In this document: one piece after another, positions 1-32,000 of the stretch
Position numbering within the stretch: the first letter of the stretch is position 1
Layout of the letters: each line of letters begins with the position of its first letter
Assembly: GCF_046042685.1 (NCBI RefSeq)
Contig: NZ_CP064950.1
Coordinates: 483,475-515,474 of the forward strand
Length of the DNA: 32,000 nucleotides
Reading direction: 5' to 3'
Source of the DNA: Pseudomonas sp. PLMAX
Lineage (GTDB): Bacteria > Pseudomonadota > Gammaproteobacteria > Pseudomonadales > Pseudomonadaceae
Translations under genes and position numbers: made by a program
The notes under the pieces: generated by a model
Told to the model about the DNA's origin: nothing
The model's input: the letters and a program-made list of their open reading frames with translations, nothing else
The model's database searches: none

Positions 1-552
1 CAGCAACGCCTTGGAATTATCGTTCTGGTAGACAGGGTCTCCCCGATACAGCACCAGAGGATTACCCTCCAATCCTTGGATCAGAGCAACATGATCCGAA
101 TCCTCGAAGCATTCCCAGTTCTCAATCACCAGCACCGAGTCGTGCCGGGCGTGCTCAGCGACCCAGCGCCAATTGACGTCAAGGTTCGATCCCGGTGGGA
201 GCGACAAGCTACCATGAGAAAACATCAATGGCCTGTCGACCAAGGTCTTGATTGCCACGCGCTCATCTCGCACCCGGCGACTCGAATCCTTCTCGTTGTT
301 GCTGATTTTTGAGGCTTCAGCCCGAGTTAGATCGTTCAAGGTGTCAGGATCTGTGCGCCAGTCCATACCTCCCTGGGACATCAAGAAACCCTTGATTCGC
401 TCAATCTCACTGAGCTGGAAAAGGCGCTTTGTACCCAACCGACGCCCTAGACCATACTCTTCGCAAAACTCCTCTAACCCCTTACTGCAAGGGTACTCTT
501 CACGACCCCCTTGGCAGATCAGCAAGAGCGTCTTCTTCAGGCTCTTTTGCAT
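1..552 (-). CDS. JetD/MksG-like Toprim-domain subunit (N-terminal 184 codons only; ORF continues past the left edge of the window and is therefore absent from the supplied ORF track)
   Basis: Own translation of the minus strand from ATG at 552-550. It is open for all 184 codons down to position 1: MQKSLKKTLLLICQGGREEYPCSKGLEEFCEEYGLGRRLG...RWVAEHARHDSVLVIENWECFEDSDHVALIQGLEGNPLVLYRGDPVYQNDNSKALL. The strand 'VLVIENWECF' followed by 'LVLYRGD' resembles the glutamate-containing first Toprim strand (hhhhENxxxF) and the next strand of DUF2220/JetD C-terminal domains. The gene overlaps the upstream gene by 16 nt and is the 4th gene of an SMC-type operon. Confidence 0.6.
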   Translation of the reverse strand, partial: MQKSLKKTLLLICQGGREEYPCSKGLEEFCEEYGLGRRLGTKRLFQLSEIERIKGFLMSQGGMDWRTDPDTLNDLTRAEASKISNNEKDSSRRVRDERVAIKTLVDRPLMFSHGSLSLPPGSNLDVNWRWVAEHARHDSVLVIENWECFEDSDHVALIQGLEGNPLVLYRGDPVYQNDNSKALL

Positions 553-1823
553 GCACTTATATCCCAGACTAGTACGTTCCCGCTTCTCACATCCTCGGGC
601 TCAGTCATCCGAGTGATGGTCAGACCGTCGATCAGCGGAGCGCCTGCGTTTTTACGGCTATCGATGGTGCTCATCAAGCACAGCAAAGTTATTTTTGGGT
701 CGATGGTTGCGAGTTCCGGCGTCGAGGCAAGGAACTCTCTGGCCGAAACAGGCTTCTCTGAATCGTTCGCCGCTTTCAGGTAGTTGATGATCGCTGCCTC
801 TACCGGAGTGACCTTGATTTCCACGACCTCTACCGCATCGTCCTCGATCAAGACCCCAACGCTCCTCACCTTACGAGGGACTGCATTGAGAGACGGGATG
901 GTGCGAGCGGTATCAATCAAACCTTCACTGATTTCGTCGCGGCTCAAATCCGGGCTGGCTGTAATCGCAATCCCAGAGGACAGGTAAGCCCAGTCCGGAA
1001 TGTACGGATACTCTTCCGCATCACGGGGTTGATACCCAGGGTTCTTTTGAAGGAACAAACCCATCGAACGAATTCGTTTGGCGACCTGGCCGATTTTGCG
1101 CTCTTTATCCAAGAAGGCTTTCAGCACACTGGTAATATCGAGCAAGATCGCACGCCACCCGGACAAGCGATCCACAATATGGCGATAGTACACAGTGTTC
1201 AGCGGTTCAAACGCCAACGACGATTCTAGAACATCCAGGAAGTCACGATTCTGCAACGCTGTAAGCGTGTCATCGATTTTCTTCATCAACGACAGGTAAT
1301 AATCATTCTGTCGCAGTTTTTCTTTGTAGGTCTGCACATTGGCGAAGTTGTTGTCGGTCAGCATTCGAACACGCATGAGCAGGCCATCAACCTCCTCCGA
1401 CATTTCAAACACAGCGGCGTCGAAGTCACTCAGGTAGATTTCTTGGTCATCTGTACGACCTTCATCTCTCGCCTTACTGAACTCCTCGACCAAAGTACTT
1501 AAGCGGTAAATCTGATCCGCGAAATTGGAGGACACGGTGTAGTTACGGAACCGCTGGAACACCTCATCGAGATGCTTGCTCAGCGTGCTACCCAGGCGGA
1601 AGGACTCCTCCCGCATACCGTCTGGACGCATGACGCGGAACTGTTGCAGCCGGCGAACTGACTTTTGGTTCTGCTCAGTCAGCCCAACCGTACCCCCGCA
1701 GTAGGCATCGGCGATGAGGTGTCGGTCTTTGTACAGCATCTCGATGTACGCCACGATGTCATCATGGCTTTGATTGCCCGTCCGCGTGCCGCCCTTCCCC
1801 GTCGCCTCAATCAGCTCGTTCAT
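537..1823 (-). CDS. Kleisin-sized subunit (JetA/MksF-like) of the SMC-type operon; function inferred mainly from context
   Basis: 428-aa ORF with no catalytic motifs and a largely helical-looking sequence. Its size and its position between a KITE-like gene and a JetD-like gene fit a kleisin. ATGA start/stop overlap with the upstream gene and a 16-nt overlap with the downstream gene. Confidence 0.5.
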   Translation of the reverse strand: MNELIEATGKGGTRTGNQSHDDIVAYIEMLYKDRHLIADAYCGGTVGLTEQNQKSVRRLQQFRVMRPDGMREESFRLGSTLSKHLDEVFQRFRNYTVSSNFADQIYRLSTLVEEFSKARDEGRTDDQEIYLSDFDAAVFEMSEEVDGLLMRVRMLTDNNFANVQTYKEKLRQNDYYLSLMKKIDDTLTALQNRDFLDVLESSLAFEPLNTVYYRHIVDRLSGWRAILLDITSVLKAFLDKERKIGQVAKRIRSMGLFLQKNPGYQPRDAEEYPYIPDWAYLSSGIAITASPDLSRDEISEGLIDTARTIPSLNAVPRKVRSVGVLIEDDAVEVVEIKVTPVEAAIINYLKAANDSEKPVSAREFLASTPELATIDPKITLLCLMSTIDSRKNAGAPLIDGLTITRMTEPEDVRSGNVLVWDISACKRA

Positions 1824-2440
1824 GCCGAAACCTTACGAGCATCGAACGCCTCGTCTTCCTGGCTGATCTGGTCGTGCTGCATCAGGAAGCCGATCACTTC
1901 CTGAACGTATTCAACCTTACCGGTGAACTGGAAGATCTCCTCCTCCTTGTTCACCTCCTCCAGGTAACCTTCGTTCTTGAATTTCTTCAAGATGCGCTCA
2001 AGCCGCTGGCGATCCGAGCCGTCTACGGCAATAGACTTGGTCTGGTTGGCTACCATCCTCAGCGCCTCGGTGAGGCTTGGGTTCTGCGCGATGATGTTCA
2101 TCATCTTGTTCGTCTCGACCTTCTCACCGGGCGAGATCGCGTTGTCATCGCGAGCGGTACGCATGACCAAGTCGAGGAACGAAATCAGGGGGCGCAGGTT
2201 GTTTTTCAGATCCACGAACAATGCCTTCGCGGCCTTTTTGCCTTGATCGTCCAGGTCAGCATGCGTCACGAAGAACGCCATCTCCGATCCGGTCTTGGCC
2301 AGGCGCAAGTCGATCTGGCGCAGGTAAGCATCAACCTTCGCAAAATTGTCCGCGTCACTCAGGTAGGTGTGACCGTCATGGAAACTGACTTTGCAGATGA
2401 ACTTGCCGGAGATCAGTTGGGTAACGATACGGTTAAACAT
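1820..2440 (-). CDS. KITE-like small subunit (JetB/MksE/MukE-like)
   Basis: 206-aa ORF. The N-terminal 'LISGKFICK...YLSDADNFAKVDAYLRQIDLRLAKTGSEMAFFVTH' and the C-terminal 'LERILKKFKNEGYLEEVNKEEEIFQFTGKVEY' look like the two tandem winged-helix units of MukE/MksE/DUF4194 proteins. It overlaps the SMC gene stop by 8 nt (AATGTTTAA) and the next gene by 4 nt. Confidence 0.5.
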   Translation of the reverse strand: MFNRIVTQLISGKFICKVSFHDGHTYLSDADNFAKVDAYLRQIDLRLAKTGSEMAFFVTHADLDDQGKKAAKALFVDLKNNLRPLISFLDLVMRTARDDNAISPGEKVETNKMMNIIAQNPSLTEALRMVANQTKSIAVDGSDRQRLERILKKFKNEGYLEEVNKEEEIFQFTGKVEYVQEVIGFLMQHDQISQEDEAFDARKVSA

Positions 2441-5400
2441 TGGCGGCTACCTCGTGAAGGTTCAGCTCATTGCTGGCAACGACCGTGGTCACAAGGCGAC
2501 GGTCAGCGTCGATGCTGTACGCATTTTTGAACAGCATGAGTGTCTCTGCGTCCGGGTCAGGGAACGCACTCACCAGGGTGATGTTGTTCTGGCTCAGGAG
2601 CTTTCCAAGACCATAGATATTGCCACTATCGATTGCCTTCAACTCGTCCAACGACCAGACCAGGTTGATCGGGACGTTGCGGCGGATACGGTTCAGGAAC
2701 GCGATGAAGATGATCACCAGCACGAGATAGGACAGACCGTTGGAAGACACGTTGTCCAGATCGGCAGAGTTCTTGAACGTCCGGATGTTGCCGTTTTCTA
2801 CGACTTCCCCGCGTATCTGTACCAAATTCTTGAAATCGGCGTTGATACCGTTTTTCATCTCCCAGTGTTCCAGGAGACCTTCGAGCATCTGCACGAATTC
2901 CATATCTGGCAGGTCATCGCTCGCGATAGACCAGTCCCGACGCGCATCGACCAGGCGTTTCACAGTCGGCCAGAATTTCAGCTCGTCCACGGTCGAAATG
3001 ATCGATACCGTCAAGCCGGAGAGGCTCTCGAAGCACGTGCTGTTATCCAGGTACTTCTGCAGCTCACGGTTAAAGCTGTTGATGCGGTTGCTGAAGGTGC
3101 TCAGCTTACGGTGGAACAGTTCGATCTCAGCAGTGATGGTGCGGACTTCAACCATCAAGATCTGCTTCATATCGCTATGACGCGTTTCGAACCACTCCTT
3201 GAAGATCTCCAGCCACTCCAGGCCAGTGTCAGAAGAGACACGTTTTGCCGCTTCCTGCATGTAGTCGAACGGCGGAGTGTTGATCTGCTGGTTAAAGCTT
3301 TTCCTGATCTGCTGGACGTAGCCACTGATCTTCTTGAGCAGGGACTTCTCAGCCTCGAGCGATTCACCCAGCACGGACATCAATGCTTCGGTTGTCCAGG
3401 TTGGGTCGTAGGCATCAATTGCCGCATCGGTAAAGCCAGACAGACGCTCCAGGCCCAGGGTAACCTGGCCCGCCTCTTTGGCCAGCGAGGCTACCAACTG
3501 ATCGGCAGCAGTAGCGGTCGCATTAAGCTCTTCGCTTTTAAGTTTCCACGCCGCTTCGAGTGAAGTGATCTCACCTGCCAGCGCAGCCTCTTTGGCGGTC
3601 GCCGCTTGTGCCTGCTGGTCGTAGCCTTCGCGCAGCGGATACTCGTTTTTAACCCACACTTTGTACTGGGTCACTACCTGCCAGGCGTCACGGCTCAGCT
3701 GGAGTTCCGCTTTAAGGCGCTCGTGCTCAGTTTTAAGCTGGTTGATCTTGTCGACGTCAGCACCTTCCTTACGGAGCGCCTCGTCGCGTTCTGCATTGCA
3801 TTCCTGAATCGCGTTGGAATGCGCCAGCTCGCGGTTGCGGAGCGCGGTTGCGATTCGGGTCTTACCACTTTCTCGATCAGCTACAGCTCTCGAGCGGGAC
3901 TGGGTAAGAGCGTTGCGGCGCAAAGCCTTCTCTTGGGAGAGGTGATCCTGGAACTGGCTCAATGCATCATTGGCCGCATCCAGATTGGCTTGAGCTTTAA
4001 CCAGAGCAGCATCTGCCAGCGATTGGGCTTCGCCGAGACTCTTTTTGTGTTCAAACTTCAGGGCTGTAAGCTCAGTCTCAGCGACCTGAACCTGCGAAAT
4101 CGCCTCCAGTCTGGCTTTGGCAGCGTCGTTATCCGACTTGGTAGCCGCTTTCAGCGCAACAGCGATCTCCGCCTTGTCACCTTCGCACTTCAACTTACCA
4201 GCTTGCAGGCCGGACAGGACGTCACGAGCTTCTTCGATCTGGGTAAGCACCAGGCTTTCATCGGACAGCTCGGTAGGCTGCAAGACATCCAGGTCAATCC
4301 GAAGGCCGAAGATGCTGTGAGCATTTTCCACCAGTTCTGGATTGAGGTCGGTACGCTGGAGAATGTCCTCACGCAATACCTTGGCAATATCATGCTTCCA
4401 TTCCGGCAGCTCGTTACGCAGAAGGTGCAGCAACGTGCCTTCTTTTGGCGTGTGAGCAAGCTGGATTTGTTCGATCAGCGTTTCCTGTTCACCACTTTTC
4501 TTGATGTGCTTGAGGATGGCTGCGTCGACCGCTTCGTCATCCTTGCGGACACGCTCAAGAGCCTGGGTTGCAACACGGTTCTTCTCAACGGCTTCGTCAC
4601 GCACGCGGCGCAGCTTGGTAACTTCGTCGTCTTTGGTGTTCACCCGCTGGATTACATCCGCGTCAGCCTGTGGCCGGGCCGCGTTTTGGCGGGCGGTACC
4701 GAGCTCAATGCTTGCGGCCTGGACTGCGTTTTTAAGCGTGACGTGTTTAGCTTGTGCGTCGGACTCCGCTTTGGCCTCTTGCTCTTCGTAGAGAGCCTCG
4801 GCCTTGGCGATCAGGTCTTCACACAGCTGAGCGATGCTGTCGATCTCGGCGCGAAGGCGCACACGGTCGCTCTCAAGCTCGCCAGCGAGGTTTACCTTGA
4901 TCTGCTCATACTTGGCCCCAATAACAGCGAAGGAGCCCTCCAGCGCAGCCAGGCGGCTTTCAATGGTCTCCAGATCAGACTTCAACTGCTGGGCATTGTC
5001 GACACGCGCAATCTTCCCGGTGATGTCATCAGCCTGGTACTGCTCATAGAGTTCAGTCAGAGCCGTAACCTTGCCGGTCAGCTCTTTAACTTCGATCTCG
5101 GCCCGAACGCGGTTTTTCTCGATTTCGGACACGCTTTGGGTGTGCTGTGATGCGCCAGTATCGCGGGCCTCACGAGAAGTTGTTGCGGTTTTGCTGGCTT
5201 TAGCCTCTTCGGTGGCAAGATGGCCGGCCAGAAGCTTCAGCTTGGATTTTACGCCCGACAGGGTCTCGCGAACCTGACCGTAGTTTTCACGCTCCTCTGC
5301 GGCCTTGTGCATCACAGGCTGCATGCCCATGACTGCGGTGTAAGCGCGGTAGTGACGTGGCCACTCTTCGATCTTGCGACGGTCACTGCGAATGCTTTGT

Positions 5401-6146
5401 GCGCTGTCGGCGCCGGCGTCTTCGGATACACAGTCGACAACAATCGACTGAAGCACCTCGAAGTTGGCTTTACGGGAGAACATGCCGAGCACGATCTTAT
5501 CGACGTGGTTCAGCGGGGTACCGTAGCGCGAGAAGGCATAGTCTGCGCTCAAGCGCTTGATGTAATCCTGTTGCTTGCGATCAGACGAGCTCGGCTTCGA
5601 GTACTGAATCACAGCTTTGTAGTCGGCGTAGTTCTCGATCTGGTGCAGGCTGCACTCGACACCCAGCTCGCTCAAGCGGGCGCGGAAGTCGCGGTTTTTG
5701 ACCAGTTCGTCGTTGTCGAGCACGAACAGCTTCTTGTCATACCCGCTGCGGACAAAGCGGTAAAACACCTTGTCGCTGGACGTGTTGCTGTAGGCCACAA
5801 CCAGGCGCAGAGAGCCGTCATCACGCTGGTATTCGAAAACGATGTAACTCGTTGCGTTCGGCAGGTAGTACTCGATGAACGAGTCTTTGCCTGGCGAGAC
5901 CAGCTTGTTCGGGTTAACCCCGTAAAACAGAGGCAGGAACTGAAGCATCGAGGTCTTACCACGACCGTTACGACCAGTGATTACAGCACCGCCATCGGTC
6001 ACCAGCTCAGTGATACGCCCCTTGGCCAGGGAGTCGATCAGGAAGACTCGATTGATCTTGAACCCACTTTGGGTATCGGCCTTGGCCGGCATCATAGCGT
6101 TGTGACCGTCAGGCAATTCCACGGTGCTTTCTGTACTGGTGTCCAT
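2433..6146 (-). CDS. SMC/MukB/JetC-like ATPase with long coiled coil
   Basis: 1237-aa ORF. Walker A GRNGRGKTS at residues 58-66. Several hundred residues of A/E/K/Q/L-rich coiled-coil-type sequence follow. The C-terminal head half has 'SSNGLSYLVLVIIF' (a degenerate signature-motif region) followed by 'INLVWSLDELKAID' (Walker B D-E plus D-loop). AAGG Shine-Dalgarno about 6 nt upstream of the ATG. Confidence 0.85.
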   Translation of the reverse strand: MDTSTESTVELPDGHNAMMPAKADTQSGFKINRVFLIDSLAKGRITELVTDGGAVITGRNGRGKTSMLQFLPLFYGVNPNKLVSPGKDSFIEYYLPNATSYIVFEYQRDDGSLRLVVAYSNTSSDKVFYRFVRSGYDKKLFVLDNDELVKNRDFRARLSELGVECSLHQIENYADYKAVIQYSKPSSSDRKQQDYIKRLSADYAFSRYGTPLNHVDKIVLGMFSRKANFEVLQSIVVDCVSEDAGADSAQSIRSDRRKIEEWPRHYRAYTAVMGMQPVMHKAAEERENYGQVRETLSGVKSKLKLLAGHLATEEAKASKTATTSREARDTGASQHTQSVSEIEKNRVRAEIEVKELTGKVTALTELYEQYQADDITGKIARVDNAQQLKSDLETIESRLAALEGSFAVIGAKYEQIKVNLAGELESDRVRLRAEIDSIAQLCEDLIAKAEALYEEQEAKAESDAQAKHVTLKNAVQAASIELGTARQNAARPQADADVIQRVNTKDDEVTKLRRVRDEAVEKNRVATQALERVRKDDEAVDAAILKHIKKSGEQETLIEQIQLAHTPKEGTLLHLLRNELPEWKHDIAKVLREDILQRTDLNPELVENAHSIFGLRIDLDVLQPTELSDESLVLTQIEEARDVLSGLQAGKLKCEGDKAEIAVALKAATKSDNDAAKARLEAISQVQVAETELTALKFEHKKSLGEAQSLADAALVKAQANLDAANDALSQFQDHLSQEKALRRNALTQSRSRAVADRESGKTRIATALRNRELAHSNAIQECNAERDEALRKEGADVDKINQLKTEHERLKAELQLSRDAWQVVTQYKVWVKNEYPLREGYDQQAQAATAKEAALAGEITSLEAAWKLKSEELNATATAADQLVASLAKEAGQVTLGLERLSGFTDAAIDAYDPTWTTEALMSVLGESLEAEKSLLKKISGYVQQIRKSFNQQINTPPFDYMQEAAKRVSSDTGLEWLEIFKEWFETRHSDMKQILMVEVRTITAEIELFHRKLSTFSNRINSFNRELQKYLDNSTCFESLSGLTVSIISTVDELKFWPTVKRLVDARRDWSIASDDLPDMEFVQMLEGLLEHWEMKNGINADFKNLVQIRGEVVENGNIRTFKNSADLDNVSSNGLSYLVLVIIFIAFLNRIRRNVPINLVWSLDELKAIDSGNIYGLGKLLSQNNITLVSAFPDPDAETLMLFKNAYSIDADRRLVTTVVASNELNLHEVAANV

Positions 6147-6159
6147 AACCTACCTTAAC

Positions 6160-6181
6160 GAAAAAACCCCTCATGAGGGGT
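6160..6181 (-). terminator. Rho-independent terminator (minus strand) downstream of the 126-aa gene, directly abutting the RBS of the SMC gene
   Basis: Perfect palindrome ACCCCTCATGAGGGGT (6166-6181). On the minus strand it is followed by TTTTTT (A-run 6161-6166 on the plus strand). The minus strand reads ACCCCTCATGAGGGGTTTTTTCGTTAAGGTAGGTTATG. Confidence 0.7.
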
Positions 6182-6242
6182 ATGAATTGGAATGATGTCA
6201 ATATACAGCAATTGTTGCTGAAATTAAAGACTTTCCGGGGTT

Positions 6243-6623
6243 TTACCAGTACGTATAGGCGGCATTTTTCATGAATGGTTCGAGCAGCAGATTGTCCTCG
6301 CTGCCCGTCTTCAGGGCAGAGAGAATTTGCTGTCTGTGGGTACGCCGCAACGGGCGTTCGCAGAACACATTCGTGAATGCGGACGGGGCTTTTCGCATAG
6401 CGTTACGCGAGAGTGGCTGGCCTGCGTCGGAGTGAAGCTTGATTCGCTTCATCTCCAGGAAGCCCTGGTAAGTCTTGGCACCTTTGATCCAGCGGCGGAC
6501 AAAGAGCGAGGAGTGATGAGTAGGGTTGGAGGCTGCCCGCTGGGTTTCCCGTTCAAAGCCAACACGGTTCTCAAAGAACCAATCCTTGAATTGCTCGTCC
6601 CGGCGCCTAAGCGTTCTAGCCAT
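6243..6623 (-). CDS. Hypothetical basic protein (126 aa)
   Basis: The ORF fills the gap between the 533-aa gene and the terminator in the same orientation. The product is arginine/lysine-rich with no recognisable motif. An overlapping plus-strand ORF (6327..6932) is the alternative, but it would be antisense to the operon. Confidence 0.5.
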   Translation of the reverse strand: MARTLRRRDEQFKDWFFENRVGFERETQRAASNPTHHSSLFVRRWIKGAKTYQGFLEMKRIKLHSDAGQPLSRNAMRKAPSAFTNVFCERPLRRTHRQQILSALKTGSEDNLLLEPFMKNAAYTYW

Positions 6624-6659
6624 GCCCTGCTCTACCCCTTGTACCTTGCTCCCTCTACT

Positions 6660-8261
6660 TTAAATGCAGAGATCCTCGGTAAACAACTTTTTGCGCAAGT
6701 ACAGGTTCTTCCAATTGGAATCACGAACAAACTCCTCAGTGAAGATGTCCGGGTAGAGCTTCGCAAAGGCGTCAAAGGTGACCGGATCGAAGTTCCTGAT
6801 TGCGTCCATCGTGCGTGGATCTTTCCAGGTGCTGAGGAAATCGTCCCTGAGATGAATTGCAATCACGTGGCAATCTGGCTCCGCATGGCCGTAAGCGATG
6901 AGCTCCAGATGAGTCAGGTGATCGCGCTTTAACTCCAGCAGGTCGTACGCATCAATGCCGTGGTGGTAAATCATTAGCGCAGACACAAGCTTGGTCGCAG
7001 GCTCATGCGTCTTCAGGGTTGCGATGAGCTCTTTCTGCCTTGTCAGCAGCGCAAAAAGTACTGCGTTACAGTCGATCTTCAGCGACTTCATGAACTGTAG
7101 AGCGTCTTCTTCCGTCATGAATGGCTCTGGTACTGCGGTTCCGGCGATATCCCGAAGCTTGTTCAAGAATGCAGCGCCACCGTGTTCCGCCACAAACTCC
7201 GCCACCGAAACACCGTTAACCTGTAGAGCCCTGAGCAGCATTTTCCCGCGCTTTTCGCTCAATGGGTGTTCCAAGGCAAACCGGCGTCGAACTGAATCGT
7301 TCATCGTCTCTAGCAGCGAATGCCCCGCGCCGCGAATGCTCTCAAGGTCGAACGATTCGACGTCGCCCAAAATGCTATGGTGCACCGTAACCCTTACATC
7401 CAGGCTGTTGCACGCTTTGTGGTAACGCTCGACGTCCACCTCGTACAGCGCCGAGAGGATATTGGTAGAAGCGGTTTTTTTGAACACCTGAGTTGCGAGG
7501 TCAACAACCCGATCATCAGAGTCGGTCAACTCCGGGTTCGGGTAGTTGTACAGCTCACGCTCCAGCTTAAACATTTCCGGAAATTGCGCCATCCACCTCA
7601 GTGCCTCTTGGGAGCCCTCTTTCCCTCCTACTGCACTCATCAAGCACAACGCATCAGTCACTACAGCGCCATGGCTACGTTCGCTTAATAGGTAACCCGA
7701 TTCCACCATGTTCTGGATGAGCCCAGAACAAATCCGTGTAGCCATCGACGCCAGCGCCAAATCCTTTTTACTGGTCGCCCTGTAGGAAACGTGCCCCTCA
7801 GGCTCGTTCAGTAGGTGCCCCATCATCTGCGCCAAGCCGTTCTCGCTGTCCACGATGCCGCCAGCTTCAACGCACTCAATAGCGTTGTAGATATAGGGCT
7901 TTTCGGTACCACCTGAGATCAGGAATGAGAGCCCGGCCAGGATCTGCTCTTGCAATCGAATTGGGTTCGGGTTGATGCTCAGGCAGTGATGCAGAATTTT
8001 GGCCTGTACTACGTAATACAGCCGCCGCTCAAGCAGAATACCAATTTCAGTCTGGATCCTTTCCCGCAAGATTGATTGCTGGGCAATCGAGATGTCCAGG
8101 GCCTGAAACTTCGCTGCAAGATCTGGTATCAGCTCTTCCAGCTTTGTGGCTGCTTTATCCTGCCTGGTGAAATTGGCGTCACTCGTTAATACGCCGATGA
8201 GGCTCTTCAGCTCCATTACCTGGAGTGCTGTATCGCGGATCTTTTCCCTGGACGAGAGCAT
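6660..8261 (-). CDS. Hypothetical protein (533 aa) ending in the shared C-terminal tail ...RKKLFTEDLCI
   Basis: Long ORF. Its start ATG shares one nucleotide with the stop of the upstream exonuclease gene (TGATG). No motif recognised. The C-terminal heptapeptide matches the [FY]xx[ED]L[GSC][VIF] tail seen on other proteins in the window. Confidence 0.8.
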   Translation of the reverse strand: MLSSREKIRDTALQVMELKSLIGVLTSDANFTRQDKAATKLEELIPDLAAKFQALDISIAQQSILRERIQTEIGILLERRLYYVVQAKILHHCLSINPNPIRLQEQILAGLSFLISGGTEKPYIYNAIECVEAGGIVDSENGLAQMMGHLLNEPEGHVSYRATSKKDLALASMATRICSGLIQNMVESGYLLSERSHGAVVTDALCLMSAVGGKEGSQEALRWMAQFPEMFKLERELYNYPNPELTDSDDRVVDLATQVFKKTASTNILSALYEVDVERYHKACNSLDVRVTVHHSILGDVESFDLESIRGAGHSLLETMNDSVRRRFALEHPLSEKRGKMLLRALQVNGVSVAEFVAEHGGAAFLNKLRDIAGTAVPEPFMTEEDALQFMKSLKIDCNAVLFALLTRQKELIATLKTHEPATKLVSALMIYHHGIDAYDLLELKRDHLTHLELIAYGHAEPDCHVIAIHLRDDFLSTWKDPRTMDAIRNFDPVTFDAFAKLYPDIFTEEFVRDSNWKNLYLRKKLFTEDLCI

Positions 8262-8887
8262 CAGAAGAAGCCCTTTCCTGCGTTGACGTTGTTCAGTGAA
8301 GGCCTATCACGCCAAATGCTCTCCGACCGTCCAAACGCAACCGGCAGCAGCTGAGCGATGTTCTTGGCGTCGTCGATGCCCCGGTGTGCCGTGCCCACAA
8401 ACTGAAGGTTTTCGTAGCGCAAGGCTTTACCCAGGCCCGGCGAGTGCCGCTTCAAGCCCAAAGCATCCGCGTATACCTGCTTCACGTTCAGGTGATTTCT
8501 CTGAGAGATACCAGGCGCCGGCAGCTTCAGTAGCGATGCATTGCGATCAAATTGCTTTTTGTCGTAGGCACCCCAACTGCCCCAGCCGGCCACTGGGCCG
8601 AAGGACGATGCGCACTGCTCAAGCCAGGCATCAAGTGTAGTCATCGCCTCTGCGAATCCTGGAGCTGTATCGACGTCACTCTGAGTAATAGTCGTCAGCT
8701 TGGTGCAAAAAGCGGACAGTTGTGGGTGCACAACTGGCTTGATGTACGTCTGAAACTCAGAAATGATCTTTAGGTCTTGATCGACGAGGCAAGCACCAAT
8801 CTCGATAATTTCCATTTGGTCGCGATCAAATTGTGGTTCATCGCAGGTGGCCTCAAGATCAATGAGGCAGAATGTATTGTTCGACAT
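8261..8887 (-). CDS. DEDDh 3'-5' exonuclease (ERI-1 / KapD-like)
   Basis: 208 aa. Exo I 'CLIDLEATCDE', 'MEIIEIGAC', 'SWGAYDKKQF' and Exo III 'HRGIDDAKNIAQL' (H-x4-D) are all in the canonical order and spacing of the ERI-1/KapD subfamily. AGGAA RBS 5 nt upstream, and only 10 nt after the upstream gene. Confidence 0.88.
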   Translation of the reverse strand: MSNNTFCLIDLEATCDEPQFDRDQMEIIEIGACLVDQDLKIISEFQTYIKPVVHPQLSAFCTKLTTITQSDVDTAPGFAEAMTTLDAWLEQCASSFGPVAGWGSWGAYDKKQFDRNASLLKLPAPGISQRNHLNVKQVYADALGLKRHSPGLGKALRYENLQFVGTAHRGIDDAKNIAQLLPVAFGRSESIWRDRPSLNNVNAGKGFF

Positions 8888-8897
8888 TTTAGTTCCT

Positions 8898-10139
8898 TTA
8901 AACTCCTAGTTCCAAAGTGAATACCTTACCCTTCACGGCATTGCTTTTCAAGCGCGGAAGTATTGATTTATCTGATGTTTTTTCATATAGCTTTGCCAAT
9001 ATGTTGTCGGCCTGATCATCTTCGAATCTGCAAACCTGCTTGATGACTTTTTCCATTGGAAGTGACTTTAATAGCTCACCTACCATTGTGTTCACGTATA
9101 CAACTTTCGGGTCTTCATAGTTGCACAGGTCAACAGCCAACTCAGTGAGAAACCCAGACTCTCCAAGCTCTTCAAGATCCATTATCTTGCCGGCGCCCTG
9201 CCCCAGGACTCCGCAATAGAACAACTGAGCGGCCTGTCGAGTAGAAAAGTTAATTTTGCCTACGATTTCAGACATGAGCTCGCACTGGCTGGCATGGTGA
9301 GTCTCAAAATGGGCGTCGATCAGGTTCCGTGGCAGTAGCGCCAGCGACGTAAGGTCGCGCAGAAACTCAAGCCCAGACGTTTCGATGTATGCCATGACCT
9401 TCGGAAGCTCCATCAGCCCATCATCCCAAACCGTATTGAACGTCACACCGATACCCTGCTGGGCTCTCGTACGACCATCGATTGAGAACATGCCAAGCAG
9501 CTTTTCATGAATTTCACTGAAACTCATTTCCAGGGTTCCGTGAATGTTCTGCCTGACCTTGTGGCTGTCTTCATACTTCTGCAACTGAAGGTAGATTCTA
9601 TCAAGACCTCGCTTGCTTTCTCGAAGTGCTCCAGCAATCCTCTTAACCATCTTAGGATCGTCGGCTTTTACGTATTCCATCAGCTTTCGCTGTTCATTCA
9701 CGGTATGGAAAACCTGATAGATATCAAGAAACTCCTTGCTCTCAAAAATAGCGAAATCATCAAGTGGAACGCGCCGCAGCTCTGGAAATTTGACGTAATA
9801 GCCGCACTCAAAACCATCCATGTGATTGTTAATCGCTTGGCGGTTTGATCTTGCAAGTGTCCCGACCACCCATGTCACCATTGATTTATAGTCAGGCGCC
9901 GGAGCCGAAAGGGAGATCGCTATTATTTTCTCAATGGCACTCTTATAAACCTCGCGATCCATCGTGGGGAAAAGGTGCTTGGCCTCTAAAAGCTCTTCTG
10001 CCGTATGACCTTCAGAAATCACGAGCAAAATGAAGTCCTGGCACTGCTTGATCAGTGCTCTCACCCCTTCCTGTTCAATTTCTGGCGGGGAGCCCAGGTC
10101 GTGGCTACCAAGCGAGAAAACTACATTTTCACTGATCAT
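8898..10139 (-). CDS. Hypothetical protein (413 aa) ending in the shared tail ...KGKVFTLELGV
   Basis: Long ORF in a visibly AT-richer stretch and first gene of a minus-strand operon. No motif recognised apart from the C-terminal tail. Confidence 0.8.
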   Translation of the reverse strand: MISENVVFSLGSHDLGSPPEIEQEGVRALIKQCQDFILLVISEGHTAEELLEAKHLFPTMDREVYKSAIEKIIAISLSAPAPDYKSMVTWVVGTLARSNRQAINNHMDGFECGYYVKFPELRRVPLDDFAIFESKEFLDIYQVFHTVNEQRKLMEYVKADDPKMVKRIAGALRESKRGLDRIYLQLQKYEDSHKVRQNIHGTLEMSFSEIHEKLLGMFSIDGRTRAQQGIGVTFNTVWDDGLMELPKVMAYIETSGLEFLRDLTSLALLPRNLIDAHFETHHASQCELMSEIVGKINFSTRQAAQLFYCGVLGQGAGKIMDLEELGESGFLTELAVDLCNYEDPKVVYVNTMVGELLKSLPMEKVIKQVCRFEDDQADNILAKLYEKTSDKSILPRLKSNAVKGKVFTLELGV

Positions 10140-10277
10140 TTAGCTTGTTCCGAAGGTCTTGTCATGGCCCAGTATAGGCCGTGCGCCAGACCCCCAACAA
10201 AGGGAAATCGCCCACCCCGGCGACATTTTCTATGATATGTTCTTCCTTTCTAAGAGCGTTCACATAAGGCGCCGACC

Positions 10278-10877
10278 ATGATTGATCTCACTGGCTTTCC
10301 TATCTCCAACGCAGCACACAGCTCTGATGTAGGCCGATGGCACATCGTCGGCGCTCGCCGCAGACAATCGCTTGCAGAGCACTCGTTCAACGTGCCAATG
10401 TTTGCCACCTACCTGGTCGCAGCTGTCCACCCTGAAATCAGCGAGAGCGATCAGTTGCTGATGCTCTACGGCGGTATGTGGCACGATCAGGCGGAGAACA
10501 AGTCCGGTGACATCCCAACGCCGGCCAAACGTTATGTCGAGAAGTTTTTCCCCAAGGGGCAATCTCCTTTCGATGTCCTCGATGCTGCCATGTGCCCTCC
10601 CTACGCACGGCTCAAGACCAAGCTCGATGGGACTTACCTCGAAGTGATCCTGAAGCTGGCGGACATTATGGATGCTGCTCACTTCATCTCGACTGCAGGT
10701 AACGGAAACGAAGCAACACGCATCTGTGAAGAGCGTTGTAGAGCGTTTGCATCCTATGTCGACATAGGCAAAGCTAAGTGGCCCGAGCTAAACTGGGACG
10801 GCGCCCACACGGTGCTGCATGACTTGCTACACGGCGAGCCAGAGAGCCTCTCTTTCGATGAACTCTTAAGCCATTGA
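10278..10877 (+). CDS. HD-domain phosphohydrolase, YfbR-like 5'-deoxynucleotidase
   Basis: 199 aa. 'GRWHIVGARRRQSLAEHSFNVPMFATYL' ... 'GGMWHDQAENKSGDIPTPAK' ... 'LKLADIMDAAHF' reproduces the RW...E-H-S, H-D...GD-x-PTP-x-K and K-x-AD pattern of YfbR-type HD nucleotidases. The minus-strand ORF 10260..10682 is judged a shadow. Confidence 0.78.
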   Translation: MIDLTGFPISNAAHSSDVGRWHIVGARRRQSLAEHSFNVPMFATYLVAAVHPEISESDQLLMLYGGMWHDQAENKSGDIPTPAKRYVEKFFPKGQSPFDVLDAAMCPPYARLKTKLDGTYLEVILKLADIMDAAHFISTAGNGNEATRICEERCRAFASYVDIGKAKWPELNWDGAHTVLHDLLHGEPESLSFDELLSH

Positions 10878-10886
10878 GGTTGGCCA

Positions 10887-11459
10887 GTGAAACGACTGAT
10901 CATTTTTGACTTGGACGATACGCTGCTTCACGCAGAGCGTAAGCCCTTCGATCTGGCTCAGCTCCAGACCGAAAGCTTCTATATCGCCGTTCGCCCCGGC
11001 ATAACCTCGATGCTGGAGCGTTTGTCGCCCCATTATGACTTCGTGATCTGGAGCAACACCGACCGGGCCTCCATCGATGAGAAGATCGCCGACGTCTGGC
11101 CCAAGCATATCCCCCTCGTTGACATCTTCTGCGATAAAAACAGCAGCAAGCGCCACAACAACGGCCAGGGTGAGCATTTCTTTAAGGAGGTTTGGAAGGT
11201 CATCAAGCGCCATCCCCAGTACACACTGGGCTCGGTGCTTGGGATCGAGGACAAGCCGGAAACCTTCGTGCGCAACTACGGCAATGTGATCCGGGTGTCA
11301 CCCTTCTCCGGAGCCCCTGACCGGGAACTCGACGACCTCACTGATTATTTGCTCTCAATTGCCACGCACCCAAATTATAGAACGCTGGAGAAGCGGCACT
11401 GGAAAGCCGACCTCCGAAGGGCTCGGTATTACGAGGACGAAGAGACTCCGAACCCATAA
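10887..11459 (+). CDS. HAD-superfamily phosphatase, FCP1/NIF (CTD-phosphatase-like) type
   Basis: 190 aa with a GTG start and a GAGG RBS 7 nt upstream. Motif I 'LIIFDLDDTLLH' (DxDxT), 'YDFVIWSNTDRASID' (motif II region) and 'LGIEDKPETF' near the C-terminal motif position. It starts 9 nt after the HD gene. Confidence 0.7.
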   Translation: MKRLIIFDLDDTLLHAERKPFDLAQLQTESFYIAVRPGITSMLERLSPHYDFVIWSNTDRASIDEKIADVWPKHIPLVDIFCDKNSSKRHNNGQGEHFFKEVWKVIKRHPQYTLGSVLGIEDKPETFVRNYGNVIRVSPFSGAPDRELDDLTDYLLSIATHPNYRTLEKRHWKADLRRARYYEDEETPNP

Positions 11460-11513
11460 GCTCAATTTTGATCCACCGCTACCGCCCCAACAAATCCTTT
11501 GCATAGGTGCCCC

Positions 11514-12062
11514 ATGCTCGCACAGCCTCAACATCCCATTCACTACGCCTTCGGCATTGTTAGTCATGCTCCATCCGTGATGGAGGCTTGGGTTCACGAG
11601 CGCCTACTGATCAAAATTCAATACCATGTGCTCTACTTGGCCGTATTCTTCTATGCCGGGTACATCTACGCAGGTATGGGTATGGCCACCGATCTCGCGG
11701 GGATTGGCATCCTGAGCACCTTCCTCATGTCACTGCCGGCACAAGTCCTCAACGGAAAAAAATTCAGCCTGGAGCTCGTCAGCGACTCTTACTTCAACGC
11801 GGTGTTGGCTTTCCACGGATTTTTTCTCACGTATTTCATCGCGTACAACATCGTCACCCTCTTGGCCGCGTATTTCGGATCCTGGACGCTGGGCACGAGC
11901 AATGCCCTGATCTCCCTATCCACCTCCCTCATGATCGGGTACAGCATCCAGCTGGCGGTCACCTCGAACTACAAGCTCAGATGGTTCTTTGTACCCCTGG
12001 TATCTATCGGTCTTGGGTATGGGATGTTCAGAGCGCTTTCCACAGCTGGACTGCCTCATTAA
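11514..12062 (+). CDS. Multi-pass membrane protein (hypothetical); start uncertain (TTG 11499, ATG 11514 or ATG 11580)
   Basis: The track ORF 11499..12062 contains at least four long hydrophobic segments (e.g. YHVLYLAVFFYAGYIYAGMGMA, GIGILSTFLMSL, FHGFFLTYFIAYNIVTLLAAYFG, FFVPLVSIGLGYGMF). The overlapping R/H-rich ORF 11588..12106 looks non-coding. Confidence 0.65.
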   Translation: MLAQPQHPIHYAFGIVSHAPSVMEAWVHERLLIKIQYHVLYLAVFFYAGYIYAGMGMATDLAGIGILSTFLMSLPAQVLNGKKFSLELVSDSYFNAVLAFHGFFLTYFIAYNIVTLLAAYFGSWTLGTSNALISLSTSLMIGYSIQLAVTSNYKLRWFFVPLVSIGLGYGMFRALSTAGLPH

Positions 12063-12139
12063 AACGATTGCAAAGAATTGCCAAAACCTGCGGAAATGGT
12101 AGATAATTCAGGCTCAATCAAACATGGAGCAGTACCCAG

Positions 12140-12751
12140 ATGACCAATGTTGTCGCGAGCATTTCGCTTAAGAAGAAGGAAAAACTCAGCCTGCGTAAGG
12201 TTGCTCCAGGTCTGAGCCGTGTACGAGTTGCCATCACATGGCGTGCCGTCCAAGGCCAGGAAGTCGACCTCGACCTGAGTGGGTTTATGCTGAACGATAA
12301 AGATCGCATCCTCACCCAGCAGGACTTCATTTATTATGGGCAGGAAATCTCTCCAGACGGCTCTGTCCATTACCTGGGCGACAACCGCAAGGGCTCGGTG
12401 GATGACGGCAGTGGCTCGCTAGGTGACAGCGAGGCAATCAAAGTAAACCTCGACGACGTCCCGGAGCGGGTCAAGCGAATCGTCTTCGCCGTAACCATCG
12501 ACGGTGCTGACGAGAAACGCCAGAAGTTCAAGCACGCCTCTGAAGCTGTCGCTAGACTGTTCAACGACGTGACCGGTGCCGAAATTGCTCGTTTCCCTCT
12601 GGAAGGTGATTTCAAAGAAGATTCGGCCATGCTGATGGTTGATCTGCATCGTGAAGGCGACAGCTGGGACTTCAACCCGATTGGCCAGGGTTTTAAAGGC
12701 CACCTCGGCGACATCTGCAATTCATACGGCCTGGACATCGGTTACAACTGA
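12140..12751 (+). CDS. terD: TerD-domain stress/tellurite-resistance family protein
   Basis: 203 aa. 'ISLKKKEKLSLRKVAPGLSRVRVAITW...VDLDLSGFML', 'GDNRKGSVDDGSGSLGDSEAIKVNLDDVPERVKRIVFAVTI' and 'ARFPLEGDFKEDSAMLMVDLHREGDSWDFNPIGQGF' match the TerD fold signature, including the Ca-binding GDN/DDG segments. Confidence 0.9.
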   Translation: MTNVVASISLKKKEKLSLRKVAPGLSRVRVAITWRAVQGQEVDLDLSGFMLNDKDRILTQQDFIYYGQEISPDGSVHYLGDNRKGSVDDGSGSLGDSEAIKVNLDDVPERVKRIVFAVTIDGADEKRQKFKHASEAVARLFNDVTGAEIARFPLEGDFKEDSAMLMVDLHREGDSWDFNPIGQGFKGHLGDICNSYGLDIGYN

Positions 12752-12763
12752 TTTCCTCAGCCA

Positions 12764-12796
12764 TAAAAAAAGGAGCGCTAAGCGCTCCTTTTTGTT
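12764..12796. terminator. Bidirectional rho-independent terminator between convergent TerD and ligA genes
   Basis: AAAAAAA-AGGAGCGC-TAA-GCGCTCCT-TTTTG: an 8-bp perfect GC-rich stem (12771-12778 / 12782-12789) flanked by an A-run and a T-run. Confidence 0.85.
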
Positions 12797-12804
12797 GCCT
12801 TTAG

Positions 12805-14856
<2,052 letters not shown>

Positions 14857-14894
14857 CTACCGTAAATTGGATTTTTGTCAATTCATGCTTATCG

Positions 14895-14924
14895 TTGTGC
14901 GAAAGCCTGATCCAAAGGGATAAT
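14895..14924 (+). promoter_or_regulatory. Candidate sigma-70 promoter for the 628-aa gene
   Basis: TTGTGC (14895-14900), an 18-nt spacer, then GATAAT (14919-14924). It is followed by an AGGAG RBS 7 nt before the ATG at 14954. By-eye match only. Confidence 0.35.
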
Positions 14925-14953
14925 GCTTAAAACTCTTCCTTCAGGAGCCGCAC

Positions 14954-16840
14954 ATGGCCGACTCGATTGATACCGAGATTTCCAACCTTCTTCAACGGGC
15001 ACTGAAAGAGGGGCGCGAGGACGTCGCTAACGCATTGCGTCACCTTACCCCGGTTTCCGAACTGGCGAAGTCTCTCGCCACCACTTTGAAGCCAAGCGCC
15101 CACTTCACTGATGAATGGCGCGGCCTCTTAACCCGCAAGACCTACGGCCTGTTGGATGGCAGGGCTCTTACCTCCACAGCGCTGATGCAGAATGGGGAGT
15201 ACAGAGAGTTCCTGCTCAAGAAGCTACAAGGTCTGTCAGGGCAGGAAAGTGCTCACCACCTGACCCACGGCCTCATCTCTGCTGGCTTGCACTCTGAGGC
15301 GCTTCAGGGGCTCTCCAGCGATGAGGAGATCAAGTCGTTCAAGGCGTACTTCCAACAATATCTGAATAATGTCTTACCTCACTCTCAGTTCTTGTTCTAC
15401 ACCGAAACCGGTCAAGACCACTCGAACACACGAGATACCATCAAAATCCTGGACATGCTGGACTTGGATTTTCCGTCGACCTTCACGCCGTCTAATTATC
15501 CCGATCCAAAAAACGACAACACCAAGCCATGGGGTGATCAGCGCATTGAAATGAACATTGAGCTGGTCGGTTCAGTGATGACAGAGCTCAAGCTTTCTGT
15601 GCCTCAGCTAAGCACTGCACCTGGTGGTGGCTACAAGTGGTTGGAAGCGGATCTTCCAGCAGCTGTCACCCTGGAAAATCAGCGTGTCCAGAAGCTTGGC
15701 GGCTGGCACAAGGAAAACTTCCCGAGGTTTCTGCCTGTGATCGTTCCTGAGTCAAGTCTCGGCGACATGTTGGCACAAGGGGCAATTCCAGTTTGCCCAC
15801 TGAAAACCGTTCATTTCACGTCCAACCGGGGGGCCGGCTTTGACACGACGGAGCCAAGCAGGGAGTTTGTTCCGGTAACGCCGAATCATAGGGTGACGGA
15901 CAAAGATATCCGCCTCGCGTTTTCATTCTTTCCTCCCCAACTGGTAACCGGCCTTATCGAGAACGACTCACAGAGTCTGGTGATGATCCCGTTACAAACG
16001 ATCCCTCTGCTCGCGCCGACGAGTCCAAACATCGCGGATTCACTGAAGGCTGCAGTACGATTCCATCGACCAGAGTTGCTGATCAGTGATCAAAGCCGGG
16101 TGACCGGTGATTACACGAAAAACAGCCCGCTACCGCTTTACCTCAAGGGCTTTAAGATCCGGCAAGGGGAATACAGCCACCTGGACATCACTGACAACCT
16201 TAGCAGGCACCCTGATTTTATCGATTCACTCCTGCCTGCTGAGGTAGACAAACTTGCCAAATACTTCGTAGTCAAGAAGGAGTACGGTCGGGATTTCAAT
16301 AGGTTCTATGTAAATGAGCAAAGCGGTTTGACCACCCCTGAAAACGTGGCCCTGGCAAAACGCTCGATTGAAGCCCTTACCAATGCAATTGGGTACCCGC
16401 CAGCCGTTCACTATCGTGGATCACCGGAGTTCATCAAGGCCCTGGCAGAAGCCAAAGTCTACAGCTGTGACCGCTCCATATTCAGCAACCATAAAAATAT
16501 GAGTGGGGACTGGTACTCCACTGCTGAAGGCGTTCGTTGCGGCGGCACCATCGGGGAGACTGGCGGATTCGGCGAGTACGCTGATATGCCGTTCGACGAG
16601 CTGGTCATTAAGGGTACTCGCTTGAAAGACCCGGCCACCGGCTTCAACAAGCAGAAACAGGTCATCCTAGGCATCCTCGACCGCTACCCGCTTGAGGACG
16701 TTGTAGGCCTGGCGAAAACCGATGCTCAGTACAGGTTCCTGATGGACAACTTCGACCTGATGCCGGTAAGGCACTTGCTGCCGAAGCGCCTTGAGCTGGT
16801 TGTGGCTGGTAAGCAGTTCTCGAGCGAGCTTGGGTTCTGA
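14954..16840 (+). CDS. Hypothetical protein (628 aa) ending in the shared tail ...AGKQFSSELGF
   Basis: Long ORF with a strong AGGAG RBS and a terminator just downstream. No catalytic motif recognised. The C-terminal tail matches the window-wide motif. Confidence 0.85.
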   Translation: MADSIDTEISNLLQRALKEGREDVANALRHLTPVSELAKSLATTLKPSAHFTDEWRGLLTRKTYGLLDGRALTSTALMQNGEYREFLLKKLQGLSGQESAHHLTHGLISAGLHSEALQGLSSDEEIKSFKAYFQQYLNNVLPHSQFLFYTETGQDHSNTRDTIKILDMLDLDFPSTFTPSNYPDPKNDNTKPWGDQRIEMNIELVGSVMTELKLSVPQLSTAPGGGYKWLEADLPAAVTLENQRVQKLGGWHKENFPRFLPVIVPESSLGDMLAQGAIPVCPLKTVHFTSNRGAGFDTTEPSREFVPVTPNHRVTDKDIRLAFSFFPPQLVTGLIENDSQSLVMIPLQTIPLLAPTSPNIADSLKAAVRFHRPELLISDQSRVTGDYTKNSPLPLYLKGFKIRQGEYSHLDITDNLSRHPDFIDSLLPAEVDKLAKYFVVKKEYGRDFNRFYVNEQSGLTTPENVALAKRSIEALTNAIGYPPAVHYRGSPEFIKALAEAKVYSCDRSIFSNHKNMSGDWYSTAEGVRCGGTIGETGGFGEYADMPFDELVIKGTRLKDPATGFNKQKQVILGILDRYPLEDVVGLAKTDAQYRFLMDNFDLMPVRHLLPKRLELVVAGKQFSSELGF

Positions 16841-16859
16841 TCAGCGCGCTCCAAACGAC

Positions 16860-16887
16860 AACGCTCCCCTCGGGGAGCGTTTTTGTG
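16860..16887 (+). terminator. Rho-independent terminator after the 628-aa gene
   Basis: ACGCTCCCC-TCG-GGGGAGCGT followed by TTTTTG: a 9-bp stem (16861-16869 / 16873-16881) and a T-run (16881-16885). Confidence 0.8.
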
Positions 16888-16897
16888 CCTGGTGACT

Positions 16898-17782
16898 TCA
16901 GATGGCCAGGGAGTGCATGAAGGCTTTTGCGCGTACCTGCAAACTTTGGATGCTCTCCACAGCCGACTCCAGGCCAAGCTTAAAGGCCATCAACCTGAGC
17001 TCGTCAGTGTTCAGTTGATTGGTGATCGCTTCGTCATCCATGGCAAGGATCTCGCCGATAACCACCACGGCAGCGCTACGGTGCTTGGTTACCAGCTCCT
17101 CGCTATCGCCGTCGAACTTAGACCGCTTGATCATGTGCCTCATGACCGACGCCCAGTTATCCGGGGTGCCACGATAGCCGATACTGGCAGCAATGTTCTT
17201 AAGCACTACGTCCTTTGCCCTTGGGGTAACGGCGTACTCTCGCGCCCGGCTGAAGGATTGGTTTGAACAGTGCACAGATACCAGATCTTCAGCATAAGGC
17301 TTCCACAGTACCGGGATCTTCACCAACACCTCGTCATCCAGGGAGGCGAAGACCTGCAGCATGGAATGCTTTTCCGACCGCTTCAGCATCTGCCCAATGA
17401 TGTCCAGGCCAAGCTTGGGCCGGTCATTGGTCAACGCGTGGGTAAGGCTCGATTGCCAAAGATCGGCAGTCGTCGTCTCAAGCGCGCCCTGGAGCGACCA
17501 CATCTTGAGTTGCGTCCTGGCGAACGTTTCAGACATGTACTTCATGGTGGACAGGAAAACTCCCTTCCCCATACCTGTCGTTCGAGTCACGGTGTCAATC
17601 AGGGCCCTGTAGGCGCCCTCGTCCACGTCGTGACAAATGTCATGACCACTGACCAGCAAGGTCTTACTGATACCCACTGACCTGTATGGGTTGGAGGCGA
17701 CATTGAGAATCCATGCGTCGAATTCACCGTTCAGCCTGCTCCCAGGACTCAGCTTGCGGCCAATTTCTCCACTTAACGTCAC
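16898..17782 (-). CDS. Hypothetical protein (294 aa) with relaxed version of the shared tail ...RAKAFMHSLAI
   Basis: ORF in the same orientation as the upstream 413-aa and 565-aa genes and last gene of that operon. No motif recognised. Confidence 0.75.
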   Translation of the reverse strand: MTLSGEIGRKLSPGSRLNGEFDAWILNVASNPYRSVGISKTLLVSGHDICHDVDEGAYRALIDTVTRTTGMGKGVFLSTMKYMSETFARTQLKMWSLQGALETTTADLWQSSLTHALTNDRPKLGLDIIGQMLKRSEKHSMLQVFASLDDEVLVKIPVLWKPYAEDLVSVHCSNQSFSRAREYAVTPRAKDVVLKNIAASIGYRGTPDNWASVMRHMIKRSKFDGDSEELVTKHRSAAVVVIGEILAMDDEAITNQLNTDELRLMAFKLGLESAVESIQSLQVRAKAFMHSLAI

Positions 17783-17812
17783 ACCAACCTCACAATCTTG
17801 TTGTAAGCCATT

Positions 17813-19054
17813 TCAGACCCCCAGCTCTTGGGTAAATATCCTTGCCTGACCCACTAGCGATGCCTTGGCCTTCCAGCTCACGTCATCGGTCATCTCGGAC
17901 ATTGCAGCTGCCAAATCTGCTGGCAGTGCGCGCTTAAAAAGCGTCTGGGGAGGTATGCCATGAAATAACTTTTCAATGTCTACCTTGAGCGTATCAAAGG
18001 AGTCGCCCATAGGTCTCCTCCATTGCATCTCTTTCGCAAGCGAAGCCACCTTATCGATGGGGTTCAGGCCAGCACGGTAATCATCAGCTGTCAGCTCAAC
18101 GCCGGCGTCTTTGGCTTGGCACAACAGGCTGGCCATACCGGTCATCATGCCCCACAGCTTGCCCTGCCTGAGCAGCTCTACAGGCTTGTTGATGGAGTCA
18201 ATGTTGAAGGTGTCGAGCGCGAACCTCACTGCCGAATTCCAATACGCCAGGTTGTTGGCCTGGTTGAGATGCTCGCAAAGCGCCTCAGAGCTCTTCCAGA
18301 AGCTCATGACTGCCTTATTTAGGCTCACGGGCCCCATCGTCCCTTTGCCGGCCTGTACGCGGCTCAGCAGCTCCAGCTGGAGGGCTATGTCGCCACCTCG
18401 AGTTGGAACCATGATGTCAGGGGCGTCTTTGGCAAGAACCTGCTTAAGCGAATCAGACATTCCCGCATACACGACCTTAAACAGATCGAGATCCTCAGTC
18501 TTCAAAAGCGTTGTGGCAATAAAGGGCATATGAAATGCATCTTTGATCAGATGCTCATACCCGCCGCCAGGCTCCATTGGCCCGGCGTTCAGCGGCTCAG
18601 CCAAGACCTGTGACAGGCCCTGACGCACTGGCGACTCGAGCCACTCAGCCGGCTTCATGCGCTCCATGGCTTTGGTGCTGGTGTGCACCGTCAGCGACAT
18701 CGAGTTCTGGAAGCCCACCAGGTCATCCTGCGACTTGGGGAAAGCTGCCGGGAAGCTCTCCATGGCAAACCTCAGAAACTCAGCCGCATGGCGCCCCTCC
18801 CCCAGTTCTACTAGAGCGCTGCACAGGAAGAATGGATCGAGCCTTCCCTCAGAGCGATGCTTGGCGGAGGTTTCATGGGCCTCCAGCTCTGGGTACAAAG
18901 CTAGGGCACGATCATAGTTTTCAGCAACCGAGATCGGCGTTTCATTCAGGCGCCACATGACATCACGCGCCAGGGCCAGACCCATTTCAGTCCTGAGAGG
19001 GTCGTTCATCAGGGCCGGCTGGCCCTGGCTACGCTCTTCTTTGCGGGCTGTCAT
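17813..19054 (-). CDS. Hypothetical protein (413 aa) ending in the shared tail ...GQARIFTQELGV
   Basis: Long ORF. Its start overlaps the stop of the GHKL gene (ATATGACA, 4-nt ATGA overlap). No motif recognised apart from the tail. Confidence 0.8.
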   Translation of the reverse strand: MTARKEERSQGQPALMNDPLRTEMGLALARDVMWRLNETPISVAENYDRALALYPELEAHETSAKHRSEGRLDPFFLCSALVELGEGRHAAEFLRFAMESFPAAFPKSQDDLVGFQNSMSLTVHTSTKAMERMKPAEWLESPVRQGLSQVLAEPLNAGPMEPGGGYEHLIKDAFHMPFIATTLLKTEDLDLFKVVYAGMSDSLKQVLAKDAPDIMVPTRGGDIALQLELLSRVQAGKGTMGPVSLNKAVMSFWKSSEALCEHLNQANNLAYWNSAVRFALDTFNIDSINKPVELLRQGKLWGMMTGMASLLCQAKDAGVELTADDYRAGLNPIDKVASLAKEMQWRRPMGDSFDTLKVDIEKLFHGIPPQTLFKRALPADLAAAMSEMTDDVSWKAKASLVGQARIFTQELGV

Positions 19055-20748
19055 ATGGAAAGCTCTCCCTGGTACTCGTTGTGCTCTCTCCTGGCGGGGG
19101 CTCTACGCTTCTCCTCCACCTGTGGCGCAGGGATGGTGAAATCCACCTCGGCAGCCGCTTTCTTGAACGCCTTGACCAGGGTCATTTCCCCGATCTCATC
19201 GCGCATGATTCGACGCAGCTTGAACTCACCGGTGGTGAAGGATTCGCCATGGTGGGAATGCATCACGTGGTTGAGTTCGTGGTGCAGCACGTCAATGATG
19301 TCAGGGATCTTGAACCCTTCTTTACGCACCATTTCAGGGTTCAGCATGATACTGATGCGGTTATTTTGGGTGTCTTTAGCGTTCAGTCCGACAACAGAGC
19401 CGTAAACGAACCCAGGCTGAATCAGCAGATCATCCTGGAAGAATTGCCCCTTGGCATCCATCTTGATCCCAAGTGCAGTCCGGTAGCTCTCGTTTTCCAG
19501 GAGCACGCTCATCATCTTGCTCCAGCCGGCAGCGATCTTCGCATTGCGCTGCAGGCTCATACTGCTGGCGATCTGCGCGGAATGCGTGTGCGCGTTCTCC
19601 CTGCTCGTGTCGGAGTCGGAGAATTTCACTTTGAAGTTCGGCGGGTACCACTGACTTGGGATCTTGCTGATCTTATCGTCAAGCTTGCTTTTGATGTCCT
19701 TGACCTTGTCCAGCAGCCCGGTGAAAGGATGCATGGCGTCGAGCGAGCTGATTTCATCGGCTAGCGCGTTCAACTTTTCCATCACGGAGCTTGCGGTCAT
19801 GTTGAGGGACGCAGCCTGCTGCATTACCTCGTCCTGCTCCGCCTTGGATAGGGACTCGAATCTTACCGCCCGCTCATTCAGGGTCAGATCGATATCCCCG
19901 CTGAGCTTCAACTTCTCGCGGTCGTTTGCAAGATCTTGCATGATCTTGTTCAGGATCTCGGTCTTATCTTTGCTCAGCGAATCCCGGTTGGAGGTCAACA
20001 TCTCCAAGGAATGCCCTTTTAGCTCAAGAGCCCCGTGGAAAGCTGCGCCATCAGTCCACAATCTGGACTTAAACATCGCGAGTCCATTCATCCTGACCCA
20101 AATCGTGGACGTGGATGAGTAAGTGCTCTCGTAGTCGCCGAACGTAAGGTGCCCCAAAGCGGTTTCAAGTTTGTAGGGCTGAGGGGTTTTCTTGGCGGTG
20201 AGCGTCTCGCCGTTCAATGTGACTTTGATGTCTTTGCCGAGGTTGGAGGCTGATACCAGCTCGCGTAGGGCCTCTTCCATGCTCCAGGCGCTGTTATCCT
20301 CAGTCGTCATCTCGACTTCAAGGCGTACACCCTTACGGACGTCAGCGACTTCCTTCCAGCCATATTTGGCGGCGGTGCCCACGACCTCGAGGTTCTGAGT
20401 TTTGATCTTGTAGTTGAGATGCGCAAAGGCCAACAGAACCTTGGCATACCCGAAGCCACCGGTATTCCCATCCTCTTTCTGGCTCCCGCCCATCTTGAGG
20501 AACACGTTGATCAGGACATCCTGGTTCATGCCCTTGCCGTCGTCATCACACACGACCAAGAGCTTTTTAGCGTCATAGTCCTGCTTGATCGTGAAATCGA
20601 TGTTTTTGGCGCCAGCATCACGAGAGTTTTGCAGCGCTTCACGGGCCCATGCCAACTTGAAGTCGTTGTAGGAGAGCTTCTCCTTTACGAAGAAGTCGCC
20701 TGGTAGCTGAATGGTGCCGGCCTGGAGTTCGGTGTCTGGGGTATGCAT
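19051..20748 (-). CDS. GHKL (Bergerat-fold, HATPase_c-type) ATPase fused to a C-terminal HExxH metallopeptidase-like module; ends ...NEYQGELSI
   Basis: 565 aa. N-box 'EALQNSRDAG' (E37/N41/D44), G1 box 'VVCDDDGKGM' (res ~65-74) and G2 box 'TGGFGYAKV'. Near the C-terminus is 'VLHHELNHVMHSHHGE' (res ~488-503, nt ~19240-19287), i.e. HExxH with a further His six residues after the second His (metzincin-like spacing, with H instead of G in the middle). Confidence 0.75.
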   Translation of the reverse strand: MHTPDTELQAGTIQLPGDFFVKEKLSYNDFKLAWAREALQNSRDAGAKNIDFTIKQDYDAKKLLVVCDDDGKGMNQDVLINVFLKMGGSQKEDGNTGGFGYAKVLLAFAHLNYKIKTQNLEVVGTAAKYGWKEVADVRKGVRLEVEMTTEDNSAWSMEEALRELVSASNLGKDIKVTLNGETLTAKKTPQPYKLETALGHLTFGDYESTYSSTSTIWVRMNGLAMFKSRLWTDGAAFHGALELKGHSLEMLTSNRDSLSKDKTEILNKIMQDLANDREKLKLSGDIDLTLNERAVRFESLSKAEQDEVMQQAASLNMTASSVMEKLNALADEISSLDAMHPFTGLLDKVKDIKSKLDDKISKIPSQWYPPNFKVKFSDSDTSRENAHTHSAQIASSMSLQRNAKIAAGWSKMMSVLLENESYRTALGIKMDAKGQFFQDDLLIQPGFVYGSVVGLNAKDTQNNRISIMLNPEMVRKEGFKIPDIIDVLHHELNHVMHSHHGESFTTGEFKLRRIMRDEIGEMTLVKAFKKAAAEVDFTIPAPQVEEKRRAPARREHNEYQGELSI

Positions 20749-20766
20749 TTACGGTTTCTCTTATTC

Positions 20767-21171
20767 TTATGGGCTTGGTGTTTGGTCTTTGGCCGGAGGC
20801 AACAGGCCTGAGGAAGGATGCTTTTCGATGAGCTTCAGGTGGCGCTTATCAAAGGCATCGACCGTGAACCCTTCTTTCTCTGAAAACCCAATCGTGAAGG
20901 TTTCCGCGACAAGCCCTTCGAAATGCTTTTCAGCGACTCTGGGCGCTAATTGATCTAGCACCTCCTGAATCAACCTAGCCGGATCCTGAAGTCGTGCCAA
21001 TAATTGCTCTTTGTTGTCAAATCGAAGCCGGTACGCGACCGATTCCGAAGACACAACCTCACCAGGTTTCCAACGCTTCGAGAAATGCTGTGTGAATTGG
21101 ATGAAATGGGGCTTTCTCCCATAGTCAAAACCGAAGTGTGCCATCACCGGTGCTGGTTTGATCGCCATCAT
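20767..21171 (-). CDS. Hypothetical protein (134 aa), first gene of the GHKL operon
   Basis: ORF with a GAGGA RBS. It ends 19 nt upstream of the GHKL gene start. No motif recognised. Confidence 0.65.
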   Translation of the reverse strand: MMAIKPAPVMAHFGFDYGRKPHFIQFTQHFSKRWKPGEVVSSESVAYRLRFDNKEQLLARLQDPARLIQEVLDQLAPRVAEKHFEGLVAETFTIGFSEKEGFTVDAFDKRHLKLIEKHPSSGLLPPAKDQTPSP

Positions 21172-21225
21172 GGAGTCCTCTGTATTACTCTATTCTGAAG
21201 AGTGAGCCCATAAGGAATCAAGGAA

Positions 21226-21804
21226 TTGACGGACTTACCGAGAGAAACTGGTGATGAGCTTAAAGCCTGCATCGCCGCGACAGCCCTTCTTGAGTCTGTC
21301 TTGCGCGGAAACTCCCGTAACCTGCTGGTCATGATGGACGAGGTTTATGAGGCCTATGGCGCAACGTACCCTATGTCCCCGGTCGCCAGGGTCATGCTTA
21401 AAGCCAACATGGCAAGGGCCATCCTTCATCAGTCGACGTCCGGCTCATACCGTGAGCGGGGTATCTTGCTCTGTGGCGAGATCTTGAGCATTCTGAATAG
21501 ACACGACGCCTTTGACTCGGCCCGTGGCGCCCTTTCCACTGCACAACGAGACGAGTTGAAGCGTGCTTGCGACCTGATGGTGCGGGTCGGCCTCTCACAA
21601 CACGATTATGTCTTGAATGAGCTCTCCATCCACCCACACATGGAGGAAAGTTCGGTGCTTGTTGAGCAGGCCCGCATAGAGCGAGCAATAGCGCCGAACA
21701 TTGGATCGCCACAAATGCCCGAGGCGTTCAAAGCCGCCCACCGGGCGTACAAAAGTCTACAGAACAACGGGCCGAGAGTTGAGGCCCTGGGAATGGAGAG
21801 GTAA
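21226..21804 (+). CDS. Hypothetical helical protein (192 aa, TTG start)
   Basis: ORF divergent from the GHKL operon across a 54-bp spacer. AGGAA sits 8 nt upstream of the TTG. It stops 2 nt before the HNH gene. Confidence 0.6.
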   Translation: MTDLPRETGDELKACIAATALLESVLRGNSRNLLVMMDEVYEAYGATYPMSPVARVMLKANMARAILHQSTSGSYRERGILLCGEILSILNRHDAFDSARGALSTAQRDELKRACDLMVRVGLSQHDYVLNELSIHPHMEESSVLVEQARIERAIAPNIGSPQMPEAFKAAHRAYKSLQNNGPRVEALGMER

Positions 21805-21806
21805 GG

Positions 21807-22244
21807 ATGGACGGGAAGCGCCAGGATCGACTCGCAAAGCTTGTGCCGAAGGTAGGGCCGGATGACGCAGGGAAACTCTTAGGTGAGTCAGGTGAGTGGC
21901 GCAACTTCGCTCGCCGCATACAGCGCCACCCTGCGATCCTGGAGGAGTTAAAGGCACGCCAGGCCCACCGGTGCCCTGTATGCAATTGCGGCCTTGAGGG
22001 GGCGCTGACGATCCATCACGTGTCGTACATCAACCGATGCGTTACCACGGACACTATTGAGCTCACGCACGCTACTGCTACGCGCTCCGAGCGGACTGTT
22101 AAGGCACCTCCCTGTGCCGGGTGCCCATCCATGGCCCGCTGCCTTGGCTTCTTGGCCCTCGTTCATAACGCGTGTCACGTAAAGATTCACGCGCATGAGA
22201 GGGTTCTAAAAGGAGTCGCTACTTCATCGCAGGGCGATGCCTGA
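21807..22244 (+). CDS. HNH-type endonuclease-like protein
   Basis: 145 aa. 'HRCPVCNCGLEGALTIHHVSY' (CxxC plus HH) and 'LALVHNACHVKIH' (N...CHxxxH) reproduce the HNH beta-beta-alpha metal-finger pattern. An extra 'CAGCPSMARC' cysteine pair lies between them. Confidence 0.6.
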   Translation: MDGKRQDRLAKLVPKVGPDDAGKLLGESGEWRNFARRIQRHPAILEELKARQAHRCPVCNCGLEGALTIHHVSYINRCVTTDTIELTHATATRSERTVKAPPCAGCPSMARCLGFLALVHNACHVKIHAHERVLKGVATSSQGDA

Positions 22245-22254
22245 GCCGTACGCT

Positions 22255-22911
22255 TTAAGCGGGCAGTTGCAGAGCTTCAGTCAGAATTTTGAAGATGTCC
22301 TGGTGGACTTTCTCGATTGGCTGCTCTGCATCGATGTTGCACCAGCGCTTGTGGGTCGCCGGCGTTTCGTTTCTCGAGATGCGCAGGTAGTTCTCCCGCA
22401 CTTGCTTCATGAACTCAAAGCCGCGAAGTTCGAACTTATCGAGTGCAATGCCCTTGGCCACTCTCTGCTCTGCCATGCGTTTTACGCTGGTCTCTGGGCT
22501 GATATCCAGGAACAGCACCAGATCGGGCTCGAGAAGGTAAGGCTGGCAAATGGCATGAACCGCCTCCAGCTCAGTTTGAGTTTGCTTCTGGTAGGCGAAG
22601 GAGCTCGCATAATAGCGTTCGCTCAAAACATGGCTACCGTTTTCGAGCGACGGGATGATCAGGCTCTGGGTGTGATCGCAGCGGGCACCGTAGAAGCCCA
22701 TGACCTCGCAGATTCCTGGCGTAACGTACTCTTTCGATGTTACTACCGCTCTCAGCGCTTCAGCGTAAGGCGTGCCGCCCGGCTCACGCGTGTGCACAAC
22801 ACGCTGACCTTTCGAGGCCAGGAAATTCATAATGGCAATTGATGCCTTTCCTTTCCCGGCTGCTTCGATGCCTTCAAGCACAATGAGTTTGGACTGCATG
22901 ACTGATCTCAT
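22255..22911 (-). CDS. tmk: Thymidylate (dTMP) kinase
   Basis: 218 aa (the start may be the second ATG at 22899). P-loop 'LIVLEGIEAAGKGKAS', 'TREPGGTPYAEALR' and 'ERYYASSFAYQ' (DRY-like motif), with the LID region following. The plus-strand ORF 22237..22842 is judged a shadow. Confidence 0.9.
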   Translation of the reverse strand: MRSVMQSKLIVLEGIEAAGKGKASIAIMNFLASKGQRVVHTREPGGTPYAEALRAVVTSKEYVTPGICEVMGFYGARCDHTQSLIIPSLENGSHVLSERYYASSFAYQKQTQTELEAVHAICQPYLLEPDLVLFLDISPETSVKRMAEQRVAKGIALDKFELRGFEFMKQVRENYLRISRNETPATHKRWCNIDAEQPIEKVHQDIFKILTEALQLPA

Positions 22912-22956
22912 ATTCTGATTTGGTTTGTGCGCGACCTTCCTGTGTCGTATGCGGAT

Positions 22957-22983
22957 GAAAAAAGGGCCTGGAATCCAGGCCCT
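22957..22983 (-). terminator. Rho-independent terminator (minus strand) after the 218-aa gene
   Basis: The minus strand reads AGGGCCTGG-ATT-CCAGGCCCT followed by TTTTTTC. Stem 22963-22971 / 22975-22983; A-run 22958-22963 on the plus strand. Confidence 0.8.
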
Positions 22984-22998
22984 CTTCGCAAGAGAGGT

Positions 22999-23628
22999 TT
23001 AAACCTCTACTGGCTCGTCAGGCTCGCCAACCGAACCGGCTGGGGCAAACAGCTCGACCAGGTTCTTTTCTTCCGGATCTTCAGCAACCGGCGCCGGGGC
23101 AGCTGCGGCCACCACTGGAGTTGGAGTGTCGATGATCGCGGCTGGGATCAGTGGCTTGGCTTCACCATCCAGTTCTTCATCGTCGTCTTCTGCCGAGATC
23201 TGGATACCGATCAGGTTGGACAGGTCGCCAGATTCAGTCAGATCCTTCATGTCGGTCGGGATCTTTCTCAGGCCAGCAGCCAACGCTTCCAGCGAATCGG
23301 CAATGGCCAGGTTCGAGTGAGCGTAGGATTCTTTGTAGGACACGATGGTAACGATGCCGATACCCTCGATGCGAGCACGCATGGTGATACCGTTGGCGTC
23401 CTTGCTGACCTTCAGGCCGTCACGGCTGCAATCGATCCAGGCGATGCTCGGAGCCGGCGCGAAGCGGATTTTGACCTTGGCCTTTCCGGCGAGCGAGGCT
23501 TCGAAACCGTCGACGTGGGGCTTCATCAACGTCAGCAGAGTTTGCTCGTCCGGTGCCATGGTGCTGACGGCGGCGAAAACGCTGGTGATGATTTGCCACT
23601 GCTGTTGCTGCTGCTTATTGAGATTCAT
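22999..23628 (-). CDS. Hypothetical protein with Gln-run N-terminus and acidic Pro/Ala-rich C-terminal tail
   Basis: The track ORF starts at TTG 23655; the first ATG (23628) gives MNLNKQQQQQWQ.... The C-terminal third is low-complexity and acidic (ISAEDDDEELDGE...PVVAAAAPAPVAEDPEE...GEPDEPVEV). A minus-strand terminator lies downstream. The antisense ORF 22927..23730 is R/W-rich and judged spurious. Confidence 0.6.
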   Translation of the reverse strand: MNLNKQQQQQWQIITSVFAAVSTMAPDEQTLLTLMKPHVDGFEASLAGKAKVKIRFAPAPSIAWIDCSRDGLKVSKDANGITMRARIEGIGIVTIVSYKESYAHSNLAIADSLEALAAGLRKIPTDMKDLTESGDLSNLIGIQISAEDDDEELDGEAKPLIPAAIIDTPTPVVAAAAPAPVAEDPEEKNLVELFAPAGSVGEPDEPVEV

Positions 23629-23735
23629 CGTGGGTATCCAGGAGGGTGTATGCAAAGGCCTAAGGGCCAGGTCTTAAATTGGTATCAAAACCGAGCCGAT
23701 ATTTTCACATATATTGACAGGCCCGGCTAGGAAGA

Positions 23736-24371
23736 TCAGGTTTCGATAAACCATCTGATGGGGAGTGCTTTCATCGCGATGCAGGGGCCGGATTGCATGG
23801 TGACTACCTGACCCATATTTTCCAGGGCTTTGGTAACCAAGCCCGCACCAGCAAGGGGATGAGCAATACTCGAAAAGCCGGCGCCGAGGATGTATCGAGA
23901 GTGGGCTTCAATTTCCAGCTTACTGCCGATGAGCCAGGCTTCGCCACTGCGTCCGAGGGAGGCAATCATAGTGTCATGAAGCTCAAGAGCCTCTTCCAGC
24001 GCGCCTGGCTTCCATTGGCAAAGCACAATTTTTTCTGCCGGGACTTTCAGTTCATCATCGATGGTCATGAATTGCCAGGCGTTGGATACAGCTTCGGCCT
24101 GGATAATCCAGTGTTCCTGAGGCTCACCATCGGCGTTTAGCCTCGTGGTGAGTCTTAACGTACCGTTCAAACTGACATCGTCAGGAAGCTTGTCCACGAA
24201 GATGACCACAACCTTTTCGGCGCCAATCGGGACAACCCCGGACAACCCAGGAAAAATCCTGTGAGTCATGATCGGGGCGCCAGCAATGGGGGAATACAGC
24301 GGGTCGGCGGCGATAAAGGGGCTCTGAAGCCCCTTGGCAACCATTAACCCTTGGTCATTGATTAATTCCAC
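23736..24371 (-). CDS. Hypothetical protein (211 aa) translationally coupled to the patatin gene
   Basis: The ORF start overlaps the patatin stop by 10 nt. No motif recognised. Confidence 0.7.
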   Translation of the reverse strand: MELINDQGLMVAKGLQSPFIAADPLYSPIAGAPIMTHRIFPGLSGVVPIGAEKVVVIFVDKLPDDVSLNGTLRLTTRLNADGEPQEHWIIQAEAVSNAWQFMTIDDELKVPAEKIVLCQWKPGALEEALELHDTMIASLGRSGEAWLIGSKLEIEAHSRYILGAGFSSIAHPLAGAGLVTKALENMGQVVTMQSGPCIAMKALPIRWFIET

Positions 24372-26704
24372 GTGTAAGCCTCTTCAATCTTACGGCGCAT
24401 GGTAGTGGTCTTAGCCGGCGTGGGCAAGATGCGCCCAAGCAAGACCGAGCCCAAATTCCAATCATCATATCGACCATCGGTAAGGGAGGCAGTTAGAACG
24501 TCAGCATCCATCAGCGCCTGGGAAGGTAGGTTGAAGTTCGGCTTATGCCCCCTCTCCTCCAGCAGCTTATTCTCAATCGTGGCCAGGCTGATCAAGCGCC
24601 CCATTGCGAATCTGAGGTGTTTGTCAGCATCCCAGCGTAGGAGCCCGTGAGCAGCTTGTACGCCTGCCGCATGAAGCTTATCTCGCTCGCCCACAGGGGC
24701 ATGGAAGTCACCTGTACCCACTGTGCCAGTGTTGATGAGCCCGATGTTCTCCATAGTCTCAAGCGAAGGCATGTAGTTCGCACGCATGAGGTTTTTGATC
24801 GCAGAAGAGGCCAGCGAGCCCATGACAGCGCCAGTGCCACTCTTCATTGAGGCAAATGGATGCAGGATGCCATCCTTGACTTTCGAAAGCTTTCTGGAGA
24901 AACGCTCTGGCTCGAAGTGAACATCGATACCCACCGGCGTGGTGCCGTTACGTGCCAGCTCCTGTAGGGCTTCGTTCTCGATATTGTCTTCAAGAGCGGA
25001 GAGCATGAACCCGATAGTGTTCTCTCTCACCTCCTCCTGAGTTTTGTAGGCATCCGCGAACATTTTGTGAGGAAAATTTGTCGTCAGACCGCCATCGACC
25101 AGTCGCATGTTGTCGACTTTCATGGCCTGGAAGACGAATGGGAGGTTCATACTGGCCCTGACAGCCTTTTTGATTGGCATGTCAATATAACTGTGATGTT
25201 CAGAGGATGCTCGAACGAAAACTGGCTTAAAATCGCCGCCGTTATCGTAGTCACCGGTGCCTGGATCTGGCTCGCGGGCCACTGTGAATTCTTTGTCACG
25301 AGTCAGCTTACGCTTAATGTTGCTAGGGGTGATCGGGTAGTAACTGTCGGTTACGGCTACGCCAAACTCCTTAAAGCCGTAGTCGGGATTCATTTCACCC
25401 AAGGCCTTGAGCTGGGTGAAAGTGATATTGCGCATCTCCGTGAGCGTTCTGATCGGAGGATCAAGCCTCTCGAGGTGGGCATTGCTCACCTGTTTCAAGC
25501 GTTCCTGGATGATGTCCCCGATGAAATCTTCGACAGAGTCGCTGTTCTCGAGCGCATAAGGTCGTTTTACCCTGACACAGGTCAGTGCAGCCTGGAATGC
25601 TTCGCTACGACCCAGCAAATCATGGAAGCCTAGGGCTCCTTGCGCAATTTTCTTTGAGTGCAGGTACTTATTGAATTTGCCCATGGCAATGTCATAAATT
25701 TCCTGCAGGCTCATTTTGCAAGTAGGGTGCTTACCCTCCTCGATCAGCCTAAGGTCTTGTTGGACTCTTGAGTCTCCCCAGTGAGTCCAGGTTTTCACCG
25801 ACTCCTGGGAGTGATGCGCAAGCTCTGGCAAAAGGAATTTGCTCGCGAACTTGGACAGCATATTGCCTTCGTGCCACTGGTGCTCATCGAGACTCTTGGA
25901 TGAGATGGCATCGACAAGCTTTGTCACTGCCTTGAATTTTACAGTGCTCTCTGCGTAGAACTGAGCGAACCTCGAATGCTTCACGATCTCGTGAATTTCG
26001 CCGGCTGAGTAACCCAGGGCAATTGGGAGCCCCATCAGGGCACCTGCGGAGGTACCGCCAATGCGCTTAATGCCTTTGAGTAGGCCTGTATCCTCCAGAA
26101 CTTCCACAATCCCGGAATAAGCCATGCCCTTGGCACCACCACCTTGAAGTATCAGAACCTCTGGTTGGCGGCGATGACCGTGCTCCATGTCGTATTCAAG
26201 GCGCTGAGTCATTTGCTCTGCACGCTCGACACTTTCCCCAAACATCCCTTCCAGATGCTGCGTTATGGTCTGGGATTGGTTCATTTCTGTAAGTGTTGGG
26301 TTTGCTTTCTGCGATGTTTGTGCAACGACGATCTGAGCGCGCCTTAAGTGAAGGACTAGATCGTTGAAATCGTTGAGGATGTGCTTGTCCCCTTGCTTCA
26401 GTCGTGCATGAAAGCGTGAGAAAAGCTCGTCACCTGGAGAGTAATCAACGGACGGATCACGATGCTGTCCATGCACTCTATCGATAGAACAAATGTCGTG
26501 GATCGCGTTGTTATAGATCCTTGCTCGATACTCAGGATTTTGTAGGGTAGAAATGATGCCTGGGGCAATGTCATCAAGCGCAGCGATCAGCTCGTTTTCA
26601 GCTTTAGAAATGAAAACAGCCAACTTATGGGTCGTGTACTCTTTCAGGTAAGTAAGGAGAGCGTGCTGACGAGCTTTCTGGACTCGCTCTAGGATATCTG
26701 CCAT
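24362..26704 (-). CDS. Large patatin-like phospholipase (ExoU/VipD-style architecture)
   Basis: The track ORF begins at TTG 26716, but the ATG at 26704 has a GAGG RBS 6 nt upstream (MADILERV...). Oxyanion loop 'LILQGGGAKGMAYSG', nucleophile elbow 'IGGTSAGAL' (GxSxG) and catalytic Asp 'MRLVDGGLTTNFP' (DGG) roughly 350 residues downstream. A ~185-aa helical N-terminal extension and a ~200-aa C-terminal region flank these. Confidence 0.88.
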   Translation of the reverse strand: MADILERVQKARQHALLTYLKEYTTHKLAVFISKAENELIAALDDIAPGIISTLQNPEYRARIYNNAIHDICSIDRVHGQHRDPSVDYSPGDELFSRFHARLKQGDKHILNDFNDLVLHLRRAQIVVAQTSQKANPTLTEMNQSQTITQHLEGMFGESVERAEQMTQRLEYDMEHGHRRQPEVLILQGGGAKGMAYSGIVEVLEDTGLLKGIKRIGGTSAGALMGLPIALGYSAGEIHEIVKHSRFAQFYAESTVKFKAVTKLVDAISSKSLDEHQWHEGNMLSKFASKFLLPELAHHSQESVKTWTHWGDSRVQQDLRLIEEGKHPTCKMSLQEIYDIAMGKFNKYLHSKKIAQGALGFHDLLGRSEAFQAALTCVRVKRPYALENSDSVEDFIGDIIQERLKQVSNAHLERLDPPIRTLTEMRNITFTQLKALGEMNPDYGFKEFGVAVTDSYYPITPSNIKRKLTRDKEFTVAREPDPGTGDYDNGGDFKPVFVRASSEHHSYIDMPIKKAVRASMNLPFVFQAMKVDNMRLVDGGLTTNFPHKMFADAYKTQEEVRENTIGFMLSALEDNIENEALQELARNGTTPVGIDVHFEPERFSRKLSKVKDGILHPFASMKSGTGAVMGSLASSAIKNLMRANYMPSLETMENIGLINTGTVGTGDFHAPVGERDKLHAAGVQAAHGLLRWDADKHLRFAMGRLISLATIENKLLEERGHKPNFNLPSQALMDADVLTASLTDGRYDDWNLGSVLLGRILPTPAKTTTMRRKIEEAYTWN

Positions 26705-27054
26705 GAAATGCCTCAAGACCCGGTTTTTGTTATTTGAATATTAATGACACGGGCCATTAGAGTGAAGCAAGCACCCAAGCGCCAAAATGAAGCACTTTAA
26801 TTGATAGCAAAATACTGGTTTTCGGAGCTGTGAGGCATGTGCATCCATCCTGAAATTAGAGACCTCAAACCTAAATGAGAAGCAGTCTACAACTCCCGCA
26901 GAAGCACCTTAGCAGACTAGCAATTACGACAGACCCAGGCCTCAGTGCCGGTGATTGGCCACCATTTTGATGTTAAAAAATGCCAAATTACTCGCCTATT
27001 TCAACAAAGTAACTTTCCTGCAATAAAAATCACAGGTCATTCTCTGCCATTCAT

Positions 27055-27083
27055 TTGACACTATTTCGCCTCAATCCTATATT
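27055..27083 (+). promoter_or_regulatory. Near-consensus sigma-70 promoter of the H-NS-like gene
   Basis: TTGACA (27055-27060), a 17-nt spacer, then TATATT (27078-27083). A GGAG RBS sits 8 nt before the ATG at 27125. Confidence 0.6.
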
Positions 27084-27124
27084 TACAGCATCTATCATAA
27101 CGCCATGTATTTGGAGTTGCTGCA

Positions 27125-27517
27125 ATGAGAAGCCCAATAGGAAATTTGAACTCGCTAAAGGCACAAAGGGATGCCTTGTCAAGACGTATCGACAAACTTG
27201 AGAAAGACAACGAGATAATCACCAAATTTGCACAGAAAGTCATGACTGAAGCCAAAGAGCTTGGTATTTCAAAGCGCGACCTTGCTCTAGCGATTGACCC
27301 AGAATTAGACCGTAACCGTGGCTCTAAAGCAGATAAAATTGCTGATCTGATTACCGACTCAACCAAACGTGCGCCTAGAAAAGTGAAGTGCTACACGAAC
27401 CCACACAATGGGGAAAAAATTGAAACAAAGGGTGGTAACCACAAGGGCCTGAAAGCCTGGAAAGACGAATACGGCGCCGCCGTAGTAGAGACTTGGGCCA
27501 AGTACGTACAGAGTTAG
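27125..27517 (+). CDS. H-NS-family nucleoid-associated protein (divergent DNA-binding loop)
   Basis: 130 aa. The N-terminal coiled-coil 'LNSLKAQRDALSRRIDKLEKDNEIITKFAQKVMTEAKELGISKRDLALAI' is typical of H-NS dimerisation domains. The C-terminal 'RKVKCYTNPHNGEKIETKGGNHKGLKAWKDEYG' aligns with the H-NS 'KYxYxDxNGExKTWTGQGRTPxxIKKAMDExG' module, but the TWTGQGR core is replaced by IETKGGNHK. Confidence 0.6.
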   Translation: MRSPIGNLNSLKAQRDALSRRIDKLEKDNEIITKFAQKVMTEAKELGISKRDLALAIDPELDRNRGSKADKIADLITDSTKRAPRKVKCYTNPHNGEKIETKGGNHKGLKAWKDEYGAAVVETWAKYVQS

Positions 27518-27523
27518 CCAAAT

Positions 27524-27552
27524 TGCAGAGGGCTGCGTGTCAGCCCTCTGCA
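27524..27552. terminator. Hairpin between convergent H-NS-like and Tus-like genes (probable terminator)
   Basis: TGCAGAGGGCTG-CGTGT-CAGCCCTCTGCA: a 12-bp perfect stem. The flanking U-runs are weak (GTTATTT on plus, AATTTGG on minus). Confidence 0.55.
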
Positions 27553-27553
27553 G

Positions 27554-28408
27554 TTATTTCGCGTAGGGGTAGATCGGCAGCGTCTTAATCAGAGGCTCTT
27601 CGGCAAGTTTTTTGTCTGAGCGCGTGCCGCGATTCGTTCTTTTCCAATCATCTTTCACAGGCAGCGAAAGCGTGTGGTTTATTGCCTCAGGTCTCTCGTT
27701 GAGAAACAATATAGGCAAGAACATTGGAATGGTTTTAGTGAGATTTGATTTTTCCCTAAAGATGTTGGCTTTATAATAACCAGCCAATGGCGTCACCTTA
27801 GCTAGAGTTTGCCCTTTAGGAAGTCCCTCAATAAGATCATAATCGGCCTGATAACCATCACTATCAAAACCAAGCGATTCAAGCTCAGCGAGAACTTTTT
27901 TGCGTGTCATTCTCTTGATGCTTTTACCACCAGACGAATAGGAAAACCCTATGGTATGAGGCTGGTAGTCAAGCACTGGAATATGACGATTGCAGAGTCG
28001 AAGAGAGAGTCGACCAAGCCCGAGGTCTGACAAGGCATTGCGAGTTACTTTGTTTTTCCAGGCTTTGGATGGCGCATCATCACCCCGCCCTTTGACGCGG
28101 TCTTGAAGGATCTGGACTGCGGCCTTAAATCTATCCTTGCAGAGATTCACGTGCTGAGCGAGCGCCAATACTCGCTCATCTACACCAATCGCACCGATAC
28201 AAACGGTGGTGTGCCGGCCATCTGCAACACCTGAGTTCCACAGGTTTCCAATCGCTGATGCTGCATGCTCAACACCAGCGTCACCCGTCAAAAACTCGCC
28301 TGGGGATGAGGCAATGAAGGTTTGACTCGTGTGTTTGAGTTCATCAGTTAGTTCGACCAGAGCCAGCTGCAACTGATCGTAGCTATCCTTCAGCAATATG
28401 ATTTCCAA
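27554..28408 (-). CDS. tus: Tus-like replication terminus-binding protein
   Basis: 284 aa with a TTG start and a GAGG RBS 8 nt upstream. By-eye colinear similarity to E. coli Tus:
- 'RLCNRHIPVLDYQPHTIGFSYSSGGKSIKRMTRKKVLAELESLG' vs '[39 protein letters not shown]'
- 'DYDLIEGLPKGQTLAKV' vs 'EYQDIAALPQNAKLKIK'
- 'IPMFLPILFLNER' vs 'CPTPLIALINRD'
- the terminal 'PLIKTLPIYPYAK' vs 'PLRLIIPRLHLYVAD'. Confidence 0.6.
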   Translation of the reverse strand: MEIILLKDSYDQLQLALVELTDELKHTSQTFIASSPGEFLTGDAGVEHAASAIGNLWNSGVADGRHTTVCIGAIGVDERVLALAQHVNLCKDRFKAAVQILQDRVKGRGDDAPSKAWKNKVTRNALSDLGLGRLSLRLCNRHIPVLDYQPHTIGFSYSSGGKSIKRMTRKKVLAELESLGFDSDGYQADYDLIEGLPKGQTLAKVTPLAGYYKANIFREKSNLTKTIPMFLPILFLNERPEAINHTLSLPVKDDWKRTNRGTRSDKKLAEEPLIKTLPIYPYAK

Positions 28409-28479
28409 TTTTCTACCCTCAGCTCCAAGCTTCGGGCCGATCCTAAACTGGAAATCTCAATTTGTATAGCCATAGGCCA

Positions 28480-28511
28480 CAAACGAAAATGCTCGACCGA
28501 AGTCGAGCATT
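28480..28511 (-). terminator. Rho-independent terminator (minus strand) after the Rsm-like gene
   Basis: The minus strand reads AATGCTCGAC-TTCG-GTCGAGCATT followed by TTTCGTTTG. 10-bp stem 28488-28497 / 28502-28511. Confidence 0.75.
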
Positions 28512-28528
28512 CTGTGACATCACATAAC

Positions 28529-28867
28529 TCAGCCGTAGGCTCGAGCGATATCAGGTACTTCGCCGGGGATGATTTCCTCGCGCATAAGGGTCAGAGCATT
28601 CGAACACTTAAGCCCGATCCTTGCTGTGCCCTTCGGAGCTTCTTCCTGCTGTTGACCTGCAACCTCAGTCGTGAAATGACGACGGCCAGTTGCGGTTACT
28701 TCTACCAAAGTGATCATCACGCCTTCACGTGCAGCGGCAAGGATCTCTTCATCGGAAGCTTTTGGATTAGCGGTAACAAAGATACGCTCACCAACTCTAC
28801 GAGAAAGCACCAGGCCAGCACCAGCGACAGCTGTATTTCCCTCAATTTTCACTTTTTTACGATTCAC
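28529..28867 (-). CDS. csrA: CsrA/RsmA-family RNA-binding protein of the RsmN/RsmF (internal-helix) type, with extra insertion and N-terminal extension
   Basis: The track ORF starts at ATG 28930, but GTG 28867 has an AGGAG RBS about 7 nt upstream (MNRKKVKIEGNTAVAGAG...). 'LVLSRRVGERIFV' equals CsrA beta1 (LILTRRVGE). 'ASDEEILAAAREGVMITLVEV' matches the helix-then-strand order of RsmN (AEELIRQLREGGIRILVTD). 'ARIGLKCSNALTLMREEI' equals the CsrA 'RIGVNAPKEVSVHREEI' segment. A ~23-aa insert (TATGRRHFTTEVAGQQQEEAPKG) lies in the hairpin between them. Confidence 0.7.
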   Translation of the reverse strand: MNRKKVKIEGNTAVAGAGLVLSRRVGERIFVTANPKASDEEILAAAREGVMITLVEVTATGRRHFTTEVAGQQQEEAPKGTARIGLKCSNALTLMREEIIPGEVPDIARAYG

Positions 28868-28932
28868 GGCCTTACTCCTGCCTAGTAATTGGGCCGTATC
28901 TTGACAGAAAAACGAATGTTGGCAATACATTT

Positions 28933-29718
28933 CTATTGTTTGGTCTCATCACCCTCAGAAGCTGGCTTTTTGGCATTCTTTGCAGGTGGGCCGCTACGAA
29001 CCGTTTTCTTCATCCCTGGCCCGGTTCGCTGCCAAGGTTTCGCGTTCGCCTGCTCTGCTTCAATCCGGGCTCTTGTGAGCATGCTTTTGGCTTTTGACCC
29101 AAGGGCTACAAGCATGTCCTTGTGTGAATGGTCTGGAGTGATGATTGCTAGTTGTGCGCAAACGGTCTGGATTTGGTCGAAGTCATCAGCGAACCACACC
29201 ACCTTCTCCATGTAGGTGTAAACCGACACAATCCAGGCCTCATGACTCATTTCATGAAAGATAGCCAGTGCCTGCATCGACTGTTTCAGCTTAAGGAGCC
29301 CGTCTGCACTCAAGAAGCCCTCAAGCCTCGCCCAGAAGCCATTCGGGATAGGCGCAATGAGCGCAGCCGAGCGAAGCATGGCCACGAAATCCTCACCGCT
29401 GATCAATGATTTCTCAAACCGCTTCAGGGCAAACTTTAGGGCCTCTGTGTGGATCTGCTGAAGACTGGTTGGAATGCGCCCATTGAGCCCATTACGTGCA
29501 AGCCTGCAAATCTGATCGAAGGCGCAGAACCTTGCCCTGACGGTCAATTCTGCGAAGAGGCGATCCTCCTGAACATTGAGAAGCTCGGCCCTCACATCAC
29601 CCAGTAAAGGCTCACAGGCTACAGGCTCCTTCCATGGGTACGCATAGACGTAATAGGCCTTCCTTGACCTAAGGATGAGCGACAGATCAGCGTCTGTATA
29701 GGTCACCAAATCAAACAT
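28933..29718 (-). CDS. Hypothetical protein (261 aa) with basic Lys/Pro/Ala-rich C-terminal tail
   Basis: ORF between the 317-aa gene (5-nt gap) and the Rsm-like gene. The tail is 'KPWQRTGPGMKKTVRSGPPAKNAKKPASEGDETKQ'. No other motif recognised. Confidence 0.7.
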   Translation of the reverse strand: MFDLVTYTDADLSLILRSRKAYYVYAYPWKEPVACEPLLGDVRAELLNVQEDRLFAELTVRARFCAFDQICRLARNGLNGRIPTSLQQIHTEALKFALKRFEKSLISGEDFVAMLRSAALIAPIPNGFWARLEGFLSADGLLKLKQSMQALAIFHEMSHEAWIVSVYTYMEKVVWFADDFDQIQTVCAQLAIITPDHSHKDMLVALGSKAKSMLTRARIEAEQANAKPWQRTGPGMKKTVRSGPPAKNAKKPASEGDETKQ

Positions 29719-29723
29719 CGAGC

Positions 29724-30677
29724 TTACCTCGCGGTTTTTTCGGTCTCCCAGACAACAGGGATGGCCGGTTCCATATAGTCCTGCCTGCGGCTGCTTTGAC
29801 TGCCCGGCAGGCGTGTTAACTCTTGATGTGATTCAGGCTCGGGTTCCACTTCCAATTTTGGAGGTTGCGCCCCAGAACATTCGTCATCAATTGACATGAA
29901 TTTGAAGGTTGGCCTGAACGTGCACTCAATCCCGGCTTTTCTGAGCCTACTTTCGGCGGTTCCGCAGGTCAGGATAGGCTTGGCGTCGTCTTTTACGCTG
30001 ACTAGGCCGTAGACAACGTGAGAGGAATCCCTGGTATCACGGGCGAATATGGTGAAGTCCTGGCGCAGCTGGGCTTCAACCTGTTCTTCCGGATTCCCGC
30101 TGTTAACGACACATATGGCGAAGATGCCTGGTGGGATTTCCTTGTGCACGCCGGCGTCGGCCAGCAGGCTTGCTATGCCGATTACCAGGCGATCAACCTG
30201 CAGGATGATGAACTCTTTGAAGGCTGTTTCCAACTGATGCGTTTGCAGGATGTTCAGCGTGTCTTCTGTGGAGACAACGTTGCGATCATCAGAAAACTCA
30301 AACCGCTCTACCTTGCGCATCTGGCGCCAATCGCACCTAAGGCCAAGCTCGGCACCCAGATCTACAAGCCCCTGGCGAACGCCTGTGCGCTCACAGAGAT
30401 AGGACTCAACCTGAACCGAATAGCTGATGCGCCCCATCGTGAATCCGATATTGAGCGAAAGCGGATACTCGTCCGGGATATTGAAGTTCAGGCTCAAAGT
30501 CCCGTAATTGCCCATACACATGGCGTCTTCAGGCCTAGGCAACACGATTTGCCTCGGGTCTTTTCCGCTCACGACTGCGGTATGCAGGTCGCTGTAGGAC
30601 TTACGGTGAAGTGATTCCAGAATACCGCGAAAAATAGCCTCTCGGAGCTGCTCAAACGACAGGGCAATTGCGGACAT
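29724..30677 (-). CDS. Hypothetical protein (317 aa), first gene of the Rsm-like operon
   Basis: Long ORF divergent from the Mfd-like gene. No motif recognised. Confidence 0.7.
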   Translation of the reverse strand: MSAIALSFEQLREAIFRGILESLHRKSYSDLHTAVVSGKDPRQIVLPRPEDAMCMGNYGTLSLNFNIPDEYPLSLNIGFTMGRISYSVQVESYLCERTGVRQGLVDLGAELGLRCDWRQMRKVERFEFSDDRNVVSTEDTLNILQTHQLETAFKEFIILQVDRLVIGIASLLADAGVHKEIPPGIFAICVVNSGNPEEQVEAQLRQDFTIFARDTRDSSHVVYGLVSVKDDAKPILTCGTAESRLRKAGIECTFRPTFKFMSIDDECSGAQPPKLEVEPEPESHQELTRLPGSQSSRRQDYMEPAIPVVWETEKTAR

Positions 30678-30741
30678 TACAACCTCGCATTTTTTCTTTT
30701 TATTTAGCCATGTAATCCCAGTTAAATCCAGTGTTTTGACC

Positions 30742-30770
30742 TTGCCATGATATCAATTTATTAGTATACT
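30742..30770 (+). promoter_or_regulatory. Candidate sigma-70 promoter of the Mfd-like gene
   Basis: TTGCCA (30742-30747), a 17-nt spacer, then TATACT (30765-30770), in an AT-rich 116-bp divergent intergenic region. Confidence 0.45.
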
Positions 30771-30793
30771 TTTTGCCAATAGCCAGCCTAACA

Positions 30794-32000
30794 ATGGGAA
30801 GCATGATGCTCTGGTTCGATATTAAAGGCGCTTCACGCGCTATCGCTTACGCGAATTACCATGCAGTAAAAGGCGGATTGATTATCACCGCCAATGAGCA
30901 GGACGCTAAAACACTTCGTCAAGAAATGGCTTTCTTTGAGCCTAGTCTTGAGGGACGTTTGATTTATCTTCCTGATAGCGAAACTCTGCCATTCGACCTT
31001 CAGAAGGCCCCTGCTGTCATCATGAGTCAGCGGGCGCATGCTTTTAATCGCCTCGTAAGTGGTGACGCCTCCAACTTGGTAGTGATCCTGTCAGCAAGTA
31101 ATTGCATGCGTATCATTTCCGGGCCATCGTTCTGGACAGGTCAGGTTAAACATCTGACCCCAGGCGTAAAACTATGCGACTTCTTCGGTGATCGACTTCC
31201 ACAGTCCCTGAGTGCGATGGGTTATGAATATGCCCCACGTGTAAAGAGCCCAGGTACTTGGTCTCGTCGCGGTCTGGTGCTCGATATCTACCCAGTGGGT
31301 ATGTCCATTCATGATGGTATTGCCGAGCACATGGCAGTCCGCATCCTGATGAACCACGATGAAGAAATCGTCAGCATTCGAAAGCTCGACACCCTGACTC
31401 AAGAATCCACAAAACCGGTTATTGAGCAATTTGATCTCTTCCCTAACCGGGAATACGCAATCACGAAAGCATCCTGCGAGAGCTTTCGCCGGGCTGCGTT
31501 CTCTGCGCATGAGGAGCCTAGGTCGACCGAGAGTTACAAGTGCGTCAGTCGCCAAGAGGATCACCCTGAGCTGGCTTCGTGGATCGCGCTCCCCAATACC
31601 GACTACACGAATGTGTTGGCCATTGCCCCTGGCGACTCCGTCATTTTTGATGGTGACGCTGAGGCAGCATTCCAGCGCCAAGCCACTCTCGTCGAAAGTC
31701 GTCATCTCGATGTTAAAGACGACAACAGCCGGCTGTGCCCTCCGACTCACTTCTCGTGGTTGAGCCCTGAGAGCGTCCATGAAGCACTGAAAGGTAAGCA
31801 GTATTGCCGCCTTGAGCGCACAGGCGGCGCCAGCGGCATGGAGCGACCAGGTACACTGAGTGCTGCGGTCGGCCTGCTGAAGACCATGCTCTCTGATGGC
31901 GTCCCTACTCTTTTCGTCATGAAGAGCCAGGTTCGCATGCGCAACATCGGCACTATCTGCCGCATGTGCGCACACCCTGCCTCTACGGTGCCTAGCTTCA
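30794..32000 (+). CDS. mfd: Mfd-like transcription-repair coupling factor paralogue (N-terminal UvrB-homology module; ORF open to the right edge, absent from the ORF track)
   Basis: Own translation from ATG 30794 (alternative starts at 30803 and 30806) gives 402 codons with no stop up to position 32000. Matches to E. coli Mfd:
- '...LIITANEQDAKTLRQEMAFFEPSLEGRLIYLPDSETLPFDLQKAPAVIMSQRAHAFNRL' vs 'LIAPDMQNALRLHDEISQF...NLADWETLPYDSFSPHQDIISSRLSTLYQL'
- 'WSRRGLVLDIYPVG' vs 'YATRGALLDLFPMG'
- 'DEEIVSIRKLDTLTQES' vs 'DDEIDSLRVFDVDSQRT'
- 'RLCPPTHFSWLSPESVHEALK' vs 'PLLPPQSLWLRVDELFSELK'. Confidence 0.78.
   Translation, partial: MGSMMLWFDIKGASRAIAYANYHAVKGGLIITANEQDAKTLRQEMAFFEPSLEGRLIYLPDSETLPFDLQKAPAVIMSQRAHAFNRLVSGDASNLVVILSASNCMRIISGPSFWTGQVKHLTPGVKLCDFFGDRLPQSLSAMGYEYAPRVKSPGTWSRRGLVLDIYPVGMSIHDGIAEHMAVRILMNHDEEIVSIRKLDTLTQESTKPVIEQFDLFPNREYAITKASCESFRRAAFSAHEEPRSTESYKCVSRQEDHPELASWIALPNTDYTNVLAIAPGDSVIFDGDAEAAFQRQATLVESRHLDVKDDNSRLCPPTHFSWLSPESVHEALKGKQYCRLERTGGASGMERPGTLSAAVGLLKTMLSDGVPTLFVMKSQVRMRNIGTICRMCAHPASTVPSF

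What the first reader, a model, noticed from the sequence alone, without database searches (positions are those of the whole stretch)
1..6146. Wadjet/MksBEFG-like SMC operon with permuted gene order (SMC-KITE-kleisin-JetD) on what looks like a large mobile replicon
**What the sequence shows.** Four minus-strand genes are fused by 8-, 4- and 16-nt overlaps:
- a 1237-aa SMC/MukB-like ATPase (Walker A GRNGRGKTS, a long coiled coil, and a C-terminal head with LVWSLDELKAID);
- a 206-aa protein with two MukE/JetB-like winged-helix units;
- a 428-aa kleisin-sized protein;
- an ORF running off the left edge whose 'VLVIENWECF...LVLYRGD' looks like the JetD/MksG Toprim core.

**Why it is unusual.**
- The parts list is that of Wadjet (JetABCD) or MksBEFG, but the transcription order is C-B-A-D. 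The described types are jetA-B-C-D or mksF-E-B(-G).
- The ABC signature region is degenerate (SNGLS instead of LSGGx).
- Only ~135 aa precede the Toprim strand in the JetD-like protein.

**Interpretation.** Neighbouring genes (Tus-like, H-NS-like, Rsm-like, ligase, tmk) suggest the carrier is itself a big plasmid. Published JetABCD biochemistry indicates that closed-circular DNA below a size limit is cleaved. A very large replicon could therefore carry the system safely and use it to exclude small competitor plasmids. A condensin/partition role for the replicon itself is the alternative.
Basis: partly seen in the sequence, partly recalled or inferred. Interest (0 to 1): 0.8.

Follow-up and report, generated by a model that had tools for sequence, protein, structure and literature searches.

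The report
Wadjet-like SMC nuclease operon, BEFG type
A Pseudomonas megaplasmid carries an intact four-gene SMC-plus-nuclease operon related to the plasmid-cutting Wadjet systems; its unusual gene order is real, but it is the fixed order of a whole, already catalogued and still untested branch of that group.

Summary
Four overlapping minus-strand genes encode:
- an SMC ATPase (Pfam DUF3584, E 1e-177);
- a KITE protein (Pfam MksE, E 7e-15);
- a 428-aa protein with a predicted MukF/JetA-type kleisin layout;
- a compact Toprim nuclease (DUF7281), whose predicted fold best matches Topo VI-A and the MksG nuclease.

The order SMC-KITE-kleisin-nuclease is not a local permutation. It was present in all 27 complete homologous operons I inspected.

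This clade is already listed as "BEFG" operons in Data S1 of Bürmann et al. 2025. I tied the window's family to two of their entries by sequence. The arrangement is therefore catalogued. However, the clade is unnamed, has no published biochemistry, and is missed by the PADLOC Wadjet models.

The operon sits in the conserved backbone of a family of about 1 Mb Pseudomonas megaplasmids.

The proposed function, excluding small plasmids while the large carrier stays safe, is inferred only. A 40-kb Acinetobacter plasmid carries the same system, which weakens the size argument. A core-like chromosomal position in Moritella and cisplatin-sensitivity phenotypes in Shewanella keep a genome-maintenance role open.

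Verdict: new member of a known kind; moderate interest.

The parts
2433..6146 (-). SMC-type ABC ATPase (MksB/JetC role), 1237 aa. Contains Walker A (K64), a central hinge-like conserved block around residues 570-640, signature variant SSNGLSYL, and Walker B/D-loop DELKAID.
   Evidence: PF12128 DUF3584 matches at full length, E 1.2e-177. The motifs are at least 95% conserved in 23 family members. BLASTP to the MksB of a Bürmann BEFG operon is collinear, E 6e-24 and 1e-17. No JetC model of PADLOC hits.
1820..2440 (-). KITE subunit (MksE/JetB/MukE role), 206 aa. Its start overlaps the SMC stop by 8 nt.
   Evidence: PF21980 MksE, E 7.1e-15, 56 bits against a cut-off of 27, covering residues 2-182. 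DUF4194/JetB is weak, E 0.0046.
537..1823 (-). Kleisin (MksF/JetA/MukF role), 428 aa. It overlaps the KITE gene by 4 nt.
   Evidence: No Pfam, PDB-sequence or hhalign signal. The AF2 model (pLDDT 74) shows an N-terminal winged helix, a long helical bundle, a disordered linker at 260-335 and a C-terminal winged helix. The top six Foldseek PDB hits are MukF or JetA chains, E 4e-3 to 9e-2. Homologue P0224 is the protein Bürmann et al. list as MksF.
1..552 (-). N-terminal 184 codons of a compact Toprim nuclease (MksG/JetD role). The full length is 281 aa in the 97%-identical relative P0004. It overlaps the kleisin gene by 16 nt.
   Evidence: PF23947 DUF7281, E 3e-9. The AF2 model of P0004 has pLDDT 91. 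Foldseek matches Topo VI-A 1d3y at 9e-6 and C. glutamicum MksG 8b7f at 1.5e-3. E144-N145, D196-x-D198 and E270 are invariant, and there is no invariant Tyr. The D-x-D motif lies beyond the window edge.
6147..6230 (-). Conserved leader of the operon. It holds a TATATTGACA box, a terminator-like hairpin ACCCCTCATGAGGGGT plus a T-run (6181..6160), and the Shine-Dalgarno AAGGTAGG (6156..6149).
   Evidence: Pattern scan and sequence. The stem is kept, with different loops, in the P. silesiensis and P. serbica plasmids. Its function is inferred only.

Best explanation
The region is an intact member of the Wadjet group (MksBEFG/JetABCD-like) of SMC complexes. It belongs to a distinct clade defined by a DUF3584 SMC, an MksE-type KITE, a fast-evolving kleisin and a compact DUF7281 Toprim nuclease, always encoded in the order B-E-F-G with overlapping reading frames.

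The mechanism below is inferred by analogy with characterised JetABCD/MksBEFG systems; none of it is shown here. The kleisin bridges the two heads of an SMC dimer and carries a KITE dimer. The complex loads on DNA and extrudes loops using ATP. When it has extruded a whole small circular molecule, it licenses the Toprim nuclease dimer to cut it.

The operon lies in the backbone of a roughly 1 Mb Pseudomonas megaplasmid. There it would remove small competing plasmids from the host while the carrier escapes by its size.
For: **Composition.**
- Pfam DUF3584 1e-177, MksE 7e-15, DUF7281 3e-9.
- The nuclease fold best matches Topo VI-A and MksG.
- The kleisin layout is MukF/JetA-like, and the top Foldseek hits are MukF/JetA.
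- A clade member's nuclease hits JetD1/2/3 models at 1.6e-6 to 4e-3, and Pfam DUF2399 and JetD_C.

**Signs of activity.**
- ATPase motifs are conserved.
- The Toprim E, DxD and QE residues are kept even in members at 20-30% identity.
- The nuclease gene is present in 26 of 27 complete loci and in 11 of 12 BEFG entries of Bürmann et al..

**Placement in the Wadjet group.** Bürmann et al. 2025 assign MksB/E/F/G to these operons. Their MksB proteins form a 100%-bootstrap clade. I linked the window's family to that clade by sequence.

**Carrier.** Flank synteny is shared with 1.06-1.17 Mb Pseudomonas plasmids. Most intact plasmid-borne copies lie on replicons of 107 kb to 1.17 Mb.
Against: - No experiment exists for any member of this clade as a plasmid-restriction system.
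- PADLOC's Wadjet models do not recognise the SMC, KITE or kleisin.
- Kleisin homology rests on a medium-confidence model and weak Foldseek E-values.
- A 40-kb plasmid, and probably a 50-kb one, carry the system. This is hard to reconcile with size-based self-avoidance.
- In Moritella the operon sits among housekeeping genes and is conserved across species.
- In three Shewanella species, DUF3584 and two neighbouring genes are needed for cisplatin tolerance and motility (bioRxiv 10.1101/072470).
Confidence: 0.6

Rival explanations
1. This is a genome-maintenance SMC complex. The BEF core acts as a condensin or repair factor for the replicon that carries it, here a megaplasmid and elsewhere a chromosome. 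The Toprim partner processes damaged, entangled or dimeric DNA rather than foreign plasmids.
For: - In Shewanella, DUF3584 and two co-fit neighbours are specifically important under cisplatin and for motility.
- In Moritella the operon lies between housekeeping genes, and its kleisin cluster spans many species.
- The operon is a backbone element of a roughly 1 Mb Pseudomonas megaplasmid family. It is better conserved than its flanks and lies among ligase, RNase H and exonuclease genes.
- It also occurs on 0.88-0.94 Mb Vibrio plasmids.
- It occurs on a 40-kb plasmid that a size-sensing nuclease would be expected to cut.
Against: [quoted passage not shown] Here the nuclease is nearly always kept, with catalytic residues intact.
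- Distribution is sporadic and neighbourhoods vary in most lineages, as expected for accessory or defence genes.
- I could not establish whether the Shewanella operon includes the nuclease.
Confidence: 0.27
2. This is not a Wadjet-group complex but another coiled-coil ABC ATPase system, such as Rad50/SbcC-like or Lamassu-like, that happens to sit next to a Toprim protein.
For: - The SMC has no detectable sequence match to any PDB chain or to JetC models.
- A weak LmuB hit (1.6e-4) was seen for the Acinetobacter homologue.
- The kleisin has no sequence-level match to MukF or JetA.
Against: - A bona fide MksE-family KITE scores above the Pfam threshold. KITE subunits are specific to kleisin-containing SMC complexes.
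- The third protein has a kleisin-type fold layout.
- Iterative profile searches by Bürmann et al. place these SMCs inside the MksB tree.
Confidence: 0.05
3. This is a decaying remnant with no current function.
For: - Degraded copies exist elsewhere: L017/L026 and L032.
- A 222-aa SMC fragment cut by ISAhy2 sits on an IncHI2A plasmid. About 16 further Enterobacterales plasmids give the same N-terminal-only match.
Against: - In the window all three complete genes are intact and the fourth is open up to the window edge.
- Overlapping starts and stops are preserved.
- Operon proteins are 70-82% identical to plasmid relatives whose flanking proteins are 30-72% identical.
Confidence: 0.03

Closest known systems
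'BEFG' operons in Data S1 of Bürmann et al. 2025, Cell (PMC7617805), clusters 1-12: for example Psychrobacter arcticus AAZ19231-4, Acinetobacter indicus pB18-1, Paraferrimonas sp. SM1919 and Ferribacterium limneticum
   Same: They share the order B-E-F-G, the gene sizes (about 1210-1300 / 206-217 / 405-442 / 283-303 aa), the overlapping frames and the Pfam content (DUF3584, DUF7281). I linked them to the window by sequence.
   Different: The window's copy is a divergent member: 22-30% SMC identity to the Acinetobacter branch and about 35-45% to betaproteobacterial ones. It sits on a Pseudomonas megaplasmid. The published list is only a table, and the main text of the paper does not discuss the clade.
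Wadjet types I-III (JetABCD; Doron et al. 2018) and MksBEFG of Corynebacterium glutamicum
   Same: They have the same four roles: kleisin, KITE, SMC and a CAP+Toprim nuclease. The nuclease fold matches MksG (8b7f) and Topo VI-A. All are co-directional operons.
   Different: - The order here is C-B-A-D in Jet nomenclature.
- No PADLOC JetA/B/C model hits, whereas a canonical type II control hits at 1e-95 to 1e-303.
- The nuclease is about 281 aa, against 368 resolved residues in the solved MksG chain 8b7f and 444 aa for the type II JetD used as control.
- The ABC signature reads SSNGLS.
- Function is untested.
MukBEF / MksBEF condensins
   Same: The architecture is SMC-kleisin-KITE. The KITE belongs to the Pfam MksE family. 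The kleisin model resembles MukF.
   Different: Those complexes lack a nuclease and are encoded F-E-B. Here a Toprim nuclease is translationally coupled to the kleisin gene.
DUF3584 genes of Shewanella (Sama_0592-0594; Price et al., bioRxiv 10.1101/072470)
   Same: They share the Pfam family of the SMC, next to two co-fit hypothetical genes that likely correspond to the KITE and the kleisin.
   Different: They are chromosomal. The only phenotypes on record are cisplatin sensitivity and motility. I could not check whether a DUF7281 gene follows.

Membership tests
Wadjet group sensu lato (MksBEFG/JetABCD/MukBEF-like SMC complexes) | SMC-type ABC ATPase with Walker A/B, a signature motif, long coiled-coil arms and a central hinge | tested here: met
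   Motifs are present and conserved, with a central conserved block around residues 570-640. PF12128 matches at full length. The coiled coil and hinge are inferred from sequence, not from a model.
Wadjet group sensu lato (MksBEFG/JetABCD/MukBEF-like SMC complexes) | KITE subunit of the MukE/MksE/JetB family | tested here: met
   PF21980 MksE scores 56 bits against a cut-off of 27.
Wadjet group sensu lato (MksBEFG/JetABCD/MukBEF-like SMC complexes) | Kleisin with an N-terminal WHD, helical bundle, flexible linker and C-terminal WHD | tested here: met
   The AF2 layout fits, and the top six Foldseek hits are MukF or JetA. E-values are weak (4e-3 to 9e-2) and there is no sequence-level signal. 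A homologue is listed as MksF by Bürmann et al..
Wadjet group sensu lato (MksBEFG/JetABCD/MukBEF-like SMC complexes) | Toprim nuclease partner (MksG/JetD) with catalytic E and DxD | tested here: met
   Foldseek matches Topo VI-A at 9e-6 and MksG at 1.5e-3. E144, D196 and D198 are invariant. A clade member hits the JetD models and the DUF2399/JetD_C families.
Wadjet group sensu lato (MksBEFG/JetABCD/MukBEF-like SMC complexes) | ATP-dependent restriction of circular plasmids | not testable with these tools
   This needs transformation or conjugation assays, or biochemistry.
Wadjet types I-III as defined by Doron et al. 2018 and the PADLOC models | Proteins match the JetA, JetB, JetC and JetD profile models | tested here: not met
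   The window proteins and full-length P0004 hit no Jet model, at E up to 1 for the window proteins and up to 0.01 for P0004. A Bacillus type II control scores 1e-95 to 1e-303.
Wadjet types I-III as defined by Doron et al. 2018 and the PADLOC models | Gene order jetA-jetB-jetC-jetD (F-E-B-G) | tested here: not met
   The order is B-E-F-G in the window and in 27 of 27 complete homologous loci.
BEFG clade (DUF3584 / DUF7281; Bürmann et al. 2025 Data S1) | SMC matches PF12128 at full length, the nuclease matches PF23947, and the order is B-E-F-G with overlapping frames | tested here: met
   Two listed operons show the same content and are homologous to the window's proteins: A. indicus pB18-1 and Paraferrimonas.
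MukBEF / MksBEF condensins | No associated nuclease gene | tested here: not met
   A DUF7281 Toprim gene overlaps the kleisin gene by 16 nt.

The most novel reading that the evidence does not exclude
The BEFG (DUF3584/DUF7281) clade is a functionally distinct fourth branch of Wadjet-like systems. Its main job would be maintenance of large replicons, not restriction of small plasmids. It would provide damage tolerance or disentangling through an SMC-guided Topo VI-A-like nuclease. Megaplasmids of about 1 Mb in Pseudomonas and Vibrio would have recruited it as their own chromosome-style organiser.
Probability: 0.22. Interest if true: 0.7.

Novelty: new member of a known kind. Interest (0 to 1): 0.4.

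Why it matters
**Why it matters.**
- Wadjet is the best understood example of an SMC motor used as a DNA-shape sensor. The field currently works with three types.
- The clade seen here has the same four roles in a more compact form. PADLOC's Wadjet models, a standard defence-annotation library, miss it.
- It is common on roughly 1 Mb plasmids and is core-like in some marine genera. It also has a published DNA-damage phenotype.
- It is therefore a ready test case for two questions: whether nuclease-bearing SMC complexes can serve genome maintenance, and how a plasmid can carry a plasmid-cutting machine.

**What does not matter.** The window's copy adds a clean, intact example, but it does not reveal a new architecture.

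Tried and rejected
**Sequence searches that found nothing.**
- NCBIfam gave no family for any of the four proteins.
- phmmer of the SMC against PDB sequences found nothing. The KITE gave only chance-level hits.
- The kleisin profile had no meaningful hit against PDB sequences.
- hhalign of the kleisin profile against E. coli MukF, a type II JetA, the Acinetobacter kleisin and the Phocaeicola 407-aa protein gave no significant match.
- hhalign of the nuclease profile against a type II JetD was weak, E 0.014, covering only the DxDPxG-to-QE region.

**Context searches.**
- Megablast of the rest of the window against plasmids found nothing.
- Pfam on 20 further neighbouring ORFs returned only TerD and MvaT.
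- Motif scans for CsrA-like and Tmk-like proteins were empty.

**Shewanella.** I tried to locate a Shewanella member to see whether it keeps the nuclease. None of the representatives I could name was from Shewanella, and no further paper mentions those genes.

**Ideas rejected.**
- That the roughly 17 Enterobacteriaceae IncHI2A-type plasmid hits are intact systems. The one I examined holds a 222-aa fragment cut by an IS element.
- That the signature motif is degenerate.
Full report
**1. What is in the sequence**

- On the minus strand there are genes of 1237 aa (2433..6146), 206 aa (1820..2440) and 428 aa (537..1823).
- A frame open from 552 runs to the left edge, 184 codons.
- The overlaps are 8, 4 and 16 nt.
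- GC content is unremarkable, 0.52-0.565 against about 0.53 for the window.

**2. Identity of the four proteins**

*SMC.* Pfam matches the large protein end to end to PF12128 DUF3584, E 1.2e-177.
- An alignment of 23 non-identical family SMCs shows these motifs at least 95% conserved: Walker A TGxNGxGKTS, a central block consistent with a small hinge, the signature variant SSNGLSYL, and Walker B/D-loop DELxxxD.
- The signature is therefore a conserved family trait, not decay.

*KITE.* The 206-aa protein matches PF21980 MksE above threshold, 7e-15.

*Nuclease.* The edge ORF matches PF23947 DUF7281, 3e-9.
- It is cut by the window edge, so I used relatives.
- P0004 is 281 aa and 97% identical over the 184 residues.
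- An alignment of 53 homologues has E144-N145, D196-x-D198-P-x-G and E270 invariant, with no invariant tyrosine.
- The profile weakly matches Topo VI-A in the PDB, aligning E and DxD, E 0.011.
- The AF2 model has pLDDT 91. Its best structural matches are Topo VI-A (1d3y, 9e-6) and the C. glutamicum MksG nuclease (8b7f, 1.5e-3).
- It is thus a compact CAP-plus-Toprim nuclease of the MksG/JetD kind, without a topoisomerase-type tyrosine.

*Kleisin.* The 428-aa protein has no Pfam, NCBIfam, PADLOC or PDB-sequence match.
- With 41 homologues, AF2 gives pLDDT 74.
- The model shows an N-terminal winged helix, a long helical bundle, a disordered linker (260-335) and a C-terminal winged helix.
- The six best Foldseek hits in the whole PDB are MukF or JetA chains, although E-values are only 4e-3 to 9e-2.
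- I accept it as the kleisin, with that caveat.

**3. The gene order is a clade property**

- I fetched homologous loci through the nuclease and kleisin families.
- I scored every ORF with family profiles.
- All 27 complete loci read B-E-F-G on one strand.
- The E/F overlap is 4 nt in every complete locus where both genes were scored. The F/G overlap is about 16 nt in most.
- Later loci from Paraferrimonas, Moritella, a Vibrio megaplasmid and a small Acinetobacter plasmid show the same order.
- The kleisin family has 324 representatives at 50% clustering with E below 1e-3, and 211 below 1e-10, among 1.84 billion. The family is modest in size but widespread.
- A Phocaeicola plasmid carries a DUF3584 SMC and an MksE KITE with similar gene sizes in the canonical order F-E-B-G. 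The rearrangement therefore happened within this lineage and the parts did not change.

**4. It is already catalogued**

- Data S1 of Bürmann et al. 2025 (PMC7617805) lists Wadjet-group operons with subunit assignments.
- Its first twelve clusters have the structure 'BEF' or 'BEFG', with gene sizes and overlaps like those here.
- In their tree file the twelve MksB proteins form one clade with 100% support.

I tied the window's family to that clade directly in two ways.
- *A. indicus pB18-1 operon (their cluster 7).* The SMC is DUF3584 (1.8e-114). The fourth protein is DUF7281 (7.8e-31), also hitting DUF2399 and JetD_C. Its SMC aligns collinearly with the window's. Its nuclease matches my profile.
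- *Paraferrimonas sp. SM1919 (their cluster 11).* One hit of my kleisin profile, P0224, is WP_163931782.1, the MksF they list for this organism. Its locus has the same four families at their coordinates.

The main literature still speaks of three Wadjet types, and no paper in the library names this clade.

PADLOC's Wadjet models do not see the window's proteins or full-length P0004.
- A canonical type II operon used as positive control scores 1e-95 to 1e-303.
- That control's JetC does not hit PF12128. PF12128 therefore marks this lineage specifically.
- The Acinetobacter nuclease does hit JetD1/2/3 models weakly, 1.6e-6 to 4e-3. This is sequence-level evidence of common descent with JetD.

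**5. The carrier**

- Only the operon has a nucleotide-level match in the plasmid collection: 78.7% to the 1.17 Mb P. silesiensis plasmid pPL1.
- At protein level the flanks are syntenic with pPL1 and with the 1.06 Mb P. serbica plasmid.
  - Upstream: genes of 126 aa and 533 aa, shared with both plasmids, and an RNase T-like gene, matched in pPL1 only.
  - Downstream: genes of 157 aa and 168 aa, an RNase H gene and an AI-2E-type transporter gene.
- Flank identities are 30-72%, against 70-82% for the operon proteins.
- A near-identical relative lies on a 501-kb metagenome contig.
- The window also encodes an MvaT-type silencer, TerD, a second NAD-ligase and a patatin.
- I conclude that the operon is part of the backbone of a family of roughly 1 Mb Pseudomonas megaplasmids. 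This is inferred from relatives.

**6. What it does**

All of this section is inferred. The retained parts and catalytic residues argue for an active SMC-nuclease machine. By analogy with JetABCD/MksBEFG, the most likely activity is loop extrusion followed by cleavage of small circular DNA.

- Plasmid-borne copies with a near-full-length SMC match mostly lie on replicons of 107 kb to 1.17 Mb.
- These include four Vibrio plasmids of 0.88-0.94 Mb.

Observations against it:
- The 40,249-bp Acinetobacter plasmid pACI-b25a has an intact-looking B-E-F-G array with its Toprim residues in place.
- A 50-kb plasmid gives the same kind of hit.
- The apparent abundance in Enterobacteriaceae IncHI2A-type plasmids is an artefact of an N-terminal fragment cut by ISAhy2, examined in one record.

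Observations that keep a maintenance role alive:
- The Moritella operon lies between housekeeping genes, and its kleisin cluster covers many species.
- In three Shewanella species, DUF3584 and two co-fit neighbours matter under cisplatin and for motility.
- I could not determine whether the Shewanella operon keeps the nuclease.

**7. Verdict**

- The 'permuted order' is real, but it is the standard form of a catalogued, unnamed and uncharacterised Wadjet-group clade.
- The window adds a new, intact, megaplasmid-borne member.
- The functional story is plausible but untested, and its size-based element is weakened.
- Interest is moderate. It rests on the clade as a whole rather than on this copy.

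Noticed in passing
window 6160..6230 (-): A terminator-like hairpin (ACCCCTCATGAGGGGT plus T6) lies 20 nt before the Shine-Dalgarno and start codon of the SMC gene, after a conserved TATATTGACA box. The stem is kept, with different loops, in the P. silesiensis and P. serbica plasmids. There is no room for a promoter after it, so transcription must read through it, which suggests attenuation.
   Followed up: partly
L038 (Acinetobacter sp. ACNIH1 plasmid pACI-b25a, 40,249 bp), 1073..7547: An intact-looking B-E-F-G operon with conserved Toprim residues sits on a 40-kb circular plasmid, next to ISAba12 and a recombinase. It is a counter-example to the idea that only very large replicons can carry the system.
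   Followed up: partly
L036 (K. pneumoniae p2723-384k, IncHI2A), 8950..9615: This plasmid holds only a 222-aa N-terminal fragment of a DUF3584 SMC, cut by an IS630-like ISAhy2. About 16 further Enterobacterales plasmids of 266-455 kb gave the same N-terminal-only match but were not examined individually.
   Followed up: partly
L039 (Phocaeicola massiliensis 76-kb plasmid), 5200..11517: The same compact system (407 aa; 193 aa MksE; 1220 aa DUF3584; 292 aa weak JetD_C) appears in the canonical order F-E-B-G. The order changed within the DUF3584 lineage.
   Followed up: partly
L034/L035 (Moritella viscosa), 4568..11180: The BEFG operon lies between an amino-acid permease and menaquinone-type genes on one side and cytochrome oxidase, tpiA and pfkA genes on the other. 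The kleisin's 90% cluster has 48 members from many Moritella species, so it looks core-like rather than island-like.
   Followed up: partly
L017 and L026 (same betaproteobacterial MAG contig CALNXP010000031.1): Two copies of the system lie about 3 kb apart. One has about 3.6 kb inserted between the SMC and KITE genes and no nuclease. The other is broken into many fragments.
   Followed up: no
window 1820..2440 (-), N-terminus of the KITE protein: The KITE proteins of the clade start with a conserved MF[NKE][RQ] peptide. A review (PMC10586767) reports an N-terminal IFDR motif in JetB that contacts JetD. The resemblance is a lead, not a test.
   Followed up: no
window 17813..20748 (-): A 565-aa protein with a GHKL ATPase domain (HATPase_c_3) and a weak WLM-like metalloprotease match overlaps a 413-aa protein of unknown family by 4 nt. 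This could be a second conflict-type gene pair.
   Followed up: no
window 27125..27517 (+): An MvaT-type xenogeneic silencer (MvaT_DBD, 5e-19) lies in the AT-richest part of the window (GC 0.445). This fits a Pseudomonas megaplasmid carrying its own silencer.
   Followed up: no
window 12140..14820: A TerD-domain protein (12140..12751, +) lies next to a complete NAD-dependent DNA ligase paralogue (12805..14820, -). A 784-aa patatin-like phospholipase lies at 24362..26716 (-).
   Followed up: no

Follow-up and report, generated by a model that had tools for sequence, protein, structure and literature searches.

A C-terminal tail shared by six proteins in the window

The window analyzed here, a 32,000-nucleotide stretch of DNA, belongs to an ~949-kb replicon of Pseudomonas sp. 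PLMAX that is related to the megaplasmid pMPPla107. Six of its 29 proteins (Table 1) have a C-terminus matching a tail pattern that can be written in relaxed form as [FY]..[DES][LF][GSCA][LVIF]. The pattern occurred internally only once in 9,653 positions of the window proteins, from which 0.003 terminal matches are expected by chance (Poisson P ~1e-18), and no spurious ORF of at least 150 aa in the window carried it. All six C-termini, which an earlier sequence-only reading had picked out, were confirmed on translation, and its statements that the tail codons differ and that recognizable housekeeping proteins lack the tail were both borne out.

Table 1. Tail-bearing genes in the window
Product	Position	Strand	C-terminal sequence	Last residues	Tail codons	Stop codon
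533-aa ORFan	6660..8261	-	...YLRKKLFTEDLCI	...RKKLFTEDLCI	6663-6695	6660-6662
413-aa ORFan	8898..10139	-	...AVKGKVFTLELGV	...KGKVFTLELGV	8901-8933	
628-aa ORFan	14954..16840	+	...VVAGKQFSSELGF	...AGKQFSSELGF	16805-16837	
294-aa all-alpha protein (relaxed tail)	16898..17782	-	...VRAKAFMHSLAI	...AKAFMHSLAI	16901-16933	
413-aa ORFan	17813..19054	-	...VGQARIFTQELGV	...QARIFTQELGV	17816-17848	
565-aa GHKL ATPase (HATPase_c_3)	19051..20748	-	...REHNEYQGELSI	...HNEYQGELSI	19054-19086	

Conservation in orthologs, a check named in the sequence-only reading, was evident in five other plasmid lineages, where the tail is kept at 25 to 40% protein identity. The gene for the 533-aa protein, which has no Pfam match, is cotranscribed with an RNase_T exonuclease and an MksB/MksE-like operon; its pPL1 ortholog (31% identity) ends in ...LKHIFSEDLGL. 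The first 413-aa protein in Table 1 matches no Pfam family over the curated cutoff, has a weak profile link to the largest tail superfamily of pMPPla107, and has a pPL1 ortholog (29% identity) ending in ...GRAKVFVDDLSI. Orthologs of the 628-aa protein end in ...AGDNFSKDLGL (pPL1, 36% identity), ...TKRFATDLGL (pMPPla107, 27%), and ...REKLSTDFEL (FeN3W, 24%), and a syntenic 632-aa gene on a 903-kb P. aeruginosa contig ends in ...NKRAARTLNL. For the second 413-aa protein, whose gene start and the upstream gene's stop share a 4-nt overlap, the corresponding endings are ...QGKIFGEDLGL (pPL1, 39%), ...RDEILMSDLGL (pMPPla107, 26%), ...KKPILLSQLDL (FeN3W, 22%), and ...KSKAMMLRLSL (syntenic 396-aa gene on the P. 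aeruginosa contig); in four close homologs, the E, L, and G of ELGV and the Phe at -6 (counting the last residue as 0) are invariant. Orthologs of the 294-aa protein end in RSKAFEHSLAL, ARDKAFGHDLGL, SQALEFTLGI, and KKAALVHGLSL, and KSRAMGFAMSL is the ending of its syntenic 293-aa counterpart on the P. aeruginosa contig. The AF2 model of this protein has 21 helices (pLDDT 86), with the tail inside the last one (residues 281 to 293) and lower pLDDT values of 72 and 62 in the last two 10-residue blocks; compared with PDB folds, the model gave no significant match.

The 565-aa GHKL protein, which also has a weak, subthreshold Pfam match to a WLM-like metalloprotease, is the only window carrier with recognizable domains. 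It has 1,348 homologs among 1.84 billion representatives, but the alignments end at about residues 517 to 535, and the tail pattern was found in 1 of the 150 representatives listed. Since homologs outside the megaplasmids lack the tail, it is an add-on on this carrier. Its megaplasmid orthologs end in AYTHEFNF (pPL1) and PSYGM (P. aeruginosa 903-kb contig).

The tail is spread over a megaplasmid family and is selected as protein

The earlier count of five to six carriers proved a large underestimate, as the tail is found replicon family wide. On pMPPla107, 147 of the 1,063 ORFs of at least 150 aa end exactly in DLGL, the next most common four-residue ending occurring 5 times, and 164 ORFs (~16% of genes, 23% of coding capacity) carry the tail. 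The sequence-only reading had suggested looking for replicon-wide enrichment of the ending; among 965 nonoverlapping genes, DLGL closes 146, whereas 0.04 would be expected. Away from the C-terminus, DLGL stays at chance level in this set (15 versus 12.5 expected), indicating that the peptide is needed at a free C-terminus. About one-sixth of the proteins on this ~1-Mb Pseudomonas megaplasmid family share the ending ...Φ-x-x-D/E-L-G-L/V-COOH, and we found no published description of this C-terminal label.

The pMPPla107 tails use all six Leu, four Gly, two Asp, and six Arg codons and all three stop codons, and no DNA conservation was seen 3' of the stop codon in these genes; selection therefore acts on the protein, as had been proposed, rather than reflecting a DNA repeat. 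The view that the carriers are otherwise unrelated also held, with no similarity among the six window proteins in blastp. With the tails removed, the pMPPla107 carriers formed 95 blastp groups, which iterative HMMs reduced to 83, so that by profile comparison they represent at least 83 families without mutual similarity. Pfam gave 1 match among 93 carrier representatives. Carriers are mostly all-alpha ORFan proteins, rich in Leu, Ala, Asp, and Glu, and free of Pfam repeats; a TM-like stretch was seen in 12 of 164, and signal peptides and TM segments are otherwise lacking.

In 95 representatives, the composition by position reads R(-10), D/E(-9), Φ(-6), G/A(-5), and D-L-G-L. Position -5 is G in 46 and A in 30 (76/95 together) and Q in 3, and in the window tails this residue is T, S, Q, or M. 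Conservation ceases N-terminal to position -10, where the tail follows a linker rich in Ser, Pro, and Gly. Across unrelated families, every plasmid lineage shows a flavor of its own (RDxxΦGxDLGL, GxxFSxDLGL, GKxFTxELGV, ...SELDI, or ...RLSL), and the flavor shifts in concert in orthologous and nonorthologous carriers alike. Such a concerted change among plasmid lineages living in a single host genus argues for a coevolving reader encoded by the element itself. The tail was also found on an ~120-aa family (...IRDxxFAADLGL) in chromosomal defense islands of Pseudomonas, beside Lamassu-like and toxin-antitoxin (TA)-like genes and without megaplasmid or type IV secretion system (T4SS) genes in the 8 to 20 kb examined; chromosomes with small tail-bearing proteins include some apparently without the plasmid.

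Candidate readers of the tail

The proposal that the tail is an address label stands as the best reading, given the protein-level selection, the conservation in orthologs, the unrelated carriers, and the add-on on the GHKL protein. The label most likely directs otherwise unrelated proteins to one putative plasmid-encoded machine. Among the candidates, we rank the T4SS coupling complex first, followed by the FtsH paralog, a scaffold or compartment, and a host hub.

A role as a translocation signal for the coupling complex of a Dot/Icm-like T4SS is our leading, if tentative, candidate. The same element carries a type IVB system with its coupling protein (the plasmids are typed MPF_I), including DotA/TraY, DotG/IcmE, DotH/IcmK, DotI/IcmL, and DotD. 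The 848-aa coupling protein has TraG-D_C and TrwB domains. All four members of the family in PLSDB conserve it, with a C-terminal stretch of ~170 residues that is family specific. Legionella effectors likewise make up ~10% of the proteome, are rich in ORFans, and are grouped in paralog families. Dot/Icm signals, which are read by a coupling-protein complex, are likewise short and C-terminal and sit on hundreds of unrelated, fast-evolving ORFans, whereas the tail is a rigid consensus of 7 to 11 residues that must end the protein, and the system here belongs to a conjugative Pseudomonas megaplasmid. A Pseudomonas type IVB system delivers effectors to bacteria, and Legionella adaptors read the short motifs EExxE and FxxxLxxxK (PMC9519443); as defined there, neither the E-block (EExxE at about -10 to -17) nor FxxxLxxxK was present in the 95 representatives. 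Conjugative T4SSs move many proteins via C-terminal signals, but known T4SS signals are fuzzy (PMC11288057). Also against this reading, the annotations show no tail on the proteins whose transfer would be expected (SSB, primase, ParA/ParB) and no recognized relaxase, the chromosomal ~120-aa family has no megaplasmid or T4SS genes within the 8 to 20 kb examined, and the plasmids conserve other candidates, namely, a membrane FtsH paralog and Sel1-repeat proteins.

It is less likely that an AAA+ machine of the plasmid, whether its FtsH paralog or another AAA+ ATPase, reads the tail as a tether or degron. Either the carriers would themselves be degraded, giving coordinated turnover, or they would be adaptors in which a variable alpha-solenoid binds the target and the constant tail plugs into the protease. 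SspB-XB/ClpX and F-box proteins are models for the latter arrangement; F-box and SOCS-box proteins also form large, rapidly diversifying families sharing only a short docking element, although the analogy is one of design, with no sequence or structural relation. The 681-aa AAA+/Peptidase_M41 protein of pMPPla107, with two TM segments, Walker A, and HEAGH, is kept at 47 to 56% identity in all four PLSDB family members, but neither gene position nor regulation gave evidence of a link between it and the tail genes. FtsH/ClpX-type enzymes read nonpolar C-termini of the Φ-small-Φ-COOH kind in which the tail necessarily ends, the one modeled carrier (294 aa) is predicted to be helical and solenoid-like as is typical of binding scaffolds, and the defense-island setting of the chromosomal family would fit. 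Natural C-degrons are usually loose, however, and it is hard to see why 23% of coding capacity would be marked for destruction. The tail resembles the ssrA tag, the SspB XB tail, and FtsH-read termini as a peptide of ~11 residues with a Φ-small-Φ end and a free carboxylate, and the FtsH paralog is available as a possible reader; unlike in those systems, the flavor is lineage specific, and unlike the ssrA tag, the tail is encoded in each gene rather than added by tmRNA. An ssrA-type degron for host ClpXP, suggested in the sequence-only reading, is disfavored by these shifts and by the megaplasmid family's own tmRNA, the tag of which (ANNDNFDAPVALAA) keeps the canonical ending (...PVALAA), so that the tail is a separate code. 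Its endings (L-G-L, L-G-V, L-C-I, and L-S-I) also differ from the L-A-A-COOH of ssrA-like C-motif 1. Docking to a plasmid scaffold, compartment, or receptor that collects the tail proteins at a single site, such as a Sel1/TPR-type carboxylate-clamp receptor, an encapsulin-like shell, or a condensate hub, ranks behind the AAA+ machine and is unlikely. Like PTS1 (read by PEX5-TPR) and encapsulin cargo peptides (that of Thermotoga maritima contains GGDLGI), the tail is a rigid, short, strictly C-terminal consensus on diverse cargo; a coevolving receptor is expected there too, which the lineage flavors fit, and a Sel1-repeat gene (pMPPla107 900968-901981) lies among tail genes. The cargo here would nevertheless be alpha-helical ORFans, not enzymes, on megaplasmids without a known receptor, shell, or compartment; the Sel1 neighborhood is a single case. 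No encapsulin/HK97 protein is annotated on pMPPla107, where most genes are "hypothetical". The endings L-G-L, L-G-V, L-S-I, and L-D-I have the form of strictly terminal class II PDZ ligands (Φ-x-Φ-COOH); no PDZ or shell protein or other receptor is annotated there. A type I secretion signal would call for an ABC exporter, MFP, and OMF encoded by the element and for RTX or Gly-rich repeats in the substrates; the only efflux sets annotated are of the RND and MFS types, and the carriers have no Pfam repeats.

We consider it improbable that a conserved host hub (the beta sliding clamp, the hydrophobic pockets of ClpP, ClpX/ClpA, or CysK) is the binding partner of the tail. Its last four residues, [SD]-L-x-L, have the form of the end of the hexapeptide clamp motif QLxLxL, which is often C-terminal (Pol IV has QLVLGL and Hda QLSLPL), L-G-[LF] resembles the ClpP-docking loops [LIV]-G-[FL], the window tail genes lie among DNA metabolism genes, and small tail proteins occur in chromosomes apparently lacking the plasmid. 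Yet the Gln that defines position 1 of the clamp motif (QL[SD]LF or QLxLxL) is missing, Q being rare at -5; 160 clients are far past any known hub, and an almost invariant hub would not drive the change among ELGV, DLGL, ELDI, and RLSL within one host genus. No dnaN is annotated on the plasmid. Very improbable is a structural element with no signal function, the best-kept remnant of one giant, extremely diverged paralog family. Many carriers do lie in tandem paralog arrays, all those examined look alpha-helical, and the iterative profiles, besides merging groups (the largest to 28), recruit essentially only tail-bearing ORFs. Still, 63 groups remain singletons, carrier lengths run from 160 to 670 aa, hhalign gave a probability of 0.5% between the window families of the 294-aa and 413-aa proteins, the GHKL-WLM protein comes from a widespread tailless family, and conservation stops at the linker. 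The concerted change of flavor across families points instead to a shared external constraint.

Returning to the secretion reading, we infer a single, plasmid-encoded reader. The tail would be a C-terminal recognition peptide, probably a short, Gly-capped amphipathic helix presenting Φ(-6), L(-2), Φ(0), and the free carboxylate, on about 160 ORFan proteins that are mostly all-alpha and unrelated in other respects. An element-encoded receptor would read the tail and coevolve with it, and this receptor would most likely be the coupling-protein complex of the Dot/Icm-like type IVB secretion system (MPF_I) that the plasmid encodes. If this is true, the tail proteins would be a large substrate repertoire injected into the recipient or target cell, with or without DNA.

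Tail on the window proteins and their orthologues

Translation returned exactly the six C-termini listed in the sequence-only reading, each ending in the peptide we call the tail (~Φ-x-x-D/E-L-G-L/V-COOH; position 0 is the last residue). The relaxed pattern [FY]-x-x-[DES]-[LF]-[GSCA]-[LVIF] closed 6 of the 29 window proteins, against 0.003 expected terminal matches (P~1e-18); it occurred at one of 9,653 internal positions of these proteins and in none of the spurious window ORFs of at least 150 aa. The claim that the six carriers are otherwise dissimilar held up: blastp among them found no similarity, and the 294-aa and 413-aa families, compared profile to profile, gave a probability of 0.5%. 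Five of the six matched no Pfam family above the curated cut-off; the sixth (565 aa) is a GHKL ATPase that also matches a WLM-like metalloprotease, weakly and below threshold. The AF2 model of the 294-aa protein (pLDDT 86) has 21 helices, with the tail in the last, less confident one, and showed only generic alpha-solenoid similarity and no significant match in the PDB.

Within two operons, 565-413-294 and 413-exonuclease-533, overlaps of 4 nt (ATGA, 19051-19054) and 1 nt (8261) between adjacent genes suggest translational coupling. An SMC-like condensin/Wadjet-type set, followed in the source contig by a DUF7281 gene, is apparently cotranscribed with two tail genes and a gene for an RNase_T-type exonuclease. 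Three window genes without the tail, for a patatin-like phospholipase, an MvaT-like protein, and LigA, are conserved and syntenic in all family members examined.

Megablast found no close DNA relatives of the window in plasmid and phage collections; protein searches placed it in a family of Pseudomonas megaplasmids, ~1 Mb in size, whose type is pMPPla107, and the PLMAX replicon encoding the 294-aa protein measures 948,989 bp. The tail, initially read as an address label, is conserved in orthologues: all six in P. silesiensis pPL1, the closest complete relative and syntenic with the window, keep one at 29–62% identity (IFSEDLGL, VFVDDLSI, NFSKDLGL, AFEHSLAL, IFGEDLGL, and AYTHEFNF). Over the 50 kb of pMPPla107 that are syntenic with the window, DLGL ends 8 of 51 annotated proteins; the 628-, 294-, and 413-aa window proteins have orthologues, 26–31% identical, among these eight. 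A search of 1.84 billion representatives gave 1,348 homologues of the GHKL–WLM protein, with alignments ending near residue 517–535, and the tail pattern is missing in 149 of 150 homologues among the matches listed; judged from sequence, the tail is an add-on to this protein. The closest megaplasmid-type homologues (P0030-P0037) end ...EYGY, ...SGYGM, ...PSYGM, or ...PEYNY, and this aromatic-Gly/Asn-Φ ending may be a further version of the tail.

Tail census on pMPPla107

The sequence-only reading had proposed counting tails on a complete replicon, and in all 971,889 bp of pMPPla107, exact DLGL ended 147 of 1,063 ORFs of at least 150 aa, the next commonest four-residue ending occurring 5 times; [DE][LFIM]G[LVIFM] ended 164 ORFs. 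In a nonoverlapping set, DLGL closed 146 of 965 genes versus 0.04 expected. Internal DLGL was near chance (15 observed versus 12.5 expected), and the peptide therefore matters only at a free C-terminus. Tail genes account for 23% of encoded residues, many standing in tandem arrays of ~400-aa paralogues, and the first 174 kb, where the replisome, T4SS, type IVb pilus, and radical-SAM clusters are found, contains no tail gene.

With their tails removed, the 164 proteins fell into 95 blastp groups; trimming the last 35 residues and searching iteratively with profiles reduced these to 83 (the largest of 28 and 14, with 63 singletons), and the carrier profiles pulled in essentially only tail-bearing ORFs. 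Taking a single member of each blastp group (n=95) gave the consensus counts R(-10) 54, D/E(-9) 89, F/L/M/I(-6) 92, G/A(-5) 76, D(-3) 91, L(-2) 88, G(-1) 95, and L(0) 93, preceded by a Ser/Pro/Gly/Lys-rich stretch with no conservation farther upstream. No Pfam domain is common to 93 carrier representatives, the one match being a SIR2 protein whose EFGL ending is probably due to chance. Carriers are rich in Leu, Ala, Asp, and Glu, and 12 of the 164 have a transmembrane-like stretch.

All synonymous Arg, Asp, Leu, and Gly codons and all three stops occur in the pMPPla107 tails, and the 40 nt downstream of the stop carry no information content, which rules out a DNA repeat as the origin, in agreement with the sequence-only reading. 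No convincing promoter k-mer was common to the regions upstream of tail genes. The tail is thus strictly C-terminal, under protein-level selection, borne by many unrelated proteins, and, as described below, shifting in concert by lineage.

Coordinates of features
Feature	Replicon or locus	Coordinates	Strand	Remark
533-aa tail protein	window	6660-8261
413-aa tail protein	window	8898-10139
628-aa tail protein	window	14954-16840
294-aa tail protein	window	16898-17782
413-aa tail protein	window	17813-19054
565-aa GHKL–WLM tail protein	window	19051-20748
Two tail genes, exonuclease gene, and condensin/Wadjet-type set	window	537-10139	-	DUF3584 MksB-like (1,237 aa), MksE, 428-aa protein
NAD-dependent LigA	window	12805-14820		no tail
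Patatin-like phospholipase, 784 aa	window	24362-26716		no tail
MvaT-like nucleoid protein	window	27125-27517		no tail
FtsH paralogue	pMPPla107 (L017 20828-22873)	720828-722873	-	annotated only "AAA family ATPase"
tmRNA and SmpB	pMPPla107 (L019 37336-38265)	837336-838265
tRNA clusters	pMPPla107	650-653 kb, 707-711 kb, 908-909 kb		two more at ~852.7 kb
~120-aa gene with Lamassu-like operon	P. simiae CP007637.1 (L147)	6267-10864		413 aa, MC3, LmuB_C
Matching Lamassu-like/~120-aa gene/antitoxin-like arrangement	L148	6197-10786
99.98%-identical segment	L033 vs L125	3065-8000 vs 1-4936

Lineage versions and the candidate readers of the tail

The tail differs in form from one megaplasmid lineage to the next: R-D-x-x-Φ-[GA]-x-D-L-G-L in pMPPla107 and the P. 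fluorescens plasmid pMPCFBP13716, E-x-[FIL]-L-x-x-D-L-G-L in pBASL58, G(-9)-x-x-F-S-x-D-L-G-L in pPL1 (~28 tails in the 345 kb sampled), and [GA]-[KR]-x-F-[TS]-x-E-L-G-V in PLMAX (window plus flank), where ELGV ends 3 of 7 tails. Orthologues in FeN3W end SELDI, SDLDI, TDFEL, SQLDL, and HGLSL, and syntenic genes of a P. aeruginosa 903-kb contig end RLSL, AMSL, TLNL, and SYGM. Within one plasmid, unrelated families show the same shift, and orthologues track their plasmid's version. Since the shifts are concerted by plasmid and the hosts of all compared lineages are Pseudomonas, whatever reads the tail appears to coevolve with the plasmid and is therefore probably plasmid encoded; we infer a single receptor of this kind.

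The possibility that we rank first, tentatively, is that the tail is read by the T4SS coupling complex, because the Dot/Icm-like T4SS (typed MPF_I) is the only protein-translocating machine on the element, because the carriers resemble an effector repertoire (ORFan, fast evolving, in paralogue arrays), and because there are precedents in a bacteria-killing Pseudomonas T4BSS and in Legionella adaptors that recognize short linear motifs (PMC9519443), as well as in conjugative T4SSs that move many proteins via C-terminal signals (PMC11288057). The 848-aa coupling protein is 62–79% identical across the family, its last ~170 residues being family specific. Against this, SSB, primase, and Par proteins lack the tail, a ~120-aa chromosomal family carries it with no T4SS nearby, and the consensus of the tail is rigid, whereas known T4SS signals are fuzzy. 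Homologues of the coupling protein (46% identity, the alignment stopping at residue 677 of 848) occur on ~900-kb Vibrio megaplasmids (H35-H38; V. parahaemolyticus and V. vulnificus plasmids of 880-940 kb). Type I secretion is ruled out by the lack of an ABC exporter and of RTX features, and C-terminal modification by an ATP-grasp enzyme found nothing in its favor beyond one such gene flanked by tail genes.

A more doubtful reading makes the tail a tether or degradation signal for a plasmid FtsH paralogue, a full-length membrane protein with two transmembrane segments, a Walker A motif, and HEAGH that is 47–56% identical within the family and kept in all four members in PLSDB. The sequence-only reading had suggested an ssrA-like degron; a host ssrA-type route is unlikely because pMPPla107 encodes its own tmRNA (tag ANNDNFDAPVALAA) and SmpB, and the sequence of that tag also rules out tmRNA tagging as the source of the tail. 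ARAGORN found ~50 tRNA genes in the six pMPPla107 loci scanned, and the plasmid also bears tuf, serS, and trpS. About as doubtful is a scaffold or compartment receptor that reads the tail; Sel1-repeat proteins, one of them encoded among tail genes, would be candidates, and no encapsulin or PDZ gene is annotated on pMPPla107. Binding to a host hub is improbable, given a reader that probably belongs to the plasmid; dnaN and clpP are likewise not annotated on pMPPla107. That the tail is a structural relic of one family seems very improbable beside 83 profile groups.

Chromosomal family with the tail

A degenerate DNA pattern for the tail gave 4 single hits in IMG/VR, at chance level, which rules out a phage origin. 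A scan of 185,579 species genomes gave at least 120 matches. Among the matches listed, ~35 came from pMPCFBP13716 alone, and most outside Pseudomonas showed no tail ending an ORF of at least 120 aa; the few that did look like chance matches. Several Pseudomonas and Stutzerimonas chromosomal contigs among the matches listed encode a ~120-aa family ending …IRDxxFAADLGL, the pMPPla107 version. Its loci share no genes with pMPPla107 and lie in variable, defense-island-like contexts; no neighbor is common to all, with a CcdA/ParS-like gene following in three and Lamassu-like genes preceding in two. In P. simiae, the gene stands directly after a Lamassu-like operon (MC3, LmuB_C) and before the CcdA/ParS-like gene, and P. 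qingdaonensis has the same arrangement with degraded Lamassu genes. The downstream gene (L147 and L148) is CcdA/Xre_MbcA_ParS_C antitoxin-like, and the same island also carries reverse transcriptases and AbiEii; an SMC-like operon (Lamassu LmuB) here, too, adjoins tail genes. Stutzerimonas stutzeri 95A6 and Pseudomonas helleri share, at 99.98% identity, a 4.9-kb segment with the small tail gene, which indicates that this segment was recently transferred horizontally.

Model and implications

The tail peptide is predicted to be a short, Gly-capped amphipathic helix, given the AF2 helices at tails (294-aa protein, pLDDT 86; ~120-aa protein, pLDDT 55, a model too poor to use), the positions of Φ(-6) and L(-2), which are spaced i/i+4, and a stretch rich in Ser and Pro at ~-14 to -12. 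We speculate, with considerable reserve, that the megaplasmids use a private sorting code that drifts by lineage and has been copied by host defense islands. An element-encoded receptor would read the helix-capped C-terminal peptide, and a single machine would thereby recruit more than 150 alpha-solenoid proteins, diversified as they are; the code would drift with each plasmid lineage in lock-and-key fashion; and the ~120-aa chromosomal protein directly downstream of Lamassu-like genes would perhaps act by intercepting or jamming the reader of the plasmid.

Labels at the C-terminus are familiar devices; this tail fits none of the testable known codes, and its load per replicon is unprecedented. 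Full-text searches, and the parts of the pMPPla107/pBASL58 comparative paper reached by term searches, gave no report of it. On these ~1-Mb plasmids, one-quarter of the coding capacity is "hypothetical protein," and the tail is a first handle on it, singling out per plasmid ~160 proteins as a coherent set whose members necessarily have a common partner or fate. Were the partner the T4SS, no other conjugative type IVB system would have so large an effector repertoire, and the tail would be the first rigid consensus signal of such a system, making substrate prediction trivial; were it a protease or scaffold, this would be a sorting or adaptor system that is new and plasmid encoded. Being short, portable, and lineage specific, the peptide is directly testable in the established pMPPla107 conjugation model, and it is potentially useful as an orthogonal tag. 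A private code, if true, would add a new layer to plasmid-host conflict and would represent a plasmid-specific addressing system of a new kind.

What the first reader, a model, noticed from the sequence alone, without database searches (positions are those of the whole stretch)
16898..21171. GHKL ATPase fused to an HExxHxxxxxH metallopeptidase-like module, heading a coupled four-gene ORFan operon
The 565-aa protein has a complete Bergerat ATP-binding fold at its N-terminus (EALQNSRDAG, DDDGKGM, GGFGYAK). About 450 residues later it has 'HHELNHVMHSHH', which is HExxH plus a third His at metzincin spacing. I am not aware of a characterised family that combines a GHKL ATPase with a zincin-like site in one chain.

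The gene is preceded by a 134-aa ORFan (19-nt gap) and overlaps the next 413-aa ORFan by ATGA. A 294-aa ORFan follows. The last three proteins all carry the shared C-terminal tail.

GHKL/MORC-type ATPases recur in prokaryotic conflict systems. An ATP-gated protease or nucleic-acid-sensing switch with dedicated partners is therefore plausible, but the target and role (defence, anti-defence, plasmid establishment) are unknown.
Basis: partly seen in the sequence, partly recalled or inferred. Interest (0 to 1): 0.65.

Follow-up and report, generated by a model that had tools for sequence, protein, structure and literature searches.

The report
rIIA-like ATPase fused to zinc protease
A 565-residue protein on a roughly 0.95-Mb Pseudomonas megaplasmid joins an Hsp90/rIIA-type ATP-binding module to a Wss1-like zinc protease; the fusion is conserved across a large, unstudied family in uncultivated big phages and megaplasmids, but its three "partner" genes are only local megaplasmid neighbours.

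Summary
The 565-aa ORF (19051-20748, minus strand) has all GHKL motifs and an HExxHx5H site, inside a tight co-directional four-gene cluster.

- The protein is not an ORFan. A profile search finds 1,151 clusters at E<=1e-30, most 470-560 aa and full length. 264 of 267 inspected members keep HExxH.
- The N-module is Hsp90/TRAP1-like and phage rIIA-like by fold. It shares T4 rIIA's four-motif layout, including an Arg motif (TSNRD against PSRE).
- The C-module is a small zincin closest to Wss1/WLM and the minigluzincins. It is not a metzincin.
- The three neighbours occur only on related Pseudomonas megaplasmids, where the whole backbone is syntenic. They are absent from about 105 phage or MAG loci that carry the fusion.
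- No defence-system model matches, and I found no literature on the fusion.

Most likely it is a stand-alone, ATP-regulated protease used by large mobile elements. The target is unknown.

The "shared tail" is a separate feature of the whole replicon. About 10% of sampled megaplasmid ORFs, unrelated and without recognisable domains, end in F-[ST]-x-[DE]-L-G-[LVI]-COOH. Conservation is at the peptide level. The pattern was found in 0 of 1,685 control ORFs.

The parts
19051..20748 (-). 565-aa GHKL-zincin fusion protein. It is identical to WP_408601218.1, annotated 'ATP-binding protein', from Pseudomonas sp. PLMAX.
19909..20748 (-). Residues 1-280: GHKL (Bergerat-fold) ATPase module of the Hsp90/rIIA type. 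Motifs: N-box E37/N41/D44 (nt 20617-20640), D69xGxG, G97GFG100, and the Arg motif T252-S-N-R255-D256 (nt 19981-19995).
   Evidence: Pfam HATPase_c_3 31.2 bits. Foldseek PDB: TRAP1/Hsp90 at E 4e-11, MORC at 1e-9. Foldseek BFVD: rIIA proteins at E about 1e-11. Motif layout matches T4 rIIA. hhalign to T4 rIIA gives 86.7% probability over residues 9-101.
19666..19908 (-). Residues 281-361: poorly conserved, mostly helical linker modelled with low confidence.
   Evidence: pLDDT 44-73 and variable alignment columns
19129..19665 (-). Residues 362-540: small zincin metallopeptidase domain, made of a backing helix, a three-strand sheet and the active-site helix. H490-E-L-N-H494-x5-H500-G-E-S-F lies at nt 19249-19281.
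   Evidence: Domain model pLDDT 96. The top nine Foldseek PDB hits are all zincins: selecase, proabylysin, Wss1 (five entries) and acel_2062. A PDB profile search hits Wss1. Pfam WLM matches 12 of 22 members, best E 2.4e-7.
19054..19128 (-). Residues 541-565: disordered C-terminal extension ending in YQGELSI, a degenerate copy of the replicon-wide tail.
   Evidence: pLDDT below 50. Tail comparison.
20767..21171 (-). 134-aa upstream ORF. It is restricted to the megaplasmid family, has no recognisable domain and carries no tail.
17813..19054 (-). 413-aa ORF overlapping the fusion gene by ATGA. It is restricted to the megaplasmid family and carries the tail FTQELGV (nt 17816-17836). There is a weak TPR-like hint at residues 63-97. 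It is not rIIB-like.
16898..17782 (-). 294-aa ORF, restricted to the megaplasmid family, with the tail FMHSLAI (nt 16901-16921).
16860..16881 (.). GC-rich hairpin (AACGCTCCCC-TCGG-GGGAGCGTT) between the convergent 294-aa and 628-aa genes. It probably acts as a terminator and closes the cluster.
   Evidence: The same hairpin sits at the same place in pPL1.
14954..16840 (+). 628-aa convergent neighbour, a megaplasmid-specific ORFan with the tail FSSELGF.
8898..10139 (-). Unrelated 413-aa ORFan with the tail FTLELGV. This shows the tail is not specific to the operon.
6660..8261 (-). Unrelated 533-aa ORFan with the tail FTEDLCI.

Best explanation
The 565-aa protein is a stand-alone, two-module enzyme of a large uncharacterised family. 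The family is carried by big uncultivated phage-like contigs and by roughly 1-Mb Pseudomonas megaplasmids.

Shown:
- The N-terminal 280 residues are a catalytically intact GHKL ATPase of the Hsp90/rIIA type. It has a general-base Glu, a Mg-binding Asn, an adenine-binding Asp, a Gly-rich lid and a downstream Arg motif.
- A variable helical linker follows.
- The C-terminal part is a compact Wss1/minigluzincin-like zincin with an invariant HExxH...H metal site.

Inferred mechanism:
- ATP binding closes or dimerises the GHKL module, as it does in Hsp90, MORC and MutL.
- R255 senses the gamma-phosphate.
- The change is passed through the linker to the zincin, which cleaves a specific target protein.
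- In effect this is an rIIA-type ATPase whose variable C-terminal effector is a protease.

The most likely role is host takeover or establishment for the mobile element, that is, removal of a host protein or a DNA-bound protein. The target is unknown.

The three flanking genes are probably co-transcribed. They are lineage-specific backbone genes of the megaplasmid, not obligatory partners.
For: - Motifs and invariance.
- Pfam HATPase_c_3 above its cut-off.
- Fold matches to TRAP1/Hsp90 (E 4e-11) and to phage rIIA (E about 1e-11).
- hhalign to T4 rIIA at 86.7% probability.
- Zincin domain by sequence and by fold.
- Family size and full-length coverage: 6,674 hits, 1,151 of them at E<=1e-30.
- 69 of 72 loci first inspected (70 viral plus two megaplasmid) and most MAG homologs have HExxH about 200 aa after the Arg motif.
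- No conserved neighbour across loci.
- Neighbours of phage homologs are replication genes (topoisomerase II, clamp loader, helicase, SbcC).
- The megaplasmid cluster lies between tmk and LigA.
Against: - There is no biochemical evidence of any kind.
- The WLM score for this protein is just under Pfam's cut-off, and the Foldseek E-values for the zincin domain are weak, 0.009 to 0.08.
- I could not inspect model coordinates, so the metal-site geometry and the position of R255 relative to the ATP site are unverified.
- D69 is replaced in a few orthologs.
- Similarity to rIIA is limited to the N-module. No rIIA PHROG hit appeared and no rIIB-like partner is present.
- None of three family members matched any cultured phage genome. 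The 'phage' context therefore rests on IMG/VR's classification and on PHROG hits of neighbouring genes.
Confidence: 0.6

Rival explanations
1. The four genes form a dedicated multi-component conflict system (defence or anti-defence). The GHKL protease is the ATP-gated effector, and the three tail-bearing ORFans are its sensors, partners or substrates.
For: - Tight co-directional packing with an ATGA overlap.
- The same four genes, in the same order, occur on all related megaplasmids down to about 40% identity.
Against: - On those megaplasmids the entire region from MvaT and patatin through tmk to LigA is syntenic, so co-occurrence is not independent evidence.
- Profile HMMs of the three partners find nothing within 10 kb either side of the fusion gene in about 105 phage or MAG loci.
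- There are no PADLOC hits.
- The 134-aa protein has no tail.
- In most megaplasmid lineages the fusion protein ends in SYGM or GYGM, not in the tail.
Confidence: 0.12
2. A protease for DNA-protein crosslinks or DNA-bound proteins. The GHKL module acts as a DNA clamp, as in MORC, MutL and topoisomerases. The Wss1/SprT-like zincin degrades proteins trapped on the element's DNA, for example stalled type II topoisomerase, or host nucleoid or restriction proteins as ArdC is thought to do.
For: - The closest zincin families are Wss1/WLM and SprT.
- Neighbours are DNA-metabolism genes in both settings. In the window these are LigA, tmk, RNase T and Mks. In phage loci they are topoisomerase II, clamp loader, helicase and SbcC, with the topoisomerase II large subunit 3-5 kb away in L004 and L005.
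- MORC structures are also strong fold matches.
Against: - No DNA-binding domain was detected.
- The best fold matches are protein-clamp Hsp90s, not MutL or gyrase B.
- The catalytic sensor is an Arg motif, as in Hsp90 and rIIA, not the Lys of an S5-fold transducer.
- A neighbourhood in a replication module is weak evidence in phages.
Confidence: 0.2
3. A chaperone-like or scaffolding protein whose zincin motif is structural or acts only on the protein itself. Under this reading it has no trans-acting protease function.
For: - Minigluzincins, the best fold matches, are self-inhibited or regulated by oligomerisation (established knowledge; matches).
- Hsp90-like fold.
Against: The catalytic Glu and all three His residues are invariant across the 28 aligned homologs, down to 24% identity, and HExxH is kept in 264 of 267 members. 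This argues for retained catalysis.
Confidence: 0.08

Closest known systems
Phage T4 rIIA (N-terminal GHKL module)
   Same: - Same order and spacing of four motifs: N-box, DxGxGM, GGFG, and [ST]x(N/S)R(D/E)xLS about 158-160 residues later.
- rIIA proteins dominate the viral fold matches.
- hhalign probability 86.7% over residues 9-101.
- Both are carried by large mobile elements. rIIA orthologs are reported to have highly variable C-terminal domains (PMC7824862).
   Different: - T4 rIIA has no HExxH or zincin.
- No rIIA PHROG hit.
- No rIIB-like neighbour.
- No sequence similarity beyond about residue 100.
Hsp90 / TRAP1 / HtpG
   Same: - Best PDB fold matches, E 4e-11.
- A Bergerat fold followed by an Arg-containing motif that resembles the Hsp90 middle-domain LSRE catalytic loop. 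That resemblance is from my own knowledge of Hsp90.
   Different: - No Hsp90 C-terminal dimerisation domain.
- No Pfam HSP90 hit.
- About 11-13% identity.
- The Arg motif lies directly after the GHKL sheet rather than deep in a separate middle domain.
MORC / MutL-type GHKL ATPases
   Same: HATPase_c_3 Pfam family. MORC2, MORC3 and MORC4 structures match at E about 1e-9.
   Different: No evidence for an S5-fold transducer with a catalytic Lys. MutL and PMS2 match only the N-box, at E 1.6.
Wss1 / WLM and SprT/SPRTN DNA-dependent metalloproteases
   Same: - HExxHx5H followed by (D/G)-E/S-x-F, as in Wss1 'HELTHNVHGEHDSSF'.
- Pfam WLM, SprT-like and YgjP-like hits.
- Wss1 structures are among the top fold matches.
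   Different: - Scores are near or below family cut-offs.
- No SIM, VIM or ubiquitin-related modules.
- DNA dependence is untested.
Minigluzincins (selecase, proabylysin)
   Same: Top Foldseek matches for the isolated C-domain. They are compact zincins of about 110 residues.
   Different: - Those proteins are stand-alone archaeal peptidases.
- Their third metal ligand and regulation differ.
- TM-scores are only about 0.3-0.5.
ArdC (conjugative-plasmid ssDNA-binding protein with a zincin domain)
   Same: Both are mobile-element proteins that pair a non-protease N-module with a small Wss1/SprT-like zincin, and both are proposed to act on host proteins. This comparison is from my own knowledge and from PMC7824862.
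   Different: The ArdC N-domain binds ssDNA and is not a GHKL ATPase. No sequence match was seen.

Membership tests
GHKL (Bergerat-fold) ATPase superfamily | Motif I, ExxxNxxD (catalytic Glu and Mg-binding Asn) | tested here: met
   E37, N41 and D44 are invariant in 28 homologs. The motif is present in 263 of 267 members.
GHKL (Bergerat-fold) ATPase superfamily | Motif II DxGxG and the Gly-rich lid GxxGxG | tested here: met
   D69-D-G71-K-G73-M and G97GFG100 are present. D69 is replaced in a few orthologs, and DxGxG is present in 232 of 267 members.
GHKL (Bergerat-fold) ATPase superfamily | Curated profile match and Bergerat fold | tested here: met
   HATPase_c_3 scores 31.2 bits against a cut-off of 25. 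Foldseek matches Hsp90 and MORC N-domains with probability 1.00.
Hsp90 family | Middle and C-terminal dimerisation domains, and a family profile match | tested here: not met
   No Pfam HSP90 hit. Only the N-terminal roughly 300 residues align structurally. The C-terminus is a zincin.
T4 rIIA family | N-terminal GHKL module with the rIIA motif layout | tested here: met
   Motif positions are 37/69/97/252 here against 47/81/117/275 in T4 rIIA. BFVD fold matches support this.
T4 rIIA family | Homology along the rest of rIIA, and an adjacent rIIB | tested here: not met
   hhalign aligns only residues 9-101. No rIIA PHROG hit. The downstream 413-aa protein compared with T4 rIIB gives 0.3% probability.
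MORC / MutL | S5-fold transducer domain with a catalytic Lys | tested here: inconclusive
   MORC structures match at E about 1e-9. However, the conserved post-GHKL motif carries Arg (TSNRD). Model coordinates could not be inspected.
Zincin metallopeptidases (WLM/Wss1-like) | HExxH on an active-site helix, plus a third ligand | tested here: met
   H490, E491, H494 and H500 are invariant. The motif lies at the end of helix 481-493, preceded by a three-strand sheet. The third His sits 6-8 residues after HExxH across the family.
Zincin metallopeptidases (WLM/Wss1-like) | Curated WLM profile above its gathering score | tested here: inconclusive
   23.6-25 bits against a cut-off of 26 for this protein. 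12 of 22 members match at E<=0.1, best 2.4e-7. The PDB profile search hits Wss1 at E 0.013.
Zincin metallopeptidases (WLM/Wss1-like) | Zincin fold | tested here: met
   The top nine PDB fold matches of the pLDDT-96 domain model are all zincins, with probabilities 0.41-0.99 (0.89-0.99 for the best six) and E 0.009-0.45.
Metzincins | HExxHxxGxxH with the conserved Gly, plus a Met-turn | tested here: not met
   The sequence is HELNHVMHSHH, with His where the Gly should be. Metzincins (karilysin, MMP-11) match only at E>=1. The Met-turn was not assessed.
Known anti-phage defence systems | Match to any PADLOC-DB model | tested here: not met
   None of the four proteins matches at E<=0.01.
Self-contained four-gene system | Partners co-occur with the fusion gene outside one syntenic replicon family | tested here: not met
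   HMMs A4, A5 and A6 hit only megaplasmid loci L001, L002, L082-L084, L087 and L089.

The most novel reading that the evidence does not exclude
This reading has two linked parts.

(1) The GHKL-zincin family is a new class of ATP-gated protease. Giant phages and megaplasmids would use it in place of a classical rIIA. That would give a handle on what rIIA-type ATPases do.

(2) On this megaplasmid lineage the protein has acquired a copy of a C-terminal signal of about 15 residues (...S-L-x-Phi-x-[GA]-x-Phi-F-[ST]-x-[DE]-L-G-[LVI]-COOH). The signal marks about 10% of the replicon's proteins, all soluble ORFans without recognisable domains. It would be an export or translocation signal. Candidate machines are the Dot/Icm-like T4SS reported for pMPPla107-type megaplasmids, or the plasmid-borne flagellar-type export apparatus or SecA paralogue seen on pPL1. 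The megaplasmid would then deliver a large effector repertoire, including this protease.
Probability: 0.15. Interest if true: 0.85.

Novelty: new variant of a known kind. Interest (0 to 1): 0.55.

Why it matters
- ATP-dependent proteolysis in bacteria and phages is known almost entirely from AAA+ machines. A conserved fusion of a GHKL/Hsp90-type ATPase to a zincin, with more than 1,000 diverged members, would be a different solution and has not been studied.
- The N-module has the layout of T4 rIIA, whose molecular activity is still unknown. A relative whose output domain is a recognisable enzyme gives an assayable read-out: find the cleaved substrate, and learn what the ATPase senses.
- The replicon-wide C-terminal peptide could answer a separate question that the pMPPla107 papers left open: whether these megaplasmids secrete effectors (PMC3136466).

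Tried and rejected
- DNA and protein searches of cultured phage genomes with the window region and with three family members found nothing.
- A megablast search of 24 kb of the window against plasmids found nothing.
- PADLOC and NCBIfam gave no family. Only a sub-threshold match to the sacsin N-terminal ATP-binding domain appeared.
- A sequence search of the PDB with the whole protein gave only noise.
- The idea that the 413-aa protein is an rIIB analogue was rejected (hhalign probability 0.3%).
- PDB profile searches with the 294-aa and 134-aa families returned nothing useful. The 413-aa family gave only a weak match to designed TPR proteins.
- I looked for function through extra fused domains in long family members of 780-2,573 aa. 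No further Pfam domains were found.
- A conserved-neighbour analysis across 70 viral loci found no recurrent partner.
- tblastn with T4 gp39 and T4 rIIA against all loci gave only marginal topoisomerase II hits.
- I tested whether the tail is a DNA repeat, attC site or REP element. This was rejected: synonymous codons, stop codons and downstream DNA all vary.
- I tested whether the tail-bearing proteins are paralogues. They are not.
- The first genome-contig scan, with the single protein, found no relatives. An earlier attempt with alignment A1 failed with an error.
- Four literature searches for a GHKL/HATPase-zincin fusion found nothing.
Full report
**1. What is at the coordinates**

Four co-directional ORFs lie on the minus strand: 134 aa (20767-21171), 565 aa (19051-20748), 413 aa (17813-19054) and 294 aa (16898-17782). 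They are separated by 18 nt, an ATGA overlap and 30 nt respectively. A GC-rich hairpin at 16860-16881 lies between the last gene and a convergent 628-aa gene. The same hairpin sits at the same place on a related plasmid. A simple consensus scan found no internal sigma-70-like promoter. It flagged only two weak terminator-like sites, fewer than in shuffled controls. Co-transcription is therefore plausible but not shown.

**2. Replicon**

The window also encodes the following:
- MksE, a DUF3584 (MksF/JetC-type) protein and an adjacent 428-aa ORF with no Pfam match, together resembling a condensin operon
- an RNase T-like exonuclease, YfbR-like and NIF phosphatases, and TerD
- NAD-dependent ligase, dTMP kinase, a patatin-like protein and MvaT

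The 565-aa protein is identical to WP_408601218.1 ('ATP-binding protein', Pseudomonas sp. PLMAX), which lies on a 948,989-bp contig. Orthologs of 40-53% identity lie on Pseudomonas replicons of 0.45-1.17 Mb. These include P. silesiensis pPL1, Pseudomonas sp. FeN3W, P. serbica, P. aeruginosa and P. nitroreducens. The window is backbone of a Pseudomonas megaplasmid.

**3. The fusion is real and conserved**

Pfam HATPase_c_3 matches above its cut-off, and WLM matches residues 452-510 just below its cut-off. In 28 homologs down to 24% identity the invariant residues are E37, N41, D44, G71, G73, G97-G100, R219, T252, N254, R255, D256, H490, E491, H494 and H500.

An exhaustive profile search of 1.84 billion cluster representatives gave 6,674 hits. 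Of these, 1,151 have E<=1e-30, and most are 470-560 aa and cover both modules. Among 267 inspected members:
- 263 have the N-box
- 251 have GGFG
- 222 have the Arg motif
- 264 have HExxH, with the third His 6-8 residues after it, followed by [DN]-E-x-[FY]

**4. The two modules**

The AlphaFold2 model has a mean pLDDT of 79.9. Confidence is high for roughly residues 30-280 and 400-535 and low for the linker at 280-365.

*N-module.* Against the PDB, the model matches TRAP1, Hsp90 and HtpG best (E 4e-11), followed by MORC2, MORC3 and MORC4 (about 1e-9). Against predicted viral structures, phage rIIA proteins dominate (E about 1e-11). T4 rIIA has the same four motifs with near-identical spacing: 47/81/117/275 in rIIA against 37/69/97/252 here. 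This includes '[ST]x(N/S)R(D/E)xLS' about 158-160 residues after GGFG. T4 rIIA has no HExxH. hhalign gives 86.7% probability over residues 9-101 only. From my own knowledge, the Arg motif resembles the Hsp90 'LSRE' catalytic loop. I could not check its geometry because model coordinates are not exposed.

*C-module.* Modelled alone, the C-domain (residues 362-540) has pLDDT 96. Its topology is backing helices, a three-strand sheet, the HExxH helix and then two more helices. The nine best PDB matches are all zincins: selecase, proabylysin, five Wss1 entries and acel_2062. PprI and CapP follow further down the list. E-values are modest, 0.009 to 0.45. Sequence profiles agree with the fold result:
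- Wss1 in the PDB at E 0.013
- Pfam WLM in 12 of 22 members
- Pfam YgjP-like in 10 of 22 and SprT-like in 3 of 22

The spacing HExxHx5H is shared with metzincins, but the diagnostic Gly is a His here and metzincins match only at E>=1. It is therefore not a metzincin.

**5. Where the family lives, and with what**

A scan of IMG/VR found 70 loci, mostly on contigs of 100-400 kb. A GTDB scan added two Pseudomonas replicons and 33 MAG contigs from many phyla. Neighbouring genes in nine viral loci hit phage families for topoisomerase II, clamp loader, helicase, an SbcC-like protein and NUDIX. Other contexts show ribonucleotide reductase, HNH nucleases and many small ORFs.

No cultured phage genome in INPHARED matched the three family members tried. 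The viral assignment therefore rests on IMG/VR's classification and on these neighbouring genes.

No neighbouring gene recurs across loci. Profile HMMs of the 134-, 413- and 294-aa proteins hit only the syntenic megaplasmid loci, and none of about 105 other loci. On the megaplasmids the entire stretch is collinear: MvaT, patatin, two ORFs, tmk, the 134-aa homologue, the fusion gene, the 413-aa homologue, the 294-aa homologue, the 628-aa homologue on the opposite strand, and LigA. Co-occurrence there reflects backbone synteny. It is not evidence for a functional unit. The 413-aa protein is not rIIB-like. No PADLOC model matches any of the four proteins.

**6. Mechanism**

Shown: an intact GHKL site, an intact zincin site, one chain, stand-alone inheritance, and carriage on mobile elements.

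Inferred: nucleotide-driven closure or dimerisation of the GHKL module regulates, or positions a substrate for, the zincin. This would be an rIIA-type ATPase with a protease as its variable C-terminal effector. rIIA orthologs are described as having a GHKL module plus a highly variable C-domain (PMC7824862).

Two target classes are plausible.
- *A host factor that would otherwise block the element.* This is the analogy with rIIA.
- *A DNA-bound or trapped protein.* This is the analogy with Wss1, SprT and ArdC, and it fits the replication and repair neighbourhood in both phages and megaplasmids.

I rate the identity and architecture as near certain. I rate the general 'ATP-regulated protease' mechanism at about 0.6, and either specific target class at 0.2-0.3.

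**7. The tail**

Six of 29 window proteins end in [FY]xx[EDSG][LF]x[LVIF]-COOH. Orthologs on pPL1 keep the tail even though they share only 36-63% identity overall.

| ORF set | ORFs with the strict pattern |
|---|---|
| Window plus 217 kb sampled from pPL1, ORFs of at least 100 aa | 23 of 234 |
| Shadow ORFs in the same sequence | 0 of 279 |
| Phage and MAG loci | 0 of 1,685 |

Further properties:
- The pPL1 consensus is F-S-x-D-L-G-L. Upstream positions that were not used for selection are also biased: S at -15, L at -14, G/A at -10 and a hydrophobic residue at -8.
- Codons, stop codons and downstream DNA all vary, so selection acts on the peptide.
- None of 17 tail-bearing proteins has a Pfam domain, a transmembrane segment or a signal peptide, and they are not paralogues.
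- By contrast, 143 tail-less pPL1 ORFs hit 116 Pfam families.
- Other megaplasmid lineages carry lineage-specific variants on the same orthologs, for example ...LRLSL...NLDF and ...DDLGL.
- The fusion protein carries only a weak version of the tail, and only in the PLMAX/pPL1 clade. Elsewhere it ends in SYGM or GYGM, and phage homologues have no tail.

The tail is therefore a targeting-type signal of the whole replicon, not an operon signature. Possible receptors or machines:
- the Dot/Icm-like T4SS reported for pMPPla107 (PMC3136466), although I did not verify that this replicon has one
- the flagellar-type export apparatus or the SecA paralogue seen on pPL1
- an adaptor or degron system, or a binder of C-terminal peptides of the PDZ, TPR or clamp type

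This remains unresolved.

**8. Novelty and verdict**

No described family or paper combining a GHKL ATPase with a zincin was found in the curated libraries or the literature. NCBI labels the protein only 'ATP-binding protein'. I classify it as a new variant of a known kind: rIIA/Hsp90-type GHKL proteins of mobile elements, here with a zincin effector domain. Interest is moderate, 0.55. The four-gene 'system' should be dropped. The tail deserves its own follow-up.

Noticed in passing
window 6660-8261(-), 8898-10139(-), 14954-16840(+), 16898-17782(-), 17813-19054(-), 19051-20748(-); pPL1 loci L002, L079, L080, L081: A C-terminal peptide signal occurs across the whole replicon. About 10% of sampled megaplasmid ORFs end in F-[ST]-x-[DE]-L-G-[LVI]-COOH, and the motif extends to about 15 residues. 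All carriers are soluble, unrelated to each other and without Pfam domains. Conservation is at the peptide level, not the DNA level. The strict pattern was found in 0 of 1,685 control ORFs from phage and MAG loci.
   Followed up: partly
L078-L081 (P. silesiensis pPL1, NZ_CP143488.1: 500000-549999 and 970000-1137999): The sampled 200 kb of this megaplasmid encodes what looks like a full flagellar gene set: FlgE/F/G, FlgH, FlgI, FlgK, FliF, FliI-like ATPase, FliM, FliN, FliP, FliR, FlhB and FlhC. It also encodes a SecA paralogue, RecA, two-partner-secretion proteins and a second Mks/DUF3584 protein. The exact positions were not mapped.
   Followed up: no
window 537-6146 (-): A likely condensin operon next to the region studied: MksE (1820-2440) and a 1,237-aa DUF3584 protein of the MksF/JetC type (2433-6146), with a 428-aa ORF beside them that has no Pfam match. 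Whether it acts in plasmid maintenance or as a Wadjet-like defence was not examined.
   Followed up: no
L004 14833-17088, L005 16063-18633; T4 genome L077: In the two closest full-length viral homologue loci, a topoisomerase II large-subunit gene lies 3-5 kb downstream of the GHKL-zincin gene. PHROG topoisomerase II families hit two to four of the 90 neighbour ORFs scanned from eight viral loci; which loci these belong to was not mapped. In T4, rIIA sits directly beside topoisomerase genes 60 and 39. This may be conserved positional synteny with rIIA.
   Followed up: partly
L022, L026, L027 (IMG/VR contigs), GHKL-zincin gene starting at about 9995: tblastn aligns residues 9-515 of the query in one stretch, but the ORF called with the standard code stops after 44 codons. 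This suggests stop-codon reassignment in these phage contigs, or a sequencing error shared by all three.
   Followed up: no
window 21807-22244 (+): A 145-aa protein with Cys/His motifs and a weak PADLOC HNH_I-A hit (E 0.0017). It is conserved at 46-69% identity on the related megaplasmids, on the strand opposite the cluster. It may be a small HNH or zinc-finger protein.
   Followed up: no
L053 9758-13276 (+): A 1,172-aa family member ends in ...SDDDEELPFN, which resembles the acidic SSB C-terminal tip DDDIPF. It also has a second HExxH and a DUF5661 hit.
   Followed up: no
window 24362-26716(-) and 6243-6623(-); GHKL orthologues P0007-P0038: A second type of C-terminal ending is rich in aromatic residues. 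The patatin-like protein ends in ...EEAYTWN and a 126-aa ORF ends in ...AAYTYW. Most megaplasmid GHKL-zincin orthologues end in [SG]-Y-G-[YM]. This is unexplained.
   Followed up: no
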